From Eukaryota sp. GEM-RC1 (taxonomy: Eukaryota): a stretch of DNA of 64,000 nucleotides. The translations under genes were made by a program, and so were the position numbers. Positions 1 to 64,000 of this stretch are shown here, piece by piece. Location of the stretch: the NCBI GenBank assembly GCA_040285855.1, contig JAUFOQ010000005.1, forward strand, positions 682,001-746,000, written 5' to 3'. The notes below the pieces were generated by a model that was given only the letters and a program-made list of their open reading frames with translations, was not told the origin of the DNA and did no database searches. Positions within the stretch are counted from its first letter, which is position 1. Each line of letters begins with the position of its first letter.

Positions 1-715
1 TTGACTGCTCACAATCCACTATTGCTGTTCGGGGCTCACAGTCGGTTACAGTTCTCAAATCCGGCCACGAGAAGTTACGAGTTACTGCCTTAATGGCAGA
101 CAAAGCTGATGGGACTAAAATTAAGCCAACGCTGTTCTTGAATAGAAAGGGATCAGCTCAAATAATTGAAAATGCTGACTGTTATATTGTCTATTGTGAA
201 AAAGTTGGACCAATAGCCAAGTGTTCATCATGTGGTTGGATTTTGTTTTTACCTCAGCTGAACTGAGGGACGCTCTTTTGTATCTGACAGTGCTCCAGGC
301 CACAAATCATTGAAGTCAAAGAGTTTCTTACAAAGAAAGAATTCAAAATTTGTAATTCTTCCAGGAACTACTGGATTGCTACAACCAGCAGATGTAGTTT
401 GGTTTGGTCCTTTCAAACAATTGTTGAGGACAAAAATTAAGAACTGGTTGTACACTGACTGTCAATGTACTGCACAAGGTAACATCCACAAGCCAAAAAG
501 ACCAGGAGTTGATCAGTTGGGTATCTGAATCTTGGCAGCAAGTTCCTGAATCATTAATTCGGAAATCCTTTGATATATGCTATTTTGTGCCTGTTGAAGA
601 ATTGTTTTTCGTGAAGCATTTAGAAAACGGTAGAAGATTTCTAGAGGTTTTATCAGAGACTCCTGAAGCAGTGATTGTGGAAAACATTGATGAAAATACA
701 GAAGATCTCTTCTAG
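1..715 (+). pseudogene. pogo/Tigger-family DDE-1 transposase, fragmented; 5' end outside the window
   Basis: Motifs across frames: SGHEKLRVTA..ADGTKIKP, DSAPGHKS, GTTGLLQPADVVWFGPFK, WVSESWQQVPESLIRKSF. Confidence 0.85.
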
Positions 716-1972
716 ATACAAGTGTCATCTCATCATTTAATTTTCTTTTAGCATTCTGTGTAGTATTTTGTTCAATGAATTCATTTTGGTTGATTAACTT
801 TTACACACTGACGTTAGACTAGTTTCATTGAATGATTTGATCACAGTTGAGGAGTTGTTTGAGATGAGCAGTGTACTACCAGTACCAGTACTGTTCATGA
901 GTAACAACTGCAGTGTCGTTAAGAGTTGAAACGGATCCACAATCAGATCGCTGAAAAATCTTCTGCTGACAATTTCTCACTCTGACTTTCTCAGTCTTCA
1001 GAATGTTTCAAATGACTCTTTTCAGTTGATTCTACAACACAAAGTTCTCAGAGAGGAGTTTCTGAACATCTTGGTTCTGATTCTTCCTTCCACAGCATGA
1101 TGTAGCCATATATAGACGAATCAAGTATTGGCATTATACATAATGCTAGCTTTTTCATCGTAACGTCATATGAATACAGTCTTCATTTGTGAAAAGATGT
1201 CAACTTGGAGCCGTGTTCTTGTACTTCTGATGCTATTGGATATGATCACCTTCAGTACAACGTTGTACAGTAAGTTCACATTTTTGTTCTACTGGTAGAA
1301 TGTATGTCATTAGATGCTATAGAAACTTGAGATGTTTTTTGATTTATACATATTCCTAACATTACACCAACATCGAAATAAAACAGTAAAACACATAGAC
1401 TAGGACGATGATGTAAAAGTGAAGAACCGGACAGAGTTCATTCGATACAGGTAAGAGAGATGATTTCCATGGATGCCATGTATTTGGGTTCAAGAATCAA
1501 GGCACCGCAAAGAATCTACTGTTTTGTTGACCGAAGACAGAATGTTTCAACAGTACAACGTGGAATTTGTTGAGTCCGAAACGTCGAAGATCATGTAAAG
1601 AATACCACAGAAATATAGTTCTTGGACAGTCAAATACGGGGAAAATATTGGTTTCCCACCATGAAATCCCATGATGCACTTGTAGAACACAACGGAAGGA
1701 CAAAAGTCAAGTCGGGAAGTGCTCAACAAGAAGTCATGATCTCTAATGATGTGTTTTCGAGCAACTTGAAGCAGAAAGACAAGATAAGACAGTTCTGAAG
1801 TACATCAGCGTAAGAAGACATGGCGATGTACGAAATGAGGAGAGAGGAAGGGGAGGAGTGGTAGGTCAAAATTGCAAAAGAAGAAAGTGGACGGTCAAAA
1901 ATGTAGACGTGAAGGTCATAAAGAATTCAAATTTGAAAATTCACTGGGTCAAAAACACATGAAATTTTAGAG

Positions 1973-2059
1973 AAATATTGCAAATATTTTTGATCGAAGG
2001 GGGTGGCCTTCTATTAGATGTGGATTTGGGGGTGGCGTTGTATTAGATGTTTTAGAGTA
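1973..2059 (-). repeat. pogo-like transposon terminal repeat, copy 1
   Basis: Minus strand reads TACTCTAAAACATCTAATACAACGCCACCCCC and has an internal duplication; near-identical to 3728-3813. Confidence 0.65.
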
Positions 2060-2064
2060 ACTTA

Positions 2065-3698
2065 ATGCCATCTCCTTCAAGTTGTCAGAAGTCCAAACAC
2101 TTTAGAGATGATCCTTTTACTGTAATGGTAGTCGACAACACCGACCGAAGATTTTGTATTCACTGTCAAAGCAGCTTCTCTTTATCTACTAGTTCTTCGA
2201 TTCTATCAAAACATCTTGCAAACCTCCACAACATCTATGTGGGTGATCGTATTCCTCCTTCTCTTGAAACTCAGTCGATCTTGCCATTTGCGTCCCTTCA
2301 TTCACCTATTCAGCAAAAACTAACTAAGGCACAACAGTCCTTTCTTCGTGTACTTATTAATGAATACATCATTGATGGATGTCATCCGTTTTCAGAACTG
2401 GAACGTCCTTCGGTCAGAAAAATAATTAATTGGTTGTGTCCCCACTATGAAGAAATTGGCCGAAACACTGTCCAACGAGATATAGTTTTGCTATATAAGG
2501 AAAAACCAGAAAGTATTGGAAAGGAACTAGAAGTTATGACTGACAACTCTTTACTCAACTTCACTTTGGATATTTGGACCAGCAGAAGTGGTACTCCACT
2601 CTTTTCTTGGGAGTTACTGTGCATTACATCGATCAGAATTTTGGGCTCAAAACTAAGACCCTTGATTGTGGGTTAATTAAACATCCACATACTGCCGTCA
2701 ATGTTGCTGAGCAGTTTAAAAACGTTCTAGAACATTTCAAATTTGAGAAATAAGTTTTTTCTGTAACTTCAGACAATGCCTCAAACATTGATTTAACAAA
2801 ATTTGTGGACTTTTTGGGTACACCTGGTAATGTTTATCATAGAAGATGTTTGGCGCATGGTCTTCACCTTGCCCTCAACCAATCATTCAGAAGTACTCCC
2901 AATTTTCTTGAAGATAAGGGTTGTTTTTTCGTCAAAAAAATTGGAGAATTTTGTGTCAGATCACACAGAAGCTCAGACTTGAGGGAACGTATTTCTGATA
3001 GATGCAAGTTGGAAGGACTTGAAACCACCTCCATGATTGTTGATGTTTCAACAAGATGGAATTCGTCCTTCATGATGCTAGAACGGTACAGCCAATTGAT
3101 AGACATTGTAGATCATATGATTTTCAATGACAGCAAGTTGAAGCATTTGAAACTCACTATTTCTGAAAGAGAAGATCTTCATCAGATGTTGATCTTGTTA
3201 TCTGATTTCTATGAGTTAACTGAAATTTGTTCTTCAAGATCCGTTAATGTGTCCGTAGGTTTAACTTTGTTCAATTTATTATGGGAAAAGCTTAAAGTAT
3301 TTTGCGATCCTGTAGAAGGACGTGAATCTGGTTTTATTTCTGCCGTATCATCAAAAGTGTTGGAAAAGTTTACGGAGTATATCAGTGGACGTCGAAGTGA
3401 CAGAAGTGTGTTCGATTTTGCAGGATATGTCGGTCTTGTGTTGGATCCTAGATTCAAAAACAATCAGAACTTCCTACCAAGTTGTTACATTGAGAATGAA
3501 GAGATGCTGAAGGGTTCAATGAGGGAGTTTATTGAGTCCAAAGTGGGAAGTCTTGCAGTAAGTACAGAAGAATCGCAGAACAACCCTCAAGGAAAATCTC
3601 TAATGAAAGAGCTTGCAAGAAAACAAATATGTGTTCGTAACGAAGAACAATCAACTGAGTTAGATGAAAAAATAGTAGGTAATATGAAAAATAAATAA
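2065..3698 (+). pseudogene. hAT (ZBED/Ac-like) transposase, frameshifted, lacking the C-terminal dimerisation domain
   Basis: BED finger CIHC..HL..H, TLDIWTS, VTSDNASN, RCLAHGLHL, DVSTRWNSSF, LDPRFK. Confidence 0.9.
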
Positions 3699-3727
3699 AT
3701 AAATAAATAATAAATTTGCAATATGAA

Positions 3728-3813
3728 AAATATTGCAAATATTTTTGATCGAAGGGGTGGCCTTCTATTAGATGTGGTTTTTGGGGTGGCGTTGTATTAG
3801 ATGTTTTAGAGTA
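3728..3813 (-). repeat. pogo-like transposon terminal repeat, copy 2 (direct repeat of 1973-2059)
   Basis: About 86 bp near-identical to copy 1, ending GTTTTAGAGTA. Confidence 0.65.
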
Positions 3814-5319
3814 TTTGAGTATTTGTATTTTGTTCAACCCTTGTATTTTCCAGGTATGGTTTCTACCGTTTGCAATGTCCATAGAAAATAACATTGGTCC
3901 AGCTACACAAGGTTTTGTAACCTCCTTTGGTACATCGTGTTCTCCATACAGTAAGGTTTTCAATAAATATTCGTTGTTATTCAGGTTAACGTATGCAATG
4001 TTTTGTTCAATGCACAGATAGTTCAATTGAGTTTTAGCTAATTGGTTTGGTAAAGGACATAAAGATCATAGTTTAGATACTTATTAAGCATCTCCTAGGT
4101 ATATTGCTTTTACAAAAACAATGGTTTTATTGATTGATCAAAAACTCTGGTTTTTTCTTAAGATGGGGCTATAAGTTATGTATTGTAACCTGGAAACTGA
4201 AATAGAAGTAGAGTCTAAAAACTTGTAATAACAATAACTAGGGATGGGCAAAACTCCACTCGAGGTCTAATACATACTCCATTTCACTGAGTTGGAGTGA
4301 AACTTGTGATTTCATCAGTATTTTTGAGTAAGCTGTACGTCGTGTACAATAGTTTCACCGCTGTAGAGTAACACCTATATGCTTTGTCACTAGAAACAAG
4401 GTGTACATAAAGGAAAGTCTAACAAGATGTTTATCCTATTTACTAAACTAAAGCTACCATGATTTAAGACAAAGCAGTACTTCCACAACTTCATCAGAGA
4501 GACGATTTCTATTTCTTGTTTTGCTGAGCGTACGTCCACTTGCAGAAATACATCGTTTTGATGTAACTGATGATACCTGTACAGCAAGGAACTGACGAGC
4601 TATGGAAGAAAGGACATGATAATCATCTAGTCCGTGTTTCCACCATTTTGAAGGACTAGAAGTAAGGGGTTTTGTGGAATTAGTTCAAATGAGTCACGAT
4701 CGCAAATCTCTCTTCATGTTGATCCACCAGATGTGAAACAGACAAATGGAGAGCGCATTGGGGTACAGGTTCAATATCAACGACTTGGCCTTCAACGTTT
4801 GCAGGTTCTGCAGGTTGAATTCTACTAATTCAATATCGAGAGAGTGTTGATGCGAAATAAAATAGTCTTTGAACTGCTCTCTGAAGTTTTCAGCATTCAA
4901 CTTCAATGGCATAAGTTGAAATTTAGAAGTGATGAAATGAGCAGTGAGAGAAATAAAGTGGGTATTATTTGGTGAGGTCCAACTGTCCGTTATATAGCAT
5001 ACAGACTAAGTGGATAAGAGCTCAGTTAGTTTCGTTCGTAGTAAAGCATATTCGTTTTTTAACGTATTGGTGAGAACTTTGCGAGACCACAATGCAAAAT
5101 TCTTTCTTAATAAGGACCCGAAGAATCTTAAGCATAAGGTCCGAGTCAACTGAATACAGAGGTTGATTTGTTCCAACAACGTATTGTGTTGTTTGTCGTT
5201 CGTTGAGTTTGATTGGTTCTGGAACCATGCCAAAATCGTAAAGAACCTTCTAATCAGCATCATCTCGGACGACTCATTTCCTGATTGAGATAATTGGACA
5301 TCAGGGTTGAATGTCTTCA

Positions 5320-6315
5320 TCTACAGGGCCGATTTCTGTGATTCTTTGTGGACCAAACTTCCAAATACCAACTTTTTCCCAGCAATTTCTTATGGTTACA
5401 TCAGTCACATTAGCCGACGCTTCAGCACATCAATTCATTACATCTAAAACTGTCACTTTTTCAGCAGCTTTGTGGCTATTAATAAATGCATTGTCTTCCG
5501 CGACTTTGACAGTGATTGTCAAATTGAGAGCACAGTTCTTGGAAATTGTATGTGTGTACCCATGCACTGGCATTGTGACGATATGTGAATGGTAACTCGT
5601 CCCGATCGACGTCCTTCATACATCGTGGATTTTTATAACGGCCGATAATATATAGCGGCAATTTCCCAGTTTCCGTCATATTGGAGCATAACACAACTGT
5701 TATCTTTGGCTGTTTTATGGCCCAGTAGTTTCTTGTTGGTGTTGGATCGACTTGGTTGTATTCGATAGTAAAATTCAGTTTCGTCTAGGTTCAAAATAAA
5801 TTCTTCACTAAATTGTTCCATCAAGTCATCAACAGAGTCCAAAAAATTGTTGGACCCTGTCTTATTAGCAGAAGCAGCTTCTCGGCTTATTCTTAAGGTT
5901 TGAATATTGTATCTTTTCTTCAGTTTCTCCAACCAGCCACTGGTCAATTTCAGTTGTTCATCAGAAATGTTAAAATTGAAGCGTTGTTGTTGTTGTTGCG
6001 TTGGAAACAACAACATCGTCAGTCATTACAATTCGGTCTTGAAATGCCATCAACCATTCATATAAAGAAGCGTCAAACGCTGGAAATTTCACTGGGCTGA
6101 TACGCTTGCTAAAATCACTCCAAGAGAAAAGAGAAATCGTCACGTAAGTGATCACAGGATTTAAGAATCTTACGAACAGTTGTTCGATGTAGTTTGAAGC
6201 CATTGGTGTCAAGTACTCATTGAATCAGTTTATTAGTAGTAGGGTTTGGTTCTTGAGCAGCATACAAGCAAAGTGATCGCTTCTGTTGAAGAGTTAAAGA
6301 GCTGTTTTCTGTCAT
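5320..6315 (-). pseudogene. Tigger/pogo transposase (CENP-B HTH + DDE-1), degraded
   Basis: LTLQQKRSLC, SGWLEKLKKRYNI, ILNLDETEFYYR, KLPLYIIGRYKNPRC, YRHNASAW, TIRNCWEK; stops and frameshifts. Confidence 0.85.
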
Positions 6316-6939
6316 ATGACAGAGATGAAGAATGCAGGCAAAATCTATGTGAACAAAGTTTATGTATATAGGTGAAGTATAACAAAACAAAACACTACTT
6401 AAGCATTACACAAGGATCTCATGAAGGATAGAGAAGACATAGATGTCTACGGTTGGCAAAAGACTCGATGATATGGGTTGTTTGTGACACAAACAAAACC
6501 TACACATATGAAGAGGTTGTCATATGTGGAAGCTGATGCAACAGATGAACGTGGTGTTTAGTTTGGGGGGAAGTGATCTAACAAAGGTTCAAATACAACT
6601 CAGCAACCATCAAAGGGAACATGGGATACCATATGTGGAAGCTGAATCAACAGCTGTACGCTGTGTGTATTTGGAGAAAAAAGTGATCAAATAAAACCTT
6701 CACTGTGACTCTATGGTGTATATGGATAAACAATATCAAGGTAGCCGTGTTCACAAGTGATCACAAAGTTCAAGATTTTTGGGACGAATTTCTCTCAAAA
6801 TGCGTAAAAGGCGTCAAAATGCGCACATTTCTGAAAATTGATAACACTGGAAATTATACTACTACATGTAGTAGTAGAGGTTTGACTGTAGTAGAACTAC
6901 TTTACCAACACTGCATTGTGAAGTCCACATCAGATCCTT

Positions 6940-8230
6940 CCAGGAACTGTCAAAAATATATTGCAATGTATTGCAGGGCCAAAAAGATTTGCAATACAGT
7001 ATTGCAATACTGCGATATATTGCAATAATTGGTAGCAATATAAATATTGTTGATGAGATTATTTATTGTCTAGATTCCACCGATAAACCATAAGAACATC
7101 ATGAAGTGATATCGAAGTTGATCAGTTTCTGATTAACCGTCTTGAGAACCAAACTAATATCACTCTCTATTTACAGAGAGATATAGTTGATTGGCAAGTC
7201 TTCGATTAGATAAGTAGTGTTTTGACAACCCTTGCGCCATTCGAGCTCTACTGAACAGTCGTTCTACAACATTTTCATGTTGCTGGGAAGAAATTTAATT
7301 TAATTTTTTTATTCGAGTTAAGACATTTTGAACAGAGGAAACAGGTCCAGGCCGTTCAGCAATTTGTTCGACATCATTATCATCACTACTCACGGCATTT
7401 ACTATCACAGAATTACATTGATTGAGTTGAGTTCCGGGAGGTAATTGAATAGTAGGCTTTTGTCATCTGTTTTCGAACGGGTCTAGAAGGAAACGTCATG
7501 TAAGATGATGTGATGAATAATATTAGGTTTACATTTGTTAGTCAGAACTAGACAGATGCTACTTGTAGTATGAACTTCCAATTGTACACAAACCAAACAC
7601 CAGAGTAGTAAGTTGCAAAAGAACTTTCAAGTAACAGAAAAACATTGGTCTAAAAATATTGTTCAAAACCAGAATTATTGCAACATATTGCAATACAAAA
7701 TGAGGCTGCAATACAGTATTGCAATACACAATACACAATATTGCAGCGTTATGTGCCATAATGCCATACGGCCATGCGACCATACGTGCCATACGGATGT
7801 ACCCGTATGACATTTTCTGCCATAAAGATGGTTAATTATCTGTGATATGTCTATACTCATAAGTTACAACTAAATCCATACAAATGTAATCCAATCATCC
7901 GATATCATTCAATAAAAGTTTCCAGTACAGTAGCTAAGATCTGGAGGTGATCTAATTCGTTTAGAGCAAGACAATTGATCATGAAAGAATGTATATTGAT
8001 GTCTTCTGTCTGAAAAGACTCTGATTTATCAAGATGTATCATATTTAGATGTTGAATAAAAGTGTACAATTTGGTGTTGGGTTAACACATATCTCATTAA
8101 AACACTTCAAAAACACGCCAGACAGGCCATACGCAAATGGTCCGCATGGCAGTCGAAAAATTGCATTATGGCGTAACGCTGGAATATTGCAATAATTGCA
8201 AAAGTGCACTATATTTTTGAGAGTCCCTAG
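6940..8230 (-). mobile_element. Non-autonomous hAT element with TATTGCAATA subterminal repeats
   Basis: Imperfect TIRs CCAGGAACTGTCAAAAATATATTGCA / CTAGGGACTCTCAAAAATATAGTGCA; TSD AGATCCTT/AAATCCTT; minus-strand remnants FLLDP and VERLFSRAR. Confidence 0.75.
7744..8181. mobile_element. hAT-type MITE nested in the 6940-8230 element
   Basis: TIRs CAGCGTTATGTGCCATAATGC / CAGCGTTACGCCATAATGC; TSD CAATATTG/GAATATTG; CCATACG subterminal motifs. Confidence 0.75.
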
Positions 8231-8283
8231 AAATCCTTCTCTCCTTCTATAAAGTTTCTCCTCTCTCATTCTTCCCCTTAATT

Positions 8284-9153
8284 ATGACCGATGTCTTCAT
8301 CTATGTAGATGCAGACAATATTGGCAAACAAAGTCCTACCAAGTTTTTACATGCTCTGAAAGACACTTTTGGACTCCACTCTCAAATTAAAGTCTTCCTA
8401 ACAAAGTGCAGTGTAGCACCAAACCCAGCCCTTTGTAAAGCTTGTGATCTACATGACGTTGAGTTGATTTTAGTCCCCAAGAAGCCGAATTTAAAGGAAT
8501 CTGCTGACATCCAAATGTATGCCACTATATATGCTGATTTATTGGAATATGAAGATGAGAAGGAAAGGAAAACAGTGACTGTTGTGCTTGCTAGTGGTGA
8601 TTCTGACTTCTACACTGTTGCTTGGGATCTCAAGTTCTTCGTAAATGTAGTTGTGTGTGGACGAGCAGATGCTCATCCACTGTTGAAAGAAGTTGCCAAT
8701 TACATCACTTACGAGATGTTGGTTGGAGAGGACACTCTGCTACCTTTAAGTGTGGCGAAGACTTTCATATCAGATGCTTTACAAAAACCCCATGTCCCTC
8801 CTCTCTTAACTGTCCGTCTACTGGAGACATGTCTTCTAAATGCTCATTTCCGATATTCCCCTTTACTTTTCGGACCGCCACAATGTTTTACAACTGCTGA
8901 ACTGTTAGAGAGACTGAAAGTTCGTATTGACCATCCTACATATGTTCGTAATATTCTTGCTCAGTTAGACTCTATCGAATTGCCAACCGTGAATGAAGAT
9001 GAAAATCCAATATTCAAACAATTTATTCAGTCAAAATCTCATGATCCGACAAGAAATATCACTCAAAGACCTGCTTCTCTTCAGTCACTTTCCTCAGAAG
9101 AACAATCACAGATTCCGAGTTTTTTGCCCATTCATATATTTACATCTCAATAA
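8284..9153 (+). CDS. NYN-domain (LabA/DUF88, PIN-like) putative ribonuclease with C-terminal OST-HTH/LOTUS-like region
   Basis: Intact 289-aa ORF with IYVDADNI, KESADIQM, VVLASGDSDFY and VVVCG motifs. Confidence 0.85.
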   Translation: MTDVFIYVDADNIGKQSPTKFLHALKDTFGLHSQIKVFLTKCSVAPNPALCKACDLHDVELILVPKKPNLKESADIQMYATIYADLLEYEDEKERKTVTVVLASGDSDFYTVAWDLKFFVNVVVCGRADAHPLLKEVANYITYEMLVGEDTLLPLSVAKTFISDALQKPHVPPLLTVRLLETCLLNAHFRYSPLLFGPPQCFTTAELLERLKVRIDHPTYVRNILAQLDSIELPTVNEDENPIFKQFIQSKSHDPTRNITQRPASLQSLSSEEQSQIPSFLPIHIFTSQ

Positions 9154-9734
9154 AACAACCCACAGAATCCCAATTCGAAAACTAATACTAAGTTATAAAT
9201 ACATGTATATATTCTTTTAACCTTTAATCGGAGTATTTGCATTGTATTTGCATTGACTTATCGAATGTTGTTGTTTGTTAGATTGTATTTAGACCATCTA
9301 TGTATCTCACTGTGTTTTCCTTGATTTTTCATGCGTTCCTTTAATTGAAACTATTATGATCTTTTAGAAGAAGAACACTTTATAGATGAAAATGACAAAA
9401 ATCTGTATTAAAATATTATCTATGAAATTAGTGATGCGGAATAAATAATTTAAGGACAAATGTTAAACATACTCATTTCCCAAATCAATAATTCACACAT
9501 ACTCAAATTGAAGTGAAAGTTCATGAACATTTTGCACCCAAATAACTCTCTTACAAGGAGCTACCTTTGCGGATCAGAGATCTGATTAATTAGATTAAAT
9601 TGTAGTCAATTGCTCCTGTTGGATAAATAAGTTAGTGTCTGTTATTTGATATTTTTTCGTAAAAGCGTTTATGTATTTCACTGATTGGTCATAAATATTT
9701 GTTGTCTCCACAATGTAGAGACAACAAAGCCAAG

Positions 9735-10625
9735 ACTAATTGTTTATCGGAGTCGACTATTGAGTACCGACAGTAACTATAGCCCACTCATTGAAATTCA
9801 TTTGTCTATAAAACGGGCAAAATGCAGGACATTTTTATAACAAGAAACAAGAAAAGTTATTAGTGTATCATCACAAACACAGTCTATACGTACTGAAGTG
9901 GCTATAACACAAATTCATCACCAAGAAAGATGCTCCATGACTGCAAACATGCAGATGCTCTAATATTATCGTCACTCAAAGAAGAACGCTTCCTTGAAAC
10001 TGTATCACCTGTTTTTGAGAAGAGGCGCTCACATGGTACTGAGGTCGCCTGAATTGCGAAAAATTCTTCAGCCAAATCACTGAGAATTGGATAGCGGCAT
10101 TTACTTTGGTGCCACCAAAGAACCGGATTGGTGTTTATGACGGCCAGTGGATCACTTAAGTATTGGGAAAATTCATCGCTACATGGAATTGGAATTGGAA
10201 GAAATGGTGCTGGTTTTGGTTCATCTAGGTTAACTTCTTGAACAGAGTAACCAGAATTGTTTATTTAACCACAAAGACGAAAGTCAATTGGTGTTGTTTT
10301 GTTGCTCACTGCAAGCTTTAACAAGGGAAAGAGATTTATATAGAAGAAGACCCAGCTAATTATAGATGTGATGATCCACGTCATCATACATCATCAGTAT
10401 CAACAGTTTCAGTATTCTTCTTTGTACCATTTAATGGAAGACACATTGTAATATCTATAAACCACATGTAGGGTAATTTGATGCAATGTAATAAATGACT
10501 TGAGCCGACTCGACTCAGCTCAGACATTGTTTAAGTCGACTCGACTGGACATGAGAAAGAGATGAGTCGACTCGACTGATGCAGCGGAGTCGACATCGAC
10601 TATTTGAGTCGATTGCACAGGTCTA
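9735..10625 (-). mobile_element. Non-autonomous hAT element (GAGTCGACTC family), one end truncated
   Basis: Inverted homologue of 32274-33181; ends TGCACAGGTCTA; hAT dimerisation-domain remnant (LAEEFFAIQATSVPCERLFS). Confidence 0.85.
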
Positions 10626-10651
10626 CTCTACACTGTAAATCTTTCAGCATA

Positions 10652-10715
10652 CAGTCAACTCTCGATAAGTCGTACGACTAGGGATTCCACTTTGTGTTCG
10701 AGTTGTCGAATGTTG
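10652..10715 (+). repeat. Isolated pogo/Tigger-like terminal sequence
   Basis: TA|CAGTCAACTCTCGATAAGTCG; no partner end found. Confidence 0.45.
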
Positions 10716-11155
10716 CGCCGGATTCTTAATATGATGATCAACGATTGTTGAATTGTGTTAGAAATAACCTTCGTTGTTTTTGTTAACTTTAATTACCAGC
10801 TAAACATGGGAATGAACTCAAATGATTCTAAATACATCTACACTATGACCATTTCTACACTCAAATCATGTTCTTCGTCTTTCATGTTAAACCACTTATA
10901 TAATGTTGTTTCTTCAAGACTTCTAAAAACAAGTTCATCACATTTGTTCTTCCAACAGTCTTAAGACTGCCAAATTTTGTATTGAAATGTCTCAACTGCT
11001 ATGCAGTATAATCAATTAGTGGGTATTAGTAGAATTTTAGAAATAAGGTGAAATTGCAACAATAAATTAATACATACTAATTCAGAAAATCAATGAAGTT
11101 AAATTCTGTAAATTGAGACGAGTATCATCCCCAAACAAGTTGGAATAAATAGAAC

Positions 11156-11800
11156 TTAAATACTTGGGAATGCTTCTTTAAAAAGCAAACATACTTCTAT
11201 TAATCCATACAGCACTATTAAAAACCGTGCATTAGAACGACATAAAAGACTAAATTCGTTGAAAAATTTAAAATCGTCTGGGCCAATATTACCGAAAATT
11301 GAAATTGCAAATGGAACAAATAATACCTTAGAATATAGATTTTCATTAAGCTTCTGCAAAGCATCCGCATAATTTGAACACTTTCGCTGTTCAGCCTTTT
11401 CCAGATGACCTTTCGAATCATTCAGTATGGAGTCTTGGTAGACTTTTGCAAACGGGTCAACTGTAGTAAAATCAAGCACAACTTGAGATGAATCCAGGAA
11501 AGAAGCAATTAAGTCACCATGCCGAGAATCAAACACGTTATTGTCACTATAATGTTTCAGAAGAGGTTCAATTTTACAACTATAATTATAGAATTTGAAC
11601 ATTTCATAAGTAACATCACGAACAGCGTTATGAAGAACAGAACTAAACCTGAACCATTAAAAACATTGGCATTTGAAGGGCAAAAAGACTTAAATCACTG
11701 AAAAATTTGAAACCTGCTGAAATTTATTACCAAAATATTGAGAAATTTACCTAAACAAAGTTTATCAAACCTGAGTTCTAAAAACAAAGTTTTTGTTGGA
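11156..11800 (-). pseudogene. 3' fragment of a CRE-like non-LTR retrotransposon (restriction-like endonuclease domain)
   Basis: LHNAVRD, RHGDL, LDFTTVDP, AEQRKCSNY, FVPFAISIFGNIG. Confidence 0.7.
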
Positions 11801-11846
11801 GTTTTGCCCCCAAACAAAATTTCCAAATCTCTTGTAGTGTTTGTAG

Positions 11847-11927
11847 TAGGGTTGCACAAGAGACGTCACACACTGCTCCGTGACGGACTCGTCGCGTCAC
11901 GTTACAGTGACATCTGGTGCAACCCTA
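11847..11927. mobile_element. 81-bp hAT-type mini-MITE
   Basis: Perfect 11-bp TIR TAGGGTTGCAC; TSD GTTTGTAG/GTTTGTTG; internal GTCAC/GTGAC motifs. Confidence 0.8.
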
Positions 11928-12834
11928 GTTTGTTGTGTTTCCGTATCGGCCATAAAGTTCAAAATGCAACAAATCTTGTATCACCTTTTCTAGAGAGACA
12001 CACATTGAGTTCACACCACCTTACAACTTGCTTCTTTCTCTTTCAGTTCTAACATTGGAGAAAGTTCGGGAAGTCTTGGGTTTTACCTATGGTCCTTACA
12101 GAAATTGCACGTGAGTTCCTTCAACACATATGAAAGGTTTGCATTATCTAAAACCTTGAAAACTGGGCTTGAGACCAATAAAACACCTGAGGAAAGTTCC
12201 TTCATCGCAAAACTCAATTGAGTAGCTTCCTTCCAAGAAGTAATTGCTCCATACGATTCAGCCTTCGTACCGAAGTTCAAAGATTGTGCGGTTTTCTACA
12301 TCGAATCTGCCTTTTTCCACGTTAAATTCAAATCGCTTGTTTTCTGCAATCTACTGGGCGAAATGATTTACTCTCGGCGAAAATCTTCGTGAAGAACAAA
12401 GCCTGCAACTTTAGCTGGAAAGGACTCTTTAGGGGGGCGAGACATCGTTTAGAGTGAGGAGTATATGTTTTTACGAGATGATGATCATCCACTGATTCAC
12501 AAGCAGCATAAAGCAGCTTTAAGCTTCAATCTGTTGCTGAAAGTAACGATCTTTCTGAAGACAAAGGCACTGGGACTTGTCAGAAGATTGAGGGTGATTT
12601 GCATCAAATGATGATCTTGTCAAGTCAAGGTTTTGAGAATCTTTGTTTAATATAAGAGTTGAGGAGCGAGTGTAGATGTGTTGTTGCATTGTAGTAGAGT
12701 ACTGTTGTTATAGAGAATGAATAAATGTAAGTTTGGAAGGCATCTGGACAATTAGGGTGAAGAAAAAGTTGTCAACTAGAAGCTACATTGTACATGTACA
12801 GATTATTAGAAGTTTTCTTCTGTTCTGACTGTCT

Positions 12835-13536
12835 ATGGTTGACACATTAGTCTATGTGGACTCATCCTCTTACAAATCTTCTTTAGCTGAGCGACTGGTT
12901 GAAGGTTTGCGTACCCATTTCGGCAGGGAATCTTCCTTGATTAAAATCTTCATCAATGAGTTAGATCCACGCGATTCCGTCCTTTGGAAGGAGAAGATCT
13001 ATACTCTATGCCTGAAACCTGTACGTGTTCAACCATCACGAATCTCTAAACCTAATATCGATCATTTACTCTTCAATGAACTTTTTTACGATTTATTAAC
13101 TGTATCCAAACAGAAGAGGAAAGAGTTGAAAATTGTCTTGGTCCTCGGAGAGTCTGATTATAATCCAGTTATTGATACTTTGCGTTCGGTTGTCAAACAA
13201 ACAATTGTATGTAGTAGAAAGAATGAACATGAGATGTATCCCACAACTGCACGGTTCATTTCTTTCGAGATGCTGACAGGGAACTATGTTACTGAATCGT
13301 TGACAAAAGCGAAAAACTTTCTTAGATCCGTTCTTGAAGAGCTTCAATGTGACCAGTCTCTTGATGTTACCGAACTCGACGACTATCTCGTCAAGAAGGA
13401 TTCTGACTATTGGCCTATGCGTTATGGGTGCACAAAAACGGATGTTTTGCTTGAAAAACTAGGAGTCTCCATTGATCCACCTCTCATTGTTGGATCTCTG
13501 CTTCATCGCCTGCGTACCACCTCTCTATTCATTTAA
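12835..13536 (+). CDS. NYN + OST-HTH/LOTUS paralogue with degenerate catalytic motifs
   Basis: Colinear with the 8284 ORF (VYVDSSS, IKIF, LFYDLL, VLVLGESDY, FISFEML, IDPP); LOTUS-like LDVTELDDYL..DYWPMRYG..LLEKL. Confidence 0.75.
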   Translation: MVDTLVYVDSSSYKSSLAERLVEGLRTHFGRESSLIKIFINELDPRDSVLWKEKIYTLCLKPVRVQPSRISKPNIDHLLFNELFYDLLTVSKQKRKELKIVLVLGESDYNPVIDTLRSVVKQTIVCSRKNEHEMYPTTARFISFEMLTGNYVTESLTKAKNFLRSVLEELQCDQSLDVTELDDYLVKKDSDYWPMRYGCTKTDVLLEKLGVSIDPPLIVGSLLHRLRTTSLFI

Positions 13537-14877
13537 AGGTTGTCGTTAAAGGGCATGTCGGTTCATTTAATTTGCTACAACTTTAACAACTACCATCACA
13601 TAGCCATCTCCTTGTTACAGATCAACTTTCCGAAGAAAGGTTTCCCAATACAGTCAGACCTCTATAACTTCTCACCCCCAATGATTTTGAACTTTGAGAT
13701 CACTTGTGAATGTGTTTACGATGATATTGTTTCATCAGTGATGACAATCAGACAATCTTCAGATCACAATTGAGTCATCTTTGAAGGTCTTTTCCGTCAT
13801 TTTTTTCTGTGTCAACTTTGCATCTTGCTTCTGCAACTATATCACAGTGGGTGATCTCCCAGTCTTATGTCTTGTGTAGAATTGTTGTAAGCAATCGATT
13901 ACATCAACTTTCATGCTTGTTTTAGGCACATTCTCGTCAATAAATCCAATATAGAGCATTCTCCACATATCGATATGTACATAGTCATTATTGCTTTTGT
14001 GATGAATGTTGCATGTTGGTTTTGAACAACACTACTCCAAAGCACATTTCACCAAAACGACATCGATGTGTAAAAGTGTTGTCGGAAACCCAAACTCACC
14101 CATGGTTAAGATAATACAGTGAGTTTTTGGCGAAGATTACGTGATCAGTTTCAATAACTTATTTGATGTTGTTCTGTAGCAAACTATCCGTTACCTTGTT
14201 GCTATTAGAGGGATGACTGTTGTTGTACATGGAAAATATGAGTGTGTGCTTTAATAAAAAGTTTTGGATCTCATCCTAGAGTAGATAGAGAACGAGTATA
14301 CTATGAGTATCACTCTTTTATTGCTCTTCAAAAGTGGCTCAAGATGACAGTCGTCGCTTTAACAATTACCATATAAAAATTGATGGTGATGAAACTGTTG
14401 TGGTCTATTGGTGATTAAATTGGATTAGTGTTATAGTTTTAACGTCCTGAAATAAACGATGTTATAGTTTTGCACTTAGAACTGTTGATGTGATTAGGCA
14501 AATCCGAGAATGAGAGAAATTCTTTCTCGTGTTGCTATACAATGGACAGACATAACATTTACACATAACAACAATATTTTACCAGATATAAATATTAATA
14601 TAATTAATATTAATATATTTATTAACAACAATACTACAAAATTTGTCGACGAAAGCTCAAAAATAATCTGTTGATCCGACGACGAAGAAATGAAAGAATA
14701 ACGTCTACCATCATTGGCAACGATTTCGTAATTTGCCAGGTCAAATTCATATGTAAACCTTCTAGTCAGTTGATGTGGCTGTGTATCGGAGGAGACCAGA
14801 ATTAGCATCATCATCTGCACGGAATTACTGGTTGTAAACATTCATTCAAAAATACAAAAATTTAAACGACATCTTTA

Positions 14878-16800
14878 TCATATCGTATCAGTACCAGGTA
14901 ATGCAAACAAATAAGGATTGACTCTCACACGAGGCATGTAGACATCTTCTGGATCTTCAACACTTGCTTCACGATTTTTCAAGAATTTCTTTACTATAAC
15001 AAAACATGTAAATACCAAACAAACAGAAGCAACAATCACAATCAATAACAACGTATAACTGCTAAACCCAGGTAGTACGGTGGATGACCCTGGGGTTTTT
15101 GGAGGTGGAACATAATGTGAAAGAGTGATATTGAAGAGTTCTTCAGAGATTACGCAGTCTTTTGAGAAGAATACGGTTGTATTTGATAAACTGAAATCAT
15201 GATTCATTCCAAGAACAACCTTACGAGGAGTAACCAAAACGATTGTTTGAATACCATTAGGATTAGTCGATTCAATCTGAACATTTAGAGAATACAAGTC
15301 AGAGTCATCAAGTTGAGAATCAAAAACACTTGGTTCAGAGAACTTACATTCAATTTTGGAATAATTAACCACTTCACAATAAATATTTGAAGAAGAATAA
15401 GGGCCAAACGTCAAATGATTGACAAAAGAAGGTCCAAATAATTCCAGAGCATAACTTCTATATTATTGTATAGTTATTATATTATTTTTTTAAAGATTTT
15501 GTTTAAGTACAAGACTGAATATTACAAGACCAGAATAAATAGACCCTGAAAGATGACAATAATCACAAGGATCACCAAGAACAACATAACCTTTGGTTTG
15601 CTTATTTTGAAGTGATACAATGCCTGTTTCGATAATAGACTTAGACATTTCTGCCACGTAGAATCCTCGTTTGATTCAAAGAAGCAAGTCGAAGTAAAGA
15701 TCAAAGCCCCCTCTTCTCCACTGGATTCCAAAGTTCCAAAGGCACAGTCATCAATAGACATGGTACCAGACCCTTGGCCTATGACTGTTGATTCTCCTCC
15801 ACTGGTGTGTTGGCAAATATCAGAAGACGAGGCAAACAAGTCATATTCAACAAGACAATGTGAGCAACTACTGACAAGAACATTTGACGTGCCAAATGTA
15901 AAACAAATGAGATACTCTTGACCAGACTTGAGGATGACGTCATGATAAGGTGTTGGAATAGTACCAGAACAAGAAGAAGAAGTGCACCTAAAGATAACAA
16001 CAACCTGAAAGTTAGTCTGTCCAGTATTTGAAATGATTAATTCTGAGGTACATTGTAGCACTAGTGTAGGTTAGTTATGGACCATGTCAGAATAACAAAA
16101 ATCTGTAATGTTCTAAGGTAGCTGTAGTCTCTATGTATTTGTGGTTAATTGGAAAGCAGTGACTGAGAAAGCTACATATTTGTAAAGGTCATCTAAAGAA
16201 TTTGATCCAGTAAATTTAGGAACAAAATAATTACTTTATTCAGAGAGCAAAACTATCAGAAACAAGAAGACAACTACTCTTGGAGGTTTATATATTAATA
16301 TTTGGAAAGACTGGTGATGTTAGCAAACTTTAACTACTGATTTCAGCTGAAATACATTCTCAGGAAGCTGGAAAACTGGGTTTTGCCATCGGTGATGACA
16401 ATAAGTAGGATTTTAAAGTAACTATGTTTGAGAGGACATCAGATAATTAAGTAAGTTGAAAAGAAACATGACTTCTGTTAAATGTAAAATATAATACTTA
16501 TTAACAAGCGATACAGAACCAAACAACGATATTAAGATAATAACTTATTTCCTCTGCACGTTTTCGACAGATATTCCTCCAAAATATATTATTACATATA
16601 AAATTGAAATGATGAGATGTCTAACGCTGTTGACTTAATTTCAAACAAATCGTTTGTTCCAAGCGGAACATTCGATTACAGGAAAGGTAGCACTAGAATT
16701 ATTATTGATTTACATGTATTTCATCGTATAGATGTGGGTTACTTCCATTATTTAATACTATAATAATAATCAACAGCAAAAAATTAAACAAATTTGACAT
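14878..16800 (-). CDS. Probable Cys/Ser-rich single-pass membrane protein; split ORFs, 5' boundary uncertain
   Basis: ORFs 15522-16061 and 14878-15414; C-terminal hydrophobic segment LLLIVIVASVCLVFTCFVIV followed by KKFLK. Confidence 0.45.
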
Positions 16801-17429
16801 CAATCAGATATTTGGTGCAGTGTTTGTCCAGTGTTTTTTGGAGCAATCGCAATATCTTTCACTTGTTCTCCCTGTATTGCTATGTCCTTCTTCTGATCGT
16901 TTATAATTGAATATTTCTTTTATTGCAAATAAAGGTATTGCAACACTCCATCCTTCTTGTATTACTGTAGCTTAAAATGATATTTCGGTGTTTTCGTCTG
17001 TTATTCCAATAAAAAGAAATAAAATGAGTACTTATAGTATTTATAATCAATACAGAGACCCTAACGGTCTTTATCCAATCGGTTTACAATCGGTTTATCA
17101 CATCAGGTTGATTATTCTGTTATCAATCAACAACAGACTGTAGCTCATCCCGAAGCCACACCAGAATTATCCTTTGAGTATGGTAGTAGTTTTGAATATG
17201 CAAAAGTAACCTCAGCTACCATCGGCTCGTAGTTGAGGAGCTGAAACGACTAAGCAGATGTTTACCCATTTACAGTCAGGTTACATCCAGAAAACAACAT
17301 GCCTGCTTCTAATTCAGCTTATGTAAAAGAAACCCTTAAAACAGAAACCAGGTCATTTTCTGCAAACCAGCTGAAGGAGCTGAAATAATACCTTAAATGC
17401 CTCACTCAGAGCCTTTGAGCTGAGTTATT

Positions 17430-18939
17430 CGCAAAAGATTCCACATTTATACTAATGAAGTTCCAAGTAATAAAGGATTCTTTACTGAATTTATGGAAGT
17501 CGTTGATACCACAGGTTTACATGGTTCTGCTGAATTGCATGCAGCAATCATGATGGATTGGATTAAAGAAATTGAAGCAGAGAATCCTTTTGGATCTGTG
17601 CAGATAATGCTGCGGAGAAGGTAAGAAGAGATGATTGATGGCACAGGAAAAAATTGTTCATGTCACATGGGGTGGTTGTGTTTGTCACTCTCGGTTTGTT
17701 TTTAGAAGACATCAACAAGATTCAATCAATTAAGAATATAATCACTGGTTCCAAAAAAATCAGTGTTTGAGAACAACACACGAATTTATTCTGTATTTCA
17801 TTCATTTTCGGATTTAAATTTATTGAATCCGTCTGCAACTCGATTCACAAGTGTATTCATTATGCTTGAAAGATTACTGATCTACCACATCATCCGTCTC
17901 TTTGTTCATCGACTGCGCGGAAGCCAAATGAAACACTCGAAGCATTGTCTGACCGGATCTTAAACTATGCTCAGATTAAAGGAAACTTCGGCTTTAAGTA
18001 TTTACAGTAAGATTTCGACATTGATTACAGAATGGCGTATGATGTATTAAATGTTATGCAAACAACACCCTTAATCTCCAAAAAGTGAACTTGTAAGCAA
18101 GCCCTTTTATCAACTGTAATTGATGAAAAATTCTGAGATGAGAAGTCAACATTCCGAGGAAGTGTTGCCAAAGCCAAAGGTAAAGAAGACTATTGTTGAA
18201 ACACAAACTCTACTGTATACACCTACAACACTACTTCTCCCCCTTTAATTGACGGAAGAGTGTCGGACAATAGTAATAGGAACAATCATAAATCACCATA
18301 CTTTCTGTATGACTTCATCTTCTAACGACTCAAAGCAGCGAGAGATCTAAGTTCAAAAAGATGTAAAATAATGTAATTGTGTGCTGTTGAGGCCAATTGT
18401 AGCCTCAACAGTTTTAAAAAGAGTGTTCAACAGGGCTTAATAGAGGAGTATATTAGCCTTTTTCAGAATACTCGTGAAAGTGACTAGAGTTCAAAAAGAG
18501 TCCGTAATTGATAAAATTGATGGTTGTTTGAATGAAATTTCTTCAATCAACGAAGAGGAACAACTATTTAAAATGATTACGTTATTCAAAAAGACTGACT
18601 GTGATCACAGTGGATCCAGAGCTGTGACAAAGACAAGATTCAACAACAATGAGTATCGTCATCGTACTCCTTGTCAGTCATGACGTGATCGTACTCCTTG
18701 TCAGGGAGTACAAGGAGTACAACAGCAGCAGATCATGTTCATGAATACTGAATGATGGAAGTCAAAGGGACTGGATTTCCTAACCAATTAGAGCGACAGT
18801 ACAGGTGATTCAAGTTTATGGTTCTGAAGTATTGATGTATGAAGCGGGGAACTTCACCCAGTGATAGGTTTGGGGTCGCCAGGGTGATTCTCAAATGTTG
18901 AGGGTGAAGTGGCCCCACCCGAGTGATTTGGGAGTCCTA
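17430..18939 (+). mobile_element. Degraded hAT (DUF659-type) element remnant with a probable right terminus
   Basis: HVTWGGCVCH, PSATRFTSVFIMLERLL; ends GATTTGGGAGTCCTA with GGGTGA subterminal motifs. Confidence 0.55.
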
Positions 18940-18966
18940 GTGTGAGCAATGTTACATAAAGAATAA

Positions 18967-20618
18967 ATGCTTGATTTCTACAAGATGAACCCGTCACCTC
19001 CACACGATGTTCTCTTGAAACTTTTCATCAATCAGTCTCTTTCTAAGGTTGCTATAGACTCTAGCACTGCCCTAAAACATTCCTGTTCTTTTACTTGTTC
19101 AATAAAAGACGTCAATACTACCAAACTGATTCTTGTTTGCCAAACACATACTTCCTCTCACTTCTCTCCCGTTATAGAAGCTCAGAATTCCATATTCTCC
19201 ATACCCAGAAGCTACATTTCTTTAGACTCTCAACATCCCTTTATCCGCCTACTTGTTCTTGACGCCACCTCCTTTACCTCCAATGGTTACAACATCCTTG
19301 GTTCAGTCGAAGTTAACACAATTAAATCCTTCTCCCAAGGTTCCTGCACTTATCCCTGTAACATCAGCCCTTTGTTCCCACACTCAATGTCTCCTCTACC
19401 TTCCTTCTGTGGTGAACTTACTCTCACAGTTCACACCCCCAAACACGACGACTTCTCTCTGGACATGGCACTTGAACACTTGTCACTTCGTTCTACTAAT
19501 CTTAAATCATTAGATCATCAGTTTAGACAGACTTCTCAACGATTCTTCTCTTCTTTTAAAGGTCTTCTCTCTTCATGGAAGGAAAGGTACTCATCAATCA
19601 CGTCATCAAATGAACTTGGTCAGTCGTTGCTACTGCCTCTGTTTATTTCCCCATGTGTGATCAATCATCGTTTGATACCGACACCTCAACATGCAGCTCG
19701 TTTAGTCTCACTTATTCCGTTGAAATCTCTTGACAATGACGTGATTGGTCAATCAAAACAAGAAGTATGGCTCACTCCAACGTCAACACTTTCCCTATTG
19801 TACGGTGACGTAATTGACCATTGCAATCTATTAGCTTCAATGTTGATCTACTTTGGACTAAATGCTTTTGTTGGTATTGGTACTTACAAGTCTAAATACC
19901 AAGCATATGTTCTAACTCTAAATGAGGATAATAAAGCGTTAATTTGGGATACAACTACCGGGAAAAGATTTAGTGCTTTGAGAAGTGATTTACCTTTTGA
20001 AAATGTTTGTTTAATTTACAATGGGTCGTCGTTGTTTTTTAATGTTCAAAAGAGGGTTTATTAAAATATGTTCAATTTGAATTAATGAATCCACAAATGT
20101 GGTTATCGTTCAGTCCGAATTGTATCAAAAGTCAACGTGTTCATTTTGAACCGTTTAATGTCGTGATTGATGATGTTATCGATCAAAATTTGATTGGATC
20201 ATGGGAAACAGAAGCCCAAGTGTCCGTCATGTATTCTCTAGAACAACATCGATTGGTTTTCAATCATTCCACAAAATATTCAAATGTATTTGAACCGCTA
20301 CTTCGCCAAGCTCTTTTCTCCTATGAAAATGAACGTCTTTTTGGTGTTTCAGTATCGTCTGATTTGTTTGCACAATCAGTGCATCACTTAGTCCCGGATA
20401 ACTTCACTTTCCGAGCTGTTCCGGTGCAGATCAAGTCACCAATCAAATTTGATTCGATTGGTCAGATCGTTCTTACCAGTTTGAATTCCACTGTAGCGGG
20501 AAAAGAGTTATTATCTCTTGAAAGCGGTGAGTTTTCTGTTGTAGTGTCTATTTATAGTTACTCTCAGAATATTTATGCTCTTTGGATTTTAGTTGCCGCA
20601 ATTTTTGAAAATGAGTAA
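18967..20618 (+). CDS. CEP76: Centrosomal protein CEP76-like (C2-like + transglutaminase-like domain); one frameshift near 20050
   Basis: TPQHAARLV, KQEVW, GDVIDHCNLLASML..GLNAFVGIGT, WDTTTGKRF, ALFSYENER, VPDNFTF; adding one A in the run at ~20048 restores the frame. Confidence 0.8.
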
Positions 20619-21234
20619 AATTATTTTTTGCGGGCTTTGGTGTTCTACTGTTTAAGTGAAGTTTCATTCTTTTTTTTAACTTCTCTTTCTGACAGTCGTT
20701 TGTGTCATTTTGTTTTGTATAATATTTCTTTTTTCTTGTATTCAATCACATTAATTTGTGTTGTATCATATTGTATCGTATTGGACTTTAGTTTGATCCT
20801 TTTCCCATCAATTTTCTATTATTCTGTTGGTTATTTAATCATATTTCTAGGTAGATGGATGTTTTTGAGTTTAATTATCCATAAACCCTCAACTTATTTT
20901 TGTTCTTGTGATTGATTTTCGATTTTAGTCCAACCCCAGTGTCCTTGAAACTTGATATTCAATTAAGTCATCAATTGGCTACATCACTCATAAGCTCAAA
21001 GATTACAACAAACATATTGTTAAACAACAGTAGGAACAAAATATAAACCCGCAGATATTTTAAGTCAGCGTAGTCACACAACCTATTTTATTGACTGAAA
21101 ACAAGTCTATTCAAAAGATTCCACAAAAGGTCTACAATTATAAAACAACAATGGCAAAAAATTTATCCCAATTGTACAATGAAATCAAAACTATAAAGGA
21201 CGAGCAAATAAATATCAAAAAGATTCCAATCATT

Positions 21235-22503
21235 TTACATAGCACTCCTTCGACCTGGAAACTGATTATTACCCAATATCCGTGATAATCTACGATCTCT
21301 ATCGAGCCTTCGGCTACTCTCTCTTCTATTAACTTTAGAATTAGACATGTAATACCAATCTAGCGTATTACCACCTTCTTCGGGCTTCCGTTGACCAGGT
21401 CGTTGAGATTCCACTTGACGCTGTTCTTCTACTTGTTTATAGTCTACAACAGGGTTACGTAGCTCTGCAGGAGTCTGGGCAGCCTCAGCAATAGCGGGAG
21501 AAGGAGTGACCTTTTCCTCTGGGGAACTTCGGGATCTCTTGTCGACGTCATCACGTGATAGTTGAGTCCAATCATAAATGTAGTCGTATTGAAATCCTTC
21601 ACGATTAAATAAGTCACGGAAGAGCTTTCGGAGGTAGGCGTAGTCGGGCTTATCGTCAAACCTTAGAGCACGGGTATAGTTGAGGTACGTAGCGAATTCT
21701 TGAGGGTATCCACGGCATAGAGTTTCTACTGGGGTGCTCATCTTACGTTCCGAGATCTTCTCATACTTCTCACGCTTCGTGGCTGCTTTGAGACTCTGCC
21801 AGGGGGAGGGATCCGCGGATGAAGTAGACGAAGACGTAACCAAGGGTTTCAAGATCGTCTCTTCGGGATTGTTCAATTCCTAGATGTGTGTTGATAGAGG
21901 CGTAGCGGGCCGTTCCAGTGAGATTCTTGTGTTCTCTGTATGGTATATGGGCGTGGGTTTTGTGATCACGGTACTTCTTGGCGAGACCGAAATCAACCAA
22001 ATGTACAATGTTCTGTTTGTTGCCAGAGCCCATGAGGTAGTTGTCGGGTTTTATGTCGCGGTGGAGGAAGTTACGTTGATGTACGTACTCAATACGGGAG
22101 ATCATTTGGTCAGCAAGCATGAGAGTAGTTTTGAGAGATAAGCGACGGCCGCAAAGATTAAAGAGATCTTCGAGTGACGGACCAAGTAGATCCATGACCA
22201 TTACATTGTAGTCTCCCTCAACGCCAAACCAGCGGACGTGAGGGATGCCAACTATGATGAGAAGGGAGGGGAAGACATACTTCCTCCTGCTAATAGGCGG
22301 TAAAGCTTAGATTCGTAAATGAGTTGTGGATGGGAGGTCTTGAGACTTTCGAATTTGATGGCGACTTCCTCACCAGTTGTGATGTTGGTACCAAGATGTA
22401 TATCTCCAAAAGAACCCTGAGTTGAGGGAAAACGAAGCGGACTTCATACCTGTCCAATTCGTTTACCGACACGGTATTTGTCCCCAACAATAGTAGGAAC
22501 CAT
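21235..22503 (-). CDS. CK1: Casein kinase 1 (delta/epsilon-like); two introns and one homopolymer frameshift near 21805
   Basis: [61 protein letters not shown]. Confidence 0.97.
22252..22280 (-). other. 29-nt spliceosomal intron in CK1
   Basis: GTATGT...CATAG; removal gives GGIGIPHVRW. Confidence 0.9.
22417..22449 (-). other. 33-nt spliceosomal intron in CK1
   Basis: GTATGA...CTCAG; removal gives IGQGSFG. Confidence 0.9.
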
Positions 22504-23164
22504 AAGTTACAGAAAGATGTGGTAAGTAAAGGTGGTAGAGAGAGCTCTTTCTGAAAGAAAGTTTTTGGAATTGAAAGCTGTGTTGATGTATTGAGCAATC
22601 TTCCTCATTGTAATACTACTACTACAATAGTTGTGTTCCTCTGTACTGCACGACATCATTCTCTTTTCATACAGAGTTCAAAATCCATGCGAAGTCTCAT
22701 GATGTATTCTCTTCATCGACTGAGCTTTACGTCACTTTTTTGACTGAGTGTCACCTGACTGGTAACAACTCCGAAAGCTTCATACACATTTTTCTTCTTT
22801 TAAAGGTATGGTTGCTTGTGTTTCACATATCATTATCGTCTTTTTGACGTTATGAGTTTAAATGGAAAATACAATCAAAATCTTTCTTTCACTCCATAGA
22901 TTCACATCTGTTCCATGTAAAACCATTGAACAAGTGTTCACATGCAGGACTAGTTGGTCTGTAAAAGTTAAACCAAATATTTGGAGCGTATCTTTAACAA
23001 TTTTATATAATGTCCTACGATTGGATTCGGTTCCCAAAGTGTGAATCCCCAAGTGTAACGGTCCCAATTGAGTCATTGATAAACTGTACATCTAGATCTT
23101 CATCCTCATGAATAATTGATTCCAATTTCGAAAATTACATCTAGATACAACTGTTTCTCTTTTT

Positions 23165-25956
23165 ATGAATCATCTTCTCACAGAACGACAACCAACCACT
23201 GAGAAATTGGATCAATGTTTTCGATGCGAACACAAATTGGATGCCAGATTCATTTCAACAGTCCGTCCCTTGAAGGATGTCATGCAGCAGCCTTTCTGGT
23301 GTCGATGTAGTCCTAAACTACTAGTGCTCCCAGCTAATAAGAAAGGTACTCATACTTGTCGTTTAACTGGAATTCAATGTGAAAATCCGTTTACGAAGTC
23401 GGTTTACTTCCCATGTGATTCCTGTGCTGTAGAAGGTGTATCGATCTGTCCTGTGGATGGTGAAACCTCTGTTGTTGGACATTTTTTATCTGATCGTTGT
23501 ATTTTGTATTTGGTTGATGCGTCCGCATCTAAACCCAATCCATTTAACTCTCACATGCTTTCGTTTGAGACTAATTTGGAGCATCGCGTCGGTACTGTTT
23601 TAACGGCAGTGGATGTCTGCAGAGTCTATTCATCGTTGGGAAATACTGTCGCATATAGCGATGTCCAGACTCCATTTGCTAATGGAACCGAAACCTTTTA
23701 CATCAGTCGCCTCTTCAACTTCCTTGTTCTAGGATCATTGACATAGCAGCCACTCTTAAAGGAGTTGCTGTTCTAACTGACAATGGTCTCGCTCTTAGTG
23801 ACTTAAATCTTTCTCTAAAGTGTCATCTTTCAAGATCCGATATCAACTCCATTGCTTTTGTCACAGATCGTATTCTCGCAATCGCCACTCCTAGTCAATT
23901 GTTCTTCCTCAACATCAACGATTCCCTTACACCACTCTACTTCTTATCTCTTCCTCAAAGCACATCCAAATGGACTATTCATTCATCTGCTAATTCCTTC
24001 TTCACTTTAACTAGTGCTAATCGTGTTGTCATTGGTAAAATGGATGGTCGTACTGACCCCAAAGCTATTCAACTTGTTAACTCTGAACCTCTTTACTGTT
24101 CAAATCCTGTTTTGTTTGGAAGTGATCTTGACTTTTGTTTTGTAGCTTTCAACAAAGAACATCGGATTTATACCCTATCAAATGTTCATTTCACTTCCTT
24201 TCACTTTGATTCTCGCAATCCTCTTCAACAACAATCCCTCCCTCAAGTTGGACCCATTCACATCTCTCTTTCTCCAGTTCAACCCACTCCTGTTGTCAAT
24301 GGTAAACCTAAGGTCCATGAGGACAAAGCATCACTTCAGATTTGTCCTTTTAAACCCACCCTTCTCTGTGACAGATTTCTCCAATGCCAACAAGAAGAAC
24401 TCTTAACAGATAGTGTCATTGTCTTTCATGGTAAACGTTTCTCTTGTCATTCTTCTTATCTTGCTTCTTTCAGTAAAGTCTTACGGACTAAATTCAATAC
24501 TTCATCCACTGAAGTTGTCTTTCCCGAACTTGAAGCTTCTGTTTCTGATCCTGATCACTTCTTCCAAGTATTCCAATACTTCTATGGACATCCTATGCAT
24601 CTCACCGTTCAAAACGTTGGTCATGTTCTTTCTCTATGTTCTTCTCTTCAACTTGAGTTGTTTTCTCAATCAATTCTTGAGACAATGACCAAATGGTCGG
24701 ATCGTTCAAAACCTTTTCAATTACAGCTAGATTCCAATGAAATTGTGACTAGAATGTGTTCAACTCTTCAAAGAGATGTCGTTCTAACTTATTTAGATGA
24801 CGAAATTGTCATTAGTTCAATTTTTTAATTTGTTGTTCAAAAATATTTAAAAATCTGTTCTGCTCTAACTTTGCCGATCATTCCCTTCGAAAGATCTCTT
24901 ATCATGACGAGTTTATTGGAATTACTGGTGAGGAATTCCAGTCTTTCTTGATTCCTTTACTGGTAAATCAATCGTTCTTAACTCAGACAATGTCCTGAGT
25001 TTTTATCAACTTTCAGTCTATTTTCTAGTAGAAGAGTTAAGGCAGGAGTGTATTGTGTTTTTAACTGGAATCAGTGGTAATAATGATTTGTTAAAACTTC
25101 TTTCAACCGCTTCGGAAATGAATCTATCCCTTTCTTTTATAGAAAACTGTATTTGTTTTAAACAAATGATTTCTCTAATTAGTTCACCACCTTTTCCATT
25201 ACCCCTCAACTTTTTTTCGTGTCTTTTACCTGATGTCGATAATTGTTGGTTAATTAAATGTTTAGTGCTTACTGTGCAGAATACTGAAGCAAATCAGTTG
25301 GATACCTCCGAATTACTACAAATTTTAAATTTGTTTGAAGTAGATTCATCAAACATTGGTAATGTATATATATCTGCAAGACCCTTATTTCAACGAAAGA
25401 TTCTTGGAAAAGTACTTTTGATTGGTCTATGACTATTTTTCCAACAATTTCTCCTGACAAAATACCTTGTGAATGGTTTTGTTGGTGTTTTAATTATCTT
25501 AATTGCAATTTCCAAAGAGTTCCAAGTTTCTTTAAGACATGTTTTAGTACAATTGTTACTATTAAATCCTTGCAATATATCTCTTCAATTTTATTCATTC
25601 CTGAAGTTTTTCAAAGTTTGTCCTCATATCTATCTTCGGAATACACAATATTCCTACTAAAATCACTAATTTCTTCCTGGAAGTCTCTTGAAGTCTCTAA
25701 TTTTTGGTCTGTTGAAGACTTTGTCAGTTGTCTATCAGCTTTAAATATTGACTCAAATCCAATTGAATTTTTAAATCTGATAACCCCTTTATGTATTGAC
25801 CAGAGACTTCAATCTTTCTTAAACAACTTTATTTCAATTAATTCAGTGAGAGTTATGAGTAATCAAAATCAAGAAATATCAAAATTGAAGAATAAATTGG
25901 ACAATGCCCTAAGCCTACTCAATCATCACGAACGTATTCTTAGCTCATCAAAGTGA
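23165..25956 (+). CDS. BTB/POZ protein, copy 1: long Cys-rich/beta-rich N-terminal extension, BTB-BTB-helical core, no C-terminal beta domain; frameshifted
   Basis: LTDSVIVFHGKRFSCHSSYLASFSKVLR; RDVVLTY; DNA homology to the four downstream copies. Confidence 0.8.
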
Positions 25957-26399
25957 TAAATGTGTGTTCATTGTTATATCTTTTTGACTGGAGAGTGTTT
26001 ATATGGTTTTTTGTGAATAAAACGACATTTTATCATTCGGTTGTTGGAATTGAGGTTGATGTTGTAATCATAGTGATTCTGAAAATGATATCAGAACAAT
26101 TCGTTCTTGAAATTGTTATTGTTCTTTAGCTCTTTACATATCCCACTTTTCTGTATCTACAATTACAGCAACAGCACAGTACCCGTATGCGTAAATCATT
26201 TGTATGTTTTTGCTTATTCATATTTATTTAGGAAGGGTACCTTATTGGGTATCGAATATAATTAATTGTATGCAGATTCTGAGAAATCTGCACAAAGTCT
26301 TAAAGATTTCTCATTCAACAATAAACACATATTTATCCTTTACACTTATCAACGTCGACCTAACAGCAACATTTGTTTGAATCTTTGATTAGCACAGAA

Positions 26400-27060
26400 G
26401 AACACCAAATCAACAAGAAGTGAAACGTTCAAACACGCTCCTTTGTTTGGATAATGGACTGTACACTCCAATGTCTGTCATCAGCACCATACGCCCCTGA
26501 TTTCCAAAGAATTTTGAGTGCAACTTGACGACATCATCTCGTGAGCCATTCCTTTATCACTAAGTTTTGAGAGTGTACTTTTCCAGTCTATGCCAAGAAG
26601 TCGTGTTCATCTTAATTTCTTTCTTCACATATTCATAAAACTCGTCTAGAGCAGGACTCATATCGTCTGGTATTTAACTCTAAGAACTGCTATTTATAAG
26701 CACTTGTCTCTTTACCTTGTGTACGGACCAACAATGACGTCATGCATTGTCCAAACAGAACAGCTTTGTAGCAGATGACTATATTCTGGATCAAACATAT
26801 GTGAAGCTATACGAAGCTCTGTCACAATTTGCCAACAGTGAAGGGTGATACACTCTGATCTCATTGTCTGATAAAAAGTTCATCCTCTGAGTAGAAGACC
26901 ACTCTTGTAATTGTTGGACGATGACCTAGAGTTTGCTGATGATAGCTCTATCTATATCTGTAAAGTGAATCAAGTCTACAAAGGGTTCTCATAAGTTTTT
27001 GAGTTCTCCACTTAAAGGCCACTATTCGTGTTCAGTGTCAATAATTACAGCAATTTGGTG
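26400..27060 (-). pseudogene. Highly degraded hAT transposase remnant
   Basis: Only ELRIASHMFDPEY recognisable. Confidence 0.3.
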
Positions 27061-27342
27061 TTGATGCTTTAACAGACATGGTAAAAGCTAATGGTAAAAA
27101 ATTGATTTACAAGGAATAGATTAGTTGGTATTCAAAAGTCTGGCTGTTCAATCAAATAGCTTTACATTATTAAATATCAAAAACAGGGTTTATTATCAAT
27201 ACAGAGAATTATTGCATTTGCAACAATATTAAATAACTAACTGACACTAATTAGAGTATCTGAAGTATCAGATTCTGAACTGCGATTCTTCTGTCCTTCA
27301 ACAAATAACTTGGTGAACTAAAATCGAAATATAATATCTCTG

Positions 27343-27430
27343 TGATACCTGTTGGTGAAAGAGGTAAGATAAAGGTGTTTATAAAGTGAAATAATCCTAC
27401 TTGATACTATACAATTACCTTTGGCTAACA
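27343..27430 (-). repeat. 3' LTR of element 1 (88 bp)
   Basis: TGTTAGCC...GGTATCA, preceded by PPT AAGGAGGAGGAGAGGTAG. Confidence 0.9.
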
Positions 27431-30400
27431 CTACCTCTCCTCCTCCTTGAAGCTCCTTGTTCTCTTAGCCACAGGTGTCTTTATGTTACAGGGTGACTTA
27501 GGATTACTCTTACTACTCGAGGTGCGTTTGAGCTTAGGCTTCTTGTTACTACTATGAAATAAATCTACATTTTCTAATTTACAAAAAATCACTGTAGGCC
27601 TTGGTGTTCTTGATGTCCTTGGTGGGAACCGATGAAGTGTCACCACCAAACCAGAGGACCGTACAGTGTTCACCGTCAGGAGTATTGAACCTGTCAAGGA
27701 TCCTTACAACGATGTGTTCTTCAGAATCCCCTGAAGCAAGTGCTCTGTGGAGATCGTGATCAGCTGGTAGATCTGATTGAAAGATCTTACATTGATGGAT
27801 GCTGGTCTTGCCAACATGACCAGTGATCAGATTCTTTAGAGATACAGAAGATTTCGAATCAACTGATACTACTAGAAATGGTCCAGAGTAATTACCATGG
27901 AGTTTACTAGTTTTGGCGACTTTTAACACAAGATCACCAATCGTAAATGATTGACTAGATTCACGTTTCTTCTTAGGCTTGAGATTTGATTGACGAACCT
28001 CTGCATCTTCTCTCTTTTTGTTAGTCGTTCTAGTTTCATTTTAATGTCGTTAATAAACGGGACATTCTTTGTTGATTTCTCAACAGCATCTAGTAAATTA
28101 CTAGGATCTGCGCCAGGACTTATATCGCTACCGAACATCAGTTCGTAGGGAGTATGTCCAGTAACTGAACTCTTTGTTGCGTTGATTTGCAACTGTACAG
28201 TCGGAATGTATGTTGACCAATTGTCATAATCATTGAAGTCCACGAGGAGACGACGTAGGCTCTGCAGAACGTCTCTGTGACGTCGTTCCACCAGCCCATT
28301 ACTCTGGGAGAAATGAGGAATTGAACGACTTACTTCAATCGCCAGTAGGTTACAAACTGCCTTAAAAATAGCGTTGGCAAACTCGGTACCATTGTCACTA
28401 TGTATACACAACGGTATACCAAAGATAGCGATCACATCCCACACAAGACGATGTGCTACTTCGTTACTGATGAGTTCTTCGAGGGGGCTCAGAATGGTGT
28501 ATCTGGTGAACGAATCTACAAACACCAAGAGGTATTGGTTTCCACTCTGATCTTTTGGAAGTGGACCAATTGTATCGACATTGGGTCTTGCAAAAGGTCT
28601 ATCAGCCCATAGAGAACCCGTCGATTCAATAGTCCTTTTGGGGACAGGTGCCGTTTTCTGACACGCAGGGCATTGCTCGACATGTTTCTTCATGTCGGCT
28701 TTCATACTTGGCCAAAAGTACCCACTATTGCACAGTATGTCCAAACTTTGTTTCTTGTTTGGATGTCCTGACTGGACTAAGCCATGCAGCATGTAAAGAA
28801 CCTTCTTTATCAAGCTAGATGGAATCAAAATCTTGTTCTTGGAGTTGATGTATATGTTGCTCTTCGTACAAAACGTTGAGCCATTGAACAGTTCATCTCC
28901 TTGTTCTATCGCTTTAGTTTGTTCTAACCTTATGGTTGATAGCCAAGAATCAAATAAAGGAAGTTTATTGTCGAATGAGAGGTCACGAAGACACTTGATT
29001 GCTAGCACGCTGGTTATACGTGGAAGCGTCTCATAAATATCTGCGTCATCAAAGCGTAAGCCTTCATAACAAAGGGTTATATCATTTTTTGATGGAAGGG
29101 TTTGATATCGTCAAAGATTTGATTGTTTCAATTGGGCGTCGGTCAATAACACGTGATAACATGTCAGCCCATTGATTGTTTTAACCAGCTACGTGCACTA
29201 TCTCAAAATCGAACTCAGATAAAACTCAGATAAAACGATGGGAATCCATCGTTGTACAATGCGATTCTTCTCTGGAGCTGATATTAGATAAGCTAAGTTC
29301 CTATGATCTGTAAAGATCGTCAAGTGCCTACTTAACAGGAAACTTTCTAAACTAGATTCTGTCAGAATCAAGAGAATGGCATACAGCTCTTTCTGGATAG
29401 CTGACCAATTCTGTTGACTGTCATTGAGTAAACGGCTATAAAAAGATACAGGTCTGACTCTAAGTTCTTCTAACGGAGTACCTGGAGGAGCTGGGGGATT
29501 TTCTTCCAGATCACACCACCAACCGCAATGTTGGATGCATCAGTTGATATGATAATATTCTTATCAGTATTAGGTAAATCGAGTGCCATGTGATCTTTTA
29601 TCTCAGACTTTAATTGTGCAAGTAAAGCATCATGGTCTTTTGTCCAAAGAATTTTCTTGGGTTTTCCACAAGTGAGTTCATTGATTGGGGCAGTCACATT
29701 TGAATAATTCGGAATCCATTCACGAACATAATTTAATGCACCAAGTAAACTTCTTACCTCGGGTAATGTTGAGGGAGCTGGAAGCTCAATCAAAGCCGAA
29801 ACTCTGTTCTCATCAATGCTACGGGTTTTGTTGCAAAAATTGCTGCCCAGAATCTTATTAGGATGTTTTGAAGTGGTGAACCTACACTTCCGTAATCCAA
29901 TCCGTACTCTAATACGTTCTGCTCGTTCCAGTACTAGATTTATTCTTGAAATAAACTGTTCGAAAGTGTCACCTACCACAATTATATCGTCTATATAAAT
30001 GCATACACCTTCCACATCGAATATTTCCATCATGATGTTTTGAAAAATTGCTGGTACGTTTTTCAAACCAAAACATGCTCGTTTGAAGCTAATTGACATT
30101 CCAGGTATAGATACACTGGTCTTCTCGACATCTTTCTCAGCTACCTTTAGCTGCCAGAATGCTTTAGGAAGGTCAAGTGTTCCAATGAAATTTGCTTTCG
30201 AAAGGAACTCTAGAACATCACAGATCCGTGGTAAGTTTGGTTTCACCGGTCTGGTATTAGCGTTAATCCCGTCTGGTCCACTGGAAGTCACCAGTCAAAC
30301 GAGGCTTCTTTTTGTGGTCGTTGTAGACAACAAGCACAATGGGACTACTGAACTTACCAGTCGATGGTACAGCCCATCCTTGTCGTATAAGTTCAATAAA

Positions 30401-31317
30401 ATTTCTTCGGCTATACGCTGTTTTTCAGGGTTAAGCCTTCTAGGAGGACGAAATACAGTGACAGTTTCATCATAAAAAGGGATGGTCATCGGTGGACAAT
30501 CGATACCATCTGGATGTATCTCCTCAGAGAACACTTGTTTGTATTTACTGAGTAGGCTCAGAAGCTCCTTTCTTCTATTAGGGTCATCCAATTCTATCCT
30601 GCAACCAGAGTTGTCAATGATCTCTTCAAATAAACTGATGTCAGTTTGAGTGTTGCCGTACAAATCAATATTTAAATTTATTGTTGAGGAATTTGATTGA
30701 ACACTATTGATTGATTCACATGGTGATTTCATTCTACCATCGAATACACTCTCTGCACTGAGAATAGTGTGATGCTCCTTGTCTAATCTAATGACTAAAC
30801 CATCATCCGTTAGTAATCCCAGTTCTTCTTGTAAGTCTCTGCCTATCATGAGTATTTTGGTACCAGGTACTACTGGGAGAGTATGCTTAATATGAATCTG
30901 GTTAGCTAGACTACCAACGTTGAACGTCAGAACACCTAGTGTACTACCTAAGGATGTTGCACGAATGTTGTTCGCTGAGTTGTATTCAATACAACTGTCA
31001 GTAGTTGTCATCTCACAGTGACGCATTAAATCTTGAGAAATGACTGAGCACGAAGCTGCAGAGTCAAACTCACCAATCACTGGCTCATTGTTAATTAACA
31101 ATCGAATACATAAGGAACCGTTATCCTTTGACTCGATCCCTAGGTTCTGGTTGAGACTGCGAATTGTTTCAACCGATGACGTACTTCTACCCTTGCTTGA
31201 ATGTGTGTTCAAAGCAGCCAATGGGTTCATGTACTTTACTGGTGTAGCGTGTTTTGTGTTGTCAACTGATATTTGAAAAATATAGTTATTCGATTTATTG
31301 TTAAAATTACGATTAGA
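27431..31317 (-). CDS. pol: pol of element 1 (protease, RT, RNase H, integrase, chromodomain-like); frameshifted
   Basis: FDSAASCSVI, LDLPKAFWQ, YIDDI, TDASNIAVGG, GHP..CPAC, VDTIGPLP, SDNGTEF, SNGLVERRH, YSGPF, ILD..VLWFG. Confidence 0.92.
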
Positions 31318-34300
31318 TTAGTCTGATTGATCTCTAAAGCTATCACCGGACCTACGTTTTAGGGGCTTTCCACTTTGGACTCTGGAGGTCATATTGTTCT
31401 TATTACGACGGCACTCAGAGGATAAATGACCTGGTTTGTCACAGTTGTAACACTTAACTGAGGTCTTATCATTTGGGGGGTCATTTCTTCTAGATTGGGG
31501 ACCACGAATTCTAGGTGGGCCATGTCTCATATCACGACGGTTAGCAGGAGGAGCAGCTACAGCAGTAGATCTCATGTAGGTGATCCAAATTCCTTTAACT
31601 TCGTTGAAAAATCGGGGAAGGAGGCTATCATCCGACTTCAGTTTTTGATCCCAACGGACATGTAACTCATTCAGAGTAACAATGTCCTGTTTAGGGTTGA
31701 GAGTGGCCAAGATGATGTCGGCGACTGTTGACGCATGAAGGTGATCCCTATCAGTTGGATCGCTCGAGATGGTGGGAATTGCCATCGAGCTCTTTAGAGA
31801 CCGGATTATGTTGCAGAGATAGTTCTCGATGCATTCAAGGGGGTCTTTAGCATTTCCTAGACGGATGGATTTCAGAGCGCTTGATGCTGCGGTTGTTGAA
31901 AAGAATTGGCTTTTGTCTACTAGCAGTCTCCAGATGGATTGTTCTAGGGAAACAGTATCAGTGTCACCACCAATAGCATCCATCATTTTCCAAGTGGATA
32001 GGGTTGTTTGGTCAATGAAACCACTTACTCCTTCTGGGTCCACTTCACAAAGGGCTGTTCTGGCGAAATCAAATCTGTTCTTGGGTTTGCCAAGCCACAT
32101 GTCGAAGCCTCTGTAAGCTGGTTGTTTCCTTGTATGGACAGCCCAGTGGTTGAAATCATGTAGGAATTTGACCACCTCAGCACGGGTGTCGTTCTTCAAA
32201 AAAGGGCGATGTTTCGAATCTTTCTTTTTGGTTTTTTTGCTTTGGGAGTAACACCAGATGCAAGGATGGTGGATAGACCTGTGCAATCGACTCAGATAGT
32301 CGACTAAGTCGACTCCGCTACATCAGTCGAGTCGAGTCGACTCATCTCTTTCTCAAGTCGAGTCGAGTCGACTTAAATAATGTCTGAGTCGAGTCGAGTC
32401 GACTCAAGTCATATATATTACACTGCATCAAATTACCCTACATGTAGTTTATAGATATCATCTTCCATTAAATAGTTCAATAAAGAATGCTGAAACAACA
32501 CCAATGGTCTTTACTTTCGTCTTTGTTGTATATTTTGAGCAATTAAAGAAATTACTTAAGTGCCTCAAAACCGAAAGGGTGTTCAAGAAGTCAACGAACC
32601 AAGACTACATTGTAGTACCTAGACCACTAATTCCAATTCCAATTCCATGTGGCGATGAACTTTCTCAATACTTCAGTGATCCACTAGCCGTCATAAACCA
32701 ATCCGGTTCTTTGGTGGCACCAAAGTAAAGGCCGCTATCCAATTCTCCGTAATTTGGCTGAAGAATTTTTGGCAATTCAGGCGACCTCACTACCATGTAA
32801 GCGCCTCTCTTCTCAAAAAAAAAGTTATATAGTTTCAAGCAAGCGATGTCCTTTGAGTGACGAAAATATCAGAGCATCTGCATGTTTGCAGTCATGGAGC
32901 ATCTTTCTTGGTGATGAATTTGGTTATAGCTACTTCAGTACTTATACACTTTATTTGTGATGATATACTAATTGCTTTTCTTAAAAAATGTCCTGCATTT
33001 TGCCCGTTTTATAGACGAATGAATTTCAATGAGTGGGCTATAGTTACTGTCGTTACTCAATAGTCGACTCGAGTCGACTCAAAGCCGAGTCGAGTCGACT
33101 CAGATAAATAATTCGTAGAGCCGAGTCGAGTCGACTCAGATAAATTTCTAGTCGAGTCGAGTCGAGTCGTGCACAGGTCTAATGGTGGAATCATGGAGAA
33201 CATTATCAGGGAGTTCATCTTCAGACGAAGAACTTTGATTTAAATGATTTTCGATTGGGAGAGGTGAATCATCAATCACAACCGATTGAGCTTCTCTTTC
33301 TCGCTGACGTTTCTCTTCGGCAATCAGTCTTTCGGTGCATTCCTTTCGAGGGCGTAGAAGTTCTTCTTTAGAGATTACCGACGATTCGGTATTGTTGTGT
33401 GCATCAGCGAAGAATTCTGGTTTGCGATAAACATTTTCATGTTCCATTCGGGCAACATAACGGGGACAAGCTTTCTTTTGGTCCAATTTAGCGGTCGATT
33501 GATCATTACGAGATCTGAAACCGAACGAATCAATTGAGAACCTGTCAACAACTTCAGGATGTTCGATTTCACCTGGAGCAAAGGGGGTAAGTCGTTGAGT
33601 TCGGCTTAGCTCGTCTTGTTTTGGAGTGTCAGTTGAATTCTCACTTAGAGCATCAGCTGCAAGTGGGAGAACTCTCTGAGAGCTACCAATACCTTGGAAA
33701 GGTATGATTCGAGTGGACTCAACATTCGGGACACGAGTAGTCGAGTTTCCGTTTTGGAACGTTGAAACCTGTAAGTGACTGTAATTGTGATTGGGGGACA
33801 ACCACTCAGTACTTATGGCCACGTTGTGATAAATCTGCGACTGGTTATTCAAACAGTGCTGATACCACGCAGTGTACTCATACACCACAGACATACCATC
33901 AGCGTCATACTTTGGCTCAAGAGGTTCAATGATGATCCCATGACGAGGATCCCAAGAGCTGACAGCTGGGTACCTGTAAGTGTCTTCAGACTCCCTGTTG
34001 TACCAACTTCCTAGAAATTGTTCAATAACTTCAGGTGAGGTACCAGGTGGAACGTTGCGCAGAAGATAATGCCTACCTTCTAACATACGGTTCCTGAGTA
34101 CTGGATGCCATGGACGGAACTTTGCTAGGTGCCACATATCAGAGTCAGAGATTGAAACCGTCTGATCATGTGGACTTACCCAAGGAATTCGACTATCAGG
34201 GATGGCATCAGGGTGGAAACCCATACCAACACTCCCGACTTTTCTTTGCACTTCACGAGCACGGTCTTCAGCAGACATTTGCATTCGTTGAATGTTATGT

Positions 34301-34802
34301 TCCTGTTCAGCAAGAAGTTTGTTGTTAACTTCTGCAGTCATGGTCTTACTCTTAGCTAAGGATTCTTCTAAAGACGAATTGCCTTTGCTACTTCAGCTGA
34401 TCTCACAGGAGAAGCTGGAATACTGTCCGATACATTATCTTTATTATCTAAAACTACACTATTTTGAAAAGAGGTACTAAGAGGAGTACCTTGTGAGGAT
34501 ACCTGAGGAGTGGAGGAAACCATTTCTTGGTTAGTTACGGCTGAGAAAGTGGCAGCGTAACGTTGCTGGTAACCTCCAGGAGGTCTAAACTTGTTCAGCA
34601 AAGACTCAATGTCAAAGGCTGAGGAAGTAGAACCTCCTTGACTGCCGCATTCCGTATTGGATGGGGGACTTCGGTTGCCTGACGGATCAGGGCTTACACC
34701 GGATGACGAAGATGATGATGAAGAGCTATCAGAAGCATATTCCGATGAGCTGACTTCCTCAACTTGAGGCCTAGAGTTAATGTCTTGTCGTCTTTTCACC
34801 AT
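31318..34802 (-). CDS. gag: gag of element 1, long N-terminal extension, interrupted by a hAT MITE
   Basis: Zinc knuckle CYNCDKPGHLSSEC; ORFs 34368-34802, 33148-34341, 31318-32286. Confidence 0.8.
32274..33181 (+). mobile_element. Non-autonomous hAT element (GAGTCGACTC family) inserted in gag
   Basis: TIR TAGACCTGTGCA; perfect 8-bp TSD ATGGTGGA; dimerisation-domain remnant AEEFLAIQATS. Confidence 0.93.
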
Positions 34803-34816
34803 AAGACAATAATTAT

Positions 34817-34904
34817 TGATGCCTGTTGGTGAAAGAGGTAAGATAAAGGTGTTTATAAAGTGAAATAATCCTACTTGATACTATACAATTACCTTTGGCT
34901 AACA
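34817..34904 (-). repeat. 5' LTR of element 1 (88 bp)
   Basis: TGTTAGCC...GGCATCA, followed by ATAATTATTGT. Confidence 0.9.
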
Positions 34905-35237
34905 TCTGCATGGAAAGAAACAGTGCAAACTTTAACCTACTCAACCAAAAAATTTTCATTGAATACTTTTCCATACCCCGAACACAATTTTCCAAAAGCA
35001 ATTCAAAAGATTTGTGTAGCTGGATCATCATTACCGTATAGCGACATTGGAAATGGTTGGAACACAAATGAATTGTATCTTCAACATTCAGTTGGGTAAT
35101 TAAATGACAGTATTTTGTATTTTTTGCTTTTTAAGCTACTTCACGCGCAGTCGTTGTTAGGTTTTTGGAAACTGACCTTGAATTACAAGGAGAAACATTG
35201 GGTGTATTTGGTGTGGATAAAGAATTAAGGTGGATTT

Positions 35238-35790
35238 CATTGGTGTGGTCCACACTAATTCTCGAAATCAGAGCTCCAATAAACTAACAAAAACTATCCT
35301 GATCAATTCAATAACTCAGTTAAGGAGTTGTTGTAATAGTCAAATAGAATTTTCACATTGGTAGTAAATTAAAAAACCATGATTGACAGAAATTCTATAG
35401 CTATATAATGCTCCAAGATTATGCACAACACCAACTACAATTATAATAACATCTTTGCAGACATATTTTAATCTACACTACATGTAATTGGTTTTCCAGA
35501 AAATTAGTGCGGTACACACTATTTTTGTTAACTCATAAATAGTGTGTATTACAATTAGTGTGATTCAAACTAATTTCGTTCAATGCACAGATATTTTAAT
35601 TCAATTTTAGGTAAATTGTTCGGTGATGGACAGAAGGATCATAGTTTAGATACTTTAGTTAGTGTCTGTTAGTTATTAACTTCTGCAAATGCAGTTATTT
35701 CACTGACTGATCATAAACCCGGTTTTTAAACTACTTTCAATTTCTACGAGCCAAAAAAGTAATGAAGATTAGTGTGGTCCACACTAATAG
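35238..35790. repeat. Unclassified repeat bounded by ATTAGTGTGGTCCACACTAAT-like palindromes
   Basis: Motif at about 35240, 35503 and 35768; internal part similar to ~4000-4170. Confidence 0.4.
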
Positions 35791-38607
35791 AAACCGATTG
35801 CTGTAAATTCATCTTGTTTCTAATTTATAATCTTTCATTTTCTCCAAACAGAAACCTTGATGACAGATCAACTTCACCTCAAGCAGTCACACTTCCTTAA
35901 AATACGACGCTGCTACGTGACAGACTTCTTCAATGCCAACAAGAAGAACTCTTAACAGATAGTGTCATTGTCTTTCAAGGTGAACGTTGCTCTTTTCATT
36001 CTTCTTATCTTGCTTCTTTCAGTAAAGTCTTGCAGACTAAGTTCAATACTTCATCCACCGAAGTTGTCTTTCCCGAACTTGAAGCTTCTGTTTCTGATCC
36101 TGATTACTTCTTCCAAGTATTCCAATACTTCTATGGACATCCTTTGCATCTCACCGTTCAAAACGTGGGCATTGTTCTTTCTCTATGTTCTTCTCTTCAA
36201 CTTGAGTTGTTATCTCAATCTATTCATGAGACAATGAAAACAGGATTGGATTTATCAAAACCTTTCCAACTACAGTTAGATTCGAATGAAATTGTGACCA
36301 TAATGAGTTCAAATCTCCAAAGAGATGTCGTTCTAACTTATTTAGATGAAGAAGAAGTCGTCATTAGTTCAATATGTTTAATTTGTTGTTCAAACACATT
36401 TAAACATCAATTCTGCTCTAACTTTGCTGATCATTCCCTTCGAAAGTTCTCTTATCATGACGAGTTTGTTGGAGTTACTGGTGAAGAATTTCAATCTTTC
36501 TTTGGTTCTTTTACTGGTAAATCAATCATTCTTAACTCAGACAATGTCGTGAGTTTTTATCAACTTGCAGTCTATTTTCAAGTAGAAGAGGTAAAGAAGG
36601 AATGTATTGGGTTTTTAACTAGAGTAAGTGATGAATCTGAATTGATACAGATTCTTTCAACGGCTGCTGTAAGGCATTTGTTTAATTTTCTTTTAGATTT
36701 CAGTGGAATTTTAAAAAGCTGGCTTCTCCAATCAATTTCCAACCGATTTCCTTGCCTCCAAACTTCTTTTCATGTCTTTTGCCTAATGTTGATAATTGTT
36801 GGTTAATTAAATGTTTAGTACTTACTGTTCAGAATACTCCAGAAGATCAGTTGGATACCTCTGAAATACTACGAATTTTAAATTTGTTTGAGGTAGATCC
36901 ATCAAACATTAGTAAAGTGTATCTTGCTGCAAAAACTTTATTTCAATTAAAGTTGCTTCAAAATATACTTTTTGATTGGTCTATGATTGTTTTACCAACA
37001 ATTTCTCCTGACAAAATACCTGGTAAATGGTTCTGCTGGTGTTTTGTCTTATTTATTCGAAGTTTTCACAGACTGTCAAGGTACTTCAATTTTTTCATCA
37101 AACTTTGGTACAATTGTTACTGTTATTCGTCTATCCGCAATTGTGTTAATTCCTGAAGTTTTCCAAAGTTTAGCATCAAGTCTACCTTCGGATTACACAC
37201 TATTCCTACTAAAATCACTAATTGCTTCCTGAAAGTCTTCTGAAGTCTCTAATTTTTGGTCTGTTGAAGACTTTGTCAGTTGTCTCTCAGCTTTAAATAT
37301 TGATTCAAATCCAATTGAGTTTTTAAATGTAATAACCCCTTTATGTATTGATCAGAGATAGAGGTGGGAATTACTCGAGTAATACTCGAGTAATACTCAC
37401 TGTTTTGAAAAAAGTGAGTACGAGTATTACTTGAGTACTTGAGTAAAAGTCTTGAGTAGTACTCGAGTAACACTAAAGTAATACTTGAGTATTACTCAAT
37501 AATGAATGATATCGAAATAAATAGTGTTTATATATCATCCAAACTATAACAACTCCAAGAATGTAAGTTCAAAATAGATTGTACACTCTCAACATTCAAA
37601 CTAGCGCGTCTAGGGTTAACTACATGGCCTGCACGTGAGAATAGGGATTCCGTAGCTACAGAAGAAGGCTGAACACTCAGAAAATCTTGCGCAGCTTTAC
37701 TAAGTACAGGAAAACGATCTGACTCACTTTCCCAGAAAGCAAGTGGGTCCGGCTGAATATCAAGAATTGGATGATCTTGAAAGCCTTGAATCTCTTCCTG
37801 CAGATTACAGAATCTACTTCTTTTTTTTGGCTTTTAGTTCGTTGAGCAAGCGTCTTCTTGGACTATGGCAAGCTTCTTGTTCGTTTGGTTCATTTCTCTG
37901 CATTTCTACCATAACATTGTTCATACTTGACTGCTCTCCATCTCGGTCATCGCTCTCTTTCTCTTCTGTACCATATTTCGTTCTCACGAATTGTTCGAAT
38001 GTAGAAACATTGCTTACATACTTCAATTCATCTGGAATTACATTCAGGTCTACTCTGGGATCTAAAAAGTGCAACCATACGCAACCCAATCGTAAAACTT
38101 ATGAGAATAGTTTCCCAGCTTCTCCATAATCACTTGTCCTGCTTCTCGTATCCATTGACTTTCATGTTCATCATCAATAATCTTATGGATCTTTTTCAAA
38201 ATTAAGTCGAACATTAAGTATCCAACTCCTACAACAGAATACTTTGAAGCGGACACAGTTTCTGTGAACTCATCAAAGTCAATAAGAAACTCAACTAGTT
38301 TCGTCAAATCAGTTTTTTCAGACATACTGAGTGCTAGTCGAGCCATGTTGTGTTCGAGAAGTGTATGTTCAATAGCTTCAATTAGATCAAGATATCGTTC
38401 CGCCATTCTACAAGTGGCGTTCCAACGTATGGCTATGTCTTGGGGCACAGAATCGGCTTTGATGTTCAGCAATTTACACTTTAATCTTAGGGTTTGACTC
38501 ACAGTCGTCGACCTATGAGAAATCACTACAAATTCTCGTACTTTTGCCAGTATATTTGAGATGGTCTCTGAGCTTAAAGCTTTTTTGACAAATAAATTGA
38601 CTATATG

Positions 38608-38684
38608 TGTTAGTGTAATGACTCATCAGGACCTTTATCCTTAAATAAATTCACTTTTCTCTATTCATATGACTAAGACCAACA
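38608..38684 (+). repeat. 5' LTR of element 2 (77 bp)
   Basis: TGTTAGTG...GACCAACA, followed by ATAATTATTGT. Confidence 0.92.
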
Positions 38685-41030
38685 ATAATTATTGTGGCCT
38701 CTGCAAAGAGTTGCAATGTATGTGTACTCCGGAGAACTTCACTCCTGGAAACCAAACTAACCCAAACCCTAGTTCCGTTCTAGGTGAAGATTCCAGTTCC
38801 GCCCTGGCTTCTTCCAAGTCTTCCACCGTGAAGGAACTTGGCCCAGATGGACTCCCCTTGGGATGACACTGTGGACTATGACATTGTTTCGGATGAAGAA
38901 CCTTCTTCTAATGGAACTTCGAATGAGAAACCATTCTCTATCGAAAACTCAAATGAGGATCCATCCCCCAATACAACTATAAACGAGGAACCTTCCTCCA
39001 ATATTGTCGAAAATGAGGAACCATCCTCTAATATTGATGAAAATGAGGAACCATCCTCCAAAGTTAATGAAAACGAGGAACCATCCTCCAATAGAACACC
39101 TGCTTCTAAGTCAAATCCACCAGTTGGATGGACCTATCGACCTTCGGTAACTCCTCCGCCTATCCCAATAGTACAGAGATCTACACCTCCTATTAGGACA
39201 CCGGAACCCTTTATTCCGAAATTACCCCCTACACCGTTAGGTTTCGTAATGCCGTCTAAAGATCCACGAGCACCTCCACCTCTACACGCTGAGAGTCCCT
39301 GGAGAGAGCTATGGAATGCCGATGTGAAGATGTTTGGGTCTATTGATAAAGATCAATGGATTCACTTTCAAAGACAATCAAGAAACAATTCTGAGTCTTA
39401 CGGTTTTGTAGAGACAGACCAGTATCTACTTAAACCAGCCAGAACACTAAAAAGATATTGGCAACGGATATATCCCCCTCGACCCTGAGGTTTCGTACAT
39501 CCATGACTGTAACGACAGATTGATGGGCTTTATAATGGATAAAACTCGTCCAAACTCCCTCGTTACTGTGGAACAAGCTTACAACCTCCTACGGAATCCA
39601 CTTCCTAAAGATCAAGTAGAGGCGATCGAAAAACAAGTAGACAACCTCGAAAGATACACCACGGTGAACAGCTTCTTCCATAGAAAACCAACGGTCAATA
39701 CCGACTCCGCGGATACAGTTCCTCCCTTGGTAGCCAACACTCCTTATGTGCCCGGCGGATTTGTTTTTGCAAGAAAGCCCCACGCACCGACCACCCCACT
39801 TCCCAACGAACTTCCACATGACCACATGCTGGAAGAGGACCACACTGCTACCAGAGTTGGAGCCCTATCGGTCTCACCTGAACCGGTTACTCCAACTCAA
39901 TCCAGCTCCAACAGTCCCAACACTGACGTAATCACACCGTACTCAGTACTGAAATTCGCTGAACGGTTACCCACTGACTCCTCCAGTGATTTGAACAAGT
40001 TGATGAAACCGAAATCACTTCACAATCTGGATGACGTTGACGTAATCATTAATTGGATTGCTGAGTACATGAGCTTCTGTACCGCCCAGAAGGACTATAC
40101 ACTACCAGCATCCTCACCACTCGGAGATCCCAAATACTTCTTTGACATTGGTAGGATTGCTGCCAAGGAAGCCGACACTCGTTGGGTCTCTCGACTTGTT
40201 GCGTATCCGGTTCAACAACAGATGAACTATCTAGGTACAGCAACGACTTCCAATGATGAACTCTTCCGACAGATCATCTTAAGAACCCAATTTAAGGACA
40301 TCTTGACCGCAAGAAATAAACTAAACGAAGTTCAGATGAACTGGTCGATCCAAGATTATGAACAAAGATGGCTCGACTTCATCAAACGATTTGATAAAGT
40401 GCTTAACCGAAGTACACTGATTAAATCCTCCTCGGAACCGTCCTACACGATGCTGGACGAAAGAACTATCATCAAAGCTCTTTTGACCAACATTGGTCTC
40501 GCCTCCCTCTACCTAGAACTCTGGCCCAAATGGAAAGACTCCAAGGATTTACACTCCTTCTTTCAACAGTCCTCGAACACTATTACCAATGGTGCAAGAA
40601 ATGGACAAACGGTCCCACACATGTTCAACTTGAACAAAAGAACGTGGAAATTCTCATGCACAGAGACAAGGATTCCTGGAACGACATCCCAAAAGCAATC
40701 CAACGCTCAGCATCCAAAATTTTCGCCCCAGGAAATTTGAAGTCTAAATCATCTTCAAAGAACCCTCACAATGCAGCCCCTCCTTTCAAAAAAGAAGCAT
40801 CGCTCAAACTCATCTGATAGACCTCCTAAGGATGATAACTGCTGTAGCTTTTGCGACTCCCCGGATCACAAGATAAACCTTTGCAATCATCCTGACTGTC
40901 GTAGAAGCGAGCTCCCCGCGGATCAACGTCTTCCACGATCTGAGGCAAAGAAACCTGCCACTCGTAGTCATAGTTCGCGTAAACAAAATAAACATAGTAA
41001 GTATTTCGTGCAATCGATAAACACTATTCA
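38669..41030 (+). CDS. gag: gag of element 2; frameshifted, start uncertain
   Basis: Knuckle CSFCDSPDHKINLC; LGDPKYFFDIGRIAAKEAD resembles element 1 gag LGKPKNRFDFARTALCEVD. Confidence 0.75.
38981..39094 (+). repeat. 30-bp in-frame tandem repeat (NEEPSS-xxx-E), about 4 copies plus degenerate upstream units
   Basis: AAA(C/T)GAGGAACC(T/A)TCCTC repeated every 30 nt. Confidence 0.85.
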
Positions 41031-44000
41031 CAATGATAACACATCATCGTCGGATTCACATAATCCATACATAAACCCACTCCACAACATCAGTAATTCG
41101 AGTGGTACGAACTCACTAAGCCTGAATTCAATATTCAGCATAATCGATCACCAGGATCCACCACCATTCCTCAGCTGCAGTCTGACCATCAATGGTGTTT
41201 CGATCCAGGGTCTTTGGGACAGTGGAGCATCAATGTCCGTAATCACACGAGACCTGGTCGATAGATGCTCAATGAAGTTCATTAACAAGAACGTACCATT
41301 CACATCTGCAAACAACGTCAGGTCTCACTCACTGGGTAGCGCCCAAGGGATCTTGACCTTCAAGTTCAGTAAGGTGACACACCTAACATCTGTGACGAAG
41401 ACTTTACCTATCATCCCTGGATCCAACAAATGTTTGTTAGGTATTGATCTCATGAAGCAGTTGGGTTTACTGACTGAAGAGGGACTAATCATCCCGGTTC
41501 AACAAACTATGATAGCTCAGAGTAACGACGAGTCTGAGTTCGACTCCAACATATCTATGCCCAATAGCCTTTCTGTTATAGACAATATAGATTTCAATAA
41601 ATTTGTTTATGATTCCGGTTGTTCAATCACATTAGATGACGATGACAGAACCAATGAATTACTGAATCTACTCAATGAGTTCTCAGTCATTTTCGATTCC
41701 GTTCCCCACAAAGATGGCATCGATTGTCCACCGATGACAATTGACTTCTACGACGAAGAGTCCACGGTGAAACGAAAACCTCGGAGGCTTAATCCAGTCA
41801 AACAAAGGATAGCCAAAGAAACTTTTCATGAACTAGTACGTTTGGGATACGCTGAGTATACTACACCCAACGGAAAATTCAGCTCTTCGGTAGTACTTGT
41901 GGTCTACCCCGATCACCGTAAGCCTAGACTTACTGGTGACTTCAGTGGTACTGGAGGAGTCAACGAACTTACTAAACCGGTCCAACCGAATCTACCGAGA
42001 ATCGCAGACATACAGGAATTCCTGAGTGAAGCTGACTACATAGCCACTCTCGACCTGCCAAAAGCATTTTGGCAACTGAATCTGCGGATCACGAACGCGA
42101 CAAGACAACTCTAGTCATCCATGGCCTAGCCATTCGATTCAAACGAGCTTGTTTTGGTTTGAAGAACGTACCAGCAATCTTTCAAAACTTAATGATGGAT
42201 ATTTTCGACCACGAAGGAATATTCATCTACATCGATGACATCATCATAGTCGCCAAAACTTTTGATGAATACTTATCTAGAATAAAATTCGTTCTTGAGA
42301 GAGCCCAACTCTATAGAGTCAACCTTGGCTTACACAAGTGCAAGTTCATAACAAAGAATCATCCCATAACTATCTTAGGTTGCGAATACATCGACAACAC
42401 TCGTCGAATCGATTCAAAACGCGTAGAAGCTCTAGTAAACATACCAACACCGACCACCATCAAAGAAATTCGAAGTTTCGTCGGTTCTATCAACTACATT
42501 AAAGATTTCATAGCAGATGCATCGGACCTACTAGCTCCCATAATAGCCCTAGTAAAGAACAAAGCACGAACAGTTCATTGGACACCTCAACTTCAATCAA
42601 ATTTTGATGAAATCAAAAGAGGATAATCAATCACATGCCACTATGTCTACCAGACAAAGACAGACGCATACTGATCAGCGCAGACGCTAGGGATATCGCC
42701 GTAGGTGGTGTCGTCTGGCTAGAATGCACCCCTCATTCACCTGAGGGAACTCCACTGAACGACCGCAAAGTAGAACCACTTGCATTCTACAGCAAACTAC
42801 TCACTGACTCTCAACAGAACTGGGCCACAATTCAAAAGGAATTGTACGCCATTCTCCTGATATTAACAGAATCTCAACTGTCGTCGTACCTTATCAGCAG
42901 GGAACTAACGATCTTCACTGATCATAAGAACCTCGCTTACTTAATCTCAGCACCTGAGAAGAACAGGATGGTCAAACGATGGATCCCTATTCTCAGCGAA
43001 TACCTATTCACCATAGTCCACACCAGTGGCGAAGACAACCATTGGGCTGACATGATGTCACGCAATGTTATCCAAGACGCAACAACTGAGTCTATAAACA
43101 ACATAGTCACATATTGCCCAGAGCATTTGTTCTCTATAACCGATAGCCGATGTCCTACTGATGAGGATACGGATTATCAAACTTTATCAACAGAGTCAAT
43201 CGACATGATTGACGATGCCCTGATCAACAAATTGAAGTTATTCGACGCTTGGCTTTCGAAAGTACGCTCTACACAAGTAGAAGCCATCAAAAATAACGAT
43301 ACATTGTTCCAACATCCGTCTACTTGGTTTAATGAAGAGTTCCAGCTATACATGAATAGCAACAACAAGATCTTGATACCAAGTGCCTTGGTGAAAACCA
43401 CCCTGAACCACTTACACGGTTTTCCACATGTAGGTCACCATAGCATTAAAGATAGCATTGATCGGCTAAAATCTAGTGACTACTTCTGGCCCAGCATGAT
43501 CAACGACATGAAAACTCACTGCAAGCAATGTCCAGCTTGTCAAAAGACAGCTCCCCCTTGCCAAAACAACTATCAAATCTTCAGGTAATTTGTGGTCCGA
43601 CAAACCATTTGCAAAGATGAACGTCGAAACTATAGGACCACTTCCCACTGACACATCGGGAAACATTTACTTACTAGTGTTCATAGATTCCTTCACCAGA
43701 TTCACAATCCTATGTCCACTAAAGGAACTGAATGCTCATGAGACAGCATATTCGTTAGTGTGTAACGTTTGCGCCATCTTCGGCATTCCAGATCTCATTC
43801 ACAGTGATAATGGCAAAGAATTTGCTAATCACGTTTTCAATGACGTCTGCAAGCAATTTGACATCACAACTAATAAATCTATACCTAGTTTCTCTCCTAG
43901 CAACGGTTAAGTTGAACGTCGACACAGAGACATTCTACAAGCTTTACGAAAGATGCTCATAGACTTCAATGACTATGACAACTGGAGTAAATACATCCCA

Positions 44001-44787
44001 CTAGTACAACTGCTGGTAAACACTACGAAGAGTAGAGTAACCGGCTTTACACCGTACGAACAGATGTTTGGATCTAACACCAACCCTGATAGTGATCCAA
44101 GCAAAATCATCTCTTGCCTCACTCAGAACAAGATTTCAGAAGATTCCTTTCTAGCTGATTACCAATCAAAATTAACAAGAATTTTGGAAAAAACGGGAAG
44201 AAGCAGAAACCACCCAATCATCTATCAAATCTTCCATTACTACAGTCGATACACCCTCGCTATTCGCTATCGGTGACTTAGTACTACGAAGTAACAAAGC
44301 AGCTAAGAAGCTTCATGGCAAACAAGAGGGACCGTACCTCGTAATTGATATACCTTCCAAAAGCTCACTTGAACTGCAGAACTTTGTCACCGGACATCGC
44401 TTCCGCTCCAGCATTCATCTATGCACCAAGTACCTTTCCGACAAACCCTCCTCTGATGAGTTCCACAAAGCAGTAGCATCTTGTGACTCTGAAGAGATGG
44501 TCATCATCGAGATCCTTGATCAACGTGATTCACCTACAGGTCCCATATGTTCCGTCGTATGGTTTGACGGCGATACTACTGAGGAAACTCTAAGTCTGGT
44601 TAAGAACACTAAGGCTTACTCAAGTTTTATTAAACTAAATCCTCACGCCAAACCCAAATCTAAACCCAATACTAAATCTAGAAGTACGCGTAATAGAAAA
44701 GCGATCCCTAGTAACACTCCTAATTCTGTCATTCACACTACTCCACCTGCCAAGAGGACTAGGTCCTCGAGAAAGGAGAAGAAGTAA
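41031..44787 (+). CDS. pol: pol of element 2 (protease, RT, RNase H, integrase, chromodomain-like); frameshifts and stops
   Basis: WDSGASMSVI, LDLPKAFWQ, YIDDI, ADARDIAVGG, TDHKNL, CPAC, SDNGKEF, EILD..VVWFDG. Confidence 0.92.
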
Positions 44788-44864
44788 TGTTAGTGTAATG
44801 ACTCATCAGGACCTTTATCCCTAAATAAATTCACTTTTCTCTATTCATATGACTAAGACCAACA
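44788..44864 (+). repeat. 3' LTR of element 2 (77 bp)
   Basis: One mismatch to the 5' LTR; followed by TSD TATG. Confidence 0.92.
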
Positions 44865-47800
44865 TATGACATAGACAAAAATCTTGATGAACAGTACTCA
44901 AGAAAGAACGAGGAATGTTGAATGCCTTGCCAATGTTGGCAGCATTGTCTGTCGTCACAGTCAGCACTTTTTCTGCAATTCCGAATTCTTGTAATACTTT
45001 AGTTACAACAGCATTTACTTGATCACCAGTATGAGGATGTTCGAAAAGATCTACATTCAGCACTATGGAATGGAATTGGAAATCTTCTATAAAATGGCAG
45101 GTGATTCCAAGGAATGGAAGTCGTTGCCTTGAGGACCAAAGATCAAGAGTAAGATTGATTGCATTTGGTTTTTTAAGGAGAGAGATTATGTGGGATTTCT
45201 GATGTGTGTAGTTTTGAATGATACGGCTTCTTACAGTTTTTCGACACGGTTGTGCAATCTTAGGTGATATGAAAGTCAAAAGAGCTCGCAAGATACTGGA
45301 CTCGGCAAAAGTGAAAGGCAAGTGATCATGAGTAACGAAATCCTCAATAAGTGAGACAACATAATTTATCTGCCCTGGGGAAAGTTCTAAGTTCAAAGAA
45401 GGTGGAACAGCAATAGGTGCATTACTGTCCAAAGCGACCTGTTTTTTGTTATCAGAGGAAAAGAGGCTATGGTCATTTTTCAGGTGCTTCTTCAGAACGT
45501 TGTCTGATGTCCTCAAAGAGAACGTTGTAGAGCAACCTTGAAAAGAGCATTCTCGTCTCTGACACTCGATCCCATCATCAACGAGGGTGACTACCGTAAA
45601 ATAAGACTTGACGGTACGGTTGGTCATGAGAGTTAAAAGATGAAGTTATATGTTTATATTCACTATTTAGAAAGTAACTATCTCCAGAAAGTAACTCTCC
45701 AGTGCGAATATAAATGTAACTTAAAACACAATAGGTGCAGTTCAGCTCTATCGTCATTACTGCTTTCTGAAGTATCACTGATTTGAAAAAGCGAGTATGA
45801 GTATTACTCGAGTAATACTCAGGATTTATTACTCATTACTCTACTTGAGTAATGACTAAGTATTACTCGAGTAGAGTAATTTCCCGCCTCTAATCAGAGA
45901 CTTCAATCTTTCTTGAATAACTATATTTCAATTAATTCAGTAAGAATTATGAGTAATCAGAATCAAGAAATTTCAAATTTGAGGAGTGGAATGGTTAAAA
46001 CTCAGGACTTCTTCCAGAAACAACTCCAAATTCATACCGATTATATCAATAATCACTTAGACATGGAATCTGATTGAATTCATTACATGCACCAAATTGA
46101 AAAGGAAAATTCAAAACTCAAAAGTGAATGGAGTGAAGCACGGACAAACTTTCAGAAACTACTCAAAGCTGAAACTCAATCTCTTAAAGAACAATTTAAC
46201 AATATGATCACTGCACAGACGTATCTCGATCAACGGTTAACTGCAGTTTTAGATTATCTCAAAAACCAATCAGTTAACATCAAGCAATCGTTTGTGGATC
46301 AAATCAAGTCAGAACGGTACTATCAAAGCCAACAGTTAGCAAAAGTTGAGAAAACACTTCATCATCAACTTTTGTCTGAAAGTGACCATCATAATGGACG
46401 GCTATCGCGTTTTACTAAAGAACTTCACAATGTGCAGGAACGAATTTACTGTAGAGAAGATGTTGTCACCCAAAAGTTTGCTAAAGTAGAAGAAACACTT
46501 AAGAATCACATCAAGTCTGAACAAGATAGATTTGATCGACGCATAGTTACTGTCAAACAATCACTTCAAGCTAAACTTGAGTCTGAAAGGGATTATCAAA
46601 ATGAGCGGTTAACTCCACTTACGATGGAAATACAAACACTACAGAATGACACCAGCGTTAGACAAAAAATTGTCAACGAAAATTTTGTTAAAATGCAAGA
46701 ATCAATTCAGAATTTCATTAAGTCTGAGCAAGATGATTATGATCGACACGTAGTTGCTGTTAATCAATTAATACATAGTGAAATTGAGTCTGAAAGGGAT
46801 TATCAAAGTCAACAATTAGCTAATGTTGAAAAATAAATTCAGGCTCAATTGTTGTCCCAAAGAGAACACCAAAATGAGCGATTAGCGCCACTTACGAATG
46901 AAATTCAATTACTGAAAACGAAAATCAGCTCCGGACACAGTACTACCAACAAACAGCTTACTGAAGTTCGTCAATCGATTGATCTAAAAGAACAGCAGAG
47001 ACTTTCCATCAAGAATCAACTTCAGTCACTTCAAAATCAAATCACAGTTCTTAAAGCACATGTTGATCAGGAATATTTGGTAAGTGAAGATCAAATTGGT
47101 TTGTTTGATGCTGCTATTTGTGGATCTAATTTGTTCCTCTCCAGTGATTTTGTGTTGGTTCAAGCAAAATTCGGTGACCAATTTTATTGTAATAATTTTG
47201 TGGCAATTCCACTTCTTGATCATTTTAAAGTTAAACTGACTCTTGTCAGTGGTGATGGACAAGCTTTTCTTGGATTTGTTACCAGCAAAAGTCCGCAAAG
47301 CCGTGTTCTGGAAATGTGGATTGCGACCGATGGATCACGTAGATCTGAAACACTGTTTTCCCCGTCAAAACCAAACTTTCCGCCATTACCAAAGGGTGTT
47401 ATATTATAATTGAGTTTGCAAACGGTAAAGCGATATTCACACCCTCAACCTCACAAATGGCCTTTTCAACTCCAATATTACCAGGCTGTGTTTTTGGTTT
47501 GAAAACATACACTGCTGAACAAACATGGCGACTCCAACGTGTTTGATTTACATTGTTTTTTCTGCCAATAAATGTTCTTGATGTTTGACAGTAACTCACT
47601 GTGATTATGTCCATTAATTCTATACGAACTCATGTACACCAATTTTGGCCAGAGGACCACTACCTGCTGAACAGATGCTAGCTTTATAATGAACATATCG
47701 AGAATCTCCTAAAGACGGTTCATTTACTGCCAAAAGAATGGACGATGAAGGACAGTTGGCCACATTGCTGACTCAGATCGATATGTATGTTGTACTGGTT

Positions 47801-48366
47801 GTGTGGAAGAAGATGAAATGAATTTGATTGGAATGTTGACGTCATCATGCCCTTAAGTAAAAGAAATTCTTCAAAGCAGTTACAACTAATGAAAGAATGT
47901 TGCCTCCACGGTTTGGTACCAGCTTGGTACGCTAACCACTAAAAGCAACGAAGACTCCTTCTGATTGACTGTATCGTGTCATATATATCTATGTCACACC
48001 AAGTTAACCTGATACATATACTCTTTGAACAATTGTAAGACCTCACGGTCTATCTTCTACGTCAAGATAACACGTTTTGTCTCTTGTTTGTTGTCTCTCT
48101 TGTGAAACACCCACATCTTTACCAATAGCGTTTCTATAGTATCTTGTCTTTCCTTCGTCTTAACTACGAAGACATACAGTTATCATAAATCGGTTCTTAC
48201 ACAATACACTGGTTATCCCCTAAGTCATCCACAACAAACATGAAAGTCCATTGTTTCCAGTTAACGTTTAAAACAAACAACACCAATAGGCATCTTCCAT
48301 CTGAAGACTAAACCCCAATAAGTCACATCCTGAAGAAATCCGTTTATTTACTCTACTAGAACGTCA

Positions 48367-50422
48367 ATGTCTCAACTTGATCATCATTTATGTCCAACAA
48401 ACCTTCCCATCTCCATTCTTGATTCAACTGAAGCCTTTGAATTGCTCTCCGATCGAGAAAAGTTGTTTGCTTTCCATTTCTCTCAAGCAGTATGGAGTGG
48501 TCTCGACATCATCATTGCACAAGTCAGTGAAGAATCCCCCGCTATCCTCTCCCTCTTAACGCTTCTCTTCTCAAATTACTCTCTATCTGAACTCAATGAT
48601 AAAGCCCAGTCTCTTCAGCTCCCCTCCGATCTTGTTACTTTCGTTGCTGAATACTTCGTCGTTTGCTCTGAGAACAAGGGTAACTATCTAGGCTTTGGGG
48701 ATGCTAAAATCATCCCCCGATTCAGTTCTTCTGACTTCTCTGCACTAATCGCTGCTCTTCCTCTTTCATACCAGCTTGCTCCTCTGTTCAACAGCGTTAG
48801 TGATGCAATGTTTAGTCTATCTGAGCAAGATTCACATCTTTCTCTTAGTAAATCCGCTTACTATCAAGGTACGTTTACTCTAGAAGAAGTCAAGGAAATT
48901 CAACAGGAATTATCAAGACTGAGTATTCTTCCTCACAATACTAGAGTTTTCAAGTCTCCTTCTGGTCAAGTTGACGTGTTAGTTAGCAGTGTTGGAAAGA
49001 AAGGAAGAGCAAAAGGAGAAGTTTCGACTCATTTATGGGGATTTTTCCACTCCATTATCCAAGGTTGTTAAAAATCTCGAAAAGGCAAGGGAATACGTGA
49101 GCAATGACAATCAATCACAAATGATTGACCATTACATCAAACATTTTCGAACAGGATCAGTTGAAGAATTTAAAAATTCAATGAAATTTTGGGTTTCAGA
49201 TAAGGGTCCAGTCGTTGAAACTACAATTGGTTTTATTGAAAGTTACAGAGATGTTGTTTTAGGGGAACGATGTGAGTTCGAAGGCTACGTGGCTGTTGTC
49301 AATCAAAAGGAATCCAAAATTTTGAAATCATTTGTAGAAAACGTTCCAACTCAAATTTTTCCCCTTTACCCTGGTCAATGGAGTTCGAAGCAAATGAATT
49401 TCAAAGTCCAGACTTTAACTCCCTTGATGTTATTTGCTTTAATACCACTGGTCTTCCAGCTGGAATTAATCTTCCAAATTTCAATGATATTAAGGAGAAT
49501 TACGGATTTAAAAATGTTTCTTTGAGTAACGTTCTTTCAGCCCCTGAACCTCGTCAAAAAATGTTTTTTATTAGTGATTCTGATCAAGAGTTGCTGTTTG
49601 AGTTTAAGTCTACAGCATTCAAAGTTCAAGTTGCTGTTCACGAGCAAGGTCATGGAACTGGTAAATTATGGATGAAAAATAACGATGAAACGTTCAATTT
49701 TGATCGTTCGGTCAAAAATCCAGTTACTGGAGGAGATTGTGGATTTTATGATGTGGGACAAAGTTATGATTCTGTTATTGGAAAGTTCTCGTCACCAATG
49801 GAGGTATGGTTTCTTAACTTTTAAAATATTAACCACAGGAATGCAGAGCTGAATGTATTGCGCTTTATCTATCCACATTCGACAATGTTTTAGAAATGTT
49901 TCAAATTCCTTCTGAAAACTTGAACAAGGTCAGAAATGCAATGTTTTTGAACCTATGTCGTGGTGCTGTCCTAGGATTAGAACATTTCAATATGAGTACA
50001 CTTTCTTTTCACAGAGCCATATTTATGCTAGATGGGTCATATTATCTACTTTAATGAAAGCTGGAATTGCATCTATTTCAAAAAGTCAAAATGAAGAAGG
50101 TTTTGAGCTTTCTCTTGATTTCTCACGACTTTGTTCTGATGGCCGGAAGGTCATTGGTGAATTGTTGCTGTCAATTCATGTTGCACGTTGCACTGCTGAT
50201 AGAGAAGCAGGCGTCGAAATCATGACGTCTCACCTTCCTAATCCGGAGGAAATCAACGAATTACGGAACAAGGTTATTGAATTTAAAAGACCTAGACCTT
50301 TCTTTGTTCAGCCCAAATTGTTGATGAATGAATTAAAAAATGTTGAATTGGTTAATTTTGAAGCTAATCTAGAAGGTTACATCAAGAGTATTGTTGCAAA
50401 GTCCGGCTTTGTTATTTTGTAA
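48367..50422 (+). CDS. DPP3: Dipeptidyl peptidase III (M49); one intron, about three homopolymer frameshifts
   Basis: NKGNYLGFGDAKIIPR, WVSDKGPVVETTIGFIESYRD, PAGINLPN, GFKNVSLSNV, HEQGHGTGKL, E|ECRAE. Confidence 0.93.
49804..49838 (+). other. 35-nt spliceosomal intron in DPP3
   Basis: GTATGG...CACAG; removal restores MEECRAE. Confidence 0.9.
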
Positions 50423-50637
50423 ATAAATTCCATTTTATCTGTTAGTATATGTTAATTAGAACAAACATGAAACTCGAAAGTTCACTTAAGGGAGATGTTT
50501 TACCATTAGTTCCACAATAAGCCACTTTTACTGGTGGTCACTATATCTTCACATGAAAGAACCAACAGTGTTCAGATTGAATTCTCCAATTGACTTTAAG
50601 GAGGTAGAGTTTTGAGAGGAAATGATGTTGGGCCAAC

Positions 50638-51298
50638 TAGGGTTGTTAAAATGAGCCGAGTCAAGCCTACAATTTGCAGCTTGACTTGACTCATGAGGCA
50701 ACTAAGAAAGGTCCTTTTCAAAGTTGTGCCGTGACCATAGGAAAAATTTTAATCAGTCTCTTTGGCGCAATCGCATTGTTTTGTCCTTACACAGAAGTTT
50801 CCCAAAGTATTTGAATCGTATTCTGGACAAATTATATCGTGGTAGTTCAAGAGTAGATGTGGATCATTTAATATCTTTTAAGTACTAGTTGTTAGTATTT
50901 GGTTAATTTATTACATAAAACCTTTATTATAACATAACACAAATCCTACTGTTTTCAACTGATCTGAACTTAATACACCTGTTCCGTACCACAAGCGATT
51001 TTTTTCGGCAACATGTGTCCAAATAGGAGAACGAACTTCACTAAAGTCGTCGTCAATAATGATAGGGTTTGATGAAGACATTGAAGACAGACGGAGATCA
51101 GCTACTTATTCGATGTGCACGTGATTGAAATAGAATACGTTTAATTTGTATTAAATTTTGTTTATTAGAGTAAACTTGATTAGAGCTGACTCACGGACAG
51201 AAACATAGGCTGGACTCGACTCATGAGTCAAATGAGCCTGACTCGAGCTGACTGACTCAAAGCTCAGTGAGTCAGCTTGACTCAAAATTACAATCCTA
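50638..51298. mobile_element. hAT-type MITE with GACTCA/TGAGTC subterminal repeats
   Basis: TIRs TAGGGTTGT / TAGGATTGT; degenerate TSD GGGCCAAC/GAACCAAC. Confidence 0.65.
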
Positions 51299-51324
51299 GA
51301 ACCAACACGGCAGTGAATCCGATC

Positions 51325-52518
51325 TAGATCTATGATTCCCTTGCAGCCGGCTGAGCCCCGGTCTCTATTAAGCCGAGCTGAGCCCAGGCCGACGCCGGCC
51401 TATCTTTTTTTCTATGAGCCGTAATCTAGGCCCAACTAATTTACAACTTGCTAAATCTATTACTATGATCACAGAAATATAAGACTAATTGTTGTATAGG
51501 GACAATTCTCGTGTTGATGTGGAGAATTTAACTTCTTTCATTTTCTGAATTAGTATGTAATAATTTATTGTTGCAAATAAACTCTTTATAATTGTATTTA
51601 AATAAAGTAATTTAGAAATTCACTACAATACAACTTCATCGTTCTCGTTCTGAATTGATGTAGAAAAACTTAACTGTGTTTGTTTTAAGACTTTCTTTTC
51701 GATCTTATTCTCCCGCGGTTTAATAGAGACTTTAGTCCAATGAGAGACCTAATTGTTTCACGATCCAAATTCCATCTTCCATGAATCATGTGGCCAACCA
51801 CAGAAAATAAAGACTCACAAGCAACAGAAGAAGCAGGACTTGCAAGGAACTGTCTTGCAACTCGGCTCAAATTCGGATACTTTTCGTTATTGCACTTCCA
51901 CCACAAGAGTGGATCTGAAGCTGAAACTCTTTCATCAAGATATCTATCAAGCTCACTCTTGTTTTGGTCCACGATCTCACACTCTTCTTCTCTAACAGCG
52001 AGTGATATTTCTGCAAAATTGTCATCTTCTGAATCTGATGCTGCTTGATCGCCTGTCGACGGTACTTCTGCAGCTGGTGTGGAATTTTCCGATGTATCAA
52101 TCATACTAATCAACTGCTCCCAGTGCTCTTCTTTGTCTAAGACTGCAAACTCTCTAAGCATATTGTTTTTGTAGCGAGGATCAAGCAAAACTGCAGCAAA
52201 GGCAACATAGTCGGTAAAGTATTTCTGAGACTTAATCAATCTATCGAACATCAATTTAGCAGTCGTTTTGATCCAAATATCTTCAGAATTGTTGTAAATA
52301 TCTTTGAACGTATTTAGCAAAGAATCAAACAAAACGAATCCACTGCAAAACTTCTTCTTGTTTGTTATTTTAAAAATCAAAATAAAAGCACCAACAAATG
52401 TTACAATTTATTATTGGACTTTCGGCGTTAAATTTGGCCTAGCACGGCTTAGGCCGGCCTAAAAAGTTTTTGAAATCTGTAAGAAGGCTTAGGCCGGGCC
52501 GTAAGGGTATCATATCTA
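51325..52518 (-). mobile_element. Internally deleted hAT element retaining the transposase C-terminus (ORF 51685-52380)
   Basis: LLDPRYK, ELDRYL, DPLLWWK, YPNLSRVARQFLASPASSVACESLFS; imperfect TIRs with GGCC-rich subterminal repeats; no clear TSD. Confidence 0.8.
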
Positions 52519-52703
52519 CAATCTGTAGATCTACTCTACCGATCTTGTCAGATTTCGAATATCTCATATGCACTCATCCCGATCTTATATCATGTTAGCT
52601 CTCTCTATACCTCCAACCTGAACAACGCCAACTTCAACAGATTCCACATTTCCGAAAACGTTGCATTGTGTAGCTTTTTAGAGACCCTCAATTCACAAAT
52701 CCA

Positions 52704-55005
52704 ATGTCTGAGCCTACTTGTAACATCCATACTCTTAGGACAACGCTTCTCCGTGACAGACTTCTCCAATGTCAACAAGAAGAACTCTTAACAGATAGTG
52801 TCATTGTCTTTCATGGTGAACGTTTCTCTTGTCATTTTTCTTATCTTGCTTCTTTCAGTAAAATCTTACAGACCAAGTTCAAAACTTCATCCACTAAAGT
52901 TGTCTTTCCCGAACTTGAAGCTTCTGTTTCTGATGCTAATCTCTTCTTTCAAGTATTCCAATACTTCTATGGACATCCTTTGCATCTCACCGTTCAAAAC
53001 GTGGGCATTGTTCTTTCTCTATGTTCTTCTCTTCAACTTGAGTTGTTATCTCAATCTATTCATGAGACAATGAAAACAGGATTGGATTTATCAAAACCTT
53101 TCCAACTACAGTTAGATTCGAATGAAATTGTGACCATAATGAGTTCAAATCTCCAAAGAGATGTCGTTCTAACTTATTTAGATGAAGAAGAAGTCGTCAT
53201 TAGTTCAATATGTTTAATTTGTTGTTCAAACACATTTAAACATCAATTCTGCTCTAACTTTGCTGATCATTCCCTTCGAAAGTTCTCTTATCATGACGAG
53301 TTTGTTGGAGTTACTGGTGAAGAATTTCAATCTTTCTTTGGTTCTTTTACTGGTAAATCAATCATTCTTAACTCAGACAATTTCGTGAGTTTTTATCAAC
53401 TTGCAGTCTATTTTCAAGTAGAAGAGGTAAAGAAGGAATGTATTGGGTTTTTAACTAGAGTAAGTGATGAATCTGAATTGATACAGATTCTTTCAACGGC
53501 TGCTGTAAGGCATTTGTTTAATTTTCTTTTAGATTTCAGTGGAATTTTAAAAAGCTGGCTTCTCCAATCAATTTCCAACCGATTTCATTGCCTCCAAACT
53601 TCTTTTTGCCTAATGTTGATAATTGTTGGTTAATTAAATGTTTAGTACTTACTGTTCAGAATACTCCAGAAGATCAGTTGGATACCTCTGAAATACTACG
53701 AATTTTAAATTTGTTTGAGGTAGATCCATCAAACATTAGTAAAGTGTATCTTGCTGCAAAAACTTTATTTCAATTAAAGTTGCTTCAAAATATACTTTTT
53801 GATTGGTCTATGATTGTTTTACCAACAATTTCTCCTGACAAAATACCTGGTAAATGGTTCTGCTGGTGTTTTGTCTTATTTATTCGAAGTTTTCACAGAC
53901 TGTCAAGGTACTTCAATTTTTTTTCATCAAACTTTGGTACAATTGTTACTGTTATTCGTCTATCCGCAATTGTGTTAATTCCTGAAGTTTTCCAAAGTTT
54001 AGCATCAAGTCTACCTTCGGATTACACACTATTCCTACTAAAATCACTAATTTTTTCCTGGAAGTCTTCTGAAGTCTCTAATTTTTGGTCTGTTGAAGAC
54101 TTTGTCAGTTGTCTGTCAGCTTTAAATATTGACTCAAATCCAATTGAATTTTTAAATCTAATAACCCCTTTATGTATTGATCAGAGACTTCAATCTTTCT
54201 TGAACAACTTTATTTCAATTAATTCAGTGAGAATTATGAGTAATCAAAATCAAGAAATTTTAAATTTAAAGGGTGAATTGATAAAAACAAGGAGCTACTT
54301 TAAGGAACAACTTTTGGCTTATAGGGATTATCACAAAAACAATTGGCCAATGTTGAACAATCATCTCAAAGTAAGATCAATGCTGAACGAAGTGATATTC
54401 TTTGCCAATTTGCCATTAGCCAGAACGAAATTAAGTCTGCACAAGATTATCATAGTGATCAACTGATGTCTTTTCAGAGTCAAATCAAGACTCTTAGTGA
54501 CAAAGTTAACCACAAGTACCAAGAGAGAGAAGTAGGTAAGTTTGATGGAGGAATTTGTGGATCCAATTTATTTCTTTCTGGTAATGAAACGGTGGTTTCC
54601 TCTTCAATGGATACTGTACATGTAGCTCATATAGAATGTAACAATTTTGTAGCAATTCCTTTAATTGATGGCTGCAAGATTAAATTGACTCTTCTTCGTG
54701 GTAATGGGTCTGCCCACCTTGTTTTTGCTAATAGCAAAAAGCCACAAAGTAGCAGTTATCTGATGTGGTTAGACACTAGTGGTACACGTAGGTATGGCAC
54801 CTTTTCTCCTCCAGAACCAGGTTTTCCTCCAATCACGGGAGGGTGTCACTTCACCATTGAATTATTTAAAGGACGGGCGATAATATGTACCCCTTCAACA
54901 TCAAACTCTCCGTTTTCAACTCCAGTTCCTGAAGGTTTTGATTTTGGATTGAGAATACATTGCATAGGTCAGAAATGGAAGTTGGAACGGGTATGTTGGT
55001 TATAA
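52704..55005 (+). CDS. BTB protein, copy 3 (BTB-BTB-helical, coiled coil, SPRY-like); frameshifted
   Basis: ORFs 52704-53633, 53588-54466, 54343-55005. Confidence 0.85.
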
Positions 55006-56527
55006 TATATATTTTGTTCTTTTTTCGATTGTTTTTAGTTTGATAAAATCAATACCGTCATCTTGAAGATAATTTCTATCCTTATTGATTTTTAACCGTT
55101 GATTGCTCGCCTTTGGTTGCAAAATGTACAATGGATAAGAGTAGATGTAGTCCTATCCCTCTCAGTATTAACGACCGATGTTTAGTTATCATAACACCAA
55201 GTAATTTGCTTTCAAAATTGTAAATCAAACTGATTAGGGGCTTTTGTCGTTGCATCAACAAAAGGTGATGGTGCACTCTTGTGGAAGCCTTCATCTATGT
55301 TTGTCTCTTTAACACTGTATTCGAAACTAAGCTCTAGTTTCGATCCATTTCTCCGGACAACCAGACAATTACTAAATTTACAGTTATTTGTTGAGATTGA
55401 CGTCTTGTTTTTGACAAGGAAATCAGTGTCGTATATTTTGTTAAGTATCAAAAGTGCCTTCGGGTATTTGAAGATGAAATTAGATATTCTGGAAGTTGCA
55501 GGTAAGTGAACCATTATATTTTTGAGCAACAAACAAATGTTGATTGACTGATACTTATAACTGTTCAAGAAATCATCTATAAATGGAGCGTGTTTAACAA
55601 TTATTTTTCCAAGTCTGTCCGATTTCTAGACTACGGAGCTGGTAATTGTTCCTAAGATTTCTGAATATTTTACTTGTTCATTAGGCAAAATTAGTGCAGT
55701 GTTTCTTCATATGTTTATTTGAGAATATATCACGGTTTGTAATTTCAAAAATGGTTTTTCTTTATATTACTCCTCTATTGAAATGTATTTAGATGTATTA
55801 AGGATTGATTAGTGCGAGCGTGATAGAGATTGAAGTGGTTAAGAAGTCATTTGTCACTTCTGCTCATTCAAGTGTACTGCTGTTGGTTTCACCACGTTGT
55901 CAATTGTGGTCCATGGAAATTATACAATACTGTAGAACAAACTTAAGTTTCAGAAATGCAGAACAATTTTTTTTCAACATATCGAGACAATCAATAAGCC
56001 GATATTTCTATTAACCAAAATTTCTTTTACACAATAATTAAATTTGTTCTTGTTGTGTGTTTTTCTCCGCACATAAATCCGCGTCTCATAATTAAATAGT
56101 GATGTATTTGATTATCAAATACTTCACTTTATTAACAATGGAGAACGAACAATACATGTAGCAGAAAACAGAAGAAGAAATACATATACTATCTGACAGT
56201 GATGACCAAGATTGCCATACATACGTGTTCTGTTTGGTCACATGGGCCGTATCATTACTTGCAGATCTCAAATGGCAAATGTTTGATACTGTCACTGGCA
56301 CTTTGAGCCTACATCTCCTATGAAAGAAGTCTTGCTGTTTCGGTGTGGATTTTGTGGTACACGGTTTGATTAGCACAAGTGACGTGATTTTAGTTTTCTT
56401 GAAAAATACTGTATATCATATTCAACCAATGTGATCTGTTACGATTTCTTAAGTATCACAATAACAATGGCTGTGATGTATCGTTATAATGTTAATGGTT
56501 TCATAGCAATTGTACAAGGTCAGAAAT

Positions 56528-56607
56528 TGTGGTCTTAGTCATATGATTAGAGAAATGTGAGTTTATTACATTAATAGGTCCTGATGAGTCATGTCATGAC
56601 ACTTACA
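56528..56607 (-). repeat. Solo LTR-like copy related to the element 2 LTR
   Basis: Minus strand TGTAAGTGTC..ATGACTCATCAGGACCT..TTTCTCTAATCATATGACTAAGACCACA; no TSD seen. Confidence 0.8.
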
Positions 56608-56660
56608 CGAGTTGCAACATTTTTACTGCAAAGTACAAAAGGAACATTGTACACAAATCA

Positions 56661-59058
56661 ATGTGTAGCACAAATCAAATGTCAACCTCCACCATTGATA
56701 CATGTAGTAGTTTAGAGGCTGTATCCCAAGCATCTCCCTCGGTGGAAGCTTTTTTCTTTGATCCAACTCTTCTCCAAGACAGACTTCTTCAATGTCAACA
56801 GGAAGATCTACTAACAGATAGTGTCATTGTCTTTCATTCTGAACGTTTCTCTTGTCATTCTTCTTATCTTGCTTCTTTCAGTAAAGTGTTACGGACTAAA
56901 TTCAATACTTCATCCACTGATGTTGTCTTTCCCGAACTTGAAGCTTCTGTTTCTGATGCTAATCTTTTCTTCCAAGTGTTCCGATACTTCTATGGACATC
57001 CTATGCATCTCACCGTTCAAAACGTTGGTCATGTCCTTTCTCTCTGTTCTTCTCTTCAACTTGAGTTGTTATCTCAATCGATTCTTGAGAAAATGACCAA
57101 ATGGACGGATCGGTCAAAACCTTTGCAATTACAGCTAGATTCTAATGAAATTGTCACTAGAATGAGTTCAAATTTCCAAAGAGATGTCGTTCTAACTTAT
57201 TTAGATGAAGAAGTTGTCATCAGTTCAATTTTTCTAATTTGTTGCTCAACATCATTTAAATATCAATTCTGCTCTAACTTTGATGATCATTCCCTTCGAA
57301 AGTTCTCTTATCATGACGAATTTATTGGAGTTACTGGTGAGGAATTCCAATCTTTTTTGATTCTTTTACTGGCAAGTCAATCACTCTTAACTCAGACAAT
57401 GTCGTGAGTTTTTATCAACTTGCAGTCTATTTTCAAGTAGAAGAGTTAAAGAAGGAATGTATTGGGTTTTTAACCGGAGTAAGTGATGATTCTGAATTAA
57501 TACATATTCTTTCAATAGCTGCTGTAAGGCATCTGTTTAATTTTCTTTTAGATTTCAGTGGAATTTTAAAACAGCTGGCTTCTCCAATCAATTTCCAACC
57601 GATTTTGTTGCCTCCAAACTTCTTTTCATGTCTTTTACCTAATGTCGATAATTGTTGGTTAATTAAATGTTTAGTACTTACTGTTCAGAATAGTGAAGAA
57701 GAACAGTTGGATACTTCTGAAATACTTCAAATTTTAAATTTGTTTGAGGTAGATCCATCAAACATTAGTAAACTGTATCTTGCTGCAAATCCGTTATTTC
57801 GATTAAACTTACTTGAAAATGTACTTTTGATTGGTCCATGACTATTTTCCCAACCATTTCTTTTGACAAAATACCTTGTGAATGGTTTTGTTGGTGTTTT
57901 AATTATCTTATTCGAACTTTCCAACAAGTTTCAAGTTTCTTGGATTTCTTTACTTCAAATTTTAGTACAATTGTTACTGTTAAATCTTTGCAAACTACCC
58001 CGTCAATTGTGTTAATTCCTGAAGTTTTCCAAAGTTTATCCTCAAATCTACCTTCAGAATACACAATATTCCTACTAAAATCACTAATTTTTTCCTGGAA
58101 GTCTTCTGAAGTCTCCAGCTTTTGGTCTGTTGAAGACTTTGTCAGTTGTCTCTCTGCTTTAAATATTGACTCAAATCCAATTGAATTTTTAAATCCAATT
58201 ACCCCTTTATGTATTGATCAGAGACTTCAATCTTTCTTAAACAACTATATTTCAATTAATTCAGTAAGAGTTATGAGTAATCAAAATCAAGAAATTTTAA
58301 ATTTGAAGAATGAGCTGGATCTAACAAGGAGCTACTTTACAAAGCAACTTATGGCGGAGAGGGATCATCATGCCCAACAATTAACCAATGTTGAACAATC
58401 TTTTCAGACTACCTTCAATGCTGAACGCAATGATCTTCTTTGCTTGTTCGCCAGACACAAGAGCGAAATAGGTTCGGAACTGACCTTTCATCATTTTGAA
58501 CTGAGATCTGACCGAGAGAAACTCCAGCAGTCTTTTCAACACCAAATTGGAGCTCTCAGTGATAAAATAGAGTATAACTACCAAGTATATGGGAGAGACA
58601 TTGGTCATTTTGATGACAGTCTTTGTGGATCCAATTTATACCTATTTAATAATGCCAGTGTGGTCAAATCTTCGTCTCTTAAAAAAATAACAAATCTAGA
58701 CTCGAATAATTTTGTTGCCATACCTTTACTAGAGGGATGTGAAGTCAAGTTGACTCTTGTTAGTTTAAGTGGATCTGCCAGTCTTGTTTATGTTGATAAC
58801 AAGAGGCCTCAAACAAGGTTTTTAACTATGAATGTACCTACGAGTGGTGTACAGGCACGTGGAAGATTTTCCCCTTCAGAGCCCAGTTTTCCTCCAATTA
58901 CTCAAGGCCATGGATTCAACATTCGATATCAATACGGTCAGGTTATAATTAGTCCTTCAACTAGCCGAGCTTCCTTTTCAGCTCCAGTATTGAAAGCTTC
59001 TGTATTTGGATTGAAAATACATGAATCAGGTCAAACATGGAATTTGGAGCGGGTGTGA
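56661..59058 (+). CDS. BTB protein, copy 4 (BTB-BTB-helical, coiled coil, SPRY-like); frameshifted
   Basis: ORFs 56661-57407, 57404-57841, 57838-59058. Confidence 0.85.
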
Positions 59059-60263
59059 TTACTTAAAAGTGTATGTTCTATTGTTTGAGTGGTACTTATA
59101 GAAATTAGAAAATGATTCATTGGATATTTATTGGGAATAGCAGTTTTAAGGCTGCTTATTAAAATTGAAATGTTTGAACTGATACAATACTTACTGTTCA
59201 TGATGACATTATTTTGATTATTTTCATGCAGAAACAACAATCGTGTTAGAATTGTAGAAAAAGACTTAGTTGACAGCACTCCACTTTTCCCAATAATAAA
59301 TTGCAATAAATTTATATCGTGTCTCACATCAGTATTTACAATCCTAGGGTACAATGATCGTTCTGATATACGAACTTTTCAAATTTAAATGAGCTTTAGA
59401 GATCTGTGCTTTATTATCTGATGAAAGTAGGCCAGCCTTGGTATACTTAGAAGTAAAATCCATGGATGTCCATGATTTCGTGACATCATGACAATATTAC
59501 GTCATCACAATCTGTAATGACGTCATGACAAATTAGCAAATTATGTCAAGACAAACGCAACACCGTTAAATCGTTTAACAAGTTAGTATTTCAACTCTTT
59601 TGAAATAAAATGAATAGTCACAGCAGATAATCAAACACAGAGGAGTGAATAGCCAATTGTTTTGAAATATGACTGTAGTAAGCATCTGTAGATTGTTAAA
59701 ACTCCGTCTTTTTTCCAACTATGTTGTAACCATTAAATGACTGTCAAGAAACAATTACGTCACGATAATGGGGTTGTTGGTGTCATGGACAGTTGTAAAA
59801 TTAAATCTAAGGATTCAGTTTAAAACATTTGATTCTGAATGTTTTTTACTCATTTGATGTTGAGAAGTGAACCAAGTTAGTCATCGATTACATTTGTTTC
59901 TTCTGTAAAATTGTTCATCCTATGAAGTTACTGGTCATATATTTTCTATATGTTTTTAAATGGGGGTTTATTTCACGACTTCATTAATTTAGGATCAAAA
60001 CAATTGTACTGCTCTTGTGTGCAATGAATGTGCATCGCTTTTTTATCAGACATGCCGTCAAAATTTCGCATCAACTTAGTCCAAAAGCGCACATTCCCTT
60101 TTCTGGTGGTTTCCGCTCCCTCACGATTTCAGAATTTAGGGAAATGCAACTTTTAAAAGTAGAGTAGAGTCTCTTAGTCAGTGAACTGGCGCATGGAATT
60201 CAGAGTGAATGCAAATGTTGAAGTCAAATATCCTGTCCGGTACATCCTCTGAAGACAAATCTA

Positions 60264-61141
60264 CAGTAAACTCTCTCTAATTGAAACGACTTGGTGAATG
60301 TAGTTTCGTTTCAATTACAGAGAGTTTTCAATTACAGAGAGTTCCTATAAATCTACCCATTACTAAATACAACATCCACATATATTACAGAACATCAAAT
60401 ATTTTATTAATTAGTCTGCAAGAGCAACTTAACAAGTCTGATCCACAAAACAAGTACAATGAATGCTCGGACTTAAACAAATGTTATTAGCTTGACTCAA
60501 ATGAATCATCCCGCTTTTTAAAAAAGACTTTTACTTAATATCGACAGTACTCATTATAAAGTGGTACACAGGAAGTATTTCGTTTATATTTCGTAAGGGT
60601 GGCAAAAAATGAACCAATGTTTCTCCCTCTTTTCCCCAGCACTGCTGGAAGATCTATCATCACTTGATTTAGAGCAGTGCAGTCATTAAACTAATGTATT
60701 GGAACACAATTGGAGAAAATTCTCAATCAATGATTCAGTTCTTTTTTTGAGGAAAGGTTCTACAGTTACAGTTTCTGTATTTTCATCATCTTCAAAACAT
60801 TGACGAGCATGCTTCTGTATTTGACTTTTAATTGATGTTCAGTATTGTGTGTGGTATATTTAAGTTGATGATGGGAAAACCAGAAGAGTACTGTAGGATT
60901 TATGAAGAACAACAACGTCTTTTTTCCTTCTCCACACTGACATCGATATATGGCAGCGAGCTATAGATGCGCCACCCAGAAAACAGCGTAACAATGACTT
61001 CAATGTTTCAATTAGGTCTCAAAAAACTGTTTCAATTGTTTCAATTTTCAATTTGGTATTGTTTTACTCGGTGGCATGGCTTTTTGTTGCAATTTCAGAG
61101 AGTTTTCAATTACAGAGGTTGCAATTAGAAAGAGTTTACTG
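60264..61141. mobile_element. pogo/Tigger-type MITE
   Basis: TIR CAGTAAACTCT(C/T)TCTAATTG(A/C)AAC, flanked by TA on both sides. Confidence 0.85.
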
Positions 61142-61151
61142 TACCATCAAA

Positions 61152-63309
61152 ATGTCTCTCACAGCCACTAATAGTCTAGTGAACCCATCCCAAGCCTCTC
61201 GGTTGGAAGAAGCATTTCTTTTGATTCAACTCTTCTTCAAGACAGACTTCTTCAATGCCAAGAGGAGGAACTATTAACAGATAGTGTCATTGTCTTTCAT
61301 GGTGAACGTTTCTCGTGTCATTCTTATTATCTTGCTTCTTTCAGTCCATTCTTACGGACTAAATTCAGTACTTCATCCACTGAAGTTGTCTTTACCGAAC
61401 TTGAAGCTTCTGTTTCTGATGCCAATCTCTTCTTCCAGTTATTCCAATACTTCTATGGACATCCTTTGCAACTCACCGTTCAAAACGTGGACCGTGTCCT
61501 TTCTCTATGTTCCTCTCTTCAACTTGAGTTGTTATCTCAATCTATTCATGAGAAAATGAAAACAGGATTGGATTTATCAAAACCTTTCCAACTACAGCTA
61601 GATTCTAATGAAATTGTCACTAGAATGAGTTCAAATTTCCAAAGAGACATCGTTCTAATTTATTTAGACGAAGAAGTTGTCATTAGTTCAATTTGTTTAA
61701 TTTGTTGTTCAAAAATTTTTAAAGATCAATTCTGCTCTAACTTTGCTGATCATTCCCTTCGAAAGTTCTCTTATCATGACGAGTTTATTGGAGTTACTGG
61801 TGATGAATTCCAATCTTTCTTTGATTCTTTTACTGGTAAAGCAATCATTCTTAACTCAGACAATGTCGTTAGTTTTCATCAACTTGCAGTCTATTTTCAA
61901 GTAGAAGAGTTAAAGAAGGAATGTATTGGGTTTTTAACCGGAGTAACTGATGATTCTGAATTGATTCAGGTTCTTTCAATAGCTGTAGAACGACATGTAT
62001 TCAATTTTCTTCTGGACATCAGTGAAATTTTAAAAAGCTGATTTCTCCAATCAATTTCGAGCCGATTGCTTTGCCTCCAAACTTCTTTTCATGTCTTTTG
62101 CCAGTTATAGATAATTGTTGGTTAATTAGATGTTTAGTGCTTACTGTTCGTAACACTGAAGAAGACGAGTTGAGTAATTCAGAAATTGTCCAGATTTTAA
62201 ATTTGTTTGAGATAGATCCATCAAACGTTGGTAATATATATCTTTCTGTAAGACTTCTATTTCAGTTAAAGTTACTTGAAAATGTACTTTTGACTGGTCC
62301 ATGACTATTTTCCCAACCATTTCTTCTGATAAAATACCTTGTGAATGGTTTTATTGGTGTTTTAATTATTTTATTAGAAATTTCCAAAAAGTTTCAAGTT
62401 TCTCGAATTTCTTTACTTCAAACTTTAGTACAATTGTTACTGTTAATTTTTTGCAATCTTTCCCTTCACTTTTATTAATTCCTGAAGTTTTCCAAAGTTT
62501 ATCATCAAATCTACCTTCGGAGTACACACTATTCCTACTAAAATCACTAATTTTTTCCTGGAAGTCTTCTGAAGTCTCTAGTTCTTGGTCTGTTGAAGAC
62601 TTTGTCAGTTGTCTCTCAGCTTTAAATATTGACTCAAATCCAATTGAATTTTTAAATCTAATTACCCCTTTATGTATTGATCAGAGACTTCAATCTTTCT
62701 TAAACAACTATATTTCACATAATTCAGTGAGAGTTATGAGTAATCAAAGTCAAGAAATTTTAAATTTAAAAGGCGAATTGGTGAAAACAAAGTTCTGTTT
62801 CGAAAAACAAATAAAGACTCAAAGGAGTTTGCAAATAAAAAAAGCAAGAAATAGGTAAGTTCGATGGAACAGTTTGCGGTTCCAATTTGTTTCTTTCTGA
62901 TAATGCAACTTCGATCTCTTCTTCATTTGAAAATGAGTTGACTGGTTTAGAACGTAATAAGTTTGTGGCAATTCCTCTAATCAATGGTTATAAGGTTAAA
63001 CTGACTCCTGTTAGTTGTAATGGATCCGCTAGTCTTGTTTTTGTGGATAGCAGAAAGCCTCAAAGTAGATATGTTTCAATGTTTATACACACTAATGGTA
63101 AACTTACTCATGGAACCTTTTCTCCCCATGAGCCAAGATTTCCTCTTATCACGGGTGGGTGTCACGTCACCATTGAATTTTCCGAAGGACGCGCGATCTT
63201 TACCCCATCAACATCAAACACTCCGTTTTCAACTTCAGTTCCTAAAGGGTGTGTCTTTGGATTGCAAATACATTGGTCAGGTCAGAAATGGAAGTTGGAA
63301 CGTGTTTGA
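61152..63309 (+). CDS. BTB protein, copy 5 (BTB-BTB-helical, short coil, SPRY-like); frameshifted
   Basis: ORFs 61466-62041, 62071-62304, 62301-62858, 62887-63309; ATG at 61152. Confidence 0.82.
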
Positions 63310-64000
63310 TTGTCTTAATGTGAATTGCGTGCGAATGTTTCTAGCTCAATCAATCAATACCATCGTCTGTAGAGAAACGACATTGATCTTCATTGATCTT
63401 ACACCATTGATTACTTTTATGGTAATGCCTTGTTGTATAACCTGAAATGATATCAGTGGTATTATGACAATTGTGTTGCAGATTTTATGTGTAAAGTATA
63501 ATTCCGTGATCATATTCTAGATTAGAGTTGTCAAATGATTTACCTCAAGCCGTGTTCTGAGAATGACTTGATAAAAGTACATACAGTATTAAGAAGCAAT
63601 TATATAAGATGATCGAGTACATATCGTAAAACTATTTAAATCTAACTAAAGACTGTTAAAAAAACTATCTATCTACTAACTCCCCATTTCAACAAGTAGG
63701 TATTATCGAACAGCCTGGCCAAAATCAATGGTCTTACAGCTGAAAAGTCAAAAAGCAAACGTACTCGTCCAGTACTACATGTTGAACATCTTACTCACGT
63801 CTGAACGTAAATAACAAAGTCTTGGTTTTTACTGCCGTTTCACATCGTTGTATACTTATGTTATCATACATATGTTTTAAGACATGGCCTTTGCTGATGT
63901 GGGTTTCCTATACTACTCTGAAGTAGTCACTTACTCGTAAAAGTATGCAGAAATAAGTATACGTTTCACCATCATTAATACCAACAGAAACCAAAAATTG

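Follow-up and report, generated by a model that had tools for sequence, protein, structure and literature searches.

The mode of priming is a defining trait of retroelements, and the modes established so far are priming by a host tRNA, either complete or as a half, and fold-back of the Tf1 type. Tf1 primes with the 5′ end of its transcript, which pairs in cis with a non-palindromic primer-binding site (PBS), and retroviruses carry a dimer initiation site, a short palindrome able to extend to a longer duplex. Cleavage of an RNA duplex by RNase H to give the self-primer is established for Tf1 (PMC4600332, PMC6317226), and the accessible text of a plant survey names tRNA, half-tRNA and self-priming only, with palindromes unmentioned (PMC6317226). 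The fungal GalEa Ty1/Copia elements have no PBS and carry a Conserved Hairpin Site made up of a palindrome and a second arm, for which, according to the authors, there is no fitting model (Donnart et al., 2017; PMC5445492). The GalEa site is cited in the accessible part of a bivalve TRIM paper, which offers no mechanism there (PMC6934838). In the literature searched, to which most subscription papers and Repbase did not belong, no Gypsy element with a palindromic PBS was found described.

The window, a stretch of DNA of 64,000 nucleotides analysed as a whole, holds two divergently oriented LTR elements, both decayed, of the short-LTR Ty3/Gypsy kind, each with 4-bp target site duplications (TSDs), LTR ends TG..CA and a polypurine tract. 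Element 2 (38608-44864, plus strand; TSD TATG at 38604-38607 and 44865-44868) has 77-bp LTRs (5′ LTR 38608..38684; 3′ LTR 44788..44864, 1 mismatch), the first of which includes the gag start codon (ATG at 38669) together with a TCACT motif that is Inr-like. Its gag-pol (38669..44787; protease, RT, RNase H, integrase) is broken by stops and frameshifts and terminates in a polypurine tract followed by a TAA that doubles as the pol stop codon (44769..44787). Element 1 (34904-27343, minus strand; TSD CAGA at 34905-34908 and 27339-27342) has 88-bp LTRs (5′ LTR 34817..34904, with no internal ATG; 3′ LTR 27343..27430, 1 mismatch), a broken gag-pol (27431..34802; zinc knuckle, protease, RT, RNase H, integrase) and a polypurine tract followed by a TAG that doubles as the pol-frame stop codon (27431..27448). 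In both elements the bases separating the polypurine tract from the 3′ LTR are thus a T-A-R stop codon (44785-44787; 27431-27433). The LTR pairs are near-identical, yet the coding regions are full of frameshifts and stops, and sequencing error in the assembly is possible. TGTTAG, TCACTTT and CCAACA are common to the LTRs of both elements, and TCACT stands at LTR positions 42-44 in elements 2 and 1 (38651-38655; 34859-34863), a possible transcription start that we take to resemble a metamonad initiator motif. The gag of element 1 is interrupted by a dispersed, MITE-like repeat of ~850 bp with AGTCGACTCG-rich ends (32308-33165), found again in inverted orientation at 9750-10594. Elsewhere in the window, hAT transposase remnants (dimerisation domain; weak DUF659) lie at 51688-52407 and 44848-45645, both on the minus strand, the latter directly adjoining the 3′ end of element 2, and a five-copy gene family occupies 24344-25958, 35893-37378, 52729-55013, 56752-59075 and 61215-63326, with a BTB/POZ domain in the three copies scanned.

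Both elements were assigned to Ty3/Gypsy (Metaviridae) by the domain order protease-RT-RNase H-integrase and by an RT nearest to Ty3, the best solved structural relatives being Ty3 7q5b and 4ol8. They are related to one another, with pol 40-57% identical in amino acids over most HSPs and ~66% in nucleotides. Structure prediction gave the integrase tail an SH3-like barrel and, behind it, a chromodomain-like domain (element 1, 27582..27725, minus strand; Z 7.1, rmsd 1.3 Å over 45 residues against the Chd1 chromodomain), the Z score being middling and below the level excluding a common fold; the tail had no Pfam chromo match and no Foldseek match at E 0.001. The closest proteins (up to 96% identity) came from Eukaryota sp. 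GEM-RC1, then TZLM1-RC and TZLM3-RCL. Skoliomonads, including GEM-RC and TZLM3-RCL, are free-living metamonads of soda lakes (10.1101/2023.05.03.539051), and the host is likely a skoliomonad metamonad; the text examined of that genome preprint mentions neither retrotransposons nor LTRs. In quick trees that held no named references, the skoliomonad elements formed a clade with support 100 on a long branch, apart from two Pfam-chromo proteins (P0202 and P0235 in the protein tree and L072 in the locus tree were dropped as too short). Kuafuorterviruses were considered as a lead and dropped, and Troyka, an atypical Gypsy-like group, was set aside for its CG..CG ends and 3-bp TSD, compared with TG..CA and 4 bp here (PMC12440569).

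We numbered the bases after the LTR +1, +2 and onwards, and those at the LTR end -1, -2 and backwards. Both 5′ LTRs end in CA and continue directly with ATAATTATTGT (CA-ATAATTATTGT, LTR end at the hyphen), and these ends are fixed independently of the palindrome, since the 3′ LTR followed by the TSD defines each of them. A first-pass annotation of this DNA had described a perfect 14-bp palindrome across the LTR end of element 2 and the identical 13-mer in the same register in element 1. The palindrome of element 2 was confirmed as ACAATAATTATTGT (38682..38695, plus strand; ACA-ATAATTAT-TGT), and the 13-mer CAATAATTATTGT occurs at both junctions and nowhere else in the window, where shuffles gave 0.01 expected matches; the palindrome of element 1 is only 12 bp long (34807..34818, minus strand; CA-ATAATTAT-TG), because the T at -3 stands opposite a T at +11. 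The 14-bp form is thus confined to element 2, and the conserved unit is the 12-bp palindrome CA-N8-TG (38683-38694 in element 2). Perfect palindromes of at least 12 bp number 35 in the window and are unremarkable in themselves; what counts is the position and identity of this one. A lone LTR (56528-56607, minus strand) that is 92% identical over 38 nt to the LTR of element 2 has TG..CA ends, no internal part, no matching TSD and no palindrome after its CA.

A TGG 0-5 bases after the LTR end, as expected of tRNA-primed elements, is missing from both elements, and none lies within 10 bases; the first TGG stands at +16 in element 1 and at +11 in element 2, and the earlier statement that both lack a TGG-initiated PBS held. 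Nor was any tRNA or Rfam family found within the window. The first-pass annotation had also named the U5 end plus the PBS itself as the only complement of the PBS. This stands for full Watson-Crick complements of the 11-mer, which were found at the junction alone (11/11 in element 2, 10/11 in element 1), and has to be qualified for element 1, where a further 10/11 complement with 3 G-U pairs lies near the LTR start; it is absent in element 2. A Tf1-type complement (at least 10 bases of the 5′ LTR, at the transcript 5′ end, against the PBS) was not found in element 2 and is not common to both LTRs, and the claim that the LTRs hold none was borne out apart from that single G-U-bearing site. We consider it quite improbable that a host RNA primes, be it half of a tRNA, severed in its anticodon loop, some other small RNA, or a full-length tRNA bound to a TGG located further along. 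Half-tRNA priming exists, +7..+9 could formally pair with an anticodon and T+11 is retained in element 1 though unpaired, but the two elements diverge after +11, and half-tRNA priming is confined to Copia lineages in the plant survey (PMC6317226).

In element 2 the ATG inside the LTR is in frame with gag and the protein starts MTKTNNNYC, as do its relatives, and the gag gene models of related families likewise start inside the LTR and read across the junction, so that the junction is encoded by the first residues of such proteins. A gag start inside the 5′ LTR was seen in many skoliomonad families (P0031, P0190, P0248, P0210, P0237 and others), and intact single gag-pol ORFs of 1,860-2,540 aa exist among them. 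In the families of element 2 and P0031 the gag N-terminus carries a C-x2-C-x4-C pattern (window 38669-38730), the first Cys of which is encoded by the palindrome. The sample comprised 290 skoliomonad-type element proteins, five non-skoliomonad cluster members having been dropped beforehand, and the 89 N-terminal-most fell into 27 groups. A peptide compatible with CA-N8-TG was present within the first 30 residues in 18 of the 27 groups, compared to 2.3 expected from a background rate of 140/41,583 positions (binomial p 1e-13, the groups not being independent). Sixteen of the 18 have it at residues 5-13, as NNNYC, NNDHC, TIIIG, SIRIG, TVITG, TVITV, TVRTG or SLING; one copy reads NNTYC and is probably a single damaged copy. 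The remaining matches, SDASV at residue 17 (an internal start) and QYVL (in a third frame), are likely due to chance and were excluded from the 16 groups used for covariation. Nine of the 27 groups have no compatible peptide, which is what one would see if the start codon lay past the junction, as it does in element 1, and equally if the site were absent. Among 28 further lineage representatives, mostly fragments and some apparent gag starts of basal families, there were no matches, and representatives from outside the lineage matched at background level (5/111).

Across the 16 groups, as read from protein sequences, the bases forced by the genetic code appear to covary at +1/+8 (A-T in I..I, G-C in V..T, T-A in L..N), at +3/+6 (A-T in NNNYC, G-C in NNDHC) and at the central pair +4/+5 (A-T for I; C-G for R, if CGN). 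Matched changes thus fall at three of the four inner pairs, the central pair among them, in a back-translation of gene models that leaves wobble bases unseen and gives LTR ends by inference only. A+7 and G+10 are forced in 16/16 groups and T+2 in all 13 in which it is visible. Six core classes occur among the skoliomonad families, and hybrids joining the halves of different motifs were compatible in only 8/30 cases. The conserved unit is 12 bp, since -3 and +11 are often unpaired across families. Both the conservation and the compensatory changes for which the first-pass annotation had proposed a search were thus recovered, the former in related proteins and the latter, for the central pair, also in metagenome DNA.

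These data leave hardly any credit to chance, shared ancestry or a coding constraint on the gag N-terminus, an account already largely refuted. In its favour, palindromes rich in AT abound in the window, the elements are related to each other and gag of element 2 reads through the site. The same core, however, is non-coding in element 1 (first ATG at 34802-34800), gives NNNYC in element 2 and, in a different frame, TIIIG in another species, and therefore protein coding does not hold it; matched changes and the strong positional enrichment also speak against this account. Against a host RNA, every core variant would need its own host RNA, itself self-complementary by chance, and covariation would not be expected of spacer bases that stay unpaired. 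One fixed host primer is further argued against because it would restore one sequence per cycle rather than six symmetric ones. In favour of a host primer, a TGG at +9..+11 is compatible with 11 of the 13 groups in frame 1, and a canonical CA-N-TGG site further on is formally possible there.

No skoliomonad-lineage DNA was found in the metagenome, viral or prokaryote contigs searched, and we scanned metagenomes with a neighbouring Gypsy group, keeping the best 80 of 244 matches, equal to 79 loci (L001, one weak viral-contig match from the neighbouring-group scans, was excluded from the counts). Of 197 perfect palindromes of at least 12 bp in these loci, 33 lay before the first long ORF, in 2.95% of bases (p 1e-15, the loci not being independent); such a zone exists in 63 of the 79 loci, several of which are near copies of one another. 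Opening at CA or (C/T)A was seen in 29/33 palindromes inside the zone compared to 52/164 outside it. A second LTR places the LTR end exactly at the palindrome in L011 (CA-CTGATCAG TG), L018 (CA-GTGTTAACAC T) and L059 (TA-ATAGTTAACTAT T), and L031 has a 10-bp palindrome at its LTR end. L071 has a canonical TGG site, L029 has neither palindrome nor TGG site, and many of the 79 loci with terminal repeats have no palindrome near the repeat end. Four loci of one subtree (L005, L013, L018, L022) differ at the central pair only (AT, AT, TA and CG, respectively), which gives matched changes in DNA. L011 (155-166), L012, L014 and L015 form a Gypsy-type family with a junction core identical to that of GalEa Copia, CTGATCAGT. 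Three registers, with 8, 10 or 12 bases between the LTR end and the complementary T, occur on several deep branches, and one fixed cut geometry therefore does not cover all loci.

Covariation at +4/+5 calls for two molecules, because adjacent bases cannot pair within one strand; +3/+6 enclose two bases only, which makes that pair impossible within one strand as well. RNA folding predicted the palindrome alone at 0.0 and -0.5 kcal/mol as monomer compared to -11.0 and -13.0 as dimer, in agreement with the first-pass suggestion that two RNAs could pair through it. For element 1 the best predicted dimer takes the form of an extended duplex with its centre in the palindrome (-39.2 compared to -33.2), which is surrounded by an extended imperfect inverted repeat and placed in the 11-nt loop of a predicted U5-leader stem (34776..34861, minus strand; z -4.06, in a window chosen after a first look). 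The leader of element 2 has no significant fold (z 0.12), and in unconstrained folding the dimer predicted as best for the full 79-nt leader avoids the palindrome; a predicted duplex centred on it (-27.1) still beats two monomers (-21.6).

A different reading would have the palindrome, a longer U5-leader hairpin or a GalEa-like hairpin cut and extended within one RNA, as fold-back self-priming in cis. The inverted repeat of element 1 and the conserved second arm of GalEa fit this, and the 3′ half of the palindrome can fold with downstream sequence in both elements, in hairpins that are weak and differently registered from that of GalEa. We regard this reading as distinctly unlikely: central pairs covary though this is impossible in a hairpin, the monomer hairpin is worth next to nothing in predicted energy, element 2 lacks a significant fold, and a search for a GalEa-like conserved downstream hairpin in the back-translation of the 16 groups did not beat the null (Fisher p 0.33).

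Pairing between two molecules is favoured because the matched changes reach the central pair, and covariation up to that pair points to the partner genome as primer. Our preferred explanation, to which we give slightly better than an even chance, is that CA-N8-TG replaces the tRNA PBS, and that two genomic RNAs pair at it and one is cut and used as the minus-strand primer. The two packaged RNAs would form the predicted duplex at the palindrome, one of them would be cut, likely by the RNase H of the element as reported for Tf1, and its 5′ fragment would then prime minus-strand DNA synthesis on the partner. The palindrome sits where the 3′ end of the primer must lie. Our best guess for the cut is after the invariant A+7, where the resulting CA-N-T end would mirror A-R-TG after the polypurine tract (T-A-R-TG stands there in both elements). 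The first-pass annotation had placed it after +8, which would give a blunt CA end; +7, or possibly +6, seems to fit the ends at least as well. Were such a primer copied during plus-strand synthesis, the 3′ half would be rewritten in each round as the complement of the 5′ half, and matched changes would then arise by the mechanism itself. Counting against this explanation, nothing obvious would halt plus-strand copying on a primer made of the element's own, unmodified RNA.

A palindrome serving dimerisation alone would yield the same covariation. If it were a dimerisation or packaging signal only, like the retroviral dimer initiation site, with priming by some other, traceless means, the two-molecule pairing would be explained equally well; the palindrome of element 1 lies in a loop closed by a predicted stem, the placement expected of a kissing loop, and the GalEa authors made the same comparison (PMC5445492). 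This is nevertheless unlikely in our judgement, as the palindrome is locked to the LTR end, the place of the primer 3′ end, in every case with a defined end, and no other primer site is present. On another account the symmetry serves the DNA stage, either as the site of a protein dimer, for instance integrase, or by making plus-strand ends self-complementary for second strand transfer or for forming the ends. The perfect Watson-Crick symmetry opening at the terminal CA and the central-pair covariation are compatible with it, but the sequence of a protein site would be expected to stay constant, whereas there are six core classes, and minus-strand priming would be left unexplained; we hold it to be improbable.

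If priming by the partner RNA is true, the element would be independent of host tRNAs, and an account would be at hand for the GalEa site, so far unexplained, and for many elements whose annotation gives no PBS. Priming in trans, if it holds, would be a new priming mode. The broader proposal, which we put at somewhat less than an even chance, is of a third general mode beside tRNA and Tf1 fold-back, in which the RNAs dimerise and prime in a single step and the site restores its symmetry by itself, used by broad, overlooked Gypsy lineages of microbial eukaryotes and, convergently, by GalEa Copia. For annotation, the signature is a palindrome of 10-16 bp that opens with the CA or TA at the LTR terminus.

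Among the known systems, the half-tRNA Copia lineages (Osser, Bryco, Bianca, FunCo1, fungal Helenus) resemble the elements described here in having no TGG directly after the LTR, but their PBS matches the anticodon arm and is not self-complementary (PMC6317226, PMC10886601, PMC5445492). The retroviral dimer initiation site is likewise a short palindrome, although the hairpin loop is only predicted here, in element 1 (PMC5445492); it is separate from and additional to the tRNA PBS, whereas here the palindrome occupies the PBS position. The Tf1/Sushi/Tcn1 chromoviruses share with these elements the Ty3/Gypsy affiliation and the lack of a tRNA site, and the chromodomain-like fold predicted for the integrase tail here would be a further likeness (PMC4600332, PMC6317226). 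In them the element's own RNA is the primer and RNase H the cutter, as is likely for the present elements, but their complement is borne by the LTR in cis, while here the sole partner is the junction itself. The nearest parallel is GalEa, which also has no tRNA PBS and a palindrome that includes the LTR-terminal A and is centred between +4 and +5; its junctions (A-CTGATCAGT or A-CTAATTAGT, LTR end at the hyphen) have the same T+2 and A+7, with G/A and C/T swapping at +3/+6 (PMC5445492). A palindrome in the same register is thus already in print, and novelty is lower than the first-pass annotation implied. GalEa differs in being Copia with a 10-bp palindrome, compared with 12 bp in elements that are Gypsy by domain order, and in its conserved second arm, which complements +1..+9 except for an A/A mismatch at +7 and for which we found no counterpart here. 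It also has only two main variants, the AT-rich one in low-GC families (20-43% compared to 33-55%), and since the two variants track GC content the swap may reflect RIP mutation and not selection. The exact GalEa core is nevertheless carried by a Gypsy-type element, L011.

Follow-up and report, generated by a model that had tools for sequence, protein, structure and literature searches.

Cullin-ligase receptors bearing a SPRY domain are known, FBXO45 being one of them. Receptors of the SPSB3/FBXO45 type use a SOCS box or an F-box (CUL5/CUL1) and are encoded by conserved, low-copy genes. In the case of CUL3, the BTB protein KLHL3 touches the cullin through a phi-x-E motif (PMC3616122). In regard to families with a SPRY tip, the B-box is considered the defining domain of TRIM proteins (PMC2533329), and the tripartite motif is reported only from metazoans in the accounts consulted (PMC2657112, PMC2533329). 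The zebrafish NLR-B30.2 family is described as joining a NACHT-LRR core to a B30.2 domain with dN/dS of about 1.4-1.7, and it numbers nearly 400 genes (PMC4852459).

The array and its reading frames

The window, i.e. the whole stretch of 64,000 nucleotides analysed, carries five BTB-BTB-helical paralogues on the + strand, designated A to E. The earlier note had placed an array of five at 52704-63309; the five same-strand copies are present in the window, but only C, D and E lie inside those coordinates.

24352..25956, + strand: copy A, BTB-BTB-helical core without SPRY, stopping ~25 aa past NQNQE
35860..37358, + strand: 5′ half of copy B, BTB-BTB-helical, with one nonsense codon near 37230
45901..47546, + strand: 3′ half of copy B, repeat-expanded coiled coil of ~376 aa, then SPRY
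47098-47543, + strand: SPRY of copy B
52704..55005, + strand: copy C, BTB1-BTB2-3-box/helical-coiled coil-SPRY, ~767 aa read through 2 homopolymer breaks
54535..54993, + strand: SPRY of copy C, by homology to the modelled copy E domain (63-64% identity)
56661..59058, + strand: copy D, layout as copy C, ~799 aa across 2 breaks
58603..59055, + strand: SPRY of copy D
61152..63309, + strand: copy E, layout as copy C, ~719 aa across 4 breaks
62854..63306, + strand: SPRY of copy E, the domain used for the structure model

The open frame of copy A reaches upstream as far as 23683. As had been noticed at first reading, the copies share a similar core (B-E core proteins are 80-97% identical) and split sharply after NQ(N/S)QE, and four of the five carry a C-terminal domain of ~150 aa with the motifs and loops quoted at that time. 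The domain with QAKFGDQFYC is that of copy B, which is split by a nested insertion of 8.5 kb in total:

37359..45892, - strand: hAT-type DNA transposon within copy B, with the 8-bp target duplication ATCAGAGA at 37351-37358 and 45893-45900
44845-45645 and 38062-38622, - strand: putative hAT transposase pieces, with weak Pfam support
38608..44864, + strand: LTR retrotransposon lying inside the hAT element, with 77-bp LTRs 99% identical and the 4-bp duplication TATG

The outer element has imperfect terminal inverted repeats, and we call it hAT-type on the basis of its 8-bp duplication, a hallmark of hAT elements, and its likeness to a hAT ORF at 51685-52407. The retrotransposon encodes protease/RNase H/integrase ORFs. 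The window in general is dense in transposons. Copy B is dead, holding both the nested hAT and LTR insertion and three in-frame nonsense codons, two of which (46075 and 46834) stop its coiled coil.

As assembled, none of the five copies is a single open frame, and 15 breaks were listed in total, those of the three remaining SPRY-bearing copies being at 53552 and 54338 (C), 57355 and 57824 (D), and 61219, 62035, 62287 and ~62843 (E). Breaks in every copy, together with the insertion and nonsense codons of B, the lack of SPRY in A and the frequent fragments among relatives, would fit an array consisting mostly of decaying pseudogenes duplicated among transposons. Such an explanation is nevertheless quite unlikely. 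In the three copies C, D and E, all eight breaks fall on homopolymer runs of at least 4, with zero nonsense codons across about 6.9 kb, and the neighbouring genes CK1, DPP3 and CEP76 show 5 comparable breaks in about 5 kb. Moreover, dN/dS is well below 1, and for the species harbouring the named relatives, fragmented BUSCOs are given as 9.6% in gene predictions versus 3.0% in the transcriptome (PMC11316075). These eight breaks, homopolymer indels like those in CK1 and DPP3, are probably sequencing errors. Counts of homopolymer run lengths had no sharp cut-off and were uninformative. For 56600-63400, the look-up of listed sequencing runs came back empty, a result with no bearing on expression.

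Alternatively, the shared breaks could be genuine and bridged by programmed -1 ribosomal frameshifting, since B, C and E are broken at the same site, T-TTA-AAA-A, whose sequence resembles a slippery heptamer, and a second break is common to A, D and E. This is highly improbable: where the run at this site is shorter or interrupted, the copy remains in frame, breaks run both ways (CK1 has an extra base) and at unrelated homopolymers, and systematic homopolymer miscalls would yield equal sharing.

Domains of the core and the tip

All five N-terminal ORFs matched Pfam BTB/POZ (PF00651) with 43.7-78.2 bits against a cut-off of 20.5, and four of them contain two BTB stretches, the exception being copy A, where a frame break within BTB2 cuts the ORF. 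The best PDB matches of the family profile were KBTBD4 (E 2e-11), KBTBD2 and KLHL3, and the alignment to KBTBD4 and KLHL3 continues beyond BTB, to where the 3-box/BACK helices would lie; the Pfam BACK profile had no match in window ORFs or scanned relatives. A phi-x-D motif, differing from the canonical phi-x-E, aligns to L-K-E in the alpha3-beta4 loop of KBTBD4 in 12 of the 12 BTB2-type rows printed and in none of the nine BTB1 rows, with P0016 and P0023 not caught by the pattern. Because of the predicted relationship of BTB2 to KBTBD4, KBTBD2 and KLHL3 and the conserved phi-x-D, the array proteins look like candidate CUL3-type substrate receptors of ubiquitin ligases.

The spacer leading to the tip varies in length, from ~33 aa in E through ~93 aa in C and ~103 aa in D to ~376 aa in B. 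Its proposed coiled-coil character is borne out by a heptad-type hydrophobic periodicity of 3.4-3.7 residues (p=0.002 in three of the four segments covered, all outside the 33-aa linker of copy E, and 0.026 in the fourth). Homodimer prediction for the coiled coil and SPRY of copy D returned 0.29 and 0.31, where the mark is 0.32.

The tip had been assigned to SPRY by eye, and structure searches with Foldseek and VIA, together with a separate Atlas model, confirm this assignment. The copy E domain was modelled by AF2 with 22 alignment rows (pLDDT 92.6, pTM 0.87) and matches SPRY/B30.2 structures; a model from four sequences alone reached only pLDDT 43.7. The top Foldseek match was SPRY7 (E 7.4e-6), and all entries among the matches listed contain a SPRY/B30.2 domain, presumably so in the case of some untitled or complex entries. 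In VIA, ranks 1-33 were all SPRY/B30.2/NHR entries, among them TRIM67 (Z 13.3, rmsd 3.1, 139 aligned), HERC1 (Z 12.9), RanBP9 (12.8) and SPSB3 (12.7), and the best lectin-like row scored 9.3. Likewise, the Atlas's model of the relative P0019 gave TM 0.77-0.79 against SPSB3 clusters. Structural matches to the copy E model share only 8-14% sequence identity, and Pfam SPRY or PRY profiles had no match in any scanned window or relative sequence, so SPRY membership rests on the fold.

Some of the nearest folds are SPRY domains of housekeeping proteins (RanBP9, HERC1, ASH2L, DDX1), and viral fold matches are generic SPRY domains that do not indicate transfer. A galectin, the top PDB match by sequence (E 0.65-0.7), was also considered for the tip and ruled out, as lectin-like folds rank beneath all top SPRY rows. 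Neither RING nor B-box was detected by Pfam in the ORFs of the window, nor in five relatives that are intact (P0006, P0019, P0020, P0021 and P0024). The array proteins are thus not TRIMs, and what stands of their suggested TRIM-like nature is the analogy of layout.

Relatives and the divergence of cores and tips

The family as found comprises the four SPRY domains of the window and at least 18 other proteins, 16 of them named; about 20 of the members found bear a SPRY. All 16 named relatives belong to one metamonad species. Among relatives, five gene models run intact from BTB to SPRY, at 565-777 aa, and fragments are common. Four of 18 search matches (P0012, P0013, P0014 and P0018) were discarded as short repeat matches. 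An Atlas search using the copy D domain returned weak leads only, and a metagenome scan with the copy E domain returned 75 pattern matches, none of them relatives. Literature searches on BTB-SPRY in protists, Naegleria and Cullin included, found nothing on this family; the publication on the named relatives' species (PMC11316075) does not use "BTB" in its main text, nor cullin, BTB or SPRY in its readable supplements.

On codon alignments, dS amounts to 0.23-0.29 in the core (0.04 for B-C) versus 0.48-1.78 in the SPRY, whose silent divergence is 2.6-18 times higher, and at four-fold sites the SPRY is more diverged than the core in six of six pairs (Fisher p<=0.003). Copies B and C share a tract of ~1.1 kb (permutation p=0.0005):

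52950..54052 in copy C and about 36114-37223 in copy B, + strand: putative conversion tract, 2 substitutions in 1122 aligned columns (195-1316), coordinates approximate

Despite this near-identical tract in the core, their SPRY domains are 52% identical. Short-read polishing may overstate the likeness of the B-C tract, but it does not account for the difference between core and SPRY that the remaining five pairs show. Among relatives, some cores about 25% identical bear SPRY domains about 70% identical, P0019 and P0024 having 24% identity in the core and 74% in the SPRY. The B-C tract with unlike tips, along with unlike cores with like tips, points to core and tip as separately evolving modules. 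The BTB and SPRY trees also conflict, a single clade of single-BTB SPRYs being marginally opposed (AU p=0.044, from a quick tree omitting P0005, P0015 and P0017 of the 19 domains).

Variable positions of the window clade, which may map to v1-v4 of TRIM5, correlate with those of a separate clade of 12 members (rho 0.40, p 5e-7, n=147). In the latter (51-77% identical), a few segments are hypervariable beside a nearly invariant C-terminal third. This pattern, the presence of 38% of SPRY sites at omega about 1 with 62% at 0.09, and the selection described for fish B30.2 families (PMC2657112, PMC4852459) would be compatible with an arms race, in which positive selection against pathogen targets drives amino-acid change in SPRY loops. 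The earlier note expected such diversifying selection, with site-wise dN/dS above 1 in loops of a fixed frame. Loops do vary, but strand positions and synonymous sites vary too; dN/dS is 0.27-0.59 in the SPRY (0.35-0.57 in the core), and site models of the four copies held no class with omega>1 (M1a vs M2a 2dL=0, M8a vs M8 0.0, M7 vs M8 p=0.28). In simulations on the same tree, selection was picked up in 13/14 runs with omega 5 at 15% of sites, in 12/14 with omega 2 at 38% and in only 6/14 with omega 3 at 15%, and the four long branches would average out episodic selection. With silent sites having diverged as much as replacement sites, an arms race appears unlikely. C-terminal divergence equally strong at silent sites indicates gene conversion or module exchange, and to judge from these comparisons, the differences between tips likely stem from gene-to-gene copying and exchange, not from detectable positive selection.

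We also rejected a localised, A-specific hypermutation like that of diversity-generating retroelements, the window having no second SPRY-region template and silent changes in the SPRY being of all types.

Possible function and comparison with known systems

The explanation we favour, and hold to be somewhat probable, is a lineage-specific family with a BTB pair, a helical region, a coiled-coil-like spacer of variable length and a predicted SPRY, acting as substrate receptors of CUL3 ligases, with tips made modular by conversion and swapping. In the proposed mechanism, the two BTB domains and the SPRY-fold C-terminus form one protein, in which BTB2 and the next two helices would dock on CUL3, and BTB1, lacking the docking loop, probably pairs intramolecularly with BTB2. 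The spacer of 33-376 aa would place the SPRY, whose variable face may bind targets for ubiquitination. Conversion between neighbours would hold the ligase-binding core alike, as the observed pattern suggests, and older divergent SPRY cassettes would persist or swap partners, so that one chassis with different cassettes could provide several specificities. Copies also die, as seen in B with its transposon insertion, and A is without the tip.

It could also be that the family has no defence role and consists of BTB scaffolds, or of ligase adaptors serving endogenous proteins, growing by drift in a repeat-rich genome. The mechanism is shared with the favoured explanation and the purpose differs. 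Housekeeping SPRY domains among the nearest folds, the missing omega>1, the crowding of the window by transposons, and the tandem, transposon- and pseudogene-rich MATH-BTB clusters of grasses, of which one studied member is described as meiotic (PMC4091423), are in line with this possibility. On the other hand, the same SPRY segments are variable in two clades within a fixed frame, and very different tips are kept on near-identical cores; these two observations favour retention of several specificities over drift, and we give the drift scenario a low probability.

For the CUL3-receptor family favoured here, an immune role is plausible. That the targets are foreign, belonging to viruses, transposons or the bacteria preyed upon, is a guess, possible but short of probable. 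Still more doubtful is the full scenario, in which a free-living anaerobic metamonad independently built a recombining repertoire, with a conversion-uniform, CUL3-recruiting BTB chassis and swapped SPRY cassettes, that sends foreign proteins to destruction. If true, fish NLR-B30.2 and finTRIM would have a counterpart in a unicellular organism, one that lacks RING and B-box and escapes Pfam. With endogenous targets, on the other hand, the family would be another lineage-specific expansion of ligase adaptors, which is a common thing. Recognition of intracellular invaders by single-celled eukaryotes is poorly known, and the array family supplies concrete candidates, namely soluble domains of 150 aa that are confidently modelled, whose variable positions are defined and for which CUL3 is the predicted route to an effect. 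Since the SPRY domain escapes Pfam, comparable protist families may be under-counted.

The pairing of BTB and SPRY has a precedent in one protist protein, Naegleria gruberi D2VKV5, which is reported to carry both (PMC4381221). It differs in having a SPRY detected by Pfam PF00622 and an LYR motif (PMC4381221), and it was absent from the matches of our relative search. RhoBTB and BTB-ankyrin proteins resemble the array family in adjacent BTBs, a possible intramolecular dimer and CUL3 binding (both predicted here; PMC1257465), and expanded MATH-BTB families in tandem growth near transposons and in pseudogenes (PMC4091423), but the partner domains of both are other than those of the array family; SPRY is not mentioned in the main text of PMC1257465, a survey of BTB proteins.

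With the BTB-BACK receptors KBTBD4, KBTBD2 and KLHL3, the family appears to share the alignable BTB2 and next helices, an acidic alpha3-beta4 motif and a C-terminal beta-rich, putatively binding domain, and differs by its tandem BTB, phi-x-D, coiled-coil spacer, SPRY in place of Kelch and absence of a Pfam BACK. The predicted SPRY fold as a target-binding module is similar to that of SPSB3, but compared with SPSB3/FBXO45 the array family would rely on BTB/CUL3 and has expanded to multiple copies within its own lineage. Clustered copies and an N-terminal module followed by a coiled coil and a B30.2/SPRY tip more variable than the N-terminus recall TRIM and finTRIM proteins (PMC2657112, PMC2533329), which differ in their RING and B-box and in the positive selection that was not detected here. 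Finally, in zebrafish NLR-B30.2 genes, as described in PMC4852459, core and B30.2 tip are likewise converted differently, and unlike cores with like tips occur as well as the reverse. The array family has a BTB core, about 20 SPRY-bearing members found, dN/dS under 1 and a single-celled protist as host, and the pattern of homogenised cores and exchanged tips known from vertebrate B30.2 families appears in a distant lineage.

Array layout and mobile DNA

In regard to the organization of the array, ORF listing, self-BLAST and tblastn identified five plus-strand paralogues in the window (copies A to E), and a BTB domain was recognized by Pfam in the N-terminal ORF of each (5/5). They share a core, consisting of BTB1, BTB2 and a helical 3-box part up to NQ(N/S)QE, and four of them continue through a linker into a C-terminal domain, or tip, of about 150 aa.

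Paralogues and mobile DNA (coordinates, strand, description)
about 24352-25956, +, copy A, ending about 25 residues past NQNQE, without the ~150-aa domain
start 35860, stop 37358, resuming at 45901, +, copy B, interrupted by an 8.5-kb insertion
52704-55005, +, copy C
56661-59058, +, copy D
61152-63309, +, copy E
51685-52407 (-) and 2056-3698 (+), hAT transposase remnants, one stopping about 300 bp before copy C
56526-56592, LTR-like fragment immediately before copy D

The earlier note had counted four tips within 52704-63309, the interval holding copies C, D and E; the fourth does exist, but it belongs to copy B, which lies outside this interval and is split by the insertion. This insertion shows an 8-bp target duplication and inverted ends; inside are fragments of transposase and, nested, an LTR element whose 77-bp LTRs are 99% alike. 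Mobile DNA was found near every BTB-BTB paralogue in the window. A second LTR retrotransposon (27343-34904, minus strand), with a gag knuckle, RT, integrase and 88-bp terminal repeats 99% alike, holds an inserted stretch resembling 9750-10625. Two plus-strand ORFs (8221-9153 and 12829-13536) gave weak NYN-domain matches under the Pfam cut-off.

The linker between core and tip has heptad periodicity and measures 33 aa in E, 93 in C, 103 in D and 376 in B, where it is repeat-expanded. The coiled coil of B (46222-47027, +) contains 163-nt copies spaced 207 nt and a 27-nt unit present five times, and such internal repeat growth is a route to differing spacer lengths. Upstream of copy A and in frame with it, 23120-24345 (+) encodes a beta-rich stretch of about 220 aa and, past a further frame break, a Cys-rich ORF; Pfam gave no convincing match there, and this stretch may represent a fusion at the N-terminus of the sole copy without the tip.

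Domain composition and relatives

Compared with solved structures, the family profile matched KBTBD4, KBTBD2 and KLHL3 best, with the alignment continuing from the BTB into the 3-box region. At the position of L-K-E in KBTBD4, all 12 BTB2-type rows listed have F/Y/L-x-D, while the nine BTB1 rows listed have a shorter loop without this motif. The main CUL3 contact of KLHL3 is phi-x-E, as described in the accessible part of PMC3616122, and neighbouring BTBs of RhoBTB may pair within the molecule and also bind CUL3 (PMC1257465, accessible part). Because of the profile matches, the restriction of F/Y/L-x-D to BTB2 and the RhoBTB precedent, BTB2 is likely the CUL3 dock and BTB1 likely its partner fold. 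Since Pfam found neither RING nor B-box domains in the family, the copies and their relatives are, judged by domain content, not TRIMs (PMC2533329, accessible part).

The tip had no Pfam match in the window ORFs and relatives scanned, and the earlier note had assigned it to SPRY by eye, correctly so. An AlphaFold2 model of the E domain from 22 aligned rows reached pLDDT 92.6, and Foldseek placed it closest to SPRY7 (E 7.4e-6), followed by TRIM PRYSPRY, ASH2L and RanBP9/10. An independent structure aligner gave SPRY, B30.2 and NHR domains at ranks 1-33, headed by TRIM67 (Z 13.3, rmsd 3.1, 139 aligned) and then HERC1, RanBP9 and SPSB3, all four tied within 1 Z of one another, with lectin-like folds beginning at Z 9.3. 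The Atlas's own model of P0019, a double-BTB relative, agrees (TM 0.77-0.79 to SPSB3 clusters, features 0.95 to PF00622 clusters). The predicted SPRY fold thus stands, and nothing in the models ties it more closely to TRIM SPRY than to the domains of other SPRY proteins.

A profile of the four window domains, searched against 1.84 billion representatives, gave 18 matches, 14 of which were kept, including two of the window's own; the other four were dropped as short repeat matches. Two more searches gave 5 and 11 matches. Altogether, 18 proteins outside the window hold the domain, and each of the 16 with a name is a hypothetical protein from Eukaryota sp. GEM-RC1, called Skoliomonas sp. GEMRC, a free-living metamonad, in the accessible part of PMC11316075. 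The profile searches found the domain in no second species among the named relatives, which is weak evidence at such divergence. Five relatives are intact BTB-to-SPRY gene models: the double-BTB P0006, P0019 and P0021 (749-777 aa) and the single-BTB P0020 and P0024. Copies A to E and these relatives form a real protein family. In one further relative, P0022 (911 aa), BTB-BTB-SPRY is followed by an MIF4G piece, which is either a genuine fusion or an artefact of merging gene models.

Integrity of the copies and selection on the tips

Of 15 frame breaks listed in copies A to E, 13 fall at homopolymer runs of at least 4, as do all eight in C, D and E, for which codon alignments and the break listing gave no nonsense codons. 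Copy B is a true pseudogene, since it carries three nonsense codons on top of the insertion. Neighbouring genes served as a control for the breaks.

Control genes (coordinates, strand, description)
18967-20618, +, CEP76-like gene with a single frame break
21235-22500, -, CK1, and 48334-50422, +, DPP3, with very short GT-AG introns, about 33, 29 and 35 nt as judged by eye

CK1, which matches solved CK1 at E 1e-82, has an extra base in a C run within the kinase domain, and DPP3 has three breaks; in both genes the single-base breaks look like assembly errors. The rate in the three genes, about 1 per kb, equals that in C-E. According to the accessible part of PMC11316075, the genome of the species to which the named relatives belong was assembled from nanopore reads that were corrected with short reads; fragmented BUSCOs amount to 9.6% in its gene predictions versus 3.0% in the transcriptome. 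From these observations we infer that C, D and E probably have intact reading frames.

With X placed at frame breaks in the codon alignments, dN/dS ranged over 0.35-0.57 for ten core pairs and 0.27-0.59 for six SPRY pairs, so both parts are constrained. Self-written site models for the four SPRY sequences resolve two classes of sites, one making up 62% with omega 0.09 and the other 38% with omega 1; they give none that exceeds 1 (M1a/M2a 2dL 0.0; M7/M8 p=0.28), and the diversifying selection proposed earlier is therefore unsupported. In simulations on the same tree, omega 5 at 15% of sites was detected in 13/14 runs, omega 2 at 38% in 12/14 and omega 3 at 15% in 6/14. Given the null result and this power, strong sustained positive selection is unlikely; a moderate or episodic form is possible. 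Twelve relatives form a separate clade, in which SPRY is near-fixed over its C-terminal third and hypervariable in a few segments; the column entropies of this clade and that of the window are correlated (rho 0.40, p 5e-7, n=147). The variable segments presumably correspond to the TRIM5 v1-v4 face.

Probable exchange between cores and tips

Silent divergence changes abruptly along the copies: dS is 0.23-0.29 in the core (0.04 for B-C) versus 0.48-1.78 in SPRY, and four-fold sites show 2.6-18 times more divergence in SPRY than in the core for all six pairs (Fisher p<=0.003). A conversion tract joins B and C, with 2 differences in 1122 columns between flanks that are both 5-8% diverged (permutation p=0.0005), even though their SPRY domains are only 52% identical; a shorter tract is common to D and B/C. 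The reverse is seen between P0019 and the single-BTB P0020/P0024, whose cores are 24-26% and SPRY domains 68-74% identical. The single-BTB proteins are distant from every double-BTB protein in the BTB tree and intermixed with the non-window double-BTB group in the SPRY tree, where a single clade of their SPRYs is marginally rejected (AU p=0.044, tree of 16/19 domains). Based on these patterns, the simplest reading is that conversion, as the probable cause, homogenises the cores of neighbours, while the SPRY cassettes would be older and have changed partners. Such modular recombination is a more interesting feature of the family than the positive selection claimed before.

Taken as a whole, we lean towards a family of CUL3 substrate receptors with a common chassis and exchangeable SPRY tips, undergoing birth-and-death turnover among transposons. 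BTB2 would dock CUL3 and the tip may bind targets; that these are foreign proteins is a guess, and a rather doubtful one.

On record are a protist protein that combines BTB with SPRY, Naegleria D2VKV5 (PMC4381221), and BTB adaptors expanded in tandem (PMC4091423), both from the accessible parts of these sources. In the literature searched, mainly open-access papers, no description was found of this family or of a protist SPRY family whose cores and tips are exchanged. As far as the accessible texts go, finTRIMs combine nearly identical N-termini with B30.2 domains under selection (PMC2657112), and zebrafish NLR-B30.2 proteins show the same two-way core/tip pattern as the family described here but, unlike it, a B30.2 dN/dS above 1 (PMC4852459).
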